DNA from: Escherichia coli
GTDB lineage: Bacteria; Pseudomonadota; Gammaproteobacteria; Enterobacterales; Enterobacteriaceae
Reading direction: 5' to 3' (one strand)
Assembly (NCBI RefSeq): GCF_044324875.1
Contig: NZ_CP172185.1
DNA length: 64,000 bases
The notes under the pieces were generated by a model. It searched no databases. It was not told the origin of the DNA and was given only the letters and a program-made list of their open reading frames with translations. This document shows, piece after piece, positions 1 to 64,000 of the stretch. Positions within the stretch are counted from its first letter, which is position 1. Each line of letters starts with the position of its first letter. The position numbers and the translations under genes were made by a program.

Positions 1-144
1 TGTTTTACGCGAAATAACATCAATAATCAGGCTCATAATGGCATTCCTGATAAATGGCGCATATCCTTAGCGAGTCCATTTATCTAAATAAGACAAAGGT
101 AATCACTTAACAACGAGGCATACCTGATATTAATAATGGCAGGA

Positions 145-1500
145 TTATTTCAAGTCGGGTAAGTCGTTGTATAAGCCCTGTTTAATTCCCGCTAATGGAA
201 TAAGGTTATTCACCGCAGCGGCATAATTTACGGCGGCGACCCAGCCATCATAATTGGCATTTATTTCAGCCGATTGCGCCTGAAAGACATCTTGCTCGAC
301 GGTTAATAGATCATTCAGACTGCGTTTGCCCAATTTATATTCATTTTGGTACACATCTCGCGTTTTGTGCGCACTTTCGGATTGTGCTAAACCGGCTTCT
401 TCGCGACCCCGTGCGCCTGTCCAGTTGGCATATGCCACAGACGCTCGTTGCAGCACATCCAGTTTTGCCTGTTCGACCTGCGAGGCAGAGATTTTTTGTT
501 GCCCTTCGGCCTGTTGCACCTGGGCAGAAACCGCGCCGCCCTGATACAGCGGCGCGTTAACGTTCAGTTGTAACTGATCATCCCAATACGAGCGGTCGCT
601 GGTCTGGTAGCGCGTTTTACCCCCCTGAATACTGAGCGTTGGCCAGTATTGCGCTTTCGTTTTTTCCACGCCGTACTGTGCTGACTGGCGTAAGTTTTCT
701 GCCGCCAGCACCAGCGGGATGGACTGGTAATCAATATTTTTCAGCGATACCGACTGCTCGGCTAATTCAGCAGGTGGCGCGGCTATCGCCTCCGGCTGTA
801 CGCCAGTGAGCACCGCCAGTTGCGCTTTGGCGCTTGCCATCTGCGCCTGATATTGCTCCAGCGTTGAGCGCATTCCGGCAATGCGCGTCTGGGCCTGTAA
901 TTCATCCGACGATGAGTTCAGGCCAGCGTTAGCGCGCAATGCCGCCATGTTGTAGACGTTTTCCAGCGAGTGAATATTGCGTTGAGCCGCATCGCACAAA
1001 GCCTGATAACGACTGACTTCCATATAGGCAGTCGCCGTTTTCTCTGCAACATCGGTTAAGGTTGCCATCAATTTAAAGCGGTAGCTGTCACGGGCGGCAG
1101 TTTGCAGATTGATATCGTTGTTAGTTTTACCAAAGTCATACACCAGCTGTGTCAGGGTTATGCCATACGAAACGTTGTTATCAAGCCTGCCGCTGGAGTC
1201 CGTTTGTCGGGACGGCCCCGCGTTGCCGGTTAATCCAACGTGCGGATACCAGGCACTTTTGGCTTCATCAATTTGCGCTTCGCCAATACCTATCTGCGCC
1301 GCCTGTTGAGTGACGTCGGGATTTCGCGCAAAGGCGCGTAATATACTTTCCTGTAAAGATAATTGGGCAACTGGCGTTACCGCTGGGGCATTCGCCCATT
1401 GTGGCAGCGGTGCAGCAATTGCAGCTTCTCCCATCACCATAAAACTTATAAAAAAAATAAGTCCATTATTTTTACGGTTTTTAAACTGGAATCGCGCCAT
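145..1500 (-). CDS. TolC-family outer membrane channel protein (efflux / type I secretion outer membrane component), 451 aa with N-terminal signal peptide
   Basis: Translation has a hydrophobic signal-like N-terminus followed by a long region with TolC/OMF-type composition (Q/A/L-rich helical repeats, Y/N/G-rich strands). Not a gene I recall at this position in K-12. Confidence 0.75.
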   Translation of the reverse strand: MARFQFKNRKNNGLIFFISFMVMGEAAIAAPLPQWANAPAVTPVAQLSLQESILRAFARNPDVTQQAAQIGIGEAQIDEAKSAWYPHVGLTGNAGPSRQTDSSGRLDNNVSYGITLTQLVYDFGKTNNDINLQTAARDSYRFKLMATLTDVAEKTATAYMEVSRYQALCDAAQRNIHSLENVYNMAALRANAGLNSSSDELQAQTRIAGMRSTLEQYQAQMASAKAQLAVLTGVQPEAIAAPPAELAEQSVSLKNIDYQSIPLVLAAENLRQSAQYGVEKTKAQYWPTLSIQGGKTRYQTSDRSYWDDQLQLNVNAPLYQGGAVSAQVQQAEGQQKISASQVEQAKLDVLQRASVAYANWTGARGREEAGLAQSESAHKTRDVYQNEYKLGKRSLNDLLTVEQDVFQAQSAEINANYDGWVAAVNYAAAVNNLIPLAGIKQGLYNDLPDLK

Positions 1501-1803
1501 AGATAAGTCACTTCCTTCCAGGTCATTATTTTAACTGGTTTTTATAACCAGTCTCATTTTATTAAGAAGGGTAATAACTTGTGCATCTCTTTTGTCGATC
1601 TTTGATATGGGCAAAGAAATGCAGCTAAAAAGCTTATACGTTATTTATTTAGAATACACTACGACTTTTAGATTACCATCATACACATTAAGAATAATCC
1701 ACGGTAATAAGTGATTAGCATCACAGATTTATCGCGTATATATCATTTTTTTGTGACTTATTTATTAAAGGAATAAGAAAGGTAATTTGAATTAAAGACA
1801 AAG

Positions 1804-1826
1804 GCGCAGTACAGGCTGTACTGCGC
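1804..1826 (-). terminator. Perfect 10-bp stem / 3-nt loop hairpin just downstream of ybaT stop, U-rich tract on minus strand
   Basis: gcgcagtaca-ggc-tgtactgcgc palindrome read directly; located 12 nt 3' of the ybaT stop. Confidence 0.5.
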
Positions 1827-1837
1827 GCAGAGAGGTG

Positions 1838-3130
1838 TTATACGGTTTTATTGCGCTTCATGACCATTGCCACAATAAGGCTGAGTAAGATTGCACCAAT
1901 AATCCATATCAACGCACGGCTGCCCTGGGACCACAGGCTGTAGATAAAGCCAACGATCACCAACAACATCACCAACGTACCAACGATAAGAATCGGCAAC
2001 GAGGCGTGAATATCATGACGCAGGCGGATCGCCACCACAAACACCGCCAGATAGCAGATCAAAAAGGTGGCGCTGGCAACGCTGGCGAGTGAGCCTAAAT
2101 TCAGCGCCGCCGTCATCAGCATAATCAGCACCACGACAATGATGTTGCCCCAGGTACTCTGCCGCCACAGGGATTTATTCATTAGCTTCGGCAGTTCGCG
2201 TTCGCTGCCCATGTTGTCCATGATGTTAAACACGGCGAACAGGTTCGCGTTGATGGCTGAAGCCGTCGCCAGTAAAGCGCCGATGACGACGATCACATAA
2301 CCCACATGCCCGAGCAGCGGAGAAGCAGCCTGCGCTACGGCGGTATCGGCATATTTTTCTAACTCTAATGCCGATACATCGCTAAGCAAAACCAGCGCCA
2401 GCGAGATATAAAGCAACGTGGTAACGCCAATCGCCACCAGAAACGCCCGTGGCATAATGACCTGCGGATCTTTCACTTTATCCGCCGCGTTCGCCATCAT
2501 GCCAAAGCCCGCATAGGCAAGGAAGGTTATCCCGATACAGGAGAAGAACGCACCGGAGCTGGGGGGCGCAGAGACGGAAATATGCGCCGGTTGCAGCGAC
2601 CAGACACCGGCAATAATCAGCAATAACAGAATCATCATTTTAATGCCGACGAGGATCACTTCCAGCCGCCCTACCGCATGGTTGCTTAAGGAGTTGAAAA
2701 GCGTCATCACCGCAATGATTCCCAACGCGTAGAGCAAAATAAGGTGCTCCTCCTGGCTGCCTTCATGCAAAAACTGCACGGCATAAGCGCCAAAAGCACG
2801 GGCGACCATGGCGATGCTCACCGCCAGCGTCAACAGGTACAGTAACGAGAGCGCCAGCGAAAAGACGCCGTTGCCTAATCCGCGACGAAAGAAGTCGATA
2901 ATACCGCCATTGCTGGGATAGCTCGCCCCCAGGCGCGCATAGGCATAACCGGAAAACATCGCCACAATACCGCCAAAAGCAAAGGCGACCCAGGTCGAGG
3001 CTTCCATTAGCAACGCAGCCTGCCCCAGCAGCGCGAAGATCCCCGCCCCCACCATTGCCCCAATACCGATGGAAACGACGTTCCATAGACCGAGGGGTTT
3101 GTTATCGTTATTACCTTCCGTGTTCATCAT
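1838..3130 (-). CDS. ybaT: APC-family amino acid permease YbaT
   Basis: 430-aa polytopic membrane protein, synteny next to glsA as in E. coli. Confidence 0.9.
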   Translation of the reverse strand: MMNTEGNNDNKPLGLWNVVSIGIGAMVGAGIFALLGQAALLMEASTWVAFAFGGIVAMFSGYAYARLGASYPSNGGIIDFFRRGLGNGVFSLALSLLYLLTLAVSIAMVARAFGAYAVQFLHEGSQEEHLILLYALGIIAVMTLFNSLSNHAVGRLEVILVGIKMMILLLLIIAGVWSLQPAHISVSAPPSSGAFFSCIGITFLAYAGFGMMANAADKVKDPQVIMPRAFLVAIGVTTLLYISLALVLLSDVSALELEKYADTAVAQAASPLLGHVGYVIVVIGALLATASAINANLFAVFNIMDNMGSERELPKLMNKSLWRQSTWGNIIVVVLIMLMTAALNLGSLASVASATFLICYLAVFVVAIRLRHDIHASLPILIVGTLVMLLVIVGFIYSLWSQGSRALIWIIGAILLSLIVAMVMKRNKTV

Positions 3131-3132
3131 GA

Positions 3133-4065
3133 TCAGCCCTTAAACACGTTATAGCCGAGTTGCTTAGCGACCGATGCCACCATTTTTTGACCGCGAACAC
3201 TGTTGCCTTCTTCGTCCAGCGGTGGTGAGAACGCGGCAATTCCCATCACGCCAGGGACGACCGCCAGAATACCGCCACCTACACCGCTTTTGCCCGGTAA
3301 ACCAACGCGATACGCCCAGTCACCGGAGCGACCATACAGCCCTTCCATCATCATTTCAGCCAGAATGTACGGCACGTTGTCGGCCTGAAGAACGCGTTTA
3401 TGCGTCAGCGGATTCACACCACCCGCCGCCAGCGTCGCGCCAAGCGTTGCCAGTTCAACAGTATTGATGAGCGTGGAGCACTGACGGGTGTACACGTCAC
3501 AGGCTTCCATTGCATCACAATAGAGATATCCGGCGGAGTACAGCAGCCAGGCAATGGCCCGGTTATGGAAGTTGGTTGTTTGTTCCGACTGGTTTACTTC
3601 GTCAGAGAGCGCTACCTGCTCACCAGCCAGTTGTTGTTGGATATGTAAAATTCGCTGCCAGCGTTGTTCGGCATTTTCAGCGTTAATCAGGCTGGTGGTG
3701 GCAATAGCGCCAGCATTTACCAGTGGCGACAGCGGTTTGCCGCCATGCAACTCTAAGGCGATAACTGAGTTAAAGGGCAATCCGGTCGGGTCAGCGCCAA
3801 CTTTGTCCTGTACCGCCTGCGGGCCGACATCTTCTAACGCAAGGGCTAACGTACAGACTTTCGAGATGGATTCCAGCGCAAAGCGGTAATCACTCTCACC
3901 CGCGCGATAGATGTTGCCATCGCTGGTCACGATAGCCACTGCCGCCAGTTGACCAGGTACATTCGCCAGAAAGGGAATGTAGTCGGCATTTTGTCCGCCG
4001 TTAAGTGAGTGAAATTGGGTGTAAGCCTGATCCACTGCCTGCTGTAATTTGTTTGCATCTAACAT
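3133..4065 (-). CDS. glsA: Glutaminase 1
   Basis: 310-aa ORF; translation matches the glutaminase (YbaS/GlsA) family as recalled; synteny with ybaT. Confidence 0.92.
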   Translation of the reverse strand: MLDANKLQQAVDQAYTQFHSLNGGQNADYIPFLANVPGQLAAVAIVTSDGNIYRAGESDYRFALESISKVCTLALALEDVGPQAVQDKVGADPTGLPFNSVIALELHGGKPLSPLVNAGAIATTSLINAENAEQRWQRILHIQQQLAGEQVALSDEVNQSEQTTNFHNRAIAWLLYSAGYLYCDAMEACDVYTRQCSTLINTVELATLGATLAAGGVNPLTHKRVLQADNVPYILAEMMMEGLYGRSGDWAYRVGLPGKSGVGGGILAVVPGVMGIAAFSPPLDEEGNSVRGQKMVASVAKQLGYNVFKG

Positions 4066-4255
4066 CTTTTGTTAACTCCTTTTTATAGATGCGGGAGGTA
4101 ATTCCTCACCCCGGTGCCGATTTTCAGGCATCCTGATTTAACTTAGCACCCGCAACTTAACTACAGGAAAACAAAGAGATAAATGTCTAATCCTGATGCA
4201 AATCGAGCCGATTTTTTAATCTTTACGGACTTTTACCCGCCTGGTTTATTAATTT

Positions 4256-4275
4256 CTTGACCTTCCCCTTGCTGG
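4256..4275. repeat. attL core (direct repeat copy 1)
   Basis: 20/20 identity with 39269..39288; lies 70 bp downstream of the int stop. Confidence 0.8.
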
Positions 4276-4344
4276 GGACAAAGAACTGCGTGGTGTAAAA
4301 TAACACCACGCAATATCAATAAGTTACATAACCACTTTAACTCT

Positions 4345-5388
4345 CTACCTCCCTTTTTCCTCAAAATGTGGACACTCAATGGACATATCACATAGCGGAT
4401 TATGCATCACAGCATCGCTTAAATAATCCGGCGAAAAATGCGCATAAGTCATTGTCTGAGATATATCTGCATGACCGAGGATTTTTTGAAGAGAAATAAT
4501 ATTCCCCCCATTCATCATAAAATGGGTGGCAAATGTATGCCTCAATACATGAACCGCTTGACCGTCCGGCAAATTAGGCTTAGCCACCTTCAGTTTCAGC
4601 CTAAACCATTTATAACTCACCCGAAATAAACGCCCCTCCTTGCGATGTTTTACAAGCCTAACAACATCATCAGAAACAGGAACAACCCGACGCTTATTAT
4701 TTTTTGTGAAATTAAATACAACCTTATTACCGATAATATGTTCCCCCATTAGCTGATATGCTTCATTCCAGCGACAGCCTGTAGACAACAAAAGGACAGC
4801 CATTCGGTAATAATCTCCCGAACCCTTGCAGATAGAAAGAAACGCACCAATCTCTTCATGATTAAGATAAGCCATCTCTGGGGTTTTTTCCTTGAGGCGA
4901 GGAAGCGACAATACAGGGTTACTACCGTGATATTCACCAATCTCTGCCATAGCCTTTAACGCAGCGCTAAACGCAAAAAGATCATGGTTGATTGTAGATG
5001 CCTTAACCCCTTGATCGAGACGGCGCGATCTATATTCAGCAACCATGCGTTCATCAATCTCGTACATCATAGGGTCACCCATATCAAGACAAATACACTG
5101 GAGGTTATTCAGTCTACGATTCGCGTAATCCTTGTGACGACCTATCAGTAACCACCACGTCGCAATGAAATCGCTTAAATATCGCTTGTCCAGAAGATTA
5201 CCGAAAACATCAACAGAAGGGCGATCAGCAAGAACTTCGCGTTCAAATGCTACAGCCAGATTTTTTTTCTCAAACTTCCGACGAATGCGCCTTCCCTTAC
5301 TTCCGTCGGGTCGAATGTCCACAAAATAGCGACCATCTTCGAGCTTCTTAATTGACATAAGAAGACCCTCCAACAGTCCATTCTCCAT
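4345..5388 (-). CDS. int: Tyrosine integrase, P2 Int family
   Basis: 347 aa; N-terminus MSIKKLEDGRYFVDIRPDG...RRIRRKFEKK and C-terminal HxLRHTFATHF...GHADISQTMTYAHF catalytic region resemble P2 Int as recalled. Confidence 0.92.
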   Translation of the reverse strand: MENGLLEGLLMSIKKLEDGRYFVDIRPDGSKGRRIRRKFEKKNLAVAFEREVLADRPSVDVFGNLLDKRYLSDFIATWWLLIGRHKDYANRRLNNLQCICLDMGDPMMYEIDERMVAEYRSRRLDQGVKASTINHDLFAFSAALKAMAEIGEYHGSNPVLSLPRLKEKTPEMAYLNHEEIGAFLSICKGSGDYYRMAVLLLSTGCRWNEAYQLMGEHIIGNKVVFNFTKNNKRRVVPVSDDVVRLVKHRKEGRLFRVSYKWFRLKLKVAKPNLPDGQAVHVLRHTFATHFMMNGGNIISLQKILGHADISQTMTYAHFSPDYLSDAVMHNPLCDMSIECPHFEEKGR

Positions 5389-5427
5389 CTTGAAAACAGA
5401 TAGAGAAAACGTATTCCTTATAAAGAG

Positions 5428-5727
5428 TTAACCAGTCTGTTTCCCTGATTGGGGTGACGTTGTTTCGACGTGCCCACAGTGTGCGAGAGCCGGGGCTATT
5501 TGCCCGTGTTCTGGGTCGATGCGGTCATACATAAACCAATTCTGATACTTATGAAAACGGGGGTGACCAAATATCTTAATTGCAGATTCCAATGTCATCT
5601 TAGATTTGTCACGCTCATAGCCGTGATAGGTTGTGTAATTAAGCCCTACTAAATCAACAAATTGCTGTTTTGTTAGCCTTTCCGAATCTCGCATGATCGC
5701 TAACTTTTCACCTTGAGTATTTGACAT
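5428..5727 (-). CDS. C: Immunity repressor, P2 C family
   Basis: 99 aa, same length as P2 C; C-terminal QIAPALAH...ETTSP...G motif resembles P2 C as recalled; divergent from the cox-like gene. Confidence 0.85.
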   Translation of the reverse strand: MSNTQGEKLAIMRDSERLTKQQFVDLVGLNYTTYHGYERDKSKMTLESAIKIFGHPRFHKYQNWFMYDRIDPEHGQIAPALAHCGHVETTSPQSGKQTG

Positions 5728-5768
5728 ATTTACGAGTACTCCATATAGTTACGCAAAAACAACATTCC

Positions 5769-5810
5769 TAGCCTAAAACGGCAAAACACCGTCAAAGGCC
5801 GATTAGGCTA
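5769..5810. promoter_or_regulatory. Nested inverted repeat (tagcctaa ... ttaggcta) in the C / cox-like divergent promoter region; candidate repressor operator
   Basis: 8-bp perfect inverted arms at 5769..5776 and 5803..5810 with inner partial symmetry; sits in the lysogeny/lysis switch intergenic region. Confidence 0.4.
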
Positions 5811-5851
5811 AGCAAGCCTCAATCAATGGCAACCTTGGAGTGTATCAAAAA

Positions 5852-6340
5852 ATGGCAAAACAACGAGATTTTGAACAAATCACGACACATCAGCATTGCC
5901 GTCTCTATCCATTAGACGGCTACATCACGATGAACGTGTGCAAAATGAGTTCAACGCAGGCTGGACGCATACGTGATATGAGTCTGAGCGACTTACAACA
6001 ACAGGAGTTTGTTAGCCCAGAGGAGTTTGCATACATCACGGGGCGCACCTACAAAGCAGCCAAAAACATCATGGACCGAAACGAAAGCCTGCTTATTAAG
6101 GAATACGCCACGCCAGACGCAACACGACCTAAGCGATTTATCAGACTCCAGCACTACTGGGCCGCAATTATCAACAACAAAGCATCGCTGACACCACGCG
6201 AGCATCTATTTATCAATGAGATTCGAAACAACAAAACGCTTTACCGCGAGATGATGAAAATCAATCTCAAGATTCGCGAAGGGCGAGAAGTCTCGAAAAA
6301 AAAACCAAGATACTCCCATCAATCGCAATCAGCGGCATAA
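5852..6340 (+). CDS. Cox-like excisionase/regulator domain protein (162 aa from ATG at 5852; the ORF track opens at GTG 5840)
   Basis: Position equivalent to P2 cox; central region (EFAYITGRTYKAAKNIM...LQHYW) loosely resembles the Cox winged-helix; GGAG Shine-Dalgarno 11 nt upstream of ATG 5852. Confidence 0.5.
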   Translation: MAKQRDFEQITTHQHCRLYPLDGYITMNVCKMSSTQAGRIRDMSLSDLQQQEFVSPEEFAYITGRTYKAAKNIMDRNESLLIKEYATPDATRPKRFIRLQHYWAAIINNKASLTPREHLFINEIRNNKTLYREMMKINLKIREGREVSKKKPRYSHQSQSAA

Positions 6341-6500
6341 CACCAAAAGGAGTTTTCCCATGTGCGACCTGAGCAAAGCAGAGCTAATTGCAATCATATT
6401 GTTTGCCATAGATTTTGGTTTTCTTTTGAGCGGCGCAATTCTCCTTCCTGCAATTAACAGGAAAAATTAATCACCACTGCAAATAACAAGAGCCAACAAC

Positions 6501-6716
6501 ATGACCCCAAGACAAGTATTAATCTCCAAAAATGATGACATATTGCACTTTCAAGTAAAATACATAATAGCCACAACAAAGGTAGGAACATCAATCTATA
6601 TACACTATCAGAATTTCTATCTGGAGAGAGTCTTCGAAACGGAAGGAGAAGCCCAGAAGTTTTTGATACACATAAAAGATTGCATAGAAGGAAAAATAAG
6701 ACCAGGGGATCAATAA
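6501..6716 (+). CDS. Hypothetical early-region protein (71 aa)
   Basis: ORF in early operon orientation, abutting the next ORF; no recognisable motif. Confidence 0.4.
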   Translation: MTPRQVLISKNDDILHFQVKYIIATTKVGTSIYIHYQNFYLERVFETEGEAQKFLIHIKDCIEGKIRPGDQ

Positions 6717-7024
6717 TGCGAAAACATTATTCACAACCATATATCCGTAACAGTGCGCCACGCAGCAATAACCGCTGGAGCCTGCGCGAAACACACGCAA
6801 CACCAGGCGGTCACGTTGTAAAACAAACTGGGGAACACACCCGGCTGATTGAGCAGGCTGGACTCGTGATCCACAGATGCAACCGCAATCCGTTTACCGG
6901 AAACCGCATCTTTGCACTGAGCAGCGGCGACAACCAGTTCGGGCAGGATTTCACGCTACACGAAGCCCTGCGAACTGCCGACCGCTTAATCGCGGGGCGC
7001 AGCTTTCAGCACCCGGATTACTAA
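6716..7024 (+). CDS. Hypothetical early-region protein (102 aa from internal ATG)
   Basis: ORF 6680..7024 with likely start at ATG 6716 directly following the upstream stop. Confidence 0.4.
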   Translation: MRKHYSQPYIRNSAPRSNNRWSLRETHATPGGHVVKQTGEHTRLIEQAGLVIHRCNRNPFTGNRIFALSSGDNQFGQDFTLHEALRTADRLIAGRSFQHPDY

Positions 7025-7067
7025 AGAAAAGTCGGCTTAATAAGCCCTGAGCCAGTCTTAATAAGAC

Positions 7068-7325
7068 ATGAGAGGCGATAAGATGAAAAGAGCCTACAAA
7101 GAAATCGCTAACGACATACTTCAGAATTATCACCTAACCCTTGCGAGCAACGGTGTCGCCTATGATGAGCAATCGTTCCGCGCAATGCAGGGTGGGATTC
7201 TTGGGCTGTATATCGCCGCCACAGCCAGCGGCGACCTCGAAGCGCTGGCAGAATTAAAGGTTATCTATCCGAAAGAACTTGGCGAAGACCTGATTAAACC
7301 CTATCTCATTGAGGAGCTAGCATGA
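7068..7325 (+). CDS. Hypothetical early-region protein (85 aa)
   Basis: ORF in early operon orientation; its stop overlaps an unlisted 40-codon membrane-peptide ORF at 7322..7444. Confidence 0.4.
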   Translation: MRGDKMKRAYKEIANDILQNYHLTLASNGVAYDEQSFRAMQGGILGLYIAATASGDLEALAELKVIYPKELGEDLIKPYLIEELA

Positions 7326-7527
7326 ATATTCTTATCTCGTGGTTAATTCTCATCCTCGCCATTATTTGCGCGGTGGGAATCATGCGAATTATTAACGGCA
7401 TTAAAACCATCGAATCATTATTTACTGGCGACAAGCGCCATAAATAAATAACCGGAAATTACCAGAAAGCAAGAAAACATCCGCAACGGCGGAGGGATTC
7501 CCTTACGCCTGAAATAAGGAGCAGCGA

Positions 7528-7743
7528 ATGAGTAAACCACTAACCAGCATTGAGCGAAAAATTGTTTTTATGAATGTGGCAGGCGTGCAGTTCGAAGTGG
7601 ATAAGCAGGTCATCGTCTCCGAAACGAGATGCCCGGCAGCAGGTGAGCAATGCACCTACCTGACACTGGCAGACGGCACGCAAATAACCGCCGTCACCGA
7701 CACCATTCGCGAGCTTGTGATTATCAGAGGGGTTAAACGATGA
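7528..7743 (+). CDS. Hypothetical early-region protein (71 aa)
   Basis: ORF with AGGAG-type ribosome binding site; stop overlaps the next start (ATGA). Confidence 0.45.
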   Translation: MSKPLTSIERKIVFMNVAGVQFEVDKQVIVSETRCPAAGEQCTYLTLADGTQITAVTDTIRELVIIRGVKR

Positions 7744-7952
7744 CCAGCAAATACACCACCAACGCACGCAAGCCAGGCAAGGAGGCACGTCATCACATTG
7801 CCGTTCTGCGCAATCTCATCATGTGCGAAATCGACGACTTTGTGGCGGGACTGGGCCAGCCGGGCGAGCCAGCAACACCGGGCGAAATACACAAAGAACT
7901 ACGCCGCCGCATAGAAAGCGCGGTGGATTACGTCATGAACCCGAACGACTGA
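7740..7952 (+). CDS. Hypothetical early-region protein (70 aa)
   Basis: Translationally coupled to the preceding ORF. Confidence 0.45.
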   Translation: MTSKYTTNARKPGKEARHHIAVLRNLIMCEIDDFVAGLGQPGEPATPGEIHKELRRRIESAVDYVMNPND

Positions 7953-7992
7953 CCAGAACGCGAGCGCGCGCCGGATGACGCACGCATAACGC

Positions 7993-8478
7993 TTAGCGGG
8001 AAGCGCCAACCGTAAGGCTGGCAATGATTTTTTCGGAGAGTGAGAGAGATTCGCGATGATTAAGACCAAGAGCAGCACAAGCTTTATTGCGCGCCGGGTT
8101 GTCCATGCATTCAAGCACCGGAGAGTCCTGCTTCTCAATTTCCACCAGTCGCGCCAGCAACACCTCCGTGCTGAGACCGTCGCTTTCAGTAATCAGGACG
8201 TTATAGCGATGAGCCTGTTCTTTTGCAGCCTGAGCGCGTCGCCCAAATTTCCAGGCGATATTGCAGCCACTAAGCACAGCCACGATACCACCCAGCAACC
8301 AACTGAAATTGCTGCCTGCAAACACAGTAGCCCCAGACGTAAGGATGACAGCATTAATCACCGTATCCATACGGCGGTTAAACACCTCCGAAATATGTTC
8401 AATCCAGTAACTGTTCCAGAGACGAAACATGACCTCGTGTCGCCGTTCGGCATGATTTTCAGTTGGTTGTCTGTTCAT
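7993..8478 (-). CDS. Two-transmembrane-helix small membrane protein (161 aa), oriented against the early operon
   Basis: Two adjacent hydrophobic helices (VINAVILTSGATVFAG; FSWLLGGIVAVLSGCNIAW) followed by a charged helical tail; opposite strand to every neighbouring early gene; 243-bp upstream region of its own. Confidence 0.6.
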   Translation of the reverse strand: MNRQPTENHAERRHEVMFRLWNSYWIEHISEVFNRRMDTVINAVILTSGATVFAGSNFSWLLGGIVAVLSGCNIAWKFGRRAQAAKEQAHRYNVLITESDGLSTEVLLARLVEIEKQDSPVLECMDNPARNKACAALGLNHRESLSLSEKIIASLTVGASR

Positions 8479-8721
8479 TGCGGTTTAACCCTCCTCATCA
8501 TCTCGCCCCTGCCCTTTTTCAGGCGCGGGAGCCGGTTGCCGTGGCACATGAAATTTATCGCTATCAGACATTTATTTTTTCCCGTGTGTTGTTGAACAAA
8601 GTGCCCGCACAGTTTTGACGGAACGGCGGGCGCTTCAAGCGTAACACACCCTTCTTTTCCGGTTGAAGGCGAAAAAAACCGGACAGCTACCCGACACAAA
8701 CCAGACCAGCGGAGAACTGCC

Positions 8722-9276
8722 ATGTACGCACTTAAACCTATGGGGATACCAGGCAAAGCCCCGGCGCATGTGAAAGCCTGGACACAGCAGGAAGATGATT
8801 TGCTGATCACCCTGTACCCGCAGCACACAGCACGAGATATCGCCGGACGTCTGGGGCGCAGCTACGAAGGAGTTTGCGGCCGCATTTCTCGTCTGCGTGA
8901 ACAGGGCAGGATTGGCATCAAGCAGCAAAGACTAAGCGATGAGATGATCGCCACGCTCATCAGGAACCGCCACACCAGGTCCCTCAAGGAACTGGCACAC
9001 ATGGCGAAAGTTTCGACACGCACGGTAACCAACCGATTGAGGGCGCTGGGCTACAGCCTGATCAAATGCGGGGATCTGCATAAAAACACCGTCTACAGCG
9101 ACCGCATCGTTGAGATTATCAGACAGTTACACGACGAGGAGGGCCTGACGTTCAGGGAAATCGCACAGCGCCTTAGCCACGAACTACAGCCGAACCCTAC
9201 CCCGACACTGGCTCAACGTCTCTACTGGCGGTGCACAGCATCCGACGCCGTATTCCGTGAACTGTTACCAGATTGA
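8722..9276 (+). CDS. Putative DNA-binding protein with three tandem helix-turn-helix-like repeats (184 aa)
   Basis: Three ~40-aa segments each with a similar pattern (e.g. ...ARDIAGRLGRSYEGVCGRISRL / ...LKELAHMAKVSTRTVTNRLRALG / ...FREIAQRLSHE). Confidence 0.5.
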   Translation: MYALKPMGIPGKAPAHVKAWTQQEDDLLITLYPQHTARDIAGRLGRSYEGVCGRISRLREQGRIGIKQQRLSDEMIATLIRNRHTRSLKELAHMAKVSTRTVTNRLRALGYSLIKCGDLHKNTVYSDRIVEIIRQLHDEEGLTFREIAQRLSHELQPNPTPTLAQRLYWRCTASDAVFRELLPD

Positions 9277-9394
9277 GCAATCACCATGTACACACAAAAA
9301 AACCGCTTGCAACAACAAACCGGAACAGGGTACGCTTCCCCCGCACCTCATAAAGCGGGTGCCGGGTTTCGCAGCCTGCTGACTAGCAAAGCGC

Positions 9395-9417
9395 ACAACC
9401 GCGCCAGCGGTTTTTTT
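9395..9417 (+). terminator. Intrinsic terminator-like hairpin plus T7 within the 320-bp non-coding stretch after the 8722..9276 gene
   Basis: aaccgc-gcca-gcggtt followed by ttttttt. Confidence 0.45.
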
Positions 9418-9596
9418 GTGCGTACTGTATTGCCACGTCTTTTTCGCACACGAATTATGGCGGGGCGTACGGGGCCGACTTCGGTCGGGCCGGGTTCTTT
9501 GCTAGCCGGTACTGCGAACCTCGTACGTCTCGCCACCCACAGTTTCGCAGCTCTGGATGGTGAGTTTTTAAAACTTACTAGCAAAGAGGCCACACC

Positions 9597-9815
9597 ATGG
9601 CAAACCGCAAACAGCGCCGCGCTACTGCGGAGCATCACCACGTCCGCGCCCAAATCGACAAACGCCTTTTCCGCGCATCACGCGTTGCACGCATCATGCA
9701 CATCAACATGCTGCATGAACGCAGAGGGGCACTACCGAACACCTATATCGCCTCCGTTTTCAGCTATCTGGCGGACGATCTCGCCGAGCTGCAACGCCTC
9801 ATTAACCAGCACTGA
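9597..9815 (+). CDS. Hypothetical protein (72 aa)
   Basis: ORF preceded by an AAGAGG Shine-Dalgarno at 9584..9589. Confidence 0.45.
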   Translation: MANRKQRRATAEHHHVRAQIDKRLFRASRVARIMHINMLHERRGALPNTYIASVFSYLADDLAELQRLINQH

Positions 9816-9887
9816 TAAACATCCCGAAGCCATCCTGCGCCCGTTCGCGGGAGGCTTCCACACATCTGTAGTCGGGAGGATTGCGCC

Positions 9888-10256
9888 ATGATTCTGGCTG
9901 ACGATTTTCTGGAGTACCTGAACAACACCGAGCGCGACCTGTACGCGCGCGTTCTCACCCGTTACGAGAAATACAAACTTTCACTGCCAGAGCATCAACT
10001 CCGCGAAGGCGATATCGACATTGAAGGGCGCTACATCGTCAGGCGCCGCATAGCGGGCTACGGCATCTGGCGTGTCACCGGACGTGAGCATTCATTGCTG
10101 ACCATCTGCCAGAGTCCGTCCGGCGTGATAACGGAGATCGTCGCCGATAGTCTGCGACTCACCCATCACAGCGCCACCCCGGAAGAAACGCTGGCAGAAA
10201 CCCAGCGTCTGTGTCGCGTCATTGCCAACGCCGCCCTCCGCGCAGACAGGAGGTAA
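9888..10256 (+). CDS. Hypothetical protein (122 aa) immediately upstream of gene A
   Basis: ORF in early operon orientation, ends 4 nt before the A start. Confidence 0.5.
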   Translation: MILADDFLEYLNNTERDLYARVLTRYEKYKLSLPEHQLREGDIDIEGRYIVRRRIAGYGIWRVTGREHSLLTICQSPSGVITEIVADSLRLTHHSATPEETLAETQRLCRVIANAALRADRR

Positions 10257-10259
10257 GCG

Positions 10260-12749
10260 ATGGAGTTCGTCAGAGACTGGCAAAAACCGCGCCCCGCTAT
10301 CGGGCGCGAAGGCTTACCCGTACCTGAAACCGCACTGGATACCATCCTGAAGTGTTACCGCGCAGACGAAGAGCGCGCACTGCACGCTGAAGAGCAGGGT
10401 CATCCGCTTGCGGGCACAACCATCGGTAACGCGATCGACAAGTGGGAAGGCGCACAGGAGCGCCAGGAAGAGGCCATCACGCTCACACAGGAAGCGAGAA
10501 GACACCCGCCCACCCTTATTGAGGAAACCCTCAAAGAGCTGGACACCCTGCCCAAGTGGTTGAGGCTGCCGCTGATTAAGCACCTGAACTTTTTAAGGCG
10601 CAAACAGGAGGACGAACAGCAGAAAGGCAAGCGCGGCAAGGACACCCGCAAATATGAGCGCTTCCTGAAAAACGGCATCCCCGCACGTCTTCGCCGTATT
10701 CGTGAGATTAACGCTCGCTTTGCACCGTTAAGTTTTCAGGCCGCTGCCATGCGCGAGAGTCTGGAAGAACTGATCACACTGCCGAACCTGAGCCGTGAAC
10801 GCATCCAGAAAATAGCCGTACTGCTTGCCAGCGCCGTTAAAATGCATCTTGCCGACGCAATGGACAAGGCCCGCGAAATAACAGGGAACGACAAAGACGA
10901 CAACCTGAACAACTGGCTGATTGCCTACCAGTATATTGGTCGCCGTGTCCTGAAGCTGGGGATCACCCCACCATACTGGAGCGCCCTTGAACTCCGCCCC
11001 GACCGCAGAAGCCCCCCGGACGTGACACTGGTTCCGGGCGCTGTTTTGCGCCTGAACGACGCCGAATGGTGGAATAAAAAACTTCGCCAGATGCACGACG
11101 TCTGGCGTGAGGAACTTTTACGTGCAGCGGGCCTTGTATCCCGCCAGACCTCCGTTTATGTGAGCCGTGAAGCGCTGGCAGACTTCCGCGAAAAACAGGC
11201 CCGTACCCGCGATTTTCTCAAAGCGCACGACGTGGAGAACGAAGACGGCGAACGCATCAGTCTGGAAGATATCTACTACGCCAGTACATCCAACCCGCAT
11301 AACCGCCGCAACGAGATGATGGCGTGCGTTAAGGGAATGGAGCTTATCGCACAGGAACGCGGCGACGTGGCCTTCTTCGTCACGGTCACAGCCCCGTCTC
11401 GTTTTCACAGCGTCACCGACGCAGGCACGCTGAACCCGAAATACAAAGGCGCAACCGTAAAGGACGCCAGCGACTATCTGGTTTATAACTTCTTCGCCTC
11501 CGCCCGCAAACTCATCAAAAAAGAGAAGCGGGGCTGGTACGGCATTCGCACCGTGGAGCCTCACCACGACGGCACGCCCCACTGGCACATGCTGGTATTC
11601 ACAAGCCCTGAGAACGAAGAGCGCATCACGGAAATCATGTGCAATGCCGCCATTCGCGAAGACCGGGCAGAGCTGGGCGACGACATCACCCCGCGCTTCA
11701 AGTGCGAGAAGATAGATCCCGAAAAAGGCACGCCAACCAGCTACATCGCCACCTACATAGGCAAAGGCATTGACGCCGCTGCATTCGGCGACACGGATCC
11801 AAAAACAGGTAAACCGCCCGTTGACCACGAAAGCGGAAAACCTATGGCGGACACCGTGGAAAACGCCGTCGCCTGGGCGCGCCTGCATCGCATTCGCCAG
11901 TTCCAGTTCTTTGGCCTCCCTTCCCGTCAGGTGTGGCGTGAGTTCCGCCGCCTTGCCGGACAAATGGCACGCAACCCGAAGGGGCCGCAGGCACTGACCA
12001 ACCCCAAAGCCGACGCCCTCCTTGTTGCAGCCGATACGGGGTGTTTTGCCAGCTACATCATGCATCAGGGCGGTGTGCTCATTCCCCGTAGTGAATATCT
12101 GGCCCGCACAGCCTACGTCACCGCAGAAGAGCCGAACAATTACAGCGAATTCCCCGAGCGCATTTACGGTATCCGCATGCCGGAACTGGGGGAGGACTTC
12201 ACGTTATGCACCCACCCGGAAGAGTGGAAAATCGTCAGAAAGGAACCGGAACCAGACAACCGCACGGGCGAGGGTTTTGACCTTCAGGGCGGCCCCGCCG
12301 CCCCTTGGACTCGTGGCAATAACTGTCACCCTGACGAAAAAACAACCAACAACAGCACACAAACCGGACAGTCAGAGTGGGCAAAACTGCCCCCCTTACC
12401 CCCATCGTCGGACGGTTTTGTGAGCTGGTTTAAGTCGCTTAAGAGGCCGGACAGGAAAAAACTACAAAGATTGCTCAAAAAACGCACCGAAGAGAGTCGC
12501 CAGAACGCCAGCGGCGGCACCGACACACCCACCGACACCATTAACCTGGGCGTTGTGCTGCCGGAACTGCCGGAAATCGTGCAAGTCCGCCGCGATCTGG
12601 AAGCGCTGGGCGCGGACTTCCCCGAAGCAATGGCCCATTCCGTCTTTATGGGTGCCCGCGTTCGTCTGGGTAACGGTCGCACCGTTCACCGCGACGAGCA
12701 GACCGGGCGCATCACCGTCACCAGTCTGCAACCGGAGGCGAAACCATGA
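10260..12749 (+). CDS. A: Replication initiation protein, P2 gene A family (rolling-circle endonuclease)
   Basis: 829 aa; contains an HUH-type metal-binding motif (HDGTPHWHMLVF) and a downstream tyrosine motif (SYIATYIGKG), as in rolling-circle initiators; position as for P2 A. Confidence 0.85.
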   Translation: MEFVRDWQKPRPAIGREGLPVPETALDTILKCYRADEERALHAEEQGHPLAGTTIGNAIDKWEGAQERQEEAITLTQEARRHPPTLIEETLKELDTLPKWLRLPLIKHLNFLRRKQEDEQQKGKRGKDTRKYERFLKNGIPARLRRIREINARFAPLSFQAAAMRESLEELITLPNLSRERIQKIAVLLASAVKMHLADAMDKAREITGNDKDDNLNNWLIAYQYIGRRVLKLGITPPYWSALELRPDRRSPPDVTLVPGAVLRLNDAEWWNKKLRQMHDVWREELLRAAGLVSRQTSVYVSREALADFREKQARTRDFLKAHDVENEDGERISLEDIYYASTSNPHNRRNEMMACVKGMELIAQERGDVAFFVTVTAPSRFHSVTDAGTLNPKYKGATVKDASDYLVYNFFASARKLIKKEKRGWYGIRTVEPHHDGTPHWHMLVFTSPENEERITEIMCNAAIREDRAELGDDITPRFKCEKIDPEKGTPTSYIATYIGKGIDAAAFGDTDPKTGKPPVDHESGKPMADTVENAVAWARLHRIRQFQFFGLPSRQVWREFRRLAGQMARNPKGPQALTNPKADALLVAADTGCFASYIMHQGGVLIPRSEYLARTAYVTAEEPNNYSEFPERIYGIRMPELGEDFTLCTHPEEWKIVRKEPEPDNRTGEGFDLQGGPAAPWTRGNNCHPDEKTTNNSTQTGQSEWAKLPPLPPSSDGFVSWFKSLKRPDRKKLQRLLKKRTEESRQNASGGTDTPTDTINLGVVLPELPEIVQVRRDLEALGADFPEAMAHSVFMGARVRLGNGRTVHRDEQTGRITVTSLQPEAKP

Positions 12750-13156
12750 ACCGTTATCATTGTGTACTGCCGCGCCACTACTTCGGTCAGATTATGCGCT
12801 CGCGTATTCCGGCGGTCACGCTGCGAAACCTGAGCACGGTACCGCAGCCGGGCGATGAGCTGGAAATCGCCGTAGCAGGCCCTGACCGTTCAGCCAGCTG
12901 CGTGACCGCCGACGTGCTGAACGCCGTGCCCGTAGGTGGTGACTGGCTGGTTGCCATCCGCTTCCGCCAAGACCCGTTCGCACCTGAACCGCTCACCCCC
13001 GCAGGCCGCATCATGCAGAACTGGCGGGATGAAGGCGCGAAGGCGAACTGCGAAAAACTGATTAACAGGATTGCCACGACAAACCGACATGCCGCGCTGG
13101 CGCGCCGGATATACCCCGCAAAACCGACACAACCAACAGGAGTAAAACGCCCATGA
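12746..13156 (+). CDS. Hypothetical protein (136 aa), start overlaps the gene A stop
   Basis: ATGA overlap with A; unknown function. Confidence 0.5.
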   Translation: MNRYHCVLPRHYFGQIMRSRIPAVTLRNLSTVPQPGDELEIAVAGPDRSASCVTADVLNAVPVGGDWLVAIRFRQDPFAPEPLTPAGRIMQNWRDEGAKANCEKLINRIATTNRHAALARRIYPAKPTQPTGVKRP

Positions 13157-13292
13157 AAAGAATCGCCGGAACCCACAGAGACACAAAAAGACACCAAAAG
13201 CAGCAAAGACACATTGAATAAACGAAAACTGGTGATATGATTTGTTCAAAGATGTTATGATTTATTCATAAGTAACCTTTCAGGCTTAAGTT

Positions 13293-13667
13293 ATGAATAA
13301 ACAGGATTTTGGACTTGATACCCTTTTGAGTATGCATGGTTACCAGCATCACATGGATAACGGGTACTGGTGGAAAATTGAGGCTTACCGGGTAAGTCCA
13401 AGTCCGTTCAGACCTCACGGGATACGCTACAATCTGACGTTACATGACCGCTACAATTCGCGTGTGTTTGGTATGGACAACGCACATGGAATAAAACCGC
13501 CAAAGAAGGGAAGATTTACAGGAAAGTTAACTGTTTATGATCATGTGCACCGTACCCCGGTGGATAAAGGTTATCCCTATGAGTTTGTATCCGCAGAACA
13601 ATTGTTATCTGATTTCTTTGATAACGTTGATCGGCTCATTAACGAAGTTACAAAGGGGAAAGCATGA
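13293..13667 (+). CDS. Hypothetical small protein (124 aa), first gene of an overlapping two-gene module in the A-to-Q cargo region
   Basis: ORF with own upstream promoter-like region (direct repeats atgatttgtt / atgatttatt); stop overlaps the next start (ATGA). H/Y/W-rich; no motif I can assign with confidence. Confidence 0.6.
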   Translation: MNKQDFGLDTLLSMHGYQHHMDNGYWWKIEAYRVSPSPFRPHGIRYNLTLHDRYNSRVFGMDNAHGIKPPKKGRFTGKLTVYDHVHRTPVDKGYPYEFVSAEQLLSDFFDNVDRLINEVTKGKA

Positions 13668-14050
13668 AAGCCCGCATCGGGATCATCCCGGAAAAAGTCC
13701 TGCGTCAGCGCCTGATTGAAATTGCCAAGGGGGAGCGGAAACCACACCCCGACGAGCCAAGGGTATGGTTTTCATCCATCAATGCGGCGGGTCAGGCGCT
13801 GAGCAATGAAAATATCTCCCTTCTTCGTCTTATGGATGAGGAGAAACCGCAGACCATGACCGAACTTGCGGAGTTATCCGGCAGAAAACTGAGTAACCTG
13901 TCTGTAACCCTGAAAATGCTGAGCAGCTACGGTTTTGTCAGTCTGGAAAAGAAAGGAAATACCGTACACCCGAAGGCACTTTTTACCGATTTTGAAATCA
14001 TCGTTGATCCGTCCGTCGGTTCAGTACATCGCGCCACCGCCCGCCCCTGA
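13664..14050 (+). CDS. Putative winged-helix DNA-binding protein (128 aa), second gene of the two-gene module
   Basis: Central MarR/winged-helix-like segment (MTELAELSGRKLSNLSVTLKMLSSYGFVSLEKKG); translationally coupled to 13293..13667. Confidence 0.6.
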   Translation: MKARIGIIPEKVLRQRLIEIAKGERKPHPDEPRVWFSSINAAGQALSNENISLLRLMDEEKPQTMTELAELSGRKLSNLSVTLKMLSSYGFVSLEKKGNTVHPKALFTDFEIIVDPSVGSVHRATARP

Positions 14051-14063
14051 AGTGTGCAATAAA

Positions 14064-14090
14064 CAGCCCCGGTCGGGGCTGTTTTTTATT
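14064..14090. terminator. Bidirectional intrinsic terminator between the converging 13664..14050 and 14086..14460 genes
   Basis: cagcccc-ggtc-ggggctg hairpin followed by ttttttatt. Confidence 0.6.
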
Positions 14091-14460
14091 CCAGAATCAG
14101 CTGTTCAGGTGTGCAGCCGTACAGTCTGGCAAGGCGCTCAATATTTGCCCTGCGCGGGCGTTCTGTTCTTTCGAATTCGGACACGGTAGCCTGCCTGATA
14201 CCCAGCGCATCCGCCACCTGCTTTTGCGTCATTCCGCGATAGATTCGCCACGCCGCCTGCATGGTGCAGCCACGTTCCGAGAGGATGTTGACCACCTCGT
14301 TGGGATACAGCGTATCAGGCGATGCACTCGGTTCGTTCTGGACGTCCTCGTAGAGTTCGTCAAGGTCGCTGTCTCCTGCCAGTTTTTCAAACAACGCCAC
14401 TGGCAGAATGACGGATACCCTGTTACCCGCACCGTCAGTAATAAACTGAATCTGACTCAT
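14086..14460 (-). CDS. XRE-family helix-turn-helix protein (124 aa), candidate antitoxin
   Basis: C-terminal HTH_XRE-like segment (MTQKQVADALGIRQATVSEFERTERPRRANIERLARLYG); downstream of and co-oriented with a RelE/ParE-like ORF. Confidence 0.6.
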   Translation of the reverse strand: MSQIQFITDGAGNRVSVILPVALFEKLAGDSDLDELYEDVQNEPSASPDTLYPNEVVNILSERGCTMQAAWRIYRGMTQKQVADALGIRQATVSEFERTERPRRANIERLARLYGCTPEQLILE

Positions 14461-14533
14461 TTGCCCCTCCTGCTAAACATCGGTTTATTTTTTAATTTGC
14501 TGCCGGTGATAAAAAACGGCGGGTCGCCCCGCC

Positions 14534-14806
14534 TTAGTATGTTGTCGAGGTTCTCCGCTGAATACGGAGGATCCTGATAACCACTATCTGCCCTCCCTCA
14601 ATCGTGAACCTGACACGGTAATGATTTACCCTGAGTCTGTACTCCCCGCCCGAGTCAGTGAGCTTTTTAATATCCAGATTCTGGAACTTCGGATAGCCAT
14701 AAAGCGCGTTAACTTTCTCGCGTAAGGATTTCTGATCCCTCGCTGGCAAAACCCGTAAATCTTTGATTGCCCGAGGGGTCCACATGATTTCAGTCGTCAT
14801 AAACAC
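14534..14806 (-). CDS. RelE/ParE-superfamily toxin-like protein (about 88-90 aa; start GTG 14806 or ATG 14800)
   Basis: N-terminal ...WTPRAIKDLRVL... and C-terminal YRLRVNHYRVRF...IVVIRI segments resemble RelE/ParE/HigB-type toxins. Confidence 0.6.
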   Translation of the reverse strand: MFMTTEIMWTPRAIKDLRVLPARDQKSLREKVNALYGYPKFQNLDIKKLTDSGGEYRLRVNHYRVRFTIEGGQIVVIRILRIQRRTSTTY

Positions 14807-14851
14807 ACCGGAAGCAAATTATTAAAGAGCCGTGCCCGCTGGCACACCTTA

Positions 14852-14880
14852 AATATAGGTTTTAACCCCTATATTGTCAA
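14852..14880 (-). promoter_or_regulatory. Sigma70-like promoter (TTGACA-N17-TATATT on minus strand) with an embedded 7-bp inverted repeat operator, upstream of the RelE-like gene
   Basis: Minus-strand ttgaca / 17-bp spacer / tatatt; spacer contains atatagg...cctatat palindrome (plus 14853..14874). Confidence 0.55.
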
Positions 14881-15057
14881 ACAAAATCCCTATATCATGA
14901 AGTAAAAAAGCACCTCCCGCGACCTCCCTTTCCGGTGCACGAAAGTGCACAAATTTGCACAATTTTTTTGAACGACTTTTTGCCCTTCCGGCCCGTGTGG
15001 CGTCTGGATCCGTCGGGGATCCGTGCGTGCACGAAAAAAGGCCTTTTTCTGCGCGCA

Positions 15058-15076
15058 GGTGACGGGGGAACAGCCC
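15058..15076 (+). other. Candidate cos (cohesive end) 19-mer ggtgacgggggaacagccc
   Basis: GC-rich 19-mer in the non-coding region between early/cargo genes and the portal gene; matches 13 of 19 positions of the P2 cos sequence as I recall it (GGCGAGGCGGGGAAAGCAC). Tentative. Confidence 0.3.
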
Positions 15077-15389
15077 GCGTTTCAGGGGGTAAATAGCATT
15101 CCCTGAACGATGTTGCAGTGACACAACAGAATGGCTGTATTTCTCACGCTGAGCGTGAAAAAGACGTAAGGGCTTTTGATTTGATGGGGTGAAAGATAAG
15201 GCCGTCAAAATCGCACTGAGGCAGCGAGAATATGTCGTCAGAGTTGCGGGGTTGCGTAAGCATCCGCCCGGCGATGATGGCTACAGGGCTGGAGATGTTG
15301 TGAAATTATCTGAAGGAATAACCAGCTTGCAGGAGAACCCGGGCAAAGTCAGAATAGCGGCAGGCATCAACTCAAAAGAGGATAATGTC

Positions 15390-15893
15390 ATGAGCCACTT
15401 TAATGATTTATGCCAGATCAATCGTGAAGCTGAAGAAAAACGCGCTGAGGCAGCTCAAATTTTGCGGGATGAAGCGGCAAGGCTGATTGATTTCTATGAA
15501 GAATGGCTGGGGCTTCCATCCATGTACTGGGAAGACGATGATGGCGACCTGCACCGCTACGTGGAGACAGGCTTGCCATGTAAGACAGCGGCGGATTTTA
15601 GTCCTCTTTCAGTCCACAATATCGCATCTGCACCAGACAATATTTTCCGCATGGCCGTACGAACCTGGGTAAAGTCATCTGACAGCAGCTACCCGGTAAG
15701 CGTGGTTATTGCACTTGAATTATATTCAGTAGATGCGGAACGGGTGTCTCTGAGAGTCCGGGTGGAAGACGATATTTCTGTTCGCGTATTTATCAATAAA
15801 CCCAGCGAAGAAGCCTGGGGCGATGTTGTTATGCACATGAAAAAGCACATCGCTAATCACCTGAAAAAGCGAGCGCCATCAGCACTTCGTTAA
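15390..15893 (+). CDS. Hypothetical protein (167 aa from ATG 15390 with AAGAGG ribosome binding site), orphan gene next to the portal gene
   Basis: ORF 15189..15893 with best start at 15390; acidic, no recognisable motif; preceded by about 580 bp without credible coding potential. Confidence 0.55.
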   Translation: MSHFNDLCQINREAEEKRAEAAQILRDEAARLIDFYEEWLGLPSMYWEDDDGDLHRYVETGLPCKTAADFSPLSVHNIASAPDNIFRMAVRTWVKSSDSSYPVSVVIALELYSVDAERVSLRVRVEDDISVRVFINKPSEEAWGDVVMHMKKHIANHLKKRAPSALR

Positions 15894-15908
15894 GCAGAGC
15901 TGGAGAGT

Positions 15909-15933
15909 CGGGGCATAAATTTTTTATGCCCCG
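15909..15933. terminator. Bidirectional hairpin (11-bp stem cggggcataaa / tttatgccccg) between the orphan gene and Q
   Basis: Perfect 11-bp stem, 3-nt loop, A/T tracts on both sides. Confidence 0.6.
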
Positions 15934-15959
15934 GCGAAGCAGCAGACAAGCGAAGCGCG

Positions 15960-17015
15960 TCAGGATATGGGCCGGGTGTCTAACAGTGCGTAAGGGTTAA
16001 AACGGATCACCTCTTCGCCCAGCCAGTCGTTGACGTGTTTCATTGCTTCCATGACGGGCATCAGTTCGTTAATGGCAAACACACGGGCTGCCTTCTCCAC
16101 ATCCCCGAATGACCCCTTCTCACCCGGCATGGCCCCCATCAGCTGAGGTGGCACGCGGTGCACAGCCAGCACGTCATCACGCGATGCGGCCTTGACGTTC
16201 ATGAACTCATCCTTTGCGGTGATTTGCTGAAACGGCAAAATCTGTACGCCATCCTTACCACCTCCCGCCGCGTGGATGAGCAGATTTTTAAACGCCCCGC
16301 CACCACGCGCGCTTTGCAGCGTTTCCCGCAGTTTTTCCATGCTTTCACGGTCAACCTGCGCCGCACCGATGTAGACAATACAGCCCGCGTGTGAGCCGTT
16401 ATCGTAGTAGAGCTTGCGGAAGATATCGGCGGAATGTGACAGGCTGGCAGACAGCAGGCCGCCCAGGTAATCCGGCATCCCGTAAATCTCCTGGTTGATA
16501 TCAGGATTCATCAGGTGGCATATCGTCCCCTCACGAAAGCGGTACTCTTCCTGTCCTTCCTGTATATACCACCATGATTTCATATCGCTGCCACGTCGCA
16601 TGTATTTCGCCAGCGCCCGGCGCAGGGCCAGCGGTTCGCCAAGCATGTTGCGCCGCAGCTCAAGACAGGCATTACCGAACACAAACCAGTCCATCGCCAC
16701 CCCGGCGAACTCCTGGCGGGACAGCAGAGGATGTGGAATATAGCAGCCCAGCAGCACATTACGTTTGAAGCTGAGCGCCGACTGGTGCCAGGACGTCTGG
16801 CGGGCAGCCCGTGCCAGTCCGTACCAGTCAACGGGCGTTTCAAACCACCGCCCGTTGTCGGCGCAGTACATGCTGTCCAGCAGGTCGGCCCCTGACAGCC
16901 GGTAAGGTCCTTCAAACGTGAAGGCACTCAGTGTCGGGTCGCTTCGCAGGGAATCCGCAAGGCTGCCCTGCGCTGCGCGGGCGTTCGTACGTCGTTGTTT
17001 ATTTTTTCTGCTCAT
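15960..17015 (-). CDS. Q: Portal protein, P2 gpQ family
   Basis: 351 aa (P2 Q is about 344 aa as recalled); divergent from the O-N-M-L capsid operon and adjacent to P as in P2. Confidence 0.85.
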   Translation of the reverse strand: MSRKNKQRRTNARAAQGSLADSLRSDPTLSAFTFEGPYRLSGADLLDSMYCADNGRWFETPVDWYGLARAARQTSWHQSALSFKRNVLLGCYIPHPLLSRQEFAGVAMDWFVFGNACLELRRNMLGEPLALRRALAKYMRRGSDMKSWWYIQEGQEEYRFREGTICHLMNPDINQEIYGMPDYLGGLLSASLSHSADIFRKLYYDNGSHAGCIVYIGAAQVDRESMEKLRETLQSARGGGAFKNLLIHAAGGGKDGVQILPFQQITAKDEFMNVKAASRDDVLAVHRVPPQLMGAMPGEKGSFGDVEKAARVFAINELMPVMEAMKHVNDWLGEEVIRFNPYALLDTRPIS

Positions 17016-18766
17016 CAGAACTCCGTAACACTGAAGGGGGCGGCATCATGTTCACCGCCGACAGGTTCGTTGATAACGGCCAGCATGGTGGCCCATGCAA
17101 GATCGCCATGGCTTACGCCTCTTGCGCGATCTGTTTCGTAGGTGATAAATCCGGCCTGCGTTTTTGTTTTGCGTACCGCGTTAAAGGCGCTCACCAGTTC
17201 GCGCTCGCTGCGGTCGTACTCCCACCGCCCGGCGCGCATGAGCTGCAGCATCTTCAGAACCAGCGTGCGCTTTGATGACAGGGTGAAGGTGTAGGGAATG
17301 GCTGCCGGAAAAAAGCGCTTCACAATCTGATACACCGCATCCCCGTGACCGCCGGTTACGTCAATACCGATATGCTCAACGTTATAGCGAAAGGTGAACT
17401 CTTCAATGACCTTCGCCTGCGCCTCAAACTCCAGCCCCTGCACCCGCCGCGTCTCCACGGTGCGAAAACGCCCGCCCGGTACGGCTGGCGGCACCACCAC
17501 GACAACCGCCCCGCTGTCACCGTTCCCGCTACTGCCGTTGGCGTCGTACCCAATCCACACAGGGCGGTTCCCCATCGGACGCGGTGCAAACGGCTTCCAG
17601 TCCGGCCACTCGTCGTATCCGTCAACACCGCAGCCAATCAGGATATTCAGGTTAAATGCCGATTCCCCTTCGCGAGCAAATTCACACATGTAGAGATTGC
17701 GGAACTCGTCTTCAGTGTTATTGCGCCGGATTTTGTCAATGTTGGTTAACGTCCATCCCTGACTGACCACATCTTCCAGCGTCACAATTTGCCGCCAGAT
17801 ATAGTCAGGACAGATAAGGCCGTTATGAAGCGCATTCCAGCTCACATCAAAATGCTGACGTTTATGAGTACGAAGCCCTTCATTCCAGTGATCGCCGTTC
17901 CAGTATGCATACGCCTCATGTGTTTCACTTGATGGCGTGGAAAAATAGGTACACCGCAAACCATCCAGCGTTGCCATAGCAGCAGCCACCTTGCGCAGCT
18001 CTGCGAAACGCCCCGTCCAGAAAAACTCATCAAAATACAGATTCCCTGTGTACGCTTGCGCGGTGGCCGCAGAAGTGCCGAGAAAATGCAGCTCTGCACC
18101 GTTGGAGAGGATGACTTTATCGCCCCCTTTCAGTTCCACATCAACTTCAGATGCAGCCTTCTGAATAATGCTTTTAAACTGGAGCGCCTGACGACGAGAC
18201 GCAGACAAAAAAATCTGGTTACGCTGGTAAGGTTGTGCCACATCGTCACGCAGCGCCATCAGCAGCGCTTCCTGCGCAAAATACCAGGTCGCCCCAATCT
18301 GGCGGGATTTCAGGATCATCCTGTCAGTAATTCCGGCACGCTCACAGGCACCGATAGCATCAAGCCATTTGCGCTGGTGTCCGGCCAGCCTGTCGGTAAT
18401 TTTTTCCCGCAGCGCCGCGATCTGTTCCGGCGTGAAATGATTTTTGCGTTTTTTCGCCCGGCCTTTCTTTCCTGTTGCCGTCTCATCCGGCAGACCGTCA
18501 TGCAGCTTTTTAAGCTGACGGGTCAGCAAATCAATTTCCTTAAAGTCCCCGCCTGTTTTATTCTGTTTTTCCGTGAGCTGAATGAGTCGCGCATCCATGG
18601 ACTGCGTGACACGCTGAACCGGGGGCGTCTCATCCCACTGGTCGCGTTTTTTCCACGAATGGATCGTGTTCTGGTTGATACCCATAAGGCGGCAAATTTC
18701 CGCAACAGGGTAACCCTGCCAGTACAGCTGGCGTGCCCGCTGGCGAACAAATGTATCCTGAATCAT
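17015..18766 (-). CDS. P: Terminase large (ATPase) subunit, P2 gpP family
   Basis: 583 aa; N-terminal HTH-like segment and ATPase-sized body; Q-P pair on the strand opposite to the capsid operon. Confidence 0.85.
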   Translation of the reverse strand: MIQDTFVRQRARQLYWQGYPVAEICRLMGINQNTIHSWKKRDQWDETPPVQRVTQSMDARLIQLTEKQNKTGGDFKEIDLLTRQLKKLHDGLPDETATGKKGRAKKRKNHFTPEQIAALREKITDRLAGHQRKWLDAIGACERAGITDRMILKSRQIGATWYFAQEALLMALRDDVAQPYQRNQIFLSASRRQALQFKSIIQKAASEVDVELKGGDKVILSNGAELHFLGTSAATAQAYTGNLYFDEFFWTGRFAELRKVAAAMATLDGLRCTYFSTPSSETHEAYAYWNGDHWNEGLRTHKRQHFDVSWNALHNGLICPDYIWRQIVTLEDVVSQGWTLTNIDKIRRNNTEDEFRNLYMCEFAREGESAFNLNILIGCGVDGYDEWPDWKPFAPRPMGNRPVWIGYDANGSSGNGDSGAVVVVVPPAVPGGRFRTVETRRVQGLEFEAQAKVIEEFTFRYNVEHIGIDVTGGHGDAVYQIVKRFFPAAIPYTFTLSSKRTLVLKMLQLMRAGRWEYDRSERELVSAFNAVRKTKTQAGFITYETDRARGVSHGDLAWATMLAVINEPVGGEHDAAPFSVTEF

Positions 18767-18920
18767 TTCTCCCCCTCATGTGATTCAGGCAGTTTACTCA
18801 CCCCTTACAGGCCTCCTGCCATGCCCGGTGTTGTCGGCATTCGCTTACAACAAACGCACTTTGTCTGTCCCTGCCCCGTTTTGCCATCATGAGACAAACG
18901 ATCATCACGAGGGCCCGACA

Positions 18921-19757
18921 ATGCCTGAACAGAAAAAAACATCCCGTAAAACATTCCGCGTGGCCGTTTCCGGTCCCACCGCAGACGGTCGCGAAATCAG
19001 CGCCGCAGATTTGCGCGCGGCGGCCAGTAACTTCAACCCTGAGATTTACGGCGCACGCGTGAACGTGGAGCACTGGCTTTCACCGGTTCCGTCCAGTGAA
19101 TTTTCCGCCATGGGTGATGTGACGGCACTGAGCACAGAAGAAATCACCGAAGGTCCGCTGGCCGGTCGTACTGCGCTGTATGCGGAAATCGAACCCACCG
19201 ACCGCATGAAAAATCTGGTCTCCCGGGGTAAGAAAATTTACTCCAGTATTGAGCTGGCACGAAATTTCACCCCTACGGGCACCCCGTATCTTATTGGCCT
19301 TGCCATGACAGACACCCCGGCAAGCATCGGCACGGAGCGTCTTCAGTTCGCCCTGCAGCAGCGCCGTTCGGTCATGACCTTCAATAATCAGCAGACGGAA
19401 GCACCGATGTTCTCTGACGCCATTGAGGCTGAAGTGATCGAACTGACGGAGCGCCGCAGCGAGGAAGGTGCGCAGTGGTTTAACCGCGTGATGAACATGA
19501 TTGGGCGAGGACGCAGGGCTGACGACACCCGGTTCTCCCGCATTCATGACGCCGTTGAGGGGATAGCCTCATCGCATGCCGACCTTCTCGACCGCTTCAG
19601 TGCACTGGAATCGCGCCATCAGGCAGACAGACAGAAAGTCGCCACCCTGTCCACTGAGCTGGCAGAGCTGAAAAACAGACTGCGCGGACTGGACGCTGAT
19701 CAGCAAAGTCGTTTTACGGCAACCGGCGGGCAGTCCAGACAACTGGCTGACTACTGA
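18921..19757 (+). CDS. O: Capsid scaffolding protein, P2 gpO family (278 aa from ATG 18921)
   Basis: Position and size as P2 O; coiled-coil-rich C-terminus; ORF track start 18780 is a 5' over-extension. Confidence 0.8.
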   Translation: MPEQKKTSRKTFRVAVSGPTADGREISAADLRAAASNFNPEIYGARVNVEHWLSPVPSSEFSAMGDVTALSTEEITEGPLAGRTALYAEIEPTDRMKNLVSRGKKIYSSIELARNFTPTGTPYLIGLAMTDTPASIGTERLQFALQQRRSVMTFNNQQTEAPMFSDAIEAEVIELTERRSEEGAQWFNRVMNMIGRGRRADDTRFSRIHDAVEGIASSHADLLDRFSALESRHQADRQKVATLSTELAELKNRLRGLDADQQSRFTATGGQSRQLADY

Positions 19758-19785
19758 CAGAAATAACCACAAGAGGTGATAACCG

Positions 19786-20925
19786 ATGAATCTGATCATG
19801 AGCGATGCCGCGCGGGCCGAGCTTTTTGCTTACCAGGCACAACAGGCAGAGATGAATAACATCACGATATCTGCGCTCTCCTCCCGCTTTTCGGTACAAC
19901 CGGCAGTGCAGCAGAGATTTGAAAACGCATCAAAGGAAAGCCATGATTTTCTTCAGAAAGCCAACAGCATTGGTGTGACAGAGCAGAAAGGTGAAAAGGT
20001 ACTCCTGGACACCACCGGGCCGGTTGCGCGCACGAACAGCAGTTATGACGGTACAAATCGTCGTAACCCGCTGAATGTGGTGGACATGAAAGCGCGACGC
20101 TATGAGTGCGAGCAGGTGAACTACGACACCTTCATCTCCTACCCTCAGCTTGACATGTGGGCCGGACACCCTGACTTCCAGCTGCGTGTGAGTCGCCAGA
20201 TTGCCAGACAGGTGGCACTTGATCGCATCATGACAGGTTTTAACGGTACGCACCATGCGGAAGTCTCGGATATAAAAAAACACCCGCGACTTGAGGACGT
20301 CAATAAGGGGTGGCTGCAGGATATCAGGGACCAGGCCCCGCAACGCGTCATGAAAGACGTGATGCTGACTGCGCGCAATATGGACAATTCGGTGGCATAC
20401 ACCGGCAGATACGCCAATCCCGATGCACTGATCCAGGATGCACGCTCATCCCTGCTTGACGAATGGCACAAGGACGCAGACGACCTCGTTGTCATCATGG
20501 GGCGAAACCTCTTTAACTCCCTGCGCCTGCCGGTCCTGAACAGTATCAGCATGCAGAATGCGAATGCCGAACTGCTTGCCGGACAGCTCATTGTGTCAAC
20601 GCGGACCATTGGCGGCCTTGATGTGTACCTTGCGCCATTTTTCCCGGCTCAGTCAATGCTCATCACCTCATTCAGCAACCTGTCGGTTTACTGGCAGAAG
20701 GGGTCCATGCGTCGTCTCATGAAGGATGAGCCCGAATACAACCGTATCGCCATCTATCAGTCCGTTAACGACTGCTATGTGGTTGAGGACCATGGTAAGT
20801 GCGCACTGATTGAGAATATCAGCTTTGCCGAATATGACCATGACGCGCCGGACTGGTACCGGGACGCCACAAAAGCACTGTCAGCGCAGGCTGAAGACAG
20901 GGATGCAGGGGAAGAGGAGGATTAA
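19786..20925 (+). CDS. N: Major capsid protein, P2 gpN family
   Basis: Several collinear motifs shared with P2 N as recalled (YECEQVNYD, DFQLR, FNGT, LVVIMGR, PAQSMLIT, YVVEDH). Confidence 0.9.
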   Translation: MNLIMSDAARAELFAYQAQQAEMNNITISALSSRFSVQPAVQQRFENASKESHDFLQKANSIGVTEQKGEKVLLDTTGPVARTNSSYDGTNRRNPLNVVDMKARRYECEQVNYDTFISYPQLDMWAGHPDFQLRVSRQIARQVALDRIMTGFNGTHHAEVSDIKKHPRLEDVNKGWLQDIRDQAPQRVMKDVMLTARNMDNSVAYTGRYANPDALIQDARSSLLDEWHKDADDLVVIMGRNLFNSLRLPVLNSISMQNANAELLAGQLIVSTRTIGGLDVYLAPFFPAQSMLITSFSNLSVYWQKGSMRRLMKDEPEYNRIAIYQSVNDCYVVEDHGKCALIENISFAEYDHDAPDWYRDATKALSAQAEDRDAGEEED

Positions 20926-20927
20926 CC

Positions 20928-21710
20928 ATGCTGACACCGGCACAGGCTCATTTCCAGCGCGTGATGGCTTTACGGGCAGGAACGGCAGCAGAAAACGAGG
21001 ATATCGTGGCCCGCACGGCTCATGAGCAGGTCCTTCACCGTCTGCGCCTGGCACAGCAACGCATAAAGGGCGTCCAGGCAAAAGCGGCAAAGGCCGCGCT
21101 CAAGCGTGAAATGCTGCCGGGTTTTGCAGGCTGGATAGACGGCACGCTGGAAGCCGACGGCGGACAGCAGGATGAGGTGATAGCCACACTCATGGTGTGG
21201 GCCGTGGACTGTGGCGACCTGGCGCTTGCACTGCGCATCGGGGATTATGTGGTTCGCCACAACCTCACGATGCCTGACAACTTCGGGCGTACGGCAGCCA
21301 CGGTACTGACCGAGGAAATCTGCAACCCTGTTCTGACACAGGCCGGAACGGATGCACACGCCGATTTGTCCGGCTACATCGAACCGCTGGACACCCTCTG
21401 GCAAATTGTCGCGAACCGGGACATGCCCGATGAGGTCCGCGCCAAGCTGTGCAAGGCATGCGCCTTTGCCCGTCGTGGCCTGACCGATGCCGACAGCATG
21501 GCGGTGAGTCTGAAGCTGTTCCGTGAGGCAATGCACCTTAACCCGAATGCGGGGGTAAAACGTGAGATTGCCACGCTTTCACGGGCCCTGAAAAAGGCCG
21601 GACAGGATGAAGCCGCTGCCGCACAGGAGCCTGCGGCACAGAAAGATACAACCAGAGAACAGACCACGACGCCGAAGGCGAAAGCGAAAGCGAAGGCGAA
21701 ACGTGGTTAA
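20928..21710 (+). CDS. M: Terminase small (endonuclease) subunit, P2 gpM family
   Basis: 260 aa, position after N; Lys/Ala-rich C-terminal tail. Confidence 0.8.
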   Translation: MLTPAQAHFQRVMALRAGTAAENEDIVARTAHEQVLHRLRLAQQRIKGVQAKAAKAALKREMLPGFAGWIDGTLEADGGQQDEVIATLMVWAVDCGDLALALRIGDYVVRHNLTMPDNFGRTAATVLTEEICNPVLTQAGTDAHADLSGYIEPLDTLWQIVANRDMPDEVRAKLCKACAFARRGLTDADSMAVSLKLFREAMHLNPNAGVKREIATLSRALKKAGQDEAAAAQEPAAQKDTTREQTTTPKAKAKAKAKRG

Positions 21711-21812
21711 CGGCTGACCCCGTCAGAAGGCGGCGTGCCGGGCGTTCCGGTTACGGTTTTCCGTTCCCCTTACACCCGGCACCCACCGCTTTTTTTTCTG
21801 AAGGAGCGATTT

Positions 21813-22307
21813 ATGAGCATGGTCGCAAGACCGGAAGCCGCCCCTGCGCGGGACGACATCACCGACACCGACGACGGCGACGCCACCATCACCGCCGGGG
21901 CATTCTGGCCGGAGATTGTGCTGCGGGAGCTGCGCCTTGCAGTACGCCTGCCGGGCCGCATCACCTCCACACGTCTGGCGCACGTTGCCACGGGAGCCGT
22001 GGCTCACGTCACGCGGGAGCTGGAAGAGTGGCAGCAGGCGCAAATCGCCGCAGGATTCAGCACGCTGACAGACGTACCTGCCGCCACCATCAACGGTGAG
22101 AGCGTCAACGCCTGGCATTACCGGCACGCCGTCTACAGCGCCACCCGTGCCCTGATTCTGGAGCGCTGGCGGGATGTGGACACCACCGACAAGGGGGACC
22201 GCAGGGCTGACGCACTGGATGAGCAGGTGGAGGACCTGTGGCGCGACGTGCGCTGGGCGATTTCCGATATTCTCGGCTTTCCCCGTCTTTTTGTGGAGCT
22301 TGTGTGA
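21813..22307 (+). CDS. L: Capsid completion protein, P2 gpL family (164 aa from ATG 21813)
   Basis: Position after M, size as P2 L; stop overlaps the X start. Confidence 0.75.
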   Translation: MSMVARPEAAPARDDITDTDDGDATITAGAFWPEIVLRELRLAVRLPGRITSTRLAHVATGAVAHVTRELEEWQQAQIAAGFSTLTDVPAATINGESVNAWHYRHAVYSATRALILERWRDVDTTDKGDRRADALDEQVEDLWRDVRWAISDILGFPRLFVELV

Positions 22308-22504
22308 TGAAAGTGAGGGCACTTCAGGGGGACACCGTCGATTTACTCTGTTTCCGGCACTACGGCACCACGCAGGGGGTGACCGCACAGGTACTTGATG
22401 CCAATCCAGGGCTCTGCCGCCAGGTAATTCTGGAAGCGGGACAGGAGGTGGAGATGCCGGAGCCGGAAAGGAAACAGCAACGCGAAAAGGTAAAGCTATG
22501 GTGA
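22307..22504 (+). CDS. X: Tail protein X (65 aa)
   Basis: Small ORF MKVRALQGDTVDLLCFRHYG... at the position of P2 X. Confidence 0.7.
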   Translation: MKVRALQGDTVDLLCFRHYGTTQGVTAQVLDANPGLCRQVILEAGQEVEMPEPERKQQREKVKLW

Positions 22505-22788
22505 CGGGATTTTTTCAGCGCGTCAGTGACTGGATCACCTTCTGGGCGTCAGTGACGGCAACAACCATTGGTGTTATGACCATCAGCGAAAAAATTGCGC
22601 TGGCCGGGCTGCTTCTGGGGTCACTTTCCGCCATCCATGCCTGGTGCCACCGCAGGCGTACGGAGCAGGCAATGAAGCGCCGCAATGACCTTATCGCCCG
22701 CATCCTGGCACGTTCAGAAAACCGCGAGCTTCACGACGGTGAGAGACGGGCACTGGACAGCGTGAGACAGGACGGAGAAGAGCGGTGA
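22498..22788 (+). CDS. Putative holin (96 aa)
   Basis: Small protein with hydrophobic segment(s) immediately upstream of the endolysin. Confidence 0.5.
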   Translation: MVTGFFQRVSDWITFWASVTATTIGVMTISEKIALAGLLLGSLSAIHAWCHRRRTEQAMKRRNDLIARILARSENRELHDGERRALDSVRQDGEER

Positions 22789-23330
22789 AACTGCCGGTAA
22801 AACGTTATGCGGTGGCGGCCATTGTGGCGCTGGGCGTCTCCATGGCACCCGGTGAACTGAGAACCTCACGGGAAGCACAGATAAAAATCGCCACCCGGGA
22901 AGAGTGCCGGGCGACACCGTACCGGGATATTGCAGGAGTAATGACCGTGGGATGTGGTTCAACAGGGGGCGTGGAGAACCGGGTTTACGGAGAAAAGGAG
23001 GTGGCCCGCCGCTGGGTGAATGACCTGCGGCACGCGGAAAACTGTATCAACCAGAACTTCAGCGGTGCCGCCATGCCCCAGTCCGCCTTTGAGGCGATGA
23101 CCGACGCGGCGTTCAACGTCGGCTGTACCGGCCTGATGTGGTACCGGGACAGGAGCGGCAACCGGCAGCGCACCACCATCTGGAAGCACGCACAGGCGCA
23201 CCGCTGGGTGGCGATGTGCGGGAGACTGACCGATTTTGTCAACAGTGGCGGACGCCGCTCACAGGGGCTGGTTAACCGCCGGGAGGAGTTCAGACAGTGG
23301 TGTCTTCGCGACACGGGAGGCAGCACATGA
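22785..23330 (+). CDS. Endolysin (lysozyme-type), possibly a signal-anchor-release form
   Basis: 181 aa with hydrophobic N-terminal segment (YAVAAIVALGVSMAPG) followed by a lysozyme-like region (TPYRD...GVMTVGCGSTGGV). Confidence 0.7.
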   Translation: MKLPVKRYAVAAIVALGVSMAPGELRTSREAQIKIATREECRATPYRDIAGVMTVGCGSTGGVENRVYGEKEVARRWVNDLRHAENCINQNFSGAAMPQSAFEAMTDAAFNVGCTGLMWYRDRSGNRQRTTIWKHAQAHRWVAMCGRLTDFVNSGGRRSQGLVNRREEFRQWCLRDTGGST

Positions 23331-23734
23331 GACCGGTTTACGCCGTGATTGTTGCCCTCATGGTGACCACCCTGACGGCGGCGGCCATGTGGCAGTCATA
23401 CCGGCTGGGGCGTGCCGGTGAGGCACGTGACGCCGCAGAGCAGCAGCTGGGCGAATACAGCCGGGCGCTGCGTGAGTCCTCCGCCGTTATCAGCGATGCC
23501 TCCGCCGTACTGCATGAGGTGATGACGCAGCGACAGAAAAGGGCACAGGAAGGAGAAGTCAGACGTGAACAGCTTCGCGAAATTGCTGCGACGGATGAGT
23601 GCGCCGGCACTCTTCCTGACCACCGTTTTACTGACCGGCTGCGCGAACACACGGAACGCGCCACTGCCCGCGCCCTCCTTCCGGTTCATTCCGGCGGGAC
23701 TGACGACGGGAACACGGCCCCCGCCCTTCCCTGA
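23327..23734 (+). CDS. Spanin inner-membrane subunit (Rz/LysB-like)
   Basis: N-terminal transmembrane helix then coiled-coil-type charged region; contains the embedded lipoprotein ORF in another frame. Confidence 0.65.
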   Translation: MRPVYAVIVALMVTTLTAAAMWQSYRLGRAGEARDAAEQQLGEYSRALRESSAVISDASAVLHEVMTQRQKRAQEGEVRREQLREIAATDECAGTLPDHRFTDRLREHTERATARALLPVHSGGTDDGNTAPALP

Positions 23735-23879
23735 ACACCCCACATGGGGAAATATCGGGATATGGAGCGACAGCCTCCTGGATGCACTGGAAACCTGCAA
23801 CGCAGACAAACAGGCCATTGAGGCGCTGGAGCGCCGGAGACTCAACCGACAGAACGGAGGGGGACATGCTGAAAAGTAA
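23565..23879 (+). CDS. Spanin outer-membrane lipoprotein subunit (Rz1/LysC-like), embedded in and extending past the i-spanin gene
   Basis: Lipobox LLTGC after a signal-like N-terminus, Pro-rich mature region; out-of-frame overlap with 23327..23734. Confidence 0.65.
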   Translation: MNSFAKLLRRMSAPALFLTTVLLTGCANTRNAPLPAPSFRFIPAGLTTGTRPPPFPEHPTWGNIGIWSDSLLDALETCNADKQAIEALERRRLNRQNGGGHAEK

Positions 23880-24330
23880 ATCCCTGAGCACACACATGAG
23901 TACAGCGTGCCGGTGGTGCAGGGCCAACCCGGAAAAGTTCACCGTGTTCATTGAACGTGGCGGGATAGAGACCACCGGCGAGACGCCGACGTTCGTGTAC
24001 AACTACCGGCTCGTGATGTTCGTCATGGACTACACGGGCGACCTGGACGACCTGACGCTTCCACTGATTGTCTGGCTGGCAGAGAACCAGCCGCAGTTGC
24101 TGCTTAATCCTGAGCGCAACGGCGATATTCAGTTCACGGCGGCCATTAACGACGACGACAGTGCGGACGTGCTTTTTGAGCTGCCGCTGCGCGAGCGCGT
24201 GCGCGTCACCCGCAGGGATGACGGCACCCTCACAACGGAACATCTGCCGGAGCCGAAATCGCGCATCCCGCAGGACGGCGACTGGTCGCACATTCTGGAG
24301 GATGTGACGTGGGAGGTGACCGGTGACTGA
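23866..24330 (+). CDS. R: Tail completion protein, P2 gpR family (from ATG 23866)
   Basis: Position after the lysis genes as in P2; GGAGGGGG ribosome binding site before ATG 23866. Confidence 0.7.
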   Translation: MLKSKSLSTHMSTACRWCRANPEKFTVFIERGGIETTGETPTFVYNYRLVMFVMDYTGDLDDLTLPLIVWLAENQPQLLLNPERNGDIQFTAAINDDDSADVLFELPLRERVRVTRRDDGTLTTEHLPEPKSRIPQDGDWSHILEDVTWEVTGD

Positions 24331-24964
24331 CAGGGCTTTCACTGAACTGGACCGCACAATGCGGACCATCAGCAGCGGACTTTCCCCGCAGGCACTGAGC
24401 CGCATTGCCGGACAGCTTGCCAGAGAGGTTCGCCGCAGCCAGCAACAGCGTATGCGCGCACAGAAAGCGCCGGACGGTACACAGTGGGAGCCGCGCAGAC
24501 GGCGCATCAGCCGCCTGCAGCAGCGTATCCGCTTCATCCGGAACAACGAAACCCGCACGCTGAAAAACTGGCATCACGACGTGAGCAGACACGGACGCAC
24601 CATCACCGGCTGGGATGAGGATAAGGGAGGCCTGCGCACCTTCTACCGGGAGGATATCACCCGTTATCTTGAAATCAGCACCCGCCGCATCAGCCGCAAC
24701 GCCACAAAGACCGTACCGATGTTTGCGAAGCTGCGCACGGCACGCTACCTGAAAGCCAGAGGCGATGCGGGCGGTCTGACCGTCGGTTATGACGGCGTGG
24801 CGGCACGCATTGCCCGCGTTCACCAGTTCGGGGAGCGCGACCGGGTGGCCGCAGGGGTGTATACGGATTATCCGGCCCGTGAACTTCTTGGAATAACACC
24901 GGCAGATGAACGGCTGATTGCCGACAGGCTACTGAACCGCATTGCGGGAGAAATATCATCATGA
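24323..24964 (+). CDS. S: Tail completion / virion morphogenesis protein, P2 gpS family
   Basis: Position between R and V; overlapping starts and stops. Confidence 0.7.
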   Translation: MTDRAFTELDRTMRTISSGLSPQALSRIAGQLAREVRRSQQQRMRAQKAPDGTQWEPRRRRISRLQQRIRFIRNNETRTLKNWHHDVSRHGRTITGWDEDKGGLRTFYREDITRYLEISTRRISRNATKTVPMFAKLRTARYLKARGDAGGLTVGYDGVAARIARVHQFGERDRVAAGVYTDYPARELLGITPADERLIADRLLNRIAGEISS

Positions 24965-25542
24965 ACGCGGAGCTTATGCGCCTTATCAGCAACATTATCA
25001 GAACCGGCGTGATTTTCGACGTGAACCCGCAGACCTGGGAGGTCCGGGTGCGCAGTGGCGGACTGGAGACAGGGTGGCTTCGCTGGAGCACCGCGCGGGC
25101 GGGCGCGTTCAGTGTCTGGGTGCCGCCAGCCACCGGTGAACAGGTGGCGTTCGTCTGTATCGGTGGTAATCCCGAAACCGCGATAATCATCGGCAGCCTC
25201 TGGAGCGATGATATCCCGGCACCGGGCAGCACACTGAAGGAAATCATCATGACAGCACCGGACGGTGCGGTATTCCGCTACGATGCAGACGCCGGTGCAC
25301 TGGAGGTTAAGGGGATTAAAACAGCCAGCATTCAGGCCGACACGCGCATCACCCTGGACACGCCGGAGGTGGTGTGTACCCGCAAACTTATCACCGCCAC
25401 CCTGGAGGTGCAGAACGGCGGCGAGATGCGCGGCAGCATATCCCACAGCGGCGGCAGCCTGACATCCAACGGTATCACCGTTCATACGCACACCCACGGT
25501 GGCGTCAGGACGGGCCCGGGCACCACGGGAGGCCCGCAATGA
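24961..25542 (+). CDS. V: Baseplate spike protein, P2 gpV family
   Basis: 193 aa, position and size as P2 V; Gly-rich C-terminus. Confidence 0.8.
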   Translation: MNAELMRLISNIIRTGVIFDVNPQTWEVRVRSGGLETGWLRWSTARAGAFSVWVPPATGEQVAFVCIGGNPETAIIIGSLWSDDIPAPGSTLKEIIMTAPDGAVFRYDADAGALEVKGIKTASIQADTRITLDTPEVVCTRKLITATLEVQNGGEMRGSISHSGGSLTSNGITVHTHTHGGVRTGPGTTGGPQ

Positions 25543-25889
25543 CCGCTGTTTACAGGGGGATGAACCCGCAGGGAACCGGCACGCTGAGCGACAGCGAACA
25601 CCTGAAAAACAGCGTGCGGGATATCCTGACCACACCGCCAGGCAGCCGGGTGATGCGCCGCGAATACGGCAGCCTGTTACCGGACCTCATCGACGAGCCC
25701 ATGAACGACACCACGCGTTTACAGTGCATGAGCGCCACGGTGACTGCGCTGGCGCGCCATGAACCCCGTATAGCACTGCAGAACGTCGATGTGAACTGGC
25801 GGGCTGGCGGACGCGCCGTGGTGACGTTATCCGGCATCATCACCGAAACCATGCAGAACATCACATTCAGTATCACCCTGAGGGAGTAA
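25539..25889 (+). CDS. W: Baseplate protein, P2 gpW family (116 aa from ATG 25539)
   Basis: Position after V with ATGA overlap. Confidence 0.8.
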   Translation: MTAVYRGMNPQGTGTLSDSEHLKNSVRDILTTPPGSRVMRREYGSLLPDLIDEPMNDTTRLQCMSATVTALARHEPRIALQNVDVNWRAGGRAVVTLSGIITETMQNITFSITLRE

Positions 25890-25892
25890 ATC

Positions 25893-26789
25893 ATGCCTTC
25901 CGTTGACCTGTCACAGTTACCGGAACCGGCCATCATCGCGCAGCCGGATTTTGAGTCCATCCTGGCAGACATTAAAACCATGATGGTGAGCTCCTTCCCG
26001 GAAGAATACCGCGCCGCCGTCACCCGTGCCCTTACTCTGGAATCCGAGCCATTGAACATCATTTCCCAGGCCATGGCCTTTCGTGAAATGCTGCTTCGCC
26101 AGCGCATCAATGAAGCCGCCCGCGCCTGCATGCTCAGCCACAGCCGGGGCAGTGACCTGGACAATCTGGCCGCCAACAACAACACCCGCCGCCTGGTCAT
26201 TCATCCGGCCACTGATACCACGGAAGCAGTGATGGAAAGCGACACATCGCTGCGTCTGCGTGCCCAGTCAGCCTGGGACGGCCTGAGTGTGGCCGGACCG
26301 TCCGGCGCGTATGAGTATTTTGCCCGGAGCGCAAGCGGTCTTGTCCGTGATGCGCGCGCCATCAGCCCGTCACCGGCCACAGTCACCGTCTCCATCCTGT
26401 CAGCAGACGGTGACGGCACCGCCGGTGAGGCGTTACTGAACACGGTGCGGACCGCCCTGAATGCCGAGAACGTGCGCCCGGTTGCCGACCGCCTGACTGT
26501 GCAGAGTGCTACCATCGTGAACTGGGAAATGGAAGCGAAGCTGTATTTTTATCCAGGGCCGGAGTCTGAACCCATGCTTGCGGCCGCTGACGCCGCTTTC
26601 CGTGCATGGCTGGCAGACCAGGGCCGTATCGGTCAGGACGTGGCCCTGTCAGCCATCACTGCAGCGCTGCATGTTCACGGTGTCCAGCGCGTTGAGGTCA
26701 TAAAACCCACGCAGAACATCACCATCAGTGACACTCAGGCAGCCAGATGTACCACATTCAGCATCAGCGAAGGAGGACGCAATGAGTGA
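25893..26789 (+). CDS. J: Baseplate assembly protein, P2 gpJ family
   Basis: 298 aa (P2 J about 302 aa as recalled), position after W. Confidence 0.8.
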   Translation: MPSVDLSQLPEPAIIAQPDFESILADIKTMMVSSFPEEYRAAVTRALTLESEPLNIISQAMAFREMLLRQRINEAARACMLSHSRGSDLDNLAANNNTRRLVIHPATDTTEAVMESDTSLRLRAQSAWDGLSVAGPSGAYEYFARSASGLVRDARAISPSPATVTVSILSADGDGTAGEALLNTVRTALNAENVRPVADRLTVQSATIVNWEMEAKLYFYPGPESEPMLAAADAAFRAWLADQGRIGQDVALSAITAALHVHGVQRVEVIKPTQNITISDTQAARCTTFSISEGGRNE

Positions 26790-27345
26790 CAGGAAAAAAA
26801 CAGACAGCGCACAGCACAGTACATCACTGCTTCCACCGTCCGCAGGGCCATTCATGCGCGCCACAGAGGCGACAGGAGTACGCATCAGTGCCATACCGGT
26901 GGACGCCGACACCCTGTGGTCGCCGGACCGCTGCCCTGCTCACCTCCTGCCCTACCTTGCATGGGCATGTTCCGTTGACAGCTGGGACCGCAACTGGCCG
27001 GAAGAGACCAGGCGACAGGTGATTCGGGACGCATGGATGATACATCGCCACAAAGGGACCATCAGTGCACTCCGCCGCATCGTTGAACCACTGGGCTACC
27101 TCATCCGTGTATCAGAATGGTGGGAGTTTGACGGCTCGCCCGGGACCTTCACCATTGAGATTGGCACACTTGAAACCGGAGTAAGTGAAGAGGTGCATGA
27201 AGAAATGGAGCGTCTGATTGCCGATGCGCGCCCCGTCAGCCGCCACCTCGTGGGGCTTAGTATCATCCAGGAAATACACGGTGCCATTTACGCCGCTGCC
27301 GCAGGTTACGACGGCGACATCATCACCATTTACCCGGAAGACTGA
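26782..27345 (+). CDS. I: Baseplate protein, P2 gpI family (187 aa from ATG 26782)
   Basis: Position between J and the tail fibre gene. Confidence 0.8.
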   Translation: MSDRKKTDSAQHSTSLLPPSAGPFMRATEATGVRISAIPVDADTLWSPDRCPAHLLPYLAWACSVDSWDRNWPEETRRQVIRDAWMIHRHKGTISALRRIVEPLGYLIRVSEWWEFDGSPGTFTIEIGTLETGVSEEVHEEMERLIADARPVSRHLVGLSIIQEIHGAIYAAAAGYDGDIITIYPED

Positions 27346-27348
27346 ACC

Positions 27349-29229
27349 ATGAGCACGAGAAAATTCAGAACCCTTATCACCGACATCGGGCTGGCAAAGC
27401 TGGCCGCAACAACGGCGCCTGGCGGTAGACCTGTACGCCTTACGCACATGGCTGTAGGGGACGGCAATGGAGAGCTTCGTCAGCCGCAGAAAAACCAGAC
27501 ATCGCTTTACAATGAGGTTTGGCGCCAGTCTGTCAACCGCGTCTTCACCGACCCGGAGAACCCGAACCGCCTCATCGCCGAACTGGTCATTCCTCCTGAA
27601 ACCGGCGGATTCTGGGTGCGTGAAATTGGTGTGTTTGATGATACAGGTACAATGATTGCAGTAGGAAATACCGCTGAAAGTTACAAGCCCACCAGAGAGG
27701 AAGGTTCAGGGCGGGCGCAGATATTCCGTGCAGTAATCACCGTCACCTCCGACGCCGTGGTGGAACTGGTCATGGACACAACAACAATTCTGCCGACCAC
27801 GGACTACATTGATGAGAAAATAGCGGAACACGCACGTTCCCGTAACCACCCTGACGCGACACTGACAGAAAAAGGATTCACCCAACTGAGCAGCGATACA
27901 AACAGCAATTCCGAAACGCTGGCGGCCACACCAAGAGCCGTCAAGGCTGCATATGACCTTGCAGCCCGTAAAGCACCCGCCAGCCACACCCACCCGTGGA
28001 ATCAGATAACTGGTGTGCCATCAGCCTCGCTGACGGCAAAAGGCATCGTACAGCTGAGCAGCGATACAAACAGCAATTCCGAAACGCTGGCGGCCACACC
28101 AAGAGCCGTCAAGGCTGCATATGACCTTGCAGCCGGTAAAGCACCCGCCAGCCACACCCACCCGTGGAATCAGATAACAGGTGTGCCATCAGCCTCGCTG
28201 ACGGCAAAAGGCACCGTACAGCTGAGCAGCGCCACAAACAGTGAGTCAGAGACTGAGGCCGCCACCCCCAAAGCGGTTAAAGCCTTACACGATATGCTGA
28301 CGAGCAAGTATACAGGACAGGATGCAACCACCGGACGCAAAGGCATCGTACAGCTGAGCAGCGCCACAAACAGCAATTCCGAAACGCTGGCGGCCACACC
28401 AAGAGCCGTCAAGGCTGCATATGACCTTGCAGCCAGTAAAGCCTCTGCCAGCCACACCCATCCGTGGAATCAGATAACAGGTGTTCCATCAGCCTCGCTG
28501 ACGGCAAAAGGCATCGTACAGCTGAGCAGCGCCACAAACAGCAATTCCGAAACGCTGGCGGCCACACCAAGAGCTGTTAAAGCTGCGTATGACCTTGCCA
28601 ACAGCAAAGCCGCGGCAGCCCACACTCATCGCTGGGCTCAGATCACAGACGCCCCTGTTTTTTCGTCTGTTGCCCGCGTCATCATGGGTAAACAAAGCAT
28701 AAAAGATATTCTTGATTACCTTGGTTTAGGAGAAGGCTCGACGCTGCCAGTTGGCGTACCCGTTCCGTGGCCTTCGTCAAGACCACCTGAAGGGTGGTTA
28801 CAGTGCAATGGTGCCGCATTCACGCGTACAAAATACCCAAAACTGGCAGTGGCCTACCCTGACCTAAGGCTACCAGATTTGCGCGGGGAATTTATTCGTG
28901 GATGGGATGACCTGCGAATGATTGACAGGGGACGCTTATTGTTATCCACACAGGAAGCAACATATATTTGTACCGCCATACAGGCGTACCACGGCGTAGC
29001 GGGAGGTGCAGATATTCAGGCAGGGATTTCATTTGCATCACATGATAACGACATCATAAACATAACCCCTGATCAACCCAGAACCGGTAACGGCATCCTG
29101 TACGGCAGAAAACCAGTTGACAGATGGGCAATAGCCAGAGCCGGTAAGCTGGTGAGTAATGAAAAAGACAGATGGATAGCGATCAGACCGCGCAATATCG
29201 CTTTTAATTATATTGTGAGGGCAGTTTAA
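27349..29229 (+). CDS. H: Tail fibre protein (gpH-like) with internal 56-aa tandem repeats and C-terminal tail-collar-like domain
   Basis: 626 aa; about five repeats of G(I/T)VQLSS(A/D)TNSNSETLAATPRAVKAAYDLA...SHTHPWNQITGVPSASLTAK; position before the fibre assembly gene. Confidence 0.85.
   Translation: MSTRKFRTLITDIGLAKLAATTAPGGRPVRLTHMAVGDGNGELRQPQKNQTSLYNEVWRQSVNRVFTDPENPNRLIAELVIPPETGGFWVREIGVFDDTGTMIAVGNTAESYKPTREEGSGRAQIFRAVITVTSDAVVELVMDTTTILPTTDYIDEKIAEHARSRNHPDATLTEKGFTQLSSDTNSNSETLAATPRAVKAAYDLAARKAPASHTHPWNQITGVPSASLTAKGIVQLSSDTNSNSETLAATPRAVKAAYDLAAGKAPASHTHPWNQITGVPSASLTAKGTVQLSSATNSESETEAATPKAVKALHDMLTSKYTGQDATTGRKGIVQLSSATNSNSETLAATPRAVKAAYDLAASKASASHTHPWNQITGVPSASLTAKGIVQLSSATNSNSETLAATPRAVKAAYDLANSKAAAAHTHRWAQITDAPVFSSVARVIMGKQSIKDILDYLGLGEGSTLPVGVPVPWPSSRPPEGWLQCNGAAFTRTKYPKLAVAYPDLRLPDLRGEFIRGWDDLRMIDRGRLLLSTQEATYICTAIQAYHGVAGGADIQAGISFASHDNDIINITPDQPRTGNGILYGRKPVDRWAIARAGKLVSNEKDRWIAIRPRNIAFNYIVRAV
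27880..28640 (+). repeat. Tandem 168-bp (56-codon) direct repeats inside the tail fibre gene
   Basis: Repeat unit recurs at 28021, 28189, about 28357 and about 28486 at nucleotide level. Confidence 0.8.
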
Positions 29230-29840
29230 TGAGTAACACTGCAGTTCTGGATGAAAACGGTATCGCCACTTTCGCAGGCGATATCACTGTATATCACTAT
29301 GATGAGGAAACCCGGGAATACACCTCATCCTCTGTGGAGTATCTGGCCCTGGGGGTGGGTACCCCGGCACATTCATGCGCCGATGCCCCGCCAGAGGCAA
29401 TGCCGGGTTACGTGATTTGCCGGACGTCCACGCTGGACGGGTGGGAGTATGTCCCCGATCATCGTGGAGAGACGGTATACAGCACAGAGAACGGTAATCC
29501 GGTCCAGATTACCCAACCAGGTGACTACCCGGAAGGGACAACGACAAAACAGCCTGCCACACCATGGGATACCTGGAACGGTGAGGCGTGGGTAACCGAT
29601 ACAGAACGGCAGCAAGCCGAAGAGCTGGAGGTTGCCAGACAGCAACGCCAGGAACGGGTGGATCAGGCGATGAAGTCCATCGACCTCATCAACCTTAAGT
29701 TGCGGGCAGGTCGCAGTCTGACACCAGAAGAAACGGCAAAACTGAATGCCGTGCTGGATTATATCGACGAGCTGAACGCACTGGATATCAGCACGGGGCC
29801 TGAAATAACCTGGCCGGAAACACCACCAGGAATGGAATGA
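29229..29840 (+). CDS. G: Tail fibre assembly chaperone (gpG/Tfa-like)
   Basis: 203 aa directly after the tail fibre gene. Confidence 0.8.
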   Translation: MSNTAVLDENGIATFAGDITVYHYDEETREYTSSSVEYLALGVGTPAHSCADAPPEAMPGYVICRTSTLDGWEYVPDHRGETVYSTENGNPVQITQPGDYPEGTTTKQPATPWDTWNGEAWVTDTERQQAEELEVARQQRQERVDQAMKSIDLINLKLRAGRSLTPEETAKLNAVLDYIDELNALDISTGPEITWPETPPGME

Positions 29841-29883
29841 GCGGGGAAAAGGAACGGGCATTCATAAATAATTCATCATGCAG

Positions 29884-29903
29884 GTGCCGCAAGAATGCGG
29901 CAC
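29884..29903. terminator. Hairpin (gtgccgc-aagaat-gcggcac) between the converging G and U genes
   Basis: 7-bp perfect stem in the 70-bp gap between convergent gene ends. Confidence 0.45.
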
Positions 29904-29910
29904 ATTACCT

Positions 29911-30399
29911 TCACATCAGATCATTTACGCCGCTTACTGTGGTATTCCAGACCGAACTTAACTTCCCTTTCATTCCCGAAAGCATATCAGACACCGGCGA
30001 CGAGGCCATACTCTCCCGCAAATCCTCATCACAGCGTTCCAGACTGACAGTGAACTCAATTTTTTTGGCCTTACCGTGGCGGTCAAGTTCGCTTCGCGTT
30101 GTGCGGACAGCCGTTATCACATACATGCCGTATATCTGCCCCACACCGTCAATCAGCGGCCATGGGCGACCAGTGTAAGCCTGCGTCGTTAAAAGGCTGA
30201 GGGAAACCTCACCGCCGGTAATTTCGGGATAAAGCACACCGGACAACGTGATCTGGTCGTCACCCGCCCCGATATACTGCCAGCTGGCCGAACGATTGAT
30301 GCGTTCATTTTTAACGTGGCGCCAGGTTTTATTATGTTGCAGTTGTTGATGAGGCAGCGTACGCAACTCAAAAACAAACATGCCGTAAATCATCATCAT
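29911..30399 (-). CDS. U: Tail protein, P2 gpU family
   Basis: 162 aa (P2 U about 159 aa); N-terminus MMMIYGMFVFELRTLPHQ... resembles gpU as recalled. Confidence 0.8.
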   Translation of the reverse strand: MMMIYGMFVFELRTLPHQQLQHNKTWRHVKNERINRSASWQYIGAGDDQITLSGVLYPEITGGEVSLSLLTTQAYTGRPWPLIDGVGQIYGMYVITAVRTTRSELDRHGKAKKIEFTVSLERCDEDLRESMASSPVSDMLSGMKGKLSSVWNTTVSGVNDLM

Positions 30400-30410
30400 G
30401 CGAGGTACTC

Positions 30411-33400
30411 CTAATCTCTGTCACGGAAACTACCGACTGTCTGGCGGATACGGCGTTCCATTTCCGCACGGACGGCATCACCCACCATTTTTGCCAGTTC
30501 GCGCGGGTTTTGCGTGTGAACATCATGCAGGTGAATATGCAGTTCGCCAGTTAATCCCCATGGTGCCGGATCACTCTGACGCGGTCGGGGCGATGCGGGG
30601 GATATGGGCTGGCGTACAGCCTCAACCACCGGACGGGATGTTGCCGTTACGACGGGTGTCATTACCGGCGCAATATTGCCGGACACGACCGGTTTAATTA
30701 CCGGGGAGAGCGTCGGTATAACATCGCCAGCCATAACCGGTTTGATCGCTGGCGAAATAACCGGAGCAACAGACTCAGCCATGACGGAACTGACAGGCTG
30801 AGGCGCTCTCACTATGCCAGCATCGATAACCAGCATGAGCTCGCGTACTGCCTCAAGGACAGGACGGGATATTGCCGCCATCACTGGTGTCATTAGCGGG
30901 GAGAACGTCGGCATGACATCGTGAGTCATAACCGGTTTGATCACCGGCGAAACCACTGGCGTAATATTACCGGACAGTACCGGACGGACGACCGGAGGAA
31001 TAACCGGCACATTATTCACGGACACCACCGGCTTCACGACCGGCGACACGTTCGCCGTGGTGGATATCAGCGGCGAAACACTGACAGGCGGTGGCGCTGG
31101 CAGCGGTGGCAACGAAGGCACACTGACCGACGGCACCTGCGGCAGTCTGACAGGTGGCTCACTGACACTACCCGGTAACAGGGAAGCTGCGCGGTTAAAG
31201 CGTTCCTCCTTCCACTCACCACGAACGGCCAGCGCTTCCGGCAGGTTTTTAAAGATAATATCGCCGGGACCAGTGCGTTTTTTCGCCTGTTTCGCCTCAT
31301 CCAGCAGGCCACCGGTGTTATCGACGATTTTATTCAGGCGACGCATGGTGCCGGTATTCTCCCCCGTCAGCGGAGCAGTTGCTGCAGGTGCAGGTACTGG
31401 CGGCTTTTTGTCTTTGTCATTTTGCGGCGGATTAATGACATTAACATCCGCCAGGAGCATGGCGGCTTTCTCGTTCAGCAGCTCCTTCTGCTTCAGCTCT
31501 TCCGCCTTTTTCCGGGCGCGCTCAACCGCCGACGGAATCAGCCCGAGTTTTTCCAGCACCCGGGTTAACGAGTCAACCAGCAGCGTGACCGGACCGGTCA
31601 CCAGATTGCTGATAAACTCCCCGACCTTCTGCCCGAACGTCCGCCCGGCTTCCGTGCACTTGTCCAGCTCATCCTTTGTTGTGCTTACCGGCGCGAACAG
31701 GTCCACGAACCACTGCCACACACGCCCGATTGTCTGCCCGACGTACTCAAATATCGGTCCCAGCGGTGCCACAGCCTCGCGCAGTGGCGTAAGCCCCTGC
31801 CACAGGCCGGACAGATACCCACCCACGACAGCCTTCAGCTGGTCCCAGTGCCGCCAGATAAGCACTGCCGCACCGACCAGTGCCGCCACCACGAGGCCCA
31901 CCGGACTTAACAGAAAACCCAGCGCCCCGCCAAGTGCGCCCACCGCACCACTCACCATTCCCCACAGCGCAGGCAGACCTGACAGTCTGAGCGCCAGCAT
32001 ACCGATACCGCGCCCCAGAGAAAGCAGAGCACCGCCCGGGGAAGTGAACGCAGCCAGCAGACCACCACGCAGCGTACCGAGTAGTCCGCGCACGCCACGA
32101 AGCCGGACCGCAAGCCGTCCCGCACCGGTATCAAGACCGGCAAACAGCACACGCCAGCCGCCAATACCACTCATCGACCCACCGAGTACGCCGCGCAGCT
32201 GCGTCAGTAACGGCAGCGCACGACCGAGGCCGGATGTGCCGGTCAGCAGGGAAAAGCCAAGACGCAGTTTTGCCAGCGGCCCCAGCAACACGCCGGTAGC
32301 CAGTGACAGCGCCCCCGTGGCCGCAACCGCAGCCAGCAGTGCACCACCGGCAATCAGCAGTTGTTTTGTCAGTTCAGGGTGCGCCTGGGCCAGCGCGGTG
32401 ACTTTCGCAATAACCCGGGTGAACGACTGCGTGACAGAACGCAGCGGCCCGTCAACGAGGTCAGCGACACGGATACGCAGCCCTTCCCATGCGCTGTTCA
32501 GTGATTTCAGGTCGCCGTCCAGGTTGTCCGCCATGATTCTGGCGTTTTCTTCCAGTTCGCCGTTCGCTGCCTGAATCTCACGCGTCAGGCGCGGCAGGTT
32601 TTTTTCGCCTGCCTGTTCAACCAGGCTCATCAGGGAGACATACGCCTCCTGCCCGGCAATATCTGAAAAGAACGAGACTTTTGCCGCGTTACCGTATTTA
32701 CGGGTGGCCTGATACAGCTCATACAGGATATCTTCCATCGGGCGCATGTTCCCGTAAGCATCCTGCGTTTCCACGCCCAGCTGTTTCAGCGCCTTTGCTG
32801 CCGCTTTAGGCGGGTTCACAAGGCGGGACAGACTGGAGCGCAGCGCCGTACCAGCATCACTGCCACGTATCCCCATCGACCCAAGCAACCCGGTCATGGC
32901 TGCGGTCTGTTCAAGAGACAGACCGAGTGAGGCGGCGACCGGTCCCGTATATTTCATCGTCTCACCAAGCCCGCGCAGGTCGGTATTGGTGCGGGTGAAC
33001 GTTGCGGCCAGCGTGTCACCCACGCGGTTCATCTGGTCGGCAGACAACCCGAACTGCGTAAGGATATTTGAGCTGATATCGGCCGTCTGACCGAGGTCCA
33101 TGCCGCTGGCCGTTGCCAGATTCAGCACGCCGGGAAGAGCCGCCTGTATCGCCTGCGGCGTGAACCCCGCCATGGCAAGGAACGCCTGACCGCTGGCAGC
33201 ATCACCTGCGGTAAACTGCGTTTCGGAGCCGAGTTTAAGCGCCTGTTCGCGCAGCGCCTTAAACTGCGGACTGTTTTTGTCAATACGGGTCAGCGCCTGG
33301 ACGCGCGACATCTCCTTACCAAAACTGACCGCCGGTTGCAGGAAACGCCCGGCCGCATAGCCACCTGCCGCTGCCGTGCCGACTGCCGTAAATCCACCCG

Positions 33401-33932
33401 CTTTCAGTTTTCCCGCCATCTCCTGAGCGCGGAAATATTGCTGGCGTGCCTGCGTGACGCGTGCCAGAGTCTGCCGTTCACGTTCCAGCTGTTCGTTGTA
33501 TTGCTGTGTTCGCCGTATGGCCTGTTGAATGGTGTTGTCACTGCCGGAAAGCGCAATACCGTGACGCCGCAGCTCACCACCCAGTTCGCGCATTCGCTGA
33601 ACTTCACGCGCACGGACCTCATTGAGACGCTCAAGTTTGAGGCTCAAATCGTTCATCAGCTTTTTCTGTTTGTCAGACAGCACGGTTCCGGCGCGCTGAA
33701 TTTGCTGAAGTGCGCTTAACTGGCGTTGTGCCCGGGCAATGCCGTTTCCGGCCTTGTTTGCAGCCTCGCGGGCGCGATCAAATGAACGGGCGTGGCGTTC
33801 CAGGTTTTTGATCGCACCCTGCGTTCTCTGTATGGAGTCGCCAAGCTGGCCCATCATGCGACGGGCGTTTTCGGTGGGACGGGTCAGCCTGTCAACAGCG
33901 CTGAAGGCGACCCGTATATCAAGCGTTTTCAT
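30411..33932 (-). CDS. T: Tail tape measure protein (gpT-like), 1173 aa from the ATG overlapping the E' stop, with Pro/Val-rich repetitive C-terminus
   Basis: Very long Ala/Gly/Leu-rich ORF following the E/E' chaperone pair; the ORF track start at 33968 is an over-extension. Confidence 0.85.
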   Translation of the reverse strand: MKTLDIRVAFSAVDRLTRPTENARRMMGQLGDSIQRTQGAIKNLERHARSFDRAREAANKAGNGIARAQRQLSALQQIQRAGTVLSDKQKKLMNDLSLKLERLNEVRAREVQRMRELGGELRRHGIALSGSDNTIQQAIRRTQQYNEQLERERQTLARVTQARQQYFRAQEMAGKLKAGGFTAVGTAAAGGYAAGRFLQPAVSFGKEMSRVQALTRIDKNSPQFKALREQALKLGSETQFTAGDAASGQAFLAMAGFTPQAIQAALPGVLNLATASGMDLGQTADISSNILTQFGLSADQMNRVGDTLAATFTRTNTDLRGLGETMKYTGPVAASLGLSLEQTAAMTGLLGSMGIRGSDAGTALRSSLSRLVNPPKAAAKALKQLGVETQDAYGNMRPMEDILYELYQATRKYGNAAKVSFFSDIAGQEAYVSLMSLVEQAGEKNLPRLTREIQAANGELEENARIMADNLDGDLKSLNSAWEGLRIRVADLVDGPLRSVTQSFTRVIAKVTALAQAHPELTKQLLIAGGALLAAVAATGALSLATGVLLGPLAKLRLGFSLLTGTSGLGRALPLLTQLRGVLGGSMSGIGGWRVLFAGLDTGAGRLAVRLRGVRGLLGTLRGGLLAAFTSPGGALLSLGRGIGMLALRLSGLPALWGMVSGAVGALGGALGFLLSPVGLVVAALVGAAVLIWRHWDQLKAVVGGYLSGLWQGLTPLREAVAPLGPIFEYVGQTIGRVWQWFVDLFAPVSTTKDELDKCTEAGRTFGQKVGEFISNLVTGPVTLLVDSLTRVLEKLGLIPSAVERARKKAEELKQKELLNEKAAMLLADVNVINPPQNDKDKKPPVPAPAATAPLTGENTGTMRRLNKIVDNTGGLLDEAKQAKKRTGPGDIIFKNLPEALAVRGEWKEERFNRAASLLPGSVSEPPVRLPQVPSVSVPSLPPLPAPPPVSVSPLISTTANVSPVVKPVVSVNNVPVIPPVVRPVLSGNITPVVSPVIKPVMTHDVMPTFSPLMTPVMAAISRPVLEAVRELMLVIDAGIVRAPQPVSSVMAESVAPVISPAIKPVMAGDVIPTLSPVIKPVVSGNIAPVMTPVVTATSRPVVEAVRQPISPASPRPRQSDPAPWGLTGELHIHLHDVHTQNPRELAKMVGDAVRAEMERRIRQTVGSFRDRD

Positions 33933-34445
33933 GCTCTGCGTTCCCGCTGCGAAGGGCCGCCCGCTCACGCCAGGCGACCACCTCGCCGGGATCCATCAGG
34001 AAGATTTCAGCGGGAGACCAGTTGAAAATAACGGCGATATCCGCCACAAAGTCTTCAATATGCTCAAAGGGCACGACGGTTATCAGCCTGCCGTCGCCGC
34101 CACGCTCTTCCCGCCAGAGTCCTGACCGGCCAAAAAATTAACCGCCACCCCGCACAGCTGAATAAAATCAGCGGACCCCATGCGCTTAAGCATAACCTCG
34201 TCCAGTCGCGGCGAAGTGACGCGCGGGAGTAACTCAAACATCGCGTCCGTTTTCATGTTCAGCACGTCAAGCAGTGACAGCCCGCGCAGTGAACCGGCCT
34301 GCTGTACAGCAGGCGTGATTTCCACATACGTGATTTTTTTGTTACCGAGCACAAGGGGTGTTTTCAGTGTCACGCCGCGCTCACTGGTCACGTCAGCCAC
34401 ATCAGCACCGTCAGTAACAGGGGCAACAACCGGATTTTCTTTCAT
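33919..34445 (-). CDS. Tail assembly chaperone frameshift product E+E' (programmed -1 frameshift at 34131..34137)
   Basis: Manual translation in the -1 frame after T_TTT_TTG gives an extended product ending at TGA 33919..33921, overlapping the tape measure start. Confidence 0.7.
34083..34445 (-). CDS. E: Tail assembly chaperone, P2 gpE family (zero-frame product)
   Basis: 120-aa ORF upstream of the tape measure gene; carries the slippery heptamer near its 3' end. Confidence 0.8.
   Translation of the reverse strand: MKENPVVAPVTDGADVADVTSERGVTLKTPLVLGNKKITYVEITPAVQQAGSLRGLSLLDVLNMKTDAMFELLPRVTSPRLDEVMLKRMGSADFIQLCGVAVNFLAGQDSGGKSVAATAG
34131..34137 (-). promoter_or_regulatory. Programmed -1 ribosomal frameshift heptamer T TTT TTG (E to E')
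   Basis: Heptamer in frame as (AA)T TTT TTG in the last part of E; conserved mechanism in tail chaperone genes. Confidence 0.7.
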
Positions 34446-34494
34446 GAATAAAACCTCAAATCAGGGGCGACGCCACGCGCCGCCGTGGAAAACA

Positions 34495-35013
34495 TTAACC
34501 ACCAAGACCAATCGCCGAGCGCACGCGGTCCGGGAAGACGCTTTTGCCGTCCTTGCGTTCGATGTGGTTCAGTAAATCAATCTCCAGCACCGGACGGTCG
34601 TTAATGCTGAGTTTGTAGTAGGTACTTTTGACCGCATAGGTGTGAGACGTGACCTCACCCTGTTTGGCCTCCCCGGTATCAATTTCCGTCACGCGACCGC
34701 GAAGCTCAATCTCGTACAGGTCACTCTGTTCTTCATCGTTGTAGTACTCACCGACAAAGCGCAGCAGCGTACCGTCAATCGTGCCGCCGTACTTGAGGAA
34801 CAGTTCGCGGGTCGGCCCGCCCATGGTGAAACTCGCATCCAGCGCGCCGTCATCCAGGCCAAGGTCGATATTTACTGCACCGGCCATACCACCACCGCGA
34901 TAGGCTTCCGTTTTACGGGTCAGTTTGGGGGGCGTGAAGCCGGTCACCCTGCCAATCTGGTTCACCCCGTCAGTAAACAGCGTGAACACCCTGAGATTTT
35001 TTGGTACGGCCAT
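34495..35013 (-). CDS. FII: Tail tube protein, P2 gpFII family
   Basis: 172 aa between the sheath and E genes. Confidence 0.8.
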   Translation of the reverse strand: MAVPKNLRVFTLFTDGVNQIGRVTGFTPPKLTRKTEAYRGGGMAGAVNIDLGLDDGALDASFTMGGPTRELFLKYGGTIDGTLLRFVGEYYNDEEQSDLYEIELRGRVTEIDTGEAKQGEVTSHTYAVKSTYYKLSINDRPVLEIDLLNHIERKDGKSVFPDRVRSAIGLGG

Positions 35014-36296
35014 TAAGCACCTCCAAGCGTCGCAAATGCAGGACCAAAGAATTCATCAGTAAACGTCTGGTAAAGTTCCATATCCTCAAGCGGCGGAACG
35101 GGCGTGTACTTGTAGCGGATACGCACGCGTCCCTGACGAAGTTCCGTGGTGCTGTTATCCACCACGTCATACCAGCACTCCGCACCAACGAGACGTCCTG
35201 ACGTAACCAGCGCATCCAGTTTTGCGCGAATTGCGCTTAACACGTCTTTCACATTAGCAGGGGTCAGCGGGGCATCAATCGTTTCAAACTGCGCTTCCGC
35301 AACAGAATCAGCCAGCACCTGAGCGGTTCGCGTGTACACCTCAAAGATATACGCCTTCGTTTCCGGCGTACGGTTGCCCCAGAAGCGGAAACCGTTACGG
35401 CGAATGATGGTGGTGATTTCCTTGTTGTTGAGATTGTTGGCATCGCTGTCTTCGGACTGAAGGGACCAGAACACCCGGCTGGAAATACCCAGCACATTTC
35501 TTACCGGCACGTTGGACAGCGATTTATGCCAGCCCTGTTCGTGGTCAATACGTGCACGTAAACCGCAGGCGTACGCCGCAGCCGGGAAGACCTCATTAGC
35601 GCCGGATTTCGGGTTATAGGCGATGAAGTCAGGCCAGAGCAGCATAAGTTCGCGCTCGTTAAATCTGGCGCGGTAGCTGATTGCATCAGCGGGCTTCTTG
35701 CAGTTGTGACAGCCCGCGTAGACAAATGCGCGAAGTTTTTCTGCAATTACACACAGGGATTTTGTGACAGCTTCAGTATCCAGTCCGGGAGCTGCGATGA
35801 TGCGCGGACGGTAACCGATGGCATCATCCTGTTCAGCTATCAGAAGTGCATACATACCGGTATAATTACCGTCGCCATCCGTGCCACCAATGACATACTG
35901 GTCCTGCGTTTTGTGTGGGTATACAGGATGTGCATCTTCAGACTCATCAATACCAAAAAATGCCCTGTCTTCAGGATCCAGATGACCGAATGATGTAACT
36001 CCTGTATCCGGGGCGCCCTGAGAACTGGCATCAGGAACGCGCACCACAATCACCTTCGTGCTCACCTGGTCGGCGACAGCCTTAAGCGATTTGTAAAGCG
36101 TCCCCTTTGTGCCGGCCTTACCCAGCACATCACTGACGCGGGTCAGCAGTGTGGGTTTGTTCAGCGGGAACAGAGTTTCATCCGCGTCATCTGCCGTAGC
36201 CACAATACCAATAACACTGGAATCCACATCATTAATGGCGGTGGCAAGGCCGGTACTTTCCCTTACGCGCGCACCATGAAAGCGTGTTTCACTCAT
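35013..36296 (-). CDS. FI: Tail sheath protein, P2 gpFI family (427 aa from ATG 36296)
   Basis: Motifs collinear with P2 FI as recalled (LNKP, KGTLY, EQGWHK, GFRFWGNRT, NYTRTAQV, YTPVPPLE); the ORF track start at 36443 is an over-extension. Confidence 0.88.
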   Translation of the reverse strand: MSETRFHGARVRESTGLATAINDVDSSVIGIVATADDADETLFPLNKPTLLTRVSDVLGKAGTKGTLYKSLKAVADQVSTKVIVVRVPDASSQGAPDTGVTSFGHLDPEDRAFFGIDESEDAHPVYPHKTQDQYVIGGTDGDGNYTGMYALLIAEQDDAIGYRPRIIAAPGLDTEAVTKSLCVIAEKLRAFVYAGCHNCKKPADAISYRARFNERELMLLWPDFIAYNPKSGANEVFPAAAYACGLRARIDHEQGWHKSLSNVPVRNVLGISSRVFWSLQSEDSDANNLNNKEITTIIRRNGFRFWGNRTPETKAYIFEVYTRTAQVLADSVAEAQFETIDAPLTPANVKDVLSAIRAKLDALVTSGRLVGAECWYDVVDNSTTELRQGRVRIRYKYTPVPPLEDMELYQTFTDEFFGPAFATLGGA

Positions 36297-36369
36297 ATGT
36301 TTCACCCTTGTCTGGCTGGTTGATTTTGCGTAATCATTACCCACACACGCGGTAATCTCACCCCTTTGA

Positions 36370-36393
36370 TGTTGTCTCCTGACAGCGACAACA
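36370..36393. promoter_or_regulatory. Perfect dyad TGTTGTC-N10-GACAACA containing TGT-N12-ACA, candidate Ogr-dependent late promoter element shared by divergent FI and D
   Basis: Read directly; fits the TGT-N12-ACA dyad characteristic of P2 late promoters; lies in the 160-bp FI/D divergent region. Confidence 0.5.
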
Positions 36394-36457
36394 AAACAGC
36401 CATTCAACGCCGCTACGGTGCATGAAACCATTACAGAACGCACCAGGAGAGAACACC

Positions 36458-37549
36458 ATGAAAGAGCTGTCAGTTACCGTTCCGTCACCGGATATCGACA
36501 TCACCATCAACAACAACACACTGGCAAACCTCACAGAGCGACTCATGACGCTGACCCTGACGGATAACCGGGCCTTTGAGGCAGACCGCGTCACCCTCAC
36601 CCTTGACGATACGGACGGGCAGTTACAGTTGCCACCACGTGGCGCACGCCTGAGAGTGATGATTGGCTGGCGCGGGGAGGCGCTGGTTAACAAGGGTGTC
36701 TACATCGTTGATGAAGTGACGTGGGAAGGCCCGCCGGACAAACTGACCATCACCGCCAGCAGCGCCGATTTTCGCGAAGAGTTCAACGTGAAGCGTGAAG
36801 TCTCCTGGCACGACGTGACGGTAAAACAGGTTGTGTCAGCCATCGCGCACCGCTACGGCCTGAAAGCACAGATAAGCGATATCCTCATGGATATCGAAAT
36901 TGACCACGCAGACCAGACCGAAGAGAGTGATATATCCTTCCTGACCCGCATGGCTGAAATGCTGGGTGCGATTGCCACCGTAAAAAACGGCAGCCTGTTA
37001 TTCATTCTGCCGGGTGGCGGAACCGGGCCGGACGGAAAAGCCCTGCCTTCGTTCGCCATTACCCGCAGCAGCGGCGACAGTCACCGCTTTCGCATTGCTG
37101 ACCGTGATGCGTATACGGGGGTCCGGGCGCACTGGCTCGATCTGAAGTTCGGGCAAAAGAAAAAAGTGAACGTGAAGCGACGCAGGGAAGCCGGGAAACA
37201 GAAACAGGAGAAGAGCAGCAGCCGGGAAGGTGATTACATGGAAGGCGCGGAAGGTAACGTCTACGTTCTGCGCAGGACTTACCAGAATGAAGAAACCGCA
37301 CGACGTGCAGCAGCTGCAAAGTGGCAGGAACTACAGCGGGGCGCGGCATCATTCTCCATCACGCTGGCGCGCGGTCGTGCCGACCTGTACCCTGAAATGC
37401 ACGGCAGGGTAACAGGTTTTAAAAGCGAGGTGGACAATCAGGACTGGATTATTGCCAGGGTGGAGCACAGCATAGATGAAAGCGGCTTCACCACACAACT
37501 GGAGCTGGAAGCGAAAATCCCCGAATGGATAGCAGATTCAGGCGGATAA
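36458..37549 (+). CDS. D: Tail protein D (gpD-like), 363 aa from ATG 36458
   Basis: Size and position before ogr as P2 D; AGGAGA ribosome binding site upstream of ATG 36458. Confidence 0.8.
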   Translation: MKELSVTVPSPDIDITINNNTLANLTERLMTLTLTDNRAFEADRVTLTLDDTDGQLQLPPRGARLRVMIGWRGEALVNKGVYIVDEVTWEGPPDKLTITASSADFREEFNVKREVSWHDVTVKQVVSAIAHRYGLKAQISDILMDIEIDHADQTEESDISFLTRMAEMLGAIATVKNGSLLFILPGGGTGPDGKALPSFAITRSSGDSHRFRIADRDAYTGVRAHWLDLKFGQKKKVNVKRRREAGKQKQEKSSSREGDYMEGAEGNVYVLRRTYQNEETARRAAAAKWQELQRGAASFSITLARGRADLYPEMHGRVTGFKSEVDNQDWIIARVEHSIDESGFTTQLELEAKIPEWIADSGG

Positions 37550-37592
37550 AATTAAAATGAGCCATCTCCACTCAGCCAGATAAGGAGAAGCC

Positions 37593-37844
37593 ATGTTCCG
37601 TTGTCCCCTGTGCGGTGCATCCGCACGTATCCGCACCAGTCGCAATGAAAATGATTCAGGCACAGTTCGCCTGAAGTACTACCAGTGCAATAACCTCGAA
37701 TGCGGGATCGGCTTTACCACACTGGAGGGTTTTAACAAATTCACATCAAAACGCGCCCCGTCGCCGCAGGGTACAGAGCGGATACCGTGGGAAGATTTTC
37801 CGGGATCTCACAGGGGGAATGCTCAGATGAATCTTGATATTTAA
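37593..37844 (+). CDS. ogr: Zinc-finger late gene activator, Ogr/Delta family
   Basis: 83 aa with CPLC...C-x4-C zinc-finger spacing and N-terminus MFRCPLCG resembling P2 Ogr (MFHCPLC...). Confidence 0.88.
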   Translation: MFRCPLCGASARIRTSRNENDSGTVRLKYYQCNNLECGIGFTTLEGFNKFTSKRAPSPQGTERIPWEDFPGSHRGNAQMNLDI

Positions 37845-37962
37845 GAACAATAATCAGGTTGAGAGGACATCATAAGGCAAGTAGATTAACGGCAGATACT
37901 TTCCCGCAACCACGGGCAAGTATTTAATTATCCATGATGAAATATGACCTAAATTGTTTTTT

Positions 37963-37988
37963 GCCCGCCGGAAAGCGGGCATTTTTTT
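37963..37988 (+). terminator. Intrinsic terminator 1 of the ogr-attR array (gcccgc-cggaaa-gcgggc plus T8)
   Basis: Hairpin and T-run read directly. Confidence 0.75.
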
Positions 37989-38202
37989 ATTCTTTTGTGG
38001 TTATGGGGTCATCAGGAACCACGTGCAGATTATATTTTTGTTTTTTTGGCGTTCCTCCGGCAGCAACGAGTTCATCAATAAGACACTGACACGCCTGAAC
38101 ATCCCGGGCATGTCTTAGTTTCACCTTTATTGATTTAACCTTATCCTCACCGGAGGAGAAATGCAGTTCAATCTCAATATCGTTTCTTCGGAACAATCTC
38201 AT
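37987..38202 (-). CDS. Hypothetical small protein (71 aa) between ogr and attR
   Basis: ORF on the minus strand; no recognisable motif. Confidence 0.4.
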   Translation of the reverse strand: MRLFRRNDIEIELHFSSGEDKVKSIKVKLRHARDVQACQCLIDELVAAGGTPKKQKYNLHVVPDDPITTKE

Positions 38203-38429
38203 ACGCCCCCCTGAATATATCAGAAATGCTAGTATCGAAAAATGAGAAAACAGTTAGACAGGAGAAACATATTAACACAAATCATTTATACCTATAGATG
38301 AAATTATAATTTCATTCATGAATATGATAGATAACTATATTGTGAACAAAATGAAAAATGGCTAAATTAAAAATGGGCATGGAGGAATGCCTCGTAATCA
38401 GTAATACATGATCCATACTTCCTTGTTTT

Positions 38430-38455
38430 GCCCGCCGGAAAGCGGGCATTTTTTT
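38430..38455 (+). terminator. Intrinsic terminator 2 of the array (identical hairpin gcccgc-cggaaa-gcgggc plus T8)
   Basis: Identical stem-loop to terminator 1. Confidence 0.75.
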
Positions 38456-38631
38456 GGCGGTTACCATCGCCTCACCTTCCTGGTTCACACAAAGCAACCC
38501 TGATTTTCCATGAAAACTTCAGGGTTGAGCCAAAAGCACAAAGACAGTAGATTAACCAAGGGTACCCGCCACCTGCCAACAGGAACGGTATCCAGTACGT
38601 ATTAATGACTGACAATTCACATTGCTGTTTT

Positions 38632-38657
38632 GCCCGCCAGAAGGTGGGCATTTTTTT
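38632..38657 (+). terminator. Intrinsic terminator 3 of the array
   Basis: gcccgcc-agaa-ggtgggc hairpin plus T7. Confidence 0.7.
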
Positions 38658-38834
38658 GGCAGTTATCATGGACGCACCTTCATGACACATATTAAGCAGA
38701 CCTGATTTTTCCATGAAAAATTCATGGTTGAGACAAAAGCACAAAAACAGTAGATTAACCACGGGTGCCTGCCACCTGACAACAGGAAGGGGTGTCCATT
38801 ATCCATGATATACAAACGAAAAGTCTTGTCTTTT

Positions 38835-38861
38835 GCCCGCCGTTGCGCGGGCTTTTTTTTT
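38835..38861 (+). terminator. Intrinsic terminator 4 of the array
   Basis: gcccgc-cgttgc-gcgggc hairpin plus T9. Confidence 0.7.
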
Positions 38862-38890
38862 GCCACCCTCACCAGTGAGGGTACCATCAT

Positions 38891-39178
38891 TCAGAGGCGC
38901 GTAAGCCACCCGGCGTTAACATCCTGCCCGTCAACCCTGACCGCAGAGTCTGAACGGCAGGCACCGGAAGCAGTACCAAAAACACCTCTGACAAGTTCCG
39001 CCACCTTCCCGATATCATCAGGCGCCACATTCCTCACCTCGACAGTGATCCGTGGCGTACCATCATCGTTAACAAGCGTGGCTTTAAGGCTGGTACGACG
39101 GGCAAATAACATCAACACCCCCTCCCTTCGGTTCGTTGCACTGGCAGCACGATACCACCAGGAAAAAGAAAAGCCCAC
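38891..39178 (-). CDS. Hypothetical protein (up to 95 aa) adjacent to attR
   Basis: ORF on minus strand; several possible starts; no motif recognised. Confidence 0.35.
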   Translation of the reverse strand: MGFSFSWWYRAASATNRREGVLMLFARRTSLKATLVNDDGTPRITVEVRNVAPDDIGKVAELVRGVFGTASGACRSDSAVRVDGQDVNAGWLTRL

Positions 39179-39203
39179 AACGTCAGGATTGCGGGCTTTT
39201 TTT
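39172..39203 (+). terminator. Intrinsic terminator 5, last phage element before the copA promoter
   Basis: gcccacaa...ttgcgggc hairpin followed by ttttttt. Confidence 0.6.
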
Positions 39204-39268
39204 CTTCAAAAATGGACACTACGTGGACACTGATTAAATAATCCTTTCTTAATCAGACTGTTAAAATG

Positions 39269-39288
39269 CTTGACCTTCCCCTTGCTGG
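39269..39288. repeat. attR core (direct repeat copy 2)
   Basis: Identical to 4256..4275. Confidence 0.8.
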
Positions 39289-39300
39289 AAGGTTTAACCT
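39270..39300 (+). promoter_or_regulatory. copA promoter with CueR-type dyad (TTGACC -35 followed by CCTTCC-N7-GGAAGG)
   Basis: ccttccccttgctggaagg dyad read directly about 50 bp upstream of the copA ATG; matches the MerR-family copA operator as recalled. Confidence 0.75.
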
Positions 39301-39340
39301 TTATCACAGCCAGTCAAAACTGTCTTAAAAGGAGTGTTTT

Positions 39341-41845
39341 ATGTCACAAACTATCGACCTGACCCTGGACGGCCTGTCCTGCGGTCACTGCGTTAAACGC
39401 GTGAAAGAAAGTCTCGAACAGCGCCCGGATGTTGAGCAGGCGGATGTGTCTGTCACTGAAGCGCACGTTACCGGGACTGCCAGTGCAGAACAGCTGATCG
39501 AAACCATCAAACAAGCGGGTTATGACGCATCTGTAAGCCACCCAAAGGCTAAACCGCTGGCGGAGTCATCAATCCCGTCGGAAGCACTGACAGCGGTTTC
39601 TGAGGCGCTTCCGGCAGCGACCGCCGATGACGATGACAGCCAGCAGTTGCTGCTGAGCGGCATGAGCTGCGCCAGCTGTGTCACCCGCGTACAAAATGCG
39701 TTGCAAAGCGTACCGGGCGTCACTCAGGCACGGGTAAACCTGGCGGAGCGTACTGCGCTGGTGATGGGCAGTGCCTCCCCACAAGATTTAGTGCAGGCGG
39801 TGGAAAAAGCGGGCTACGGCGCGGAAGCGATTGAAGATGACGCTAAACGCCGCGAGCGCCAGCAGGAAACCGCCGTCGCTACGATGAAGCGCTTCCGCTG
39901 GCAGGCAATTGTCGCACTGGCGGTGGGTATCCCGGTGATGGTCTGGGGGATGATCGGCGATAACATGATGGTCACCGCTGACAACCGCAGCTTGTGGTTA
40001 GTTATCGGCCTGATAACCCTGGCAGTGATGGTTTTCGCCGGCGGCCATTTTTACCGTAGTGCATGGAAAAGCCTGCTGAACGGTGCAGCGACGATGGATA
40101 CGCTGGTGGCGCTGGGTACTGGCGTGGCGTGGCTCTATTCGATGAGCGTCAACCTGTGGCCGCAGTGGTTCCCGATGGAAGCGCGACATCTTTATTACGA
40201 AGCCAGCGCGATGATTATCGGTCTGATCAATCTCGGTCATATGCTGGAAGCGCGCGCACGTCAGCGTTCTTCAAAGGCGCTGGAGAAATTACTCGATTTA
40301 ACCCCACCGACGGCGCGCCTGGTCACCGACGAAGGTGAAAAAAGCGTGCCGCTGGCGGAAGTGCAGCCAGGTATGTTGCTGCGCCTGACGACCGGCGATC
40401 GCGTGCCGGTAGATGGCGAGATTACCCAGGGCGAAGCATGGCTGGATGAAGCGATGCTGACGGGCGAACCAATCCCGCAGCAAAAAGGCGAAGGCGATAG
40501 CGTCCATGCCGGGACAGTGGTACAGGACGGCAGTGTGCTGTTTCGTGCCAGTGCGGTCGGCAGCCATACTACGCTGTCACGAATCATTCGCATGGTGCGC
40601 CAGGCCCAGAGCAGCAAGCCTGAAATCGGCCAACTGGCGGATAAAATCTCCGCTGTGTTTGTGCCGGTGGTGGTAGTCATTGCGCTGATCAGTGCGGCAA
40701 TCTGGTATTTCTTTGGTCCGGCACCGCAGATTGTCTATACCCTGGTGATTGCCACCACGGTGCTGATTATCGCCTGTCCGTGTGCGCTGGGACTGGCGAC
40801 GCCGATGTCGATTATTTCGGGCGTCGGGCGGGCGGCTGAGTTTGGTGTGCTGGTGCGGGACGCCGACGCGCTGCAACGCGCCAGTACGCTCGACACCGTG
40901 GTGTTCGATAAAACCGGGACGCTGACCGAAGGGAAGCCGCAGGTTGTCGCAGTAAAAACATTTGCTGATGTTGATGAAGCGCAAGCATTGCGTCTGGCGG
41001 CGGCGCTGGAGCAAGGTTCCAGCCACCCGCTGGCACGGGCGATCCTCGATAAAGCAGGTGATATGCAGCTACCGCAGGTCAACGGTTTCCGCACATTGCG
41101 CGGGCTGGGTGTGAGCGGTGAAGCTGAAGGTCATGCGGTATTGCTGGGCAATCAGGCGCTGTTAAATGACCAGCAAGTTGATACTAAAGCGATTGAGGCA
41201 GATATTTCAGCTCAGGCATCGCAAGGTGCAACGCCTGTGCTGCTGGCGGTTGACGGGAAAGCGGTAGCCCTGCTGGCTGTACGCGATCCGTTGCGTAGTG
41301 ATAGCGTGGCGGCGCTGCAACGCCTGCATAAAGCGGGATATCGTCTGGTGATGTTGACCGGGGATAACCCAACCACCGCCAATGCGATCGCCAAAGAAGC
41401 AGGGATTGATGAGGTGATAGCCGGCGTGCTGCCGGACGGTAAAGCCGAAGCGATCAAACGTCTTCAAAGTGAAGGACGTCAGGTGGCAATGGTGGGCGAC
41501 GGCATTAACGATGCGCCAGCGCTGGCTCAGGCGGATGTCGGTATTGCGATGGGTGGCGGCAGTGATGTTGCCATTGAAACCGCGGCGATTACCCTGATGC
41601 GCCATAGCCTGATGGGTGTTGCAGATGCGCTCGCGATTTCCCGCGCAACGCTGCGCAATATGAAGCAGAACCTGCTCGGTGCGTTTATCTACAACAGCAT
41701 TGGTATTCCGGTCGCCGCCGGTATTTTGTGGCCGTTCACTGGAACACTGCTTAACCCGGTGGTTGCCGGAGCGGCAATGGCGCTCTCGTCGATTACCGTA
41801 GTGAGTAACGCCAACCGGTTACTGCGGTTTAAACCGAAAGAGTGA
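39341..41845 (+). CDS. copA: Copper-exporting P-type ATPase
   Basis: 834 aa; two N-terminal GxxCxxC metal-binding motifs, CPC, DKTGT and GDGINDAP motifs. Confidence 0.97.
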
Positions 41846-42273
41846 TTGGTATTTACTTAATGCGTTTGTGAGATCCAGTTCTTGTTGCGCTCCTTTTATG
41901 AGTCATGCCATATAAAGTGACTGGCGCAGGGAGCGCGCAGGGGGCGGCCAATCGCCGCCGCCCCCTGCCCCCCCGGGCTCTGGCGAACAAAATCGCCGCT
42001 GCGCGGTACCCTCAGCTTATCCCTTGCGGCTACCGGGTCGGGCGCGAGGTAACATCCCTGTAAAACGCGCCCTCAGCCCACATCCATGTGGGCTGCCCCG
42101 GCCTTCAGGGAACGCCTCGGCGATTTTGACGCCACCAACACCGGTGCAGTCTTTCGTTTCAAAGCAAAAACAATTTTTCGATCATATTTAAGCTACCACT
42201 GAACAAGCCTCATAACTCCATTTGCGCCATCCCTCCCCGCGCGCTAGCATGATATTTCACAAAGGGAGGTCGT

Positions 42274-43068
42274 ATGGATCTGTTGTACCGGGTAAAAACG
42301 CTTTGGGCCGCGCTGCGCGGTAATCATTACACCTGGCCTGCTATCGATATCTCTCTTCCCGGCAATCGCCATTTTCATCTGATTGGCAGTATTCATATGG
42401 GTAGCCACGATATGGCTCCCCTGCCCACCCGTTTGCTCAAAAAGCTCAAAAACGCCGATGCGCTGATCGTCGAGGCGGATGTTTCCACCAGCGATACGCC
42501 TTTTGCTAATTTGCCTGCCTGCGAGGCGCTGGAAGAGCGCATTAGCGAGGAGCAACTCCAAAATCTGCAGCACATTAGCCAGGAGATGGGCATTTCTACC
42601 TCACTCTTTTCTACCCAACCGCTGTGGCAAATCGCGATGGTTCTTCAGGCGACGCAGGCACAAAAACTGGGGCTGCGGGCAGAATACGGTATCGATTACC
42701 AGCTATTGCAGGCGGCGAAGCAACAACATAAACCCGTGATTGAACTGGAAGGGGCTGAAAACCAGATTGCCATGTTGCTCCAGCTCCCTGACAAAGGACT
42801 GGCGCTGCTGGACGATACGCTGACCCACTGGCACACCAATGCACGGTTGCTGCAACAAATGATGAGCTGGTGGCTGAATGCGCCGCCGCAAAATAATGAA
42901 ATAACGCTGCGTAATACGTTCAGTCAATCGCTGTACGATGTGCTGATGCATCAGCGAAATCTCGCCTGGCGGGACAAATTATGCGCCATGCCGCCGGGGC
43001 GCTATGTGGTCGCAGTCGGTGCACTACACCTGTATGGAGAAGGGAATTTGCCGCAGATGTTGCGCTAA
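42274..43068 (+). CDS. ybaP: TraB-family protein YbaP
   Basis: 264 aa, synteny between copA and ybaK. Confidence 0.85.
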   Translation: MDLLYRVKTLWAALRGNHYTWPAIDISLPGNRHFHLIGSIHMGSHDMAPLPTRLLKKLKNADALIVEADVSTSDTPFANLPACEALEERISEEQLQNLQHISQEMGISTSLFSTQPLWQIAMVLQATQAQKLGLRAEYGIDYQLLQAAKQQHKPVIELEGAENQIAMLLQLPDKGLALLDDTLTHWHTNARLLQQMMSWWLNAPPQNNEITLRNTFSQSLYDVLMHQRNLAWRDKLCAMPPGRYVVAVGALHLYGEGNLPQMLR

Positions 43069-43256
43069 AAAAATGGCCAATATCGCTATTGGCCCGTCAA
43101 AGAGGAATTTCATATTTTTATTATTATGCCGTCACTTTAAGCGACGGTGTAACTCGATTGTCGCTCAATCTCACCATCCTGCCAATACTCTTAGGCAAGA
43201 TGACTCTTTTTTTTGGACCGCCATCAGGCGTATGCTTGCTTCGTTTTTTTGTTTAA

Positions 43257-43751
<495 letters not shown>

Positions 43752-43787
43752 GCATTGTGCCGGATGCGAACATCCGGCACTTTCGGA

Positions 43788-45440
43788 TTACTGCCAGCTC
43801 ACCTCACCTTTCGGTTCATAGACACTCACATCCAGCGGCGAGCTCTTCTGGATATACGCTTTCAGCACTTCGGCATCAATAAAGCCGGTATTCACATAGC
43901 CCGGTTTGTTATCAAGGCGCGGATAGCCATCACCGCCGGTGGCATTGAAGTTTAATGTCGCCATACGGTAAGTTTTCGCTGGATCGACCGGTTCGCCTTT
44001 GATTTTAAGGTCGTTCAGTTTGCCGTCTTTCGCCACAAAGCTAACGTTGGCAAATTGCGGGTAGGCACCTGAATCTGGCTTCATTTGTGCGACGGCGGTC
44101 AGGTAATCAATCACCTCTTTACCGGTCATGTCGGCATACACCACCACATTGCCGAATGGCTGCACTTTCAGCACGTTTTTATAGCTGATATCGCCTGCTT
44201 CGATAGAATCACGAATTCCGCCTCCACTCATCACCGCAAAGTCAGCACCAGTGCGATCCATTTGTGCTGCCAGAATTAACCGCCCCATATTGGTCTGTAC
44301 AAAACGCACTTTGTCACGATCGCCTTCCAGACGACCATTGGTTTCGCCTATTTTCACGTCCAGCTGCGCTTTGCCTTTGTTCTGGAACGGCGATAACAGC
44401 GAGATCATTTGCTGGTTTTCAGCGATTTCAGGAGTGTAAAGCACGCGCTCGCTTTTCCCGTCTTCCCAGGTAACTTTCTTCTTCAGGTTCACCGGAATCA
44501 GCTGGTAGTTAACCATTTTCATTTCGCCATTACGAAACTCAAAATCAGCCCGTCCCACGTATTTGCCCCACTCATGCGCCTGCACAATCCAGATGCCGTT
44601 TTGTTGATCCGGTTTGCATGGCGTACCCGGCACGTAATCGACCTGTTTTTTGTTTTCTGCCGCCATGCAGACCGGATCTTGCGAGTGACCACCGACGATC
44701 ATCGCCAGCGATCCGGCAGGCAGCGCGCGCGCCATCTCCACATCGCCCGGTGCGTTAGAGCCGTGCTCACCATTGTCGTAATGCCCCATATGGGTCGCCG
44801 CGATAATAATGTCTGGCTTTTCTGTCTGTTGCAGCTCCTGAATCACCAGCTTCGCTTCATCGGCGGGCTTACGGAACTCAATATCGGTGAAGTTTTCTGG
44901 GTTGCCTAACTTCGCTGTGTCATCCGTCGTCAGGCCAATAACGGCAATTTTCAGATCCTGACGCTTAAACAGCGCCCATGGTTTAAACAGGCGCTCGCCG
45001 GTACTTTTCTGGTAGATATTGGCAGAAAGTAACGGGAACTTTGCCCACTTTTCCTGCTGGCGTAATACGGTGAGCGGGTTATCAAATTCATGATTACCGA
45101 TTGCCATCGCATCGTAACCCACCAGATTCATGCCGCGAAAATCAGGTTCGGCATCCTGTAAGTCAGACTCGGGCACGCCAGTGTTAATGTCGCCACCGGA
45201 AAGTAGCAGCACGCTACCGCCTTCAGCCGCAACCTCTTTGCGGATACCATCCACCAGCGTTTTTTGCGCCGCCAGACCATATTCGCCATATTCATTGCGC
45301 CAAAAATGCCCATGATGATCATTGGTGTGCAGAACTGTAATTTTGTAGGTTTTATCCTGCTCATACGCCAGAGCAGTTTCACTCGCCAGTGTAAATGTGG
45401 TTAACAGTGCTAACGCCACGCCCCGCTGCAATAATTTCAT
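43788..45440 (-). CDS. ushA: UDP-sugar hydrolase / 5'-nucleotidase (periplasmic)
   Basis: 550 aa with signal peptide and metallophosphoesterase motifs (DHHG, GNHEFD). Confidence 0.95.
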   Translation of the reverse strand: MKLLQRGVALALLTTFTLASETALAYEQDKTYKITVLHTNDHHGHFWRNEYGEYGLAAQKTLVDGIRKEVAAEGGSVLLLSGGDINTGVPESDLQDAEPDFRGMNLVGYDAMAIGNHEFDNPLTVLRQQEKWAKFPLLSANIYQKSTGERLFKPWALFKRQDLKIAVIGLTTDDTAKLGNPENFTDIEFRKPADEAKLVIQELQQTEKPDIIIAATHMGHYDNGEHGSNAPGDVEMARALPAGSLAMIVGGHSQDPVCMAAENKKQVDYVPGTPCKPDQQNGIWIVQAHEWGKYVGRADFEFRNGEMKMVNYQLIPVNLKKKVTWEDGKSERVLYTPEIAENQQMISLLSPFQNKGKAQLDVKIGETNGRLEGDRDKVRFVQTNMGRLILAAQMDRTGADFAVMSGGGIRDSIEAGDISYKNVLKVQPFGNVVVYADMTGKEVIDYLTAVAQMKPDSGAYPQFANVSFVAKDGKLNDLKIKGEPVDPAKTYRMATLNFNATGGDGYPRLDNKPGYVNTGFIDAEVLKAYIQKSSPLDVSVYEPKGEVSWQ

Positions 45441-45657
45441 ACTTCTCTCCCTGACCTGATTTCAACGTGTTGAAAAATAGTATGACGCGACATCATAGAC
45501 AAGTCTGCGTCCGGTGAAGATAAATCTGCATCCAGATTAGAAATTCTGTATTCAGCGTTGAGACTTCCTTCAGGCGACGCATACAGGTATGTTAGTCGGG
45601 TAATAATCACAAATAAGATCATTCTTTACATCGCAACCCTGAAAAAGTGACTTTCCT

Positions 45658-46878
45658 ATGGCAATGAGTGAACAAACCCAGCCTGTGGCGGGCGCGGCTG
45701 CGTCAACGACCAAGGCCCGAACATCGTTTGGTATTTTAGGTGCTATCAGCCTCTCACATCTGCTGAACGACATGATCCAATCGCTGATTCTGGCGATTTA
45801 TCCGCTGCTTCAGTCAGAATTTTCTCTGACATTTATGCAGATTGGCATGATAACCCTCACCTTCCAGCTCGCCTCTTCGCTACTGCAACCAGTGGTCGGC
45901 TACTGGACCGATAAATATCCGATGCCGTGGTCGTTGCCAATTGGCATGTGCTTTACCTTAAGTGGTCTGGTGCTGCTGGCGCTGGCGGGCAGTTTTGGCG
46001 CAGTTCTGCTGGCGGCGGCGCTGGTCGGTACCGGTTCATCGGTCTTTCATCCGGAATCTTCTCGCGTAGCCCGTATGGCTTCCGGCGGGCGGCATGGCCT
46101 GGCGCAATCTATCTTCCAGGTCGGCGGCAACTTTGGCAGTTCCCTGGGACCCTTGCTGGCGGCGGTGATTATCGCGCCTTATGGCAAAGGCAACGTTGCC
46201 TGGTTTGTGCTTGCGGCACTGCTGGCGATCGTGGTGTTGGCGCAAATCAGCCGTTGGTACTCGGCACAGCACCGAATGAATAAAGGAAAACCCAAAGCGA
46301 CGATTATCAATCCGCTGCCGCGCAACAAAGTGGTACTGGCGGTCAGCATTCTGTTAATCCTCATTTTCTCGAAATATTTCTATATGGCGAGCATCAGCAG
46401 CTATTACACCTTTTATCTGATGCAAAAATTCGGATTATCTATCCAGAATGCTCAGCTTCATCTGTTTGCCTTCCTGTTTGCCGTTGCGGCAGGTACGGTG
46501 ATCGGCGGGCCTGTAGGGGATAAAATTGGGCGAAAATATGTGATTTGGGGCTCTATCCTCGGCGTTGCGCCGTTTACGCTGATTTTACCCTACGCCAGCC
46601 TGCACTGGACGGGGGTTTTAACGGTGATTATTGGATTTATCCTCGCTTCGGCATTCTCTGCCATTCTGGTCTACGCTCAGGAGCTACTTCCGGGACGTAT
46701 CGGTATGGTTTCTGGACTCTTTTTCGGTTTTGCTTTTGGCATGGGAGGTCTGGGAGCGGCAGTTCTGGGGCTTATCGCCGATCACACCAGCATCGAGTTA
46801 GTCTATAAAATCTGTGCTTTCCTGCCACTATTGGGGATGTTGACCATATTCCTGCCTGATAACCGGCATAAAGACTGA
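45658..46878 (+). CDS. fsr: MFS transporter Fsr (fosmidomycin resistance)
   Basis: 406-aa polytopic MFS protein, synteny. Confidence 0.9.
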   Translation: MAMSEQTQPVAGAAASTTKARTSFGILGAISLSHLLNDMIQSLILAIYPLLQSEFSLTFMQIGMITLTFQLASSLLQPVVGYWTDKYPMPWSLPIGMCFTLSGLVLLALAGSFGAVLLAAALVGTGSSVFHPESSRVARMASGGRHGLAQSIFQVGGNFGSSLGPLLAAVIIAPYGKGNVAWFVLAALLAIVVLAQISRWYSAQHRMNKGKPKATIINPLPRNKVVLAVSILLILIFSKYFYMASISSYYTFYLMQKFGLSIQNAQLHLFAFLFAVAAGTVIGGPVGDKIGRKYVIWGSILGVAPFTLILPYASLHWTGVLTVIIGFILASAFSAILVYAQELLPGRIGMVSGLFFGFAFGMGGLGAAVLGLIADHTSIELVYKICAFLPLLGMLTIFLPDNRHKD

Positions 46879-47115
46879 TTTCATTGCAGCCAAAGGCAAA
46901 CTTTGGCTGCATCATTTTACAGTCGCCATAAGCCTTTCCTCTGTTAAACCGCCTTCAGTTTTCCGATCCGTGCTTTTTTTGCAGCTAATTCCATTTTTCT
47001 GCAAAATTCAACAATTATTCATAAACATCATCAATGAAATTGTCATAAACTATTACCTGTAATTTTGGTTTTCCCGGCCAAAAATGGACAATAACCACCA
47101 GGAAAAGGAGACGGA

Positions 47116-48792
47116 ATGCATCACGCCACCCCGCTTATCACCACCATTGTTGGCGGCCTTGTGCTCGCCTTTATCCTCGGCATGCTGGCCAATAAACTAC
47201 GTATTTCTCCTCTGGTGGGATATCTGTTAGCGGGTGTGCTGGCAGGACCATTCACTCCGGGCTTTGTTGCCGATACCAAGCTTGCGCCGGAACTGGCTGA
47301 ACTGGGCGTCATTCTGTTGATGTTTGGCGTGGGTCTGCACTTTTCGCTGAAGGATTTGATGGCGGTAAAGGCCATCGCCATTCCCGGCGCGATCGCCCAG
47401 ATAGCCGTGGCGACGCTGCTGGGTATGGCGCTCTCCGCCGTGCTGGGCTGGTCGTTAATGACCGGTATCGTGTTCGGCTTATGCCTTTCCACCGCCAGTA
47501 CCGTGGTGTTACTGCGCGCACTTGAAGAACGGCAATTAATAGACAGTCAGCGTGGGCAAATCGCCATCGGTTGGTTGATTGTGGAAGACCTGGTAATGGT
47601 TCTGACGCTGGTGTTGCTGCCCGCAGTTGCAGGAATGATGGAACAAGGCGATGTGGGCTTTGCCACTCTTGCTGTCGATATGGGGATCACCATCGGCAAG
47701 GTGATCGCATTTATCGCCATTATGATGCTGGTAGGTCGCCGTCTGGTGCCGTGGATTATGGCACGCAGCGCAGCAACCGGTTCCCGTGAGCTGTTTACCC
47801 TGTCGGTGCTGGCGCTGGCGTTAGGGATTGCCTTTGGTGCGGTGGAGCTGTTTGATGTCTCCTTTGCACTCGGTGCGTTCTTTGCCGGGATGGTACTGAA
47901 CGAGTCTGAACTGAGTCACCGTGCCGCCCACGATACGCTGCCATTGCGCGATGCGTTTGCGGTGCTGTTTTTTGTCTCCGTCGGGATGTTGTTTGATCCG
48001 TTAATTCTGATTCAGCAACCGCTGGCAGTGCTGGCGACGCTGGCGATTATTCTGTTTGGTAAGTCGTTAGCCGCTTTTTTCCTGGTGCGACTGTTTGGTC
48101 ACTCCCAACGTACGGCATTAACTATCGCCGCCAGCCTGGCGCAAATTGGTGAGTTCGCGTTTATCCTGGCGGGACTGGGCATGGCGCTGGATCTGTTGCC
48201 GCAAGCCGGGCAGAACCTGGTACTGGCAGGGGCGATTTTGTCGATTATGCTCAACCCGGTCCTGTTTGCGCTGCTGGAGAAATATCTGGCGAAGACCGAA
48301 ACGCTGGAAGAGCAGACGCTGGAAGAGGCTATCGAAGAAGAGAAGCAGATCCCAGTGGATATTTGCAACCATGCGCTACTGGTAGGTTACGGTCGTGTAG
48401 GCAGCCTGCTGGGGGAGAAATTGCTCGCCTCTGATATTCCGCTGGTGGTGATTGAGACGTCACGAACCCGTGTTGATGAACTGCGAGAGCGCGGGGTCCG
48501 CGCAGTATTGGGCAATGCAGCGAACGAAGAAATTATGCAACTGGCGCATCTGGAATGTGCTAAATGGCTGATCCTGACGATTCCCAACGGTTATGAAGCG
48601 GGCGAGATTGTGGCATCTGCCCGCGCGAAAAATCCGGATATTGAGATTATCGCCCGCGCCCATTATGACGATGAAGTGGCGTATATCACCGAACGTGGCG
48701 CGAATCAGGTAGTGATGGGTGAGCGTGAAATTGCTCGTACTATGCTAGAACTGCTGGAAACACCACCGGCGGGTGAAGTGGTGACGGGGTAA
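47116..48792 (+). CDS. ybaL: CPA2-family cation:proton antiporter YbaL with C-terminal TrkA-N domain
   Basis: 558 aa; membrane domain followed by a Rossmann-like GYGRVG segment. Confidence 0.92.
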   Translation: MHHATPLITTIVGGLVLAFILGMLANKLRISPLVGYLLAGVLAGPFTPGFVADTKLAPELAELGVILLMFGVGLHFSLKDLMAVKAIAIPGAIAQIAVATLLGMALSAVLGWSLMTGIVFGLCLSTASTVVLLRALEERQLIDSQRGQIAIGWLIVEDLVMVLTLVLLPAVAGMMEQGDVGFATLAVDMGITIGKVIAFIAIMMLVGRRLVPWIMARSAATGSRELFTLSVLALALGIAFGAVELFDVSFALGAFFAGMVLNESELSHRAAHDTLPLRDAFAVLFFVSVGMLFDPLILIQQPLAVLATLAIILFGKSLAAFFLVRLFGHSQRTALTIAASLAQIGEFAFILAGLGMALDLLPQAGQNLVLAGAILSIMLNPVLFALLEKYLAKTETLEEQTLEEAIEEEKQIPVDICNHALLVGYGRVGSLLGEKLLASDIPLVVIETSRTRVDELRERGVRAVLGNAANEEIMQLAHLECAKWLILTIPNGYEAGEIVASARAKNPDIEIIARAHYDDEVAYITERGANQVVMGEREIARTMLELLETPPAGEVVTG

Positions 48793-48826
48793 ACGGTGGT
48801 TGCCGGATGTAAAATATGAAAAATAT

Positions 48827-48910
48827 GTAGGCATGATAAGACGCGCCAGCGTCGCATCAGGCATTGAGAGCAAAATGCCAGATGCGGCGTGAACGCCTTA
48901 TCTGGCCTAC
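48827..48910. repeat. BIME / REP elements (two inverted REP units)
   Basis: gtaggcatgataagacgcgccagcgtcgcatcaggc and gccagatgcggcgtgaacgccttatctggcctac match REP consensus types. Confidence 0.8.
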
Positions 48911-48924
48911 GAACCGACGATAAC

Positions 48925-50229
48925 TTAACGATCCCAGTAAGACTCTTCCAGGCTGTCTTCACGCTCCGGCAAGCCGCGCGTTAAACGAGGTGAATGCTGG
49001 TTCAGTACCTGATAGCTCACACGGTTAGCATATTTACACACCTGCGCTAACGATGAATAAGTTAACCAGGTGAATTTATGTTTGCTGGAGTTTGGTACGT
49101 TGCTACGGTGGTAGCTGTTGGCGGTAATATCATGCAGCAACGCTGCCAATGCGCCATCCCCTGCTCCGTTAGTGTTCATGATTTTTTCCGGCCCGCCCAT
49201 GTACGGCGCAATGTGCGAATAGACACGCAGCGGATTCTGGCAATCCTTGTGGCGCATGGCGCGGCTAAACTCATACTGGTTAAATTCCGCTATAGCGCCC
49301 GGCAGCAGTGGATGCTGGGTTTTACGTTTCGCTTCGTCTTCAGTAAAGCCCGCCATATACAAGCCGATTGGCCCGGCGGTGCACAGCACCAGATCAACCC
49401 AGTCCAGCGCCTTGTCAGATGCCAACAACGGATCGCTTTCTCCGGTCAACGCTTCGGCCTCATCTTCGTTCATCGCAAGGATAGAGACGTGATCTTTGAG
49501 GAATTGCTGCCACCACTGCGGATTCTCGGCAATGACAAACTTGGTGCCCAGCGTCAGCACCACCGGTACGTTATATTTCTTCGCGTACTCAATGGCTTTC
49601 ATGGTTGCTTCCGGCATGGGTTCACCCGGCTTGCAACGCACCAGATAAGAAGTGAGAACCAGTGCCGAGGCTCCGGCAATCACATCTTCCGGAATACTTT
49701 CAGCCCGCAGCTGGTTCATGTGGCCAGGGCTGATAGCAAAGGTACGTTCCCCGGACTCGCCAATCAGCGTAAAGCAACGACCTATCGGGCCATCCACGCC
49801 TTGTAGATAGTTAAGATCGGTACGGCTGGAGGTGTTACACAGGTAACGATAGGCATAGCTGCCAATTTCAATATTGCTGCACATGACGCCCAGCAGCACC
49901 TAACGGTCGTCCGCGAGCACCGAGTAGTTGTGCATGGTGTTACCAATAGTGCCACCCGCAAACTGATGGGTAATCAGGTTTTTCTGTTTTAGTTCCTGAT
50001 AAAGCGCTTCGGCTACGTCATCCTCAATCACCAGTGAATGCCCGGCGCTTAATCCATAACGCTCAATGAATTCATCATCCACTTTCGCTTCAATATCGAC
50101 CAGCGTTTGATCGATACCCACTACCCAGGCGGCGCTGGTTTCGTTTTCTGGCTGGAACTGCTGAAGCAGCGGATCGCGTGCATTTACAGGGAAGTAATGT
50201 TTGGATTTACGTTTACCGGGAAATTTCAT
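48925..50229 (-). pseudogene. gsk: Inosine-guanosine kinase gene interrupted by an in-frame TAG at codon 110 (minus-strand stop = plus 49900..49902)
   Basis: Two adjacent same-frame ORFs (109 aa + 324 aa) separated by a single TAG; combined length 434 codons equals full-length Gsk. Confidence 0.8.
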
Positions 50230-50380
50230 GGTTGTTTTTACGGGTGGTTAACTGAGCGGCGAATGTTAACACAATCTGACGGGAGCGCGCGAGACGCAGC
50301 CAGTTTCAATATCAGCAGGCGGGATCGCATTTTCATGGCAGTGGTTCCTTACAATGACGTAATTTGAAAGGAGTTTTTGC

Positions 50381-51340
50381 ATGAAGCCGGAAAACCAATT
50401 ACCCGTTCTGGACCTTATTTCTGCTGAAATGAAGACCGTTGTGAATACTCTTCAGCCGGATTTACCGCCCTGGCCCGCTACGGGAACGATTGCTGAGCAA
50501 CGACTGTATTACGCGCTTGAGCGCCGATTCTGGAATGCGGGCGCTCCAGAAATGGCAACCAGAGCTTACATGGTTCCAACAAAATATGGGCAGGTGGAAA
50601 CACGTCTCTTTTGTCCGCAGCCAGATAGTCCGGCGACGCTATTTTATTTGCATGGCGGCGGTTTTATTCTCGGCAATCTCGATACCCACGATCGCATCAT
50701 GCGCCTGCTGGCAAGCTACAGCCAATGTACGGTGATTGGCATTGATTACACCCTTTCACCTGAAGCGCGTTTTCCGCAAGCAATAGAGGAAATTGTGGCT
50801 GCCTGTTGTTATTTCCACCAGCAGGCGGAAGATTATCAAATCAATATGTCCCGCATTGGCTTTGCCGGTGATTCCGCAGGTGCCATGTTGGCGCTCGCCA
50901 GTGCGTTGTGGTTGCGTGATAAACAGATCGATTGCGGTAAAGTTGCGGGCGTTTTGCTGTGGTATGGGCTTTACGGATTACGGGATTCCGTGACTCGTCG
51001 TCTGTTGGGCGGTGTCTGGGATGGCTTAACGCAACGGGATTTACAGATGTATGAAGAGGCGTATTTAAGCAACGACGCGGACCGCGAGTCGCCGTATTAC
51101 TGCCTGTTTAATAATGATCTCACTCGCGAAGTCCCGCCCTGTTTTATTGCCGGGGCGGAGTTCGATCCGCTGCTGGATGACAGCCGTCTGCTTTACCAGA
51201 CGTTAGCGGCGCATCAGCAGCCCTGTGAGTTCAAACTCTACCCAGGCACGCTGCACGCCTTTTTGCATTATTCACGGATGATGAAAACCGCCGACGAGGC
51301 TCTTCGCGACGGCGCTCAATTCTTTACCGCTCAGCTTTAG
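50381..51340 (+). CDS. aes: Acetyl esterase
   Basis: 319 aa with HGGG and GDSAG esterase motifs. Confidence 0.95.
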
Positions 51341-52299
51341 CGATACGCGGCAACAAGATTAGCCATCATTTCAATATGTTCCGGCGTGGCATTAAGCGCC
51401 GGAATATATTCGTATTTTTTCCCGCCCGCACCGAGGAAGACCTCACGGTTTTGCTCGGCAATCTCTTCCAGCGTCTCCAGACAATCCGCAGCAAAGCCCG
51501 GGCACATCACCTGAATATGACCTACGCCTTTTTCTCCGAGCATTTTCAGCGTTTCGTCGGTATAAGGCATCAGCCAGGGTTCCCGCCCAAAGCGCGACTG
51601 AAAGGTCATCATCACTTTTTCCGGTGCCATCCCCAGTGCGGAAGCCAGTTCGCGAGTCGTTGTGCGGCAACGCTGTGGGTAATCATCACCTTCATCTGCA
51701 TAACGTTGAGGAATGCCGTGATAAGAGAGCAGCAGCAGATCCGGCTCGCCATGTTTGGCAAAAGAAGCGCGTACGCTGTTCGCCAGTGCATTAATGTAAT
51801 CGTGGTTATCGGCGTAATCACGAATAAACGATATCCCCGGAATGCTACGTTTGCGCGCCAGAATGCGTGCCAGTTCATCCCATACCGCACCGACCGTTGA
51901 ACAGGAGTATTGCGGATAAAGCGGCAGCACCACAATATGATCTACATGCTCTGCCAGGAGTTCATCTACGGCGCTTTCCAGTGATGGCGAGCCGTAGCTC
52001 ATTCCCAGCGCTACGGGCGTCTCCGGTAAACGTTGTGCCAGCGCCTGCTGTTGCTGGCGGCTGTAAACCATCAGCGGCGAGCCACCTTCCATCCAGACAG
52101 AGGCATACAGCTTCGCCACACGCGGCGAGCGCAGCGGCAAAATCACGCCGCGCAGCAACGGCCACCATAACAACCGTGAGGTATCAACCACGCGTCTGTC
52201 GCTTAAAAATTGTTTCAGATAGCGTTTTACCGCTTCAGGTGTGGGGGCATCGGGCGTACCCAGGTTTGCCAGCAGGATACCGGTTTTAGTCTGACGCAT
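51337..52299 (-). CDS. hemH: Ferrochelatase
   Basis: 320 aa, synteny between aes and adk. Confidence 0.95.
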
Positions 52300-52430
52300 T
52301 ACCGCCTCTTATCGATTCAACTTGTTGATAATTGTAGCGGAAAAGTGAAGAAGAAGAACTAATTGCTGTGAGAGGTATTGCCTGAGGAGGATGAGCAGAC
52401 CTGCCCGAAAGCAGATCTGCTGCGGCTTGA

Positions 52431-53147
<717 letters not shown>

Positions 53148-53255
53148 TCAAGAAAGGCACCTGGGGCTGAAACGGTTAATGGCGAGATAATTTGCGGAAA
53201 GTGCAGATAATGAAAAGAAAAATGCCGGATGACACGAAGGTCATCCGGCATGACA

Positions 53256-55130
53256 TCAGGAAACCAGCAGCTGGTTCATACGACGAATAAACAGGTTCGG
53301 ATCTTCCAGCGTGCCGCGTTCTGCCAGCAGCGCCTGATCCAGCAGCAGTTCTACCCACTCGCTGAACTTCGCTTCATCTTCAGTATCTGCCGCACGTTTC
53401 ACCAGTACGTGATCCGGGTTCAGTTCGAAGATGTATTTCACTTCTGGCACTTTCTGGCCCGCCGCAGCGAACAGTTTCGCCATCTGAGTGCTCATTTCGT
53501 CCGCGTCGGTAGAGACAATCGCTGGCGTATCGGTCAGACGGTGAGTCAGACGGACATCTTTCACGCGCTCGCCGAGCAGGGCTTTCACACGGTCGATGAA
53601 CGGAGTCAGGGCTTTCTCCGCTTCTTTCGCGCTCTCATCAACTTCGTCAGCCAGTTTTTCCAGCGACTCGTCAACTTTAGACACAGACTGGAACGGTTTA
53701 CCGTCGAACTCAGTCAGATAGTTCATCATCCACTCATCGATGCGGTCGGAAAGCAGCAGAACTTCGATGCCTTTCTTACGCAGCAGTTCCAGGTGCGGGC
53801 TGCTCTTCGCTGCCGCATAGCTGTCTGCGGTGATGTAGTAAATTTTCTCCTGCCCTTCTTTCATGCGGGAAACGTAGTCTTCCAGAGACACGGTCTGCGC
53901 AGAAGAATCGGTATGAGTAGACGCAAAACGCAGCAGTTTGGCGATCGCTTCCTGGTTAGCGAAATCTTCCGCCGGACCTTCTTTCAGTACCAGGCCAAAC
54001 TGTTGCCAGAAGGTCTGGTATTTTTCCGCGTCGTCTTTCGCCAGTTTTTCCAGCATTTGCAGCACACGCTTGGTCAGCGCATTGCGCAGGTTACGCGTTA
54101 CCGTGCTGTCCTGGAGGATTTCACGGGAAACGTTCAGCGGCAGATCGCTGGAGTCAATCAGACCACGCACGAAGCGCAGATAGTTCGGCATGAACTGTTC
54201 TGCGTCGTCCATGATGAACACACGCTGGACGTACAGTTTCAGGCCATGTTTATGATCGCGGTTCCACATATCCCACGGAGCCTGGGACGGAATGTACAGC
54301 AGGCTGGTGTACTCCTGCTTACCTTCAACACGGTTGTGGCTCCAGGTCAGCGGATCGTTAAAGTCGTGGGCGATGTGTTTGTAGAACTCTTTGTACTCTT
54401 CATCGGTGATTTCCGACTTGTTACGGGTCCACAGCGCCTGCGCTTTGTTGATTTTCTCCCAGGAGATAACGGTTTCGCCGTCTTTCTCTTCGCGTTTTTC
54501 GATCTCTACCGGCAGCGCGATATGGTCGGAATATTTGCTGATGATGGAACGCACACGCCAGTCATCGAGGAACTCGTCTTCGCCTTCACGCAGATGCAGG
54601 GTGATTTCAGTACCACGATCTTCTTTAGTGATGTCGGCAACGGTGTATTCACCTTCGCCAGCCGATTCCCAGAAGACGCCGTTTTCTGGTTTTTCGCCTG
54701 CCGCGCGAGTACGCACGGTCACTTTGTCAGCCACGATAAAAGCAGAGTAGAAACCAACACCAAACTGACCGATCAGCTGGCTGTCTTTCGCCTGGTCAGA
54801 ACCCAGGGATTCGAGGAATGATTTGGTGCCGGATTTAGCGATAGTCCCCAGATGGTCAATCACTTCGTCGCGGGTCATCCCCACGCCGTTATCGGAGATG
54901 GTCAGCGTGCGCTTGTCTTTATCGAAAGAGACACGAACGCGCAGTTCGCCATCACCTTCGTACAGGTCCGGGTTAGAGAGCGCGCGGAAACGCAGCTTGT
55001 CCGCCGCATCGGAGGCGTTAGAGATAAGCTCACGCAGGAAGATTTCTTTATTGGAATAGAGAGAATGGATCATCAGGTGCAGAAGCTGTTTCACTTCTGA
55101 CTGAAAACCACGAGTTTCTTGTCCTTTCAT
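53256..55130 (-). CDS. htpG: Hsp90-family chaperone HtpG
   Basis: 624 aa; translation matches E. coli HtpG as recalled. Confidence 0.97.
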
Positions 55131-55181
55131 GTAGGTCTACCTCAATAATGCCATTTTAAGGTTAAAAACAGGATGTGGGAG

Positions 55182-55210
55182 AGATGGGGACAAGGGAGAA
55201 TAATTTCAAG
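55182..55210 (-). promoter_or_regulatory. Sigma32 heat-shock promoter of htpG (CTTGAAA-N14-CCCCATCT on minus strand)
   Basis: Minus-strand cttgaaattattctcccttgtccccatct about 50 nt upstream of the htpG ATG; matches the sigma32 consensus. Confidence 0.8.
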
Positions 55211-55239
55211 CGAGAGCAGGTGATCCTGCTCTCGTTTGC

Positions 55240-55844
55240 TTAAAAACGAATCTTATGACGCCCGGCAAGGGAGTGTGACAGCGTGGTGCCATCGACCATT
55301 TCCAGCTCGCCGCCAACCGGTACGCCATGAGCGATTCGGCTGGCTTCCACGTCATATTGCGCGCAAAGCTCGGCAATGTAGTTAGCGGTAGCTTCACCTT
55401 CAACCGTGGGGTTGGTGGCGAGGATCACTTCAGTGATTTTTTCCTCTGCCAGACGCTGTTCCAGACGATCAAGCCCGATATCATCCGGACCGATGCCGTC
55501 CAGCGGTGACAGGTGTCCCATCAACACAAAATAACGGCCTGAAAACTGCCCCGTCTGCTCAATGGCGTAGATGTCCGCCGGACTCTCCACCACGCAGATT
55601 TGACCGTTTTCCTGACGACGCGGATTCGAACAGATGTTACAGACTTCCTGTTCGGTGAAGGTGCGGCAATCGGCGCAGTGGCCGATTTCCGACATCGCCC
55701 GGGTGAGCGCCTGCGCCAGACGCATCCCGCCGCTACGATCGCGCTGAAGCAGCGTGAACGCCATACGCTGCGCCGACTTCGGGCCAACGCCCGGCAGACA
55801 GCGCAGTGCTTCCATAAGCTGTGTTAACAGCGGGCTGGTTTGCA

Positions 55845-55845
<1 letters not shown>
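55240..55845 (-). CDS. recR: Recombination protein RecR
   Basis: 201 aa with C4 zinc finger (CADCRTF...CNIC) and Toprim region. Confidence 0.97.
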
Positions 55846-56189
<344 letters not shown>

Positions 56190-56226
56190 TCACGTTAAGG
56201 ATGACGAACGTAAGCTGTGCTTACGA

Positions 56227-58158
56227 TCAAATGGGGCGGATACTTTCTTCATCCAGCTCCGCATCGAAGAATCGACGCAGGGTCTGAATATTATTATCCG
56301 CAATAATGGACTCGCGCGCCTGCGCAAGTTTTTCTTCGTATATCGCCTGACGCCATTCCAGCGGCGTACGCACCGCGGGATTATCATCTTCAACGATAGT
56401 CAGTTCAACCGTTGAACCTTTTAACGTGCTCAACGCTTCAGCCAGTTTTTGCTGTGCGCCGCGGTTGTTCAAATGCCGCTGAGAGGAGCGCAAATGCAGA
56501 CATACTGCGTTGTCGCTCTCCTCTTTCCAGGCATTTAACGCCACCTGTTCGACCAGTTTTGGTAGCGAAAGTTGACTCACCTGAGCCGCCCACGGGTCGC
56601 GCTCAATGGCTTCTGCCGCCAGCTTCGCCGCCAGTTCCGGCGTTTTTTCATGTTCCAGCGCTTTTTTTAGCGCCTTCGGCGTGGCGACCACTTCTTTTTG
56701 CTGCATCACTGGAGTGGTAGCCTTCCAGCGATACGCTTCTTTTTTGGCTGGCGCTTTTTCCAGCGCCGATGGCACCGGACGCGCCTGAACGCGATCGGTG
56801 ACCGAAGCCAGTCTTTCCAGCGCAGCGTTATTCACCGGCCGCGCGCGGGTAGCGGCTGCCGGTTCACTCTTTTTTGCTTTGGTTGCTCCCTGCACGCGCT
56901 GCAACTGCTGGCGCGCCGCCAGCACCTGGCTGGTGGTTTCCGGGAGCGGTACAGTCGGTGCCTGCTGCGGCGCTGATTGCGGTTGTGGCGGCACCTGGGT
57001 TGGCGTCATTACTGCCGTTGGCGCAACGAGCGCAAAGGACTGGCGTGGCACTTCTGGCTCAGGCAGAGGCATACGCGGATGGAACGCCAGCGCGCGCAGC
57101 AGCGTCATCTCAACACCCATACGGCGGTCTGGCGCATACGGTAATTCTTTGCGACCAATCAACAGCGTCTGATAGTAAAGCTGAATATCCGTCGGCGGTA
57201 TGGTGCGCGCCAGTTCACGCATCCGCAGCTCAATGGCGGCCATGTCGTTGCCAAGAGCAGCAGGCGAAAGTTGTACCATCGCAATACGATGCAACAGACC
57301 GAGCATTTCCACCAGCAACGCTTCCCACTCGATACCACGGGCAGCAGCTTCATTAATTAGCGCCATTACGCGCTCGCCGTTGGCCTCGACCATCGCTTCA
57401 ACCAGCGATAACGCCTGATCGTCGTCAAGCGTACCCAGCATCGCACTGACCGCCTGGGTTGAAACCTGGCCGTCACCGCTGGCAATCGCCTGGTCGGTCA
57501 GACTTAAGGCATCTCGCAGGCTGCCTTCAGCGGCGCGTGCCAACAATTGCAGCGCCCGCGGCTCGTGAGCGATATGTTCTTCGTTGAGGATGTGCTCAAG
57601 CTGATGGCGAATTTGCTCGACATCCAGCGCCTTGAGATGAAATTGCAGACAGCGTGACAAAATCGTCACCGGCAATTTCTGCGGATCGGTCGTCGCCAGC
57701 AAAAACTTAACGTGCTCTGGCGGCTCTTCAAGGGTTTTTAACAGTGCGTTAAAGCTGTGACGCGACAGCATATGCACTTCGTCGATGAGATAAACTTTGA
57801 AACGACCACGCGCCGGAGCGTACTGGACGTTATCCAGCAGGTCGCGAGTGTCTTCAACTTTAGTGCGCGAGGCGGCGTCGATTTCAATCAGATCGACAAA
57901 GCGCCCCTGCTCGATTTCACGACAATTATCGCACACGCCGCACGGCGTCGCGGTAATGCCGGTTTCGCAGTTTAGCCCCTTCGCCAGCAGTCGGGCGATA
58001 GAGGTTTTTCCGACGCCACGGGTACCGGAAAAAAGATAAGCATGATGAATACGCCCTAACGACAAGCCGTTCGCCAGTGCGGTCAGCACATGTTCCTGGC
58101 CGACGACGTCAGCAAAGGTTTGTGGGCGCCATTTTCGGGCTAAGACCTGATAACTCAT
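56227..58158 (-). CDS. dnaX: DNA polymerase III tau subunit (gamma produced by frameshifting)
   Basis: 643 aa with AAA+ motifs; contains the A AAA AAG slippery site. Confidence 0.97.
   Translation of the reverse strand: MSYQVLARKWRPQTFADVVGQEHVLTALANGLSLGRIHHAYLFSGTRGVGKTSIARLLAKGLNCETGITATPCGVCDNCREIEQGRFVDLIEIDAASRTKVEDTRDLLDNVQYAPARGRFKVYLIDEVHMLSRHSFNALLKTLEEPPEHVKFLLATTDPQKLPVTILSRCLQFHLKALDVEQIRHQLEHILNEEHIAHEPRALQLLARAAEGSLRDALSLTDQAIASGDGQVSTQAVSAMLGTLDDDQALSLVEAMVEANGERVMALINEAAARGIEWEALLVEMLGLLHRIAMVQLSPAALGNDMAAIELRMRELARTIPPTDIQLYYQTLLIGRKELPYAPDRRMGVEMTLLRALAFHPRMPLPEPEVPRQSFALVAPTAVMTPTQVPPQPQSAPQQAPTVPLPETTSQVLAARQQLQRVQGATKAKKSEPAAATRARPVNNAALERLASVTDRVQARPVPSALEKAPAKKEAYRWKATTPVMQQKEVVATPKALKKALEHEKTPELAAKLAAEAIERDPWAAQVSQLSLPKLVEQVALNAWKEESDNAVCLHLRSSQRHLNNRGAQQKLAEALSTLKGSTVELTIVEDDNPAVRTPLEWRQAIYEEKLAQARESIIADNNIQTLRRFFDAELDEESIRPI
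56869..56875 (-). promoter_or_regulatory. dnaX programmed -1 frameshift heptamer A AAA AAG (tau/gamma)
   Basis: Plus-strand ctttttt at 56869..56875 = minus aaaaaag within ...GCA AAA AAG AGU GAA..., encoding the ...AKKSE... region of tau. Confidence 0.85.
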
Positions 58159-58286
58159 TGGCAGGCTCTGAAACGCTGGAAGGTGGATTCACGAAGGGGT
58201 AATGCTAACACAGCCCCGTCAGAACGGCGAGGCTGAATGCACATCTTGTGCTGTCCGTAGCGTGGGCAGCACAAGACTGGCGATAA

Positions 58287-58838
58287 TTAATGGCCCGGGA
58301 ACGGGACAAGGCTGTAGCTGGTAATGCCCTGTTTTTCGAGACGCTGTTCGCCGCCGAGATCGAACAGGTTGATAATGAACGCAGCGTCAGCCACTTCACC
58401 ACCCAGACGACGGATCAGTTTAACGGTCGCTTCGATAGTGCCGCCGGTTGCCAGCAGATCGTCCACCACCAGAACTTTGTCGCCCGGTTTGATGGCATCA
58501 ACGTGGATTTCCAGCTGATCGGTGCCGTATTCCAGATCGTAAGTTTCACTGATGGTCTCACGCGGCAGTTTGCCCGGTTTACGGACCGGTACAAAGCCAA
58601 CGCCCAGACCCAGAGCTACCGGAGCGCCAAACAAGAAGCCACGCGCTTCGGTGCCGACAACTTTGGTAATGCCCGCATTTTTGTAACGCTCAACCAGCAA
58701 GTCGATGCTGAGAGCGTAAGCTTTCGGGTCTTCCAGTAAGCTGGTGACATCACGGAAAAGAATGCCGGGTTTTGGGTAGTCCTGAATGCTTTTGATGCTA
58801 TTTTTGAGATACTCAAGCTGCTGTGCAGTCGCGGTCAT
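58287..58838 (-). CDS. apt: Adenine phosphoribosyltransferase (183 aa from [11 protein letters not shown])
   Basis: PRTase motif [13 protein letters not shown]; ORF track start 58892 is an over-extension. Confidence 0.95.
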
Positions 58839-58990
58839 AAGTGTATGCCTGCTTGTTACGGTGGTACTCACGGCGCGTTTTAAACGTATCAAAAGTAACA
58901 GTTGTTTAACCTTTGACCGCCTGCGCCTGTGCTCGAAAACGCCAGAATGTACTGGCTGTACGCAATAATTGCAACTGCGATTGTTGTGCT

Positions 58991-59368
58991 TCAGTGCTTT
59001 TCTTGCTTTTCATCAATCACCGGAATTCGCCACATATAAAAAAGCAAACAGGCGAGAATTACCAGCAACATGATGCGCACCCATGGCATCTGGACGAACC
59101 ACAGAGAAATTGCAAACGTGAGCAAAATAAGCAAAATCGCCCGCGGTTTGACGCCGCGCGGCATCGCATGATGTTTCTGCCAGAAACGTAGATAGCTGCC
59201 AAACCATGAGCGGTACAGCAACCAGGCGTGAAAGCGCGGGGAAGAACGGGCAAAGCACCAGGCCGCCAGCAGGATAAACGGCGTCGTCGGTAATACCGGT
59301 AATACCACGCCCAGCGTACCCAGCACTACCGCCAGCCAGCCAATGATGATTAAAATGATTCGTTGCAT
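58991..59368 (-). CDS. ybaN: Inner membrane protein YbaN (DUF454 family)
   Basis: 125-aa membrane protein, synteny between apt and priC. Confidence 0.85.
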
Positions 59369-59437
59369 ATTGAGTGTTGTCAGCTTACAGAGTGGCTACC
59401 TTAGCATAACAATTATCATTTTCATTGAGGTCTTATC

Positions 59438-59965
59438 GTGAAAACCGCCCTGCTGCTGGAAAAACTGGAAGGACAGCTCGCCACGCTGCGCCAGCGTTGT
59501 GCCCCGGTAGCGCAATTTGCCACGCTAAGTGCGCGTTTTGACAGGCACCTTTTTCAAACCCGTGCGACAACACTACAGGCTTGTCTCGATGAGACGGGCG
59601 ATAATCTGGCTGCGCTTCGTCATGCCGTTGAGCAACAGCAACTGCCGCAAGTCGCCTGGCTGGCAGAACATCTGGCGGCGCAACTGGAAGCCATCGCGCG
59701 TGAAGCCACAGCCTGGTCGCTACGCGAGTGGGACAGCGCGCCACCAAAAATTGCCCGCTGGCAGCGTAAACGTATTCAGCATCAGGATTTTGAGCGGCGG
59801 CTACGTGAGATGGTAACCGAACGTCGAGCCCGCCTGGCGCGGGTGACCGATCTCGTGGAACAGCAAACGCTGCATCGTGAAGTGGAAGCCTATGAAGCGC
59901 GCCTGGCACGCTGCCGCCATGCGCTGGAAAAAATCGAAAACAGGTTAGCGCGTTTAACCCGCTAG
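59438..59965 (+). CDS. priC: Primosomal replication protein N'' (PriC)
   Basis: 175 aa, synteny. Confidence 0.9.
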
Positions 59966-59978
59966 CAATGGAGAGAGT

Positions 59979-60140
59979 ATGTCACTGGAAAATGCCCCTG
60001 ACGATGTCAAACTGGCTGTCGATTTGATTGTGCTGCTGGAAGAAAATCAGATCCCAGCGCGCACCGTGCTGCGCGCGCTGGATATTGTAAAACGCGATTA
60101 TGAAAAGAAATTAACGCGCGATGATGAGGCGGAAAAGTGA
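59979..60140 (+). CDS. ybaM: Small protein YbaM (53 aa; not in ORF track because under 60 aa)
   Basis: Manual translation [53 protein letters not shown] from ATG 59979 to TGA 60138..60140. Confidence 0.8.
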
Positions 60141-60193
60141 AAAATAAATGGGGCCGCTAAATGTCCCCTAAGATTGCGGGCAAACGCAAAACT

Positions 60194-60291
60194 GCCTGAT
60201 GCGCTACGCTTATCAGGCCTACACCGCTCCTGCAATATATTGAATTCTTGCGGTTTCGTAGGCCGGATAAGGCGGTCACGCCGCATCCGGC
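60194..60291. repeat. BIME / REP elements (two inverted REP units)
   Basis: gcctgatgcgctacgcttatcaggcctac and gtaggccggataaggcggtcacgccgcatccggc. Confidence 0.8.
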
Positions 60292-60351
60292 ATGAACAAC
60301 GCGCACTTTGTCAGTAATCTCGGGGCAACTAAATGTCGCCCCCTTTGGTTA

Positions 60352-63300
60352 TTACCCAACCGCTGGTGTCGGATCGTCGCCTTTGTAGTCGCGTTTTACT
60401 TCCGTCACCTCATCGCCCTTCTCGTTGTGCAGATGCACTTCAAGCTGGTTAAAGGCAATGTTGATGTCGTTTTCACGGCACAGCTGATCGATAGTACGGT
60501 TCAGCTCATCGACAGTACGACTACGGTCACGCAGTTCACGCACATACAGACGCAGCTCATGATCCAACGTGCTGGCACCAAACGCCGTAAAGAAGACTTC
60601 CGGCATTGGTTCGTGCATCACCCTTGGGTGCTCAGTCGCCGCCTTCAGTAACACTTTACGCACTTTTTCCAGATCGGAGCCATAGGCCACGCCGAGACGG
60701 ATCACCAGACGCGTAGTTGTGTCAGTCAACGACCAGTTGATCAGACGCTCGGTAACAAACGCTTTATTCGGGATGATCACTTCTTTGCGATCGAAATCGG
60801 TAATCGTTGTCGCACGAATACGGATCTTACTTACCGTCCCCGAGAAGCTACCAATGGTTACCGTATCACCAATGCGTACCGGACGTTCGAACAGAATGAT
60901 CAAACCGGAGACGAAGTTACCGAAGATCTCTTGTAAACCAAAACCAAGACCTACGGATAATGCTGCCGCCAGCCACTGGAGTTTATCCCACGAGACGCCC
61001 AGCGATCCGAACACCGTCATCGCACCAACGGCAATAATGATGTAGTTAAGGATGGTAGTAATGGCATACGACGCGCCCTGGCGCATGTTCAGGCGCGAGA
61101 GCACCAACACTTCCAGCAAACCAGGCAGGTTGCGAATCAACGCCCAGGCTACCATTGAGGCGATAATCGCAAACAACAGACTGCCCATGGTGACGTTTTT
61201 CACCACCGCAGCGCCAGCTTCAGTGCCGTTGTAATGCCAGAGCGTGATGCTGTCGAGATAGCTGAACACGGTGATCAAATCGGACCAAATTGCCCAGAAC
61301 ATGACACCGAACAGCGCAAACATCAGCAACATGGTAATACGCAGCGTCTGCTGGTTAACCTGCTCCAGTGCAATGGTGGGTTCTTCCGGCGGTTCAGCAC
61401 CTTCCGCGCCCTCTTTCACCAGATTCTGCCGACGCGCCAGCGCACGACGCCAGGCGATACGCCGCGCCGCTACGCTTAAGCCACGCAGTACTGTCTGGTA
61501 CAGCAGGTTCCAGATGATCACCAAATAAACGGTTTCAATCCAACGCCCGGAGAGACGCAGCGTGGTGTAGAAATAACCCGTGGCGGTCAGCACCATCAAC
61601 GCAATCGGGATAATCGACAGCACGGTAATGGTGACCAGTCGCATGGTGTGCGACTCTTTATCACGCCAGCTTTCGCGGCACATCGGCCATACCAGGAAGG
61701 CAATCAGCAGCAGGTTGAAGAAAATCATCGCCTGCCCCAGCACATCATCCATCAGATGCAGCGGGGAAAGTTCTGCCACCACAGACCAGAAATGGATAGG
61801 CAGCAACGCGAGACTGATGCGGACAATTTGCCGACGCCAGTGGCTGGTCTGCTGTTCCGGCATACCAAAGTGACGCACGGCAACGCCGTTTTTCTCCAGT
61901 ACCTTCCAGCACAGGCCAAACACCAGCCAGAAAATCGCCAGTTTTTTACTGAACGACCATAGCAGTTCGCTGATGTTGAGCTGCATGGTCAACAGAATCA
62001 GGCCAACCGCGAGAATAATCAGGCACACCGGCAGCGCACGGATCAGGTCGATAAGGATCGCTTTTGGTGTGTTGAGCTGGCTGTCGTTACGCAGGGAACC
62101 CACAGCGGAAGCCAGTTTTTGTTGATACGCTTTCAGCCAGCCCAGACGCCAGTGGATCAGCCCGGCAATCAACAGCAGCGGCAAACCGGCGAGGAAAGCG
62201 ATAAAAACGGCAGGCCAGGCTTTTTCCCAGTTCACCGTGATTTTCATCGACTTAAATTCATCTTTCAGGCTTTGCGGGAACGCTTTGATCCAGTCCCAGT
62301 CCATTGGACGGTTACTGTTCACCCAAAAGATTTGCTGAGTCAGGATGGATTTCAGGTTTTTCGACACACTCATTAACTGCTGCTGGTTGATTTGCAGGTT
62401 AATGGCCATCATCAGCTGGTTACCCAACTGTTTGTTAAGCTGATCCAGCAATTCGCGACGCATATCAACTACTTGCAATAACGCATCGTGAACTTCGCTG
62501 TTGACTTCGTTGGTGTGACCTTCTTCCAGTTTGTTGACGAACGCATCGCTCTGGAAGAGTGCATCACGCTGCTGGTTAACTTCAAACTGTTCGAGACGCA
62601 AATCCGCGATGCGGTTGGTCATGTTTTCCAGTTCATCCGCCGAGGGCAGCGTTTGTTGTTGCTGGTAAAGGATACGAGACAACAGCAGGCTGCCCTTCAG
62701 GACGGCAATCTGCTCTTTAATATTGCGTTCCGATTGCAGCGCCCGCTCCAGCCAGTTTTTGACTTTAATGTTTTGCTGCATCAACTGATTACCGTTTTCA
62801 GTCGCGGTAATCAGACGCTGACTTAACTGCTGGTTAATTTCCAGTTCCTGCTTCACCAGCGGATTAGCCTGAATACGCGCGGCTTCATCCGGGGAGACGG
62901 CCTCCTGCGCCGTTTTTTCGGTTAAAGTCAGGCGCTTGCTGTTTACCGCTTCTTGCAACAGCTGCAACTGGTGCTCCAGACGGGCGCTGTTCGCCGTCAC
63001 GTAATCCCGTTGCTTTTGCAAGGTATCCTGTAAGACTGTGTTCCCTTCCAGGCTTTTACGCTGCTGGTCAATCTCCGCATTCAGCAACGCCTGCTGGGCC
63101 TGCATTAACACTTTCTGGCTGGGACGTAAGGCAGTCTCGCCGACATCAGTCCCATCCAGACGACTGCGAATTTGTTGCAGCTGCTGCGAAGCGTTATACA
63201 TCGCATTTTGCACGCGTTCGGGCTGCGTCTGTAACGAAACCAGCTGGCTGTTATAAGACGCCAGATCGTTTTGTGCGTTTTGCAAATCGTCCAGCGCCTG

Positions 63301-63714
63301 GGCAACGCGAGTTTCCAGCTGGCGCAACGAAAGTGTGCTCAGAATTTTGCGCGTTTCTTCGTCATTATCGACATCGCTAAGTGCAGTTAACGCCGCGGTC
63401 GCCTGGCGCATTTTTTCCGGCGCTTCAGCGACTTTTTGCCGTAGCTGAACTGTCTCTTCTTTTACGCGATCGATTTTATCGAGGGTAGCTAATGTATCTG
63501 TCAGATCCTGCTGCACCAGTTTGTCCTGAGCAGAAAGATCTTTTTGTTTATTCAGTGAGTCAAGTTGTGCCTGCAGGTCCGCTTTTGTCGGCAGATCACC
63601 ATTCGATGACGCCCGCGCAAACGCCGTGTTCTGGCATAACAAGACAAAAACAAAAGCAATAAATGCTGAAAAAACAAAATGCCGTGATCGTTTGTAATAC
63701 TGGAACATAGTCAT
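60352..63714 (-). CDS. mscK: Potassium-dependent mechanosensitive channel MscK
   Basis: 1120 aa; signal peptide, long coiled-coil periplasmic domain, multi-TM region and MscS-like C-terminal domain. Confidence 0.95.
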   Translation of the reverse strand: MTMFQYYKRSRHFVFSAFIAFVFVLLCQNTAFARASSNGDLPTKADLQAQLDSLNKQKDLSAQDKLVQQDLTDTLATLDKIDRVKEETVQLRQKVAEAPEKMRQATAALTALSDVDNDEETRKILSTLSLRQLETRVAQALDDLQNAQNDLASYNSQLVSLQTQPERVQNAMYNASQQLQQIRSRLDGTDVGETALRPSQKVLMQAQQALLNAEIDQQRKSLEGNTVLQDTLQKQRDYVTANSARLEHQLQLLQEAVNSKRLTLTEKTAQEAVSPDEAARIQANPLVKQELEINQQLSQRLITATENGNQLMQQNIKVKNWLERALQSERNIKEQIAVLKGSLLLSRILYQQQQTLPSADELENMTNRIADLRLEQFEVNQQRDALFQSDAFVNKLEEGHTNEVNSEVHDALLQVVDMRRELLDQLNKQLGNQLMMAINLQINQQQLMSVSKNLKSILTQQIFWVNSNRPMDWDWIKAFPQSLKDEFKSMKITVNWEKAWPAVFIAFLAGLPLLLIAGLIHWRLGWLKAYQQKLASAVGSLRNDSQLNTPKAILIDLIRALPVCLIILAVGLILLTMQLNISELLWSFSKKLAIFWLVFGLCWKVLEKNGVAVRHFGMPEQQTSHWRRQIVRISLALLPIHFWSVVAELSPLHLMDDVLGQAMIFFNLLLIAFLVWPMCRESWRDKESHTMRLVTITVLSIIPIALMVLTATGYFYTTLRLSGRWIETVYLVIIWNLLYQTVLRGLSVAARRIAWRRALARRQNLVKEGAEGAEPPEEPTIALEQVNQQTLRITMLLMFALFGVMFWAIWSDLITVFSYLDSITLWHYNGTEAGAAVVKNVTMGSLLFAIIASMVAWALIRNLPGLLEVLVLSRLNMRQGASYAITTILNYIIIAVGAMTVFGSLGVSWDKLQWLAAALSVGLGFGLQEIFGNFVSGLIILFERPVRIGDTVTIGSFSGTVSKIRIRATTITDFDRKEVIIPNKAFVTERLINWSLTDTTTRLVIRLGVAYGSDLEKVRKVLLKAATEHPRVMHEPMPEVFFTAFGASTLDHELRLYVRELRDRSRTVDELNRTIDQLCRENDINIAFNQLEVHLHNEKGDEVTEVKRDYKGDDPTPAVG

Positions 63715-63841
63715 GATGAATGAAGGTTTCTGAACCTGAAGAACGACCTGAAAAAGTCAAACCGCAAGAATATCACGACGCAGTGAACCAGAATAGCAAC
63801 GACGAAAATGTCCAGGAAAAATCCTGGAGTCAGATTCAGGG

Positions 63842-64000
63842 TTATTCGGTAATGGCAGGGTTACGAAGCGTGGGACATAGGAGATACATCTCCAGTAAGA
63901 TGGCGACGTAATCGCGGGCTTCTTTTTTAAGATCAAAAGATTGCGGGGCAAAGAGCCAGTTTTCCATCAGGCCGGAAATATAGCCGCGCATAATAATTGC
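63842..64000 (-). CDS. acrR: TetR-family repressor AcrR, 3' portion only (gene continues past the window end)
   Basis: Manual minus-strand translation from the window edge gives [52 protein letters not shown]-stop, matching the AcrR C-terminus as recalled. Confidence 0.85.

What the first reader, a model, noticed from the sequence alone, without database searches (positions are those of the whole stretch)
49897..49902. In-frame amber codon splits gsk
A single TAG (minus strand; plus 49900..49902) separates two same-frame ORFs whose combined length (109 + 1 + 324) equals full-length inosine-guanosine kinase, and a GTG follows immediately. Either a genuine nonsense mutation (loss of purine nucleoside salvage unless suppressed) or a base-call error.
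Basis: seen in the sequence. Interest (0 to 1): 0.5.

Follow-up and report, generated by a model that had tools for sequence, protein, structure and literature searches.

The report
Real amber mutation inactivating gsk
This E. coli strain has a genuine one-base change that puts a stop codon a quarter of the way into its inosine-guanosine kinase gene, which is an ordinary knockout of a dispensable salvage enzyme of a sort scattered through public E. coli genomes.

Summary
Codon 110 is TAG (plus 49900-49902) where intact alleles have TCG (Ser110), so this is a C>A change at gsk nt 329. It leaves a 109-aa and a 324-aa in-frame piece, which match positions 1-109 and 111-434 of the 434-position Gsk profile.

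It is not an assembly artefact. A separately assembled SRA contig is identical to the window over 11,330 bp, stop included. The other 22 core genes I compared in the window are intact.

None of 5,320 complete RefSeq E. coli genomes carries the TAG. The same TAG does occur in two other E. coli backgrounds, 1.4-1.7% divergent, whose gsk differs from intact alleles by that one base. That makes at least three independent origins.

This recurrence is not special. Truncated Gsk products ending before ten other one-step nonsense sites are all in the collection (2-146 contigs each). The one I inspected, Q89*, also recurs on at least two backgrounds.

Best reading: a recent, lineage-specific null allele. 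The expected phenotype is mild, because DeoD with Gpt/Hpt still salvages nucleosides. I found no suppressor tRNA in the window, no convincing restart signal and no templated mutation mechanism. Interest is low.

The parts
48925..50229 (-). gsk (inosine/guanosine kinase) locus, full 434-codon frame interrupted at codon 110; effectively a pseudogene or null allele
   Evidence: synteny aes-gsk-ybaL
49903..50229 (-). N-terminal fragment, codons 1-109 (includes the AGGT glycine pair); the expected 109-aa truncated product
   Evidence: NF011655 positions 1-109, 204 bits, below the 367 cut-off; the exact product is seen in public assemblies
49900..49902 (-). Amber codon TAG replacing Ser110 TCG; the mutated base is plus-strand 49901 (gsk nt 329, C>A)
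   Evidence: 0 of 5,320 complete E. coli genomes match the 71-mer exactly
49897..49899 (-). GTG (Val111) directly after the stop; a possible but unsupported reinitiation codon
   Evidence: anti-SD duplex -3.2 kcal/mol, within the background of -2.46 +/- 2.28
49882..49884 (-). ATG (Met116), the start that gene callers pick for the 319-aa downstream ORF; a second possible restart
   Evidence: anti-SD duplex -3.7 kcal/mol
48925..49896 (-). C-terminal part, codons 112-434 plus the stop; holds the PfkB domain hits and the NTNGAGD motif; untranslated unless restart or readthrough occurs
   Evidence: NTNGAGD is read directly from the translation

Best explanation
A real, recent, lineage-specific point mutation (TCG>TAG, Ser110amber; C>A at gsk nt 329) has turned gsk into a null allele in this E. 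coli lineage. Ribosomes stop after residue 109, releasing a fragment without the C-terminal three quarters of the PfkB kinase, which carries the NTNGAGD motif and the Pfam PfkB hits. Any restart product from GTG111 or ATG116 would lack the N-terminal quarter with the conserved glycine pair. Either piece alone should therefore be inactive (inferred). Because gsk converges on ybaL, no downstream gene suffers polarity (gene order shown; the absence of polarity is inferred from it). The expected phenotype is loss of direct phosphorylation of inosine and guanosine only. Salvage continues through DeoD plus Gpt/Hpt, so the allele is near-neutral in a purine prototroph (established knowledge, not tested here). 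Such gsk nonsense alleles are ordinary standing variation in E. coli.
For: The stop and its frame are, and the profile coverage 1-109 / 111-434 is. An independent assembly is identical over 11,330 bp with the same TAG. 22 of 22 other compared core genes in the window are full length with no stops. The five other differences from the closest allele (E. coli 042) are all at third codon positions, so there is no decay and the event is recent. The TAG is absent from 5,320 complete E. coli genomes. It is present in two other backgrounds whose gsk is 1 nt away from intact RefSeq alleles. As a baseline, products truncated before 10 other one-step nonsense sites are all present with 2-146 contigs, while 6 of the 9 tested lengths that do not precede a one-step nonsense codon are absent. 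Q89* is a genuine stop on at least 2 backgrounds and Y102* is a genuine stop in one assembly. A K-12 derivative has a frameshifted gsk in RefSeq. The alternative salvage route is described in PMC10311079 and PMC13328217.
Against: No reads were inspected directly. L006 may come from the same isolate as the window, which would make it an independent assembly but not an independent culture. Loss of activity is inferred from domain content and was not measured. Suppressor tRNAs elsewhere in the genome cannot be excluded. Three origins of the identical SNP, against none found for the same-context Ser103 TCG, leaves a small possibility of a hotspot or of selection.
Confidence: 0.85

Rival explanations
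1. Sequencing or assembly error: the true codon is TCG and gsk is intact.
For: It is a single-base difference. No complete RefSeq E. coli genome has it.
Against: A Logan contig assembled from raw reads, present in 2 runs, is 100% identical over 11,330 bp including the TAG. The window shows no other broken core gene in 22 checked. Genuinely noisy assemblies of this locus show many frameshifts. The same SNP is seen in unrelated assemblies, including a 5.2-Mb NCBI contig.
Confidence: 0.03
2. The gene is still functional. Either the amber codon is read through by a suppressor tRNA, or termination-reinitiation at the adjacent GTG111 produces two fragments that assemble into an active split kinase.
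For: TAG is immediately followed by an in-frame GTG. The downstream frame is undamaged. Restart after early amber codons is known for lacI (from my own knowledge, not checked here).
Against: There is no tRNA gene in the window. Anti-SD pairing upstream of GTG111 (-3.2) and ATG116 (-3.7 kcal/mol) is within the background of internal gsk windows, -2.46 +/- 2.28. The intact downstream frame is equally expected for a recent mutation. The stop is not conserved in relatives. The break falls between the N-terminal glycine-pair region and the rest of one PfkB fold, and nothing indicates that the fragments complement each other.
Confidence: 0.05
3. Ser110amber is a mutational hotspot or a positively selected convergent loss-of-function allele, not neutral drift.
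For: The identical C>A has at least 3 independent origins on backgrounds 1.4-1.7% apart. One of these is a clone seen in many runs. The same-context Ser103 TCG site showed no genuine stop among the places shown. Unregulated Gsk activity is harmful during starvation (PMC10311079), so loss could sometimes be favoured.
Against: Other nonsense sites have similar or higher contig counts (Q89* 146, Q173* 79, against 58 for S110*). Q89* also recurs on at least 2 backgrounds. I found no quasi-palindrome or ectopic template that would create the change. 3 versus 0 is not statistically meaningful. My search was ascertained on this exact product.
Confidence: 0.07

Closest known systems
E. coli inosine/guanosine kinase Gsk (NCBIfam NF011655; PDB 6VWO/6VWP; PfkB family)
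   Same: 434-codon frame. The stop-repaired protein scores 914.9 bits and matches 6VWO at E=1e-301. It has the same aes-gsk-ybaL neighbourhood.
   Different: Codon 110 is TAG instead of TCG, so the full-length enzyme is not encoded.
Other naturally occurring gsk null alleles in E. coli (Q89*, Y102*, Q173*, and the frameshift in K-12 derivative ER1709)
   Same: A single-event disruption of an otherwise intact gsk in isolated lineages.
   Different: A different codon. S110* arises by a C>A transversion, whereas the CAG>TAG sites arise by C>T transitions.
Classical laboratory amber mutants with restart polypeptides (e.g. early lacI ambers)
   Same: An amber codon early in the gene with an in-frame GTG or ATG just downstream.
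   Different: There is no evidence here of restart or suppression, and no SD signal above background. The resemblance is recalled from the literature and was not tested.

Membership tests
Inosine/guanosine kinase Gsk (NF011655) | Whole-protein score above the curated cut-off (367 bits) | tested here: met
   The stop-repaired 434-aa sequence scores 914.9 bits over 1-434. The N fragment alone scores 204.2 (below the cut-off) and the C fragment 688.6.
Inosine/guanosine kinase Gsk (NF011655) | Uninterrupted reading frame encoding the full enzyme | tested here: not met
   TAG at codon 110.
Inosine/guanosine kinase Gsk (NF011655) | Conserved chromosomal context aes-gsk-ybaL | tested here: met
Inosine/guanosine kinase Gsk (NF011655) | Kinase activity on inosine and guanosine | not testable with these tools
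   Needs an enzyme assay or a growth test.
Programmed or suppressed stop codon (functional readthrough gene) | The stop codon is conserved among orthologues | tested here: not met
   0 of 5,320 complete E. coli genomes have it. In two other lineages it is the only difference from intact alleles.
Programmed or suppressed stop codon (functional readthrough gene) | A cognate suppressor tRNA (CUA anticodon) in the genome | not testable with these tools
   There are no tRNA genes in the 64-kb window, and the rest of the genome is not available.
Split gene with translational restart | A ribosome-binding signal or coupling context at the restart codon | tested here: inconclusive
   The stop and GTG are adjacent, but anti-SD pairing of -3.2 to -3.7 kcal/mol is within background.
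Sequencing or assembly artefact | The variant is absent from independent data on the same lineage | tested here: not met
   L006 (SRR31072984, 2 runs) carries the TAG and is 100% identical over 11,330 bp.

The most novel reading that the evidence does not exclude
Ser110amber could be a recurrently selected allele rather than drift. It arose at least three times independently. It might be favoured where uncontrolled guanosine or inosine phosphorylation is harmful, or it might yield a two-piece Gsk by reinitiation at the adjacent GTG.
Probability: 0.06. Interest if true: 0.35.

Novelty: already known. Interest (0 to 1): 0.12.

Why it matters
It matters mainly for annotation. gsk in this genome should be flagged as a pseudogene with an internal stop, not called as two genes, and the strain should be expected to lack Gsk activity. 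That is relevant only in backgrounds where DeoD or Gpt/Hpt salvage is also missing, or when nucleoside kinase activity is exploited. The wider survey shows that identical nonsense SNPs recur in several backgrounds once very large numbers of assemblies are searched. Recurrence alone should therefore not be read as selection.

Tried and rejected
(1) I first suspected Shigella-style reductive evolution. I rejected it because all 22 other compared core genes are intact.

(2) Templated mutation from a quasi-palindrome or an ectopic donor. No 8-13-mer containing the mutant base has a direct or inverted match near gsk or anywhere in the window.

(3) Spread of the TAG by recombination. The flanking SNPs lie 22-62 bp from the stop in L003 and 29-118 bp in L005. 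In both lineages the rest of gsk equals intact RefSeq alleles. Independent mutation is therefore simpler.

(4) Metagenome contigs that end at gsk nt 327-329 (L007-L012) as evidence of within-sample C/A polymorphism. This is unresolved. Control lengths show that contig ends cluster at several sites, so I did not use it.

(5) An exact 38-mer scan of one-genome-per-species GTDB contigs found nothing.

(6) A literature search found no paper describing this allele.

(7) The 319-aa downstream product is inflated as a marker, because many carriers are frameshift-ridden noisy assemblies rather than TAG carriers.

Full report
OBSERVATION. The minus strand between 50229 and 48925 carries a 434-codon frame interrupted once. 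Codon 110 is TAG (T=49902, A=49901, G=49900) and is followed directly by GTG (49899-49897). The ORF listing gives a 109-aa ORF (49900..50229, -) and a 324-aa ORF (48925..49899, -) in the same frame. NCBIfam NF011655, the 434-position inosine/guanosine kinase profile, aligns the first piece to positions 1-109 and the second to 111-434. The sequence with the stop replaced by Ser scores 914.9 bits against a cut-off of 367. That repaired protein matches the solved E. coli Gsk structure 6VWO/6VWP at E=1e-301. E. coli 042 and a K-12 derivative have TCG (Ser) at this codon. The event is therefore a single C>A transversion at gsk nt 329 with no indel.

REAL OR ARTEFACT. Four results point to a real mutation.
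- The exact 109-aa product is on record in public assemblies. One Logan contig (L006, SRR31072984, present in two runs) is 100% identical to the window over 11,330 bp, TAG included.
- I translated 23 core genes from the nearest complete genome (CH4796) and compared them with the window. 22 are full length or reach the window edge without stops, and only gsk carries a stop.
- Truly noisy assemblies of this locus show many frameshifted neighbours, which this window does not.
- The same SNP is present in unrelated assemblies, including a 5.2-Mb NCBI contig.
I did not inspect reads directly, and L006 may derive from the same isolate as the window. Even so, a base-call or assembly error is very unlikely.

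HOW WIDESPREAD. The window is E. coli, but it is no more than 99.0% identical to any of the 5,426 complete RefSeq genomes over window 39001-64000. Its gsk is closest to the E. coli 042 group, with 6 differences. Five of those are at third codon positions, so there is no sign of decay after the stop. None of the 5,320 complete genomes that match the 71-mer around the site matches it exactly; the best have one mismatch.

The identical TAG does occur on two other backgrounds.
- L003 and L004 are 100% identical to each other over 11,351 bp and so represent one clone. It includes GCA_045619065.1 and several SRA runs.
- L005 is a third background.
These differ from the window by 1.4-1.7% over about 11 kb and from each other by 1.6%. 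Their gsk alleles are 99.9% identical, one mismatch in 1,305, to intact alleles in many complete genomes. SNPs lie within 22-62 bp of the stop. Independent mutation is therefore more economical than recombination, giving at least three origins.

IS THE RECURRENCE SPECIAL? I tested this with controls.
- Of ten N-terminal truncations of neighbouring lengths (102-108 and 110-112 aa), six are absent from the 15-billion-protein collection. Only the 102-aa length precedes a one-step nonsense codon, so six of the nine non-adjacent lengths are absent.
- Ten truncations ending just before other codons one step from a stop (Q41, E69, Q78, Q82, Q89, C117, Y125, Y129, Q143, Q173) are all present, with 2-146 contigs each. 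S110* has 58 contigs.
- Q89* (CAG>TAG) is a genuine stop in three shown places on at least two backgrounds, 23-24 nt apart within gsk.
- Y102* is genuine in one assembly.
- Q173* shares its longest contig (5,159,704 bp) with a matching 252-aa downstream product.
- A K-12 derivative has a frameshifted gsk in RefSeq.
- Ser103, which has the same TCGGTGCT context, showed only contig-end truncations, but 3 versus 0 is not significant.
- No quasi-palindromic or ectopic template could generate the change.
I conclude that gsk nonsense alleles are ordinary standing variation, and that identical recurrences are expected at this data scale.

MECHANISM AND CONSEQUENCE. Shown here:
- Translation from the native ATG must stop after residue 109.
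- The C-terminal 324 codons hold both Pfam PfkB hits (residues 138-293 and 347-414) and the NTNGAGD motif (translation).
- The N fragment holds the AGGT glycine pair.
Inferred: neither fragment alone is an active kinase.

Restart at GTG111 or ATG116 is possible in principle. Anti-Shine-Dalgarno pairing there is -3.2 and -3.7 kcal/mol, which is within the background for internal gsk windows (-2.46 +/- 2.28). The window has no tRNA gene, so suppression cannot be assessed.

gsk and ybaL are convergent, so no downstream gene should be affected by polarity.

Gsk is one of two routes for inosine and guanosine salvage. The other runs through DeoD purine nucleoside phosphorylase and then Gpt/Hpt (PMC10311079; PMC13328217). 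What is lost is direct nucleoside phosphorylation, and I expect little phenotype in a prototroph.

COMPARISON AND NOVELTY. This is a nonsense-mutated copy of a well-known, structurally solved enzyme gene. It is one of many such alleles in public data. It is not a conserved or programmed stop, because the membership test for that reading failed. I found no paper describing the allele, but nothing about it falls outside known kinds. The practical value is for annotation: call it as one pseudogene, not two genes.

VERDICT. The 'genuine nonsense mutation' reading is supported and the 'base-call error' reading is not. The phenotype claim is overstated. Interest is 0.12. The most novel reading that remains open is convergent selection or a functional split kinase, at about 6% probability.

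Noticed in passing
window 4256-39288: A 35-kb P2-family prophage lies between glsA and copA. It encodes an integrase (4345-5388), a replication nickase, portal, large terminase, major head protein, tail fibre, tape measure, sheath and a further tail protein. It is absent from the nearest complete genome, CH4796. It is bounded by a 20-bp direct repeat, CTTGACCTTCCCCTTGCTGG, at 4256-4275 and 39269-39288.
   Followed up: partly
window 39269-39343: The prophage att core lies inside the copA promoter. The right-hand copy is followed by AAGGT, which restores the dyad ACCTTCC-N7-GGAAGGT just upstream of copA. From memory this is the CueR operator, which I did not test. The left-hand copy lacks the second half-site. 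The -35-like TTGACC is kept, but the DNA upstream of it is now phage DNA.
   Followed up: partly
window 39001-64000: No complete RefSeq E. coli genome (5,426 searched) is more than 99.0% identical over this 25-kb core stretch, so the strain belongs to a lineage poorly represented among finished genomes.
   Followed up: no
L007-L012 (gsk nt 327-329): Six metagenome or SRA contigs end exactly at gsk nt 327-329, next to the amber site. This could reflect an assembly-graph branch from C/A or third-position polymorphism within samples. Contig ends also cluster at nt 303-308. It remains unresolved.
   Followed up: partly
L002 (E. coli ER1709, NZ_CP030240.1 2641875-2643178): RefSeq annotates gsk of this K-12-derived strain as frameshifted, which is another independent gsk pseudogene.
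   Followed up: no
window 50230-50250: The native gsk start codon has essentially no Shine-Dalgarno pairing in the 20 nt upstream (+0.6 kcal/mol with the 16S tail).
   Followed up: no
L001 2936-4284; L003 17303-17761: Mobile elements differ between strains around this locus. E. coli 042 has an IS3-family IS1397 copy just downstream of gsk. The L003 clone has a Y1-transposase gene between ybaK and ybaP. Both are absent from the window.
   Followed up: no
window 145-1500: The window begins with a TolC-family outer-membrane protein gene. In CH4796 this gene sits next to a 20.8-kb siiEA-type giant adhesin gene and its type I secretion genes. The adhesin lies beyond the window edge.
   Followed up: no

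What the first reader, a model, noticed from the sequence alone, without database searches (positions are those of the whole stretch)
56869..56875. dnaX tau/gamma frameshift heptamer present and intact
A AAA AAG site read directly in the expected codon context; included as an internal control that the host region is conventional.
Basis: established knowledge. Interest (0 to 1): 0.1.

Follow-up and report, generated by a model that had tools for sequence, protein, structure and literature searches.

The report
Ordinary E. coli dnaX frameshift site
This is the textbook ribosomal frameshift signal inside the E. coli dnaX gene, which lets one gene make both the long (tau) and short (gamma) subunits of the DNA replication clamp loader; it is intact and ordinary.

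Summary
It sits in a 643-aa ORF (56227..58158, minus) that is dnaX (NCBIfam NF005942, 980 bits). The phase is A|AAA|AAG, covering Lys429-Lys430.

All parts of the known cassette are present:
- an AGGGAG Shine-Dalgarno-like element 10 nt upstream;
- an 11-bp G+C-rich stem-loop starting 5 nt downstream;
- a -1-frame GAG-UGA that would end a 431-aa gamma.

Rfam RF00382 (DnaX frameshifting element) matches its full length at 96.8 bits, against a gathering score of 35. The 65-nt cassette is identical to that of K-12. It is also identical in 5372 of the 5423 complete E. coli genomes that hold it. RefSeq annotates the element at this spot, and K-12 carries the joined gamma CDS.

The heptamer alone is not rare: 19 copies in the window against about 11 expected. 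The composite signal is unique.

Low interest. In passing, a rare P2-family prophage sits in the copA promoter and carries its own classical E/E+E' frameshift site.

The parts
56227..58158 (-). dnaX ORF; the 0 frame encodes tau, 643 aa
   Evidence: ORF list. NCBIfam NF005942 'DNA polymerase III subunit gamma/tau', 980 bits against a cut-off of 613, covering residues 1-643. Pfam domains: DNA_pol3_delta2, ATPase lid, gamma domain III (232-358), tau domain IV (417-498), tau domain V (500-640). 97.98% nt identity to K-12 dnaX with 2 aa changes, P377L and M578T.
56886..56891 (-). Internal Shine-Dalgarno-like element AGGGAG, 10 nt 5' of the heptamer
   Evidence: Read directly. Composite pattern unique in the window. 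Covered by Rfam RF00382 positions 5-10. Its stimulatory role is described in PMC5389563.
56869..56875 (-). Slippery heptamer A AAA AAG (Lys429-Lys430 in the 0 frame)
56864..56866 (-). UGA stop in the -1 frame, reached after one Glu codon (GAG 56869..56867); gamma ends ...KKE, 431 aa
   Evidence: Translation of the -1 frame. Matches the length of the joined gamma CDS in K-12: 1295 nt plus one re-read base = 432 codons.
56834..56863 (-). Stimulatory stem-loop: 11 bp (6 + 5 with bulges), 5-nt loop, starting 5 nt after the heptamer
   Evidence: RNA fold -19.1 kcal/mol, z = -2.33, 3 of 200 shuffles fold as well. Same pairing as the Rfam RF00382 consensus structure.
56830..56894 (-). Whole frameshift cassette as modelled by Rfam RF00382
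   Evidence: 96.8 bits against a gathering score of 35, model positions 1-65 of 65. Identical over all 65 nt in 5372 of 5423 E. coli genomes with a match. Annotated 'DnaX frameshifting element' in RefSeq.

Best explanation
This is the canonical programmed -1 ribosomal frameshift site of Escherichia coli dnaX. Ribosomes translating dnaX place the two tRNA-Lys on AAA-AAG in the P and A sites. The downstream stem-loop sits at the mRNA entrance and impedes EF-G-driven translocation. The upstream AGGGAG pairs with the 3' end of 16S rRNA. A large fraction of ribosomes then slip one base back, to AAA-AAA, read GAG (Glu) and stop at UGA. That yields gamma: 431 aa, domains I-III plus 13 residues of domain IV and one Glu. 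Ribosomes that do not slip make full-length tau (643 aa), which keeps the DnaB-binding domain IV and the alpha-binding domain V. Shown here: every sequence element, its phase and spacing, the predicted product sizes, the identity of the gene and the identity of the cassette to K-12. Inferred from published work on the identical K-12 sequence: that frameshifting really occurs, and at high efficiency.
For: Heptamer phase and the gamma/tau product lengths come. Rfam RF00382 matches its full length at 96.8 bits. There are no differences from K-12 within the cassette, nor anywhere in CDS 1174..1439. K-12 is annotated with a joined gamma CDS, and RefSeq places a 'DnaX frameshifting element' feature at the homologous position of a strain with an identical dnaX region. 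The cassette is 100% identical in 5372 of 5423 complete E. coli genomes, although only 234 of 5424 are at least 99% identical to the window over the surrounding 2.2 kb. Literature: the three signals (A AAA AAG, SD, hairpin), efficiencies of roughly 50-80%, and loss of frameshifting on mutation (84% to 2% for the slippery site, 20% without the hairpin, 50% without the SD) are in PMC5389563. The single E. coli tRNA-Lys (mnm5s2U34) that reads both codons, and slippage during translocation, are in PMC6787027, which cites Blinkowa & Walker 1990 (PMC330589) and Tsuchihashi & Brown 1992.
Against: Nothing in the sequence argues against it. There are limits. No expression data exist for this strain. 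The hairpin's folding z-score alone is modest (-2.33), because the region is G+C-rich. The 266-nt stretch around the cassette without differences from K-12 is not significant on its own: my estimate is p about 0.2, given 39 differences in 1932 nt.
Confidence: 0.97

Rival explanations
1. The heptamer is just an incidental Lys-Lys codon pair with no recoding function.
For: AAAAAAG is common: 19 copies in the window and three inside dnaX itself.
Against: Only this copy is in the slippery phase. It has the SD-like element at 10 nt, the hairpin at 5 nt and an immediate -1 stop. The composite is unique and matches Rfam RF00382 at 96.8 bits. It is identical to the experimentally characterised K-12 sequence.
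Confidence: 0.01
2. Gamma arises here by transcriptional slippage on the A run, as reported for Thermus thermophilus dnaX (Larsen et al. 2000, from my own knowledge), rather than by ribosomal slippage.
For: There is a run of six A's, and the outcome (a shift to another frame) could look similar.
Against: Six A's is shorter than the runs that give efficient RNA polymerase slippage. The SD-like element and the hairpin are translational stimulators. In vitro translation of defined dnaX mRNA gives 70-84% frameshifting.
Confidence: 0.01
3. The short form is made mainly by proteolysis of tau, as with ClpXP processing in Caulobacter (from my own knowledge), and the heptamer is irrelevant.
For: None in this sequence.
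Against: E. coli gamma ends with a Glu encoded only in the -1 frame. The full cassette is conserved across E. coli.
Confidence: 0.01

Closest known systems
E. coli K-12 dnaX tau/gamma -1 programmed ribosomal frameshift cassette (Rfam RF00382; gene b0470)
   Same: The 65-nt cassette is identical in sequence. The codon position is the same (Lys429-Lys430), as are the SD-like AGGGAG, the 10-nt spacer, the hairpin, the -1 UGA and the products (tau 643 aa, gamma 431 aa).
   Different: Only background strain polymorphism elsewhere in the gene: 39 nt differences and 2 aa changes, P377L and M578T.
Phage P2 gpE / gpE+E' tail-chaperone -1 frameshift (T TTT TTG)
   Same: Also a -1 shift on an X XXY YYZ heptamer that yields two proteins with a common N-terminus. 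A copy is present in the same window at 34137..34131(-).
   Different: Here the frameshift lengthens the protein rather than truncating it. The heptamer differs, the efficiency is low, and neither an SD-like element nor the dnaX hairpin is involved.
Thermus thermophilus dnaX (gamma made by transcriptional slippage)
   Same: The same gene and the same outcome: a truncated gamma lacking the C-terminal tau domains.
   Different: That mechanism is RNA polymerase slippage on a longer A run (from my own knowledge). Here the signals are those of ribosomal frameshifting.

Membership tests
dnaX -1 PRF cassette (Rfam RF00382) | Slippery heptamer A AAA AAG in the X XXY YYZ phase of the 0 frame | tested here: met
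   the first A is at codon position 3; AAA is codon 429 and AAG is codon 430.
dnaX -1 PRF cassette (Rfam RF00382) | The host ORF is dnaX, with the site after domain III so that gamma lacks tau domains IV and V | tested here: met
   NCBIfam NF005942, 980 bits. Pfam domain III spans 232-358, domain IV 417-498 and domain V 500-640; the shift is at residue 430.
dnaX -1 PRF cassette (Rfam RF00382) | Upstream SD-like AGGGAG about 10 nt 5' of the heptamer | tested here: met
   56891..56886 with a 10-nt spacer.
dnaX -1 PRF cassette (Rfam RF00382) | Downstream stable stem-loop 5-6 nt 3' of the heptamer | tested here: met
   11 bp, -19.1 kcal/mol, with the same pairs as the Rfam consensus.
dnaX -1 PRF cassette (Rfam RF00382) | Immediate stop in the -1 frame (Glu then UGA), giving a 431-aa gamma | tested here: met
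   Agrees with the K-12 joined CDS.
dnaX -1 PRF cassette (Rfam RF00382) | Score above the curated covariance-model threshold | tested here: met
   96.8 bits against a gathering score of 35, full length.
dnaX -1 PRF cassette (Rfam RF00382) | Gamma is actually produced by ribosomal frameshifting at high efficiency | not testable with these tools
   Established for the identical K-12 sequence in the literature (PMC5389563, PMC6787027). Not measured for this strain.

The most novel reading that the evidence does not exclude
The strain-specific tau substitutions (P377L in the linker after domain III, M578T in domain V), or sequence context outside the 65-nt cassette, might alter the tau:gamma ratio or clamp-loader composition in this lineage. 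Nothing in the data suggests this; it simply cannot be excluded from sequence alone.
Probability: 0.02. Interest if true: 0.15.

Novelty: already known. Interest (0 to 1): 0.03.

Why it matters
It matters only as a control. The dnaX site is among the best characterised bacterial examples of -1 programmed frameshifting (described as such in PMC6787027). Finding it intact in another E. coli strain adds nothing new.

Tried and rejected
1. I tested whether the bare heptamer is significant. It is not: 19 observed against 11.3 expected, with two out-of-phase copies inside dnaX.

2. I tested whether any other AAAAAAG in the window is a candidate shift site. One further in-phase copy (21795..21789, minus) lies in a 221-aa ORF. 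That ORF has no PHROG match and is antisense to the gpL head-tail adaptor gene, so I rejected it as spurious.

3. I first assumed the window was colinear with strain MEW (NZ_CM192120.1), because the dnaX region is 100% identical to it. This was wrong: the ungapped comparison failed. BLAST showed a 35-kb insert, a missing IS621 and a 170-nt REP-type indel. The gene-context table is therefore valid only for window 48829..60124. I redid the analysis from ORFs.

4. I considered the 266-nt stretch around the cassette without differences from K-12 as evidence of selection. With 39 differences in 1932 nt, a gap that long is not unusual (my estimate p about 0.2). The population-level figure is the better evidence.

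5. A weak Rfam hit to STnc460 at 56287..56376 (26 bits against a gathering score of 70) is below threshold, and I ignored it.

Full report
**Observation**

The plus strand at 56869..56875 reads CTTTTTT. The heptamer AAAAAAG is on the minus strand, running from 56875 to 56869.

The minus strand carries a 643-aa ORF at 56227..58158. Counting from its ATG at 58158, the heptamer is in phase A|AAA|AAG, with AAA as codon 429 and AAG as codon 430. The local peptide is ...QGATKAKKSEPAAATRAR....

**Is it more than chance?**

The bare heptamer is not. It occurs 19 times in the window, against 11.3 +/- 3.0 in shuffles. It occurs three times on the coding strand of this ORF alone, and two of those copies are in the wrong phase.

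The composite is. AGGGAG-N8-12-AAAAAAG occurs once in the window and never in 100 shuffles. The 65-nt stretch 56894..56830 matches Rfam RF00382 ('DnaX ribosomal frameshifting element') over its full length at 96.8 bits. The gathering score is 35, and E = 2e-21 for the 2.4-kb search. It is also the top hit of a whole-window scan.

Of the 19 heptamers, only this one lies in the slippery phase of a credible gene. The other in-phase copy (21795..21789, minus) lies in an ORF with no family match, antisense to a prophage adaptor gene.

**Anatomy, on the minus strand**

- AGGGAG lies at 56891..56886.
- A 10-nt spacer (CAACCAAAGC) follows.
- A AAA AAG lies at 56875..56869.
- In the -1 frame come GAG (Glu, 56869..56867) and then UGA (56866..56864).
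- A stem-loop lies at 56863..56834. It has 11 bp in two segments, a 5-nt loop and a free energy of -19.1 kcal/mol. Its z-score is -2.33, and 3 of 200 shuffles fold as well. The pairing is that of the Rfam consensus.

A simulated -1 shift gives a 431-aa product ending ...ATKAKKE. The unshifted product is 643 aa.

**Gene identity and domain logic**

The ORF matches NCBIfam NF005942 (DNA polymerase III subunit gamma/tau) at 980 bits, against a cut-off of 613, end to end.

Pfam places the AAA+/delta2 module at residues 20-178, the lid at 182-230 and domain III at 232-358. It places tau domain IV (DnaB-binding) at 417-498 and tau domain V (alpha-binding) at 500-640. The shift at residue 430 therefore removes nearly all of domain IV and all of domain V. 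That is exactly the established difference between gamma and tau.

**Comparison with known sequences**

- The 2.2-kb region around dnaX is found once in 5424 of 5426 complete E. coli genomes. It is 100% identical to strain MEW.
- RefSeq annotates 'DnaX frameshifting element' at the homologous 65 nt, within the usual order priC-ybaN-apt-dnaX-ybaB-recR-htpG.
- K-12 MG1655 carries a joined gamma CDS of 1295 nt. With one base read twice, that is 432 codons, matching the 431-aa product predicted here.
- Against K-12 the gene has 39 nucleotide differences (97.98% identity) and two amino-acid changes (P377L, M578T). None falls in the cassette or anywhere in CDS 1174..1439.
- Across the population, the 65 nt are identical to the window in 5372 of 5423 genomes. 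Only 234 of 5424 genomes are at least 99% identical over the 2.2 kb. This fits selection on the RNA signals in addition to the protein. It is an inference, because the genomes are phylogenetically related and not independent.

**Mechanism**

The sequence elements are shown here; their function comes from the literature on the identical sequence. [quoted passage not shown]

Reported efficiency is roughly 50-80%. In one in vitro system it was 84%. It fell to 2% when the heptamer was changed to G AAG AAG, to 20% without the hairpin and to 50% without the SD (PMC5389563).

Both codons are read by the single E. coli tRNA-Lys, whose mnm5s2U34 pairs less well with G than with A. This favours re-pairing on AAA AAA, and slippage occurs during translocation (PMC6787027). 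That paper also cites the original reports, Blinkowa & Walker 1990 (PMC330589) and Tsuchihashi & Brown 1992. The pairing of AGGGAG with the 3' end of 16S rRNA (Larsen et al. 1994) is from my own knowledge.

**Rivals**

Three alternatives each receive about 1%. They are an incidental Lys-Lys pair, transcriptional slippage (as in Thermus thermophilus dnaX) and proteolytic generation of gamma. The complete and correctly spaced set of translational stimulators argues against all three, as does identity with the experimentally characterised sequence.

**Verdict**

The feature is already known and intact. Its use as a control for a conventional host region is justified. Interest is very low.

**Noticed in passing**

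The window is not colinear with strain MEW.

- *Prophage.* Window 4276..39268 is a roughly 35-kb P2-family prophage. It encodes an integrase, a gpA-type nickase, portal, terminase, capsid, gpL adaptor, tail fibre, tape measure and sheath. It is flanked by the 20-bp direct repeat CTTGACCTTCCCCTTGCTGG, at 4256..4275 and 39269..39288.
- *Insertion site.* From my own knowledge of PcopA, that repeat is the -35 hexamer plus most of the CueR operator dyad of the copA promoter. The promoter core is reconstituted at the right junction, just upstream of copA (39341).
- *Rarity.* The left junction is covered at 80% or more in only 9 of 5426 complete genomes. Three chicken isolates match it at 100%. The nearest deposited phages (P88-like) match only about 30% of the queried part of the prophage (window 4276..29200), at about 78% identity.
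- *A second frameshift site.* The prophage carries its own classical -1 site. T TTT TTG at 34137..34131 (minus) lies at codons 104-105 of the gpE-like ORF. Its -1 extension, ending at the stop at 33921..33919, matches Pfam Phage_P2_GpE at 46 bits.
- *Other RNA features.* Rfam also finds C4 antisense RNA and isrK in the prophage, sroB at 43067..43150 and naRNA4 at 48830..48907.

Noticed in passing
window 4256..39288: A roughly 35-kb P2-family (P88-like) prophage sits between glsA and copA. It is flanked by the 20-bp direct repeat CTTGACCTTCCCCTTGCTGG (4256..4275 and 39269..39288). From my own knowledge, that repeat is the -35 hexamer and most of the CueR operator of the copA promoter. The promoter core is rebuilt at the right junction, but everything upstream of -35 is now phage DNA. 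The same junction is present in only 9 of 5426 complete E. coli genomes. The nearest deposited phages match about 30% of the queried part (window 4276..29200) at about 78% identity. Whether copper regulation of copA is affected is unknown.
   Followed up: partly
window 33919..34445 (-), heptamer 34137..34131: A second programmed -1 frameshift site lies in the prophage tail-chaperone gene. T TTT TTG is in phase at codons 104-105 of the 120-aa gpE-like ORF. The -1 frame extends to a 175-aa E+E' product, and the extension matches Pfam PF06528 Phage_P2_GpE at 46 bits against a cut-off of 23.
   Followed up: yes
window 21723..22388 (-), heptamer 21795..21789: This is the only other AAAAAAG in the slippery phase of a long ORF. 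The 221-aa ORF has no PHROG match and is antisense to the gpL head-tail adaptor gene (21735..22307, +), so it is very probably not a gene.
   Followed up: yes
window 9343..9540 (+): Rfam finds isrK (64.7 bits) and C4 antisense RNA (82.8 bits) side by side in the early region of the prophage, a P1/P7-type immunity RNA module.
   Followed up: no
window 48809..48907: Strain MEW has an IS621 (IS110-family) insertion of about 1.3 kb exactly here, and the window does not. The adjacent sequence, 48830..48907(-), matches Rfam naRNA4/CssrE, a repeat-derived RNA. So the IS in MEW sits next to a repeat element.
   Followed up: no
window 60125..60333: Between rsmS and mscK the window holds 209 nt where strain MEW has 39 nt, about 170 nt more. 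The extra sequence is made of REP/BIME-type palindromic units, for example GCCTGATGCGCTACGCTTATCAGGCCTAC and GTAGGCCGGATAAGGCG...CGCCGCATCCGGCA.
   Followed up: no
window 43067..43150 (-): The sRNA sroB (ChiX/MicM) matches Rfam at 81.1 bits in its usual place next to ybaK/ushA.
   Followed up: no
window 56227..58158 (-): The dnaX region is 100% identical to strain MEW, an ivory gull isolate. The rest of the shared window is only about 98.9% identical to that strain. The prophage junction instead matches chicken isolates (Ch1, CM2, CS5L) at 100%. This suggests mosaic ancestry by recombination, or simply a different source strain.
   Followed up: no
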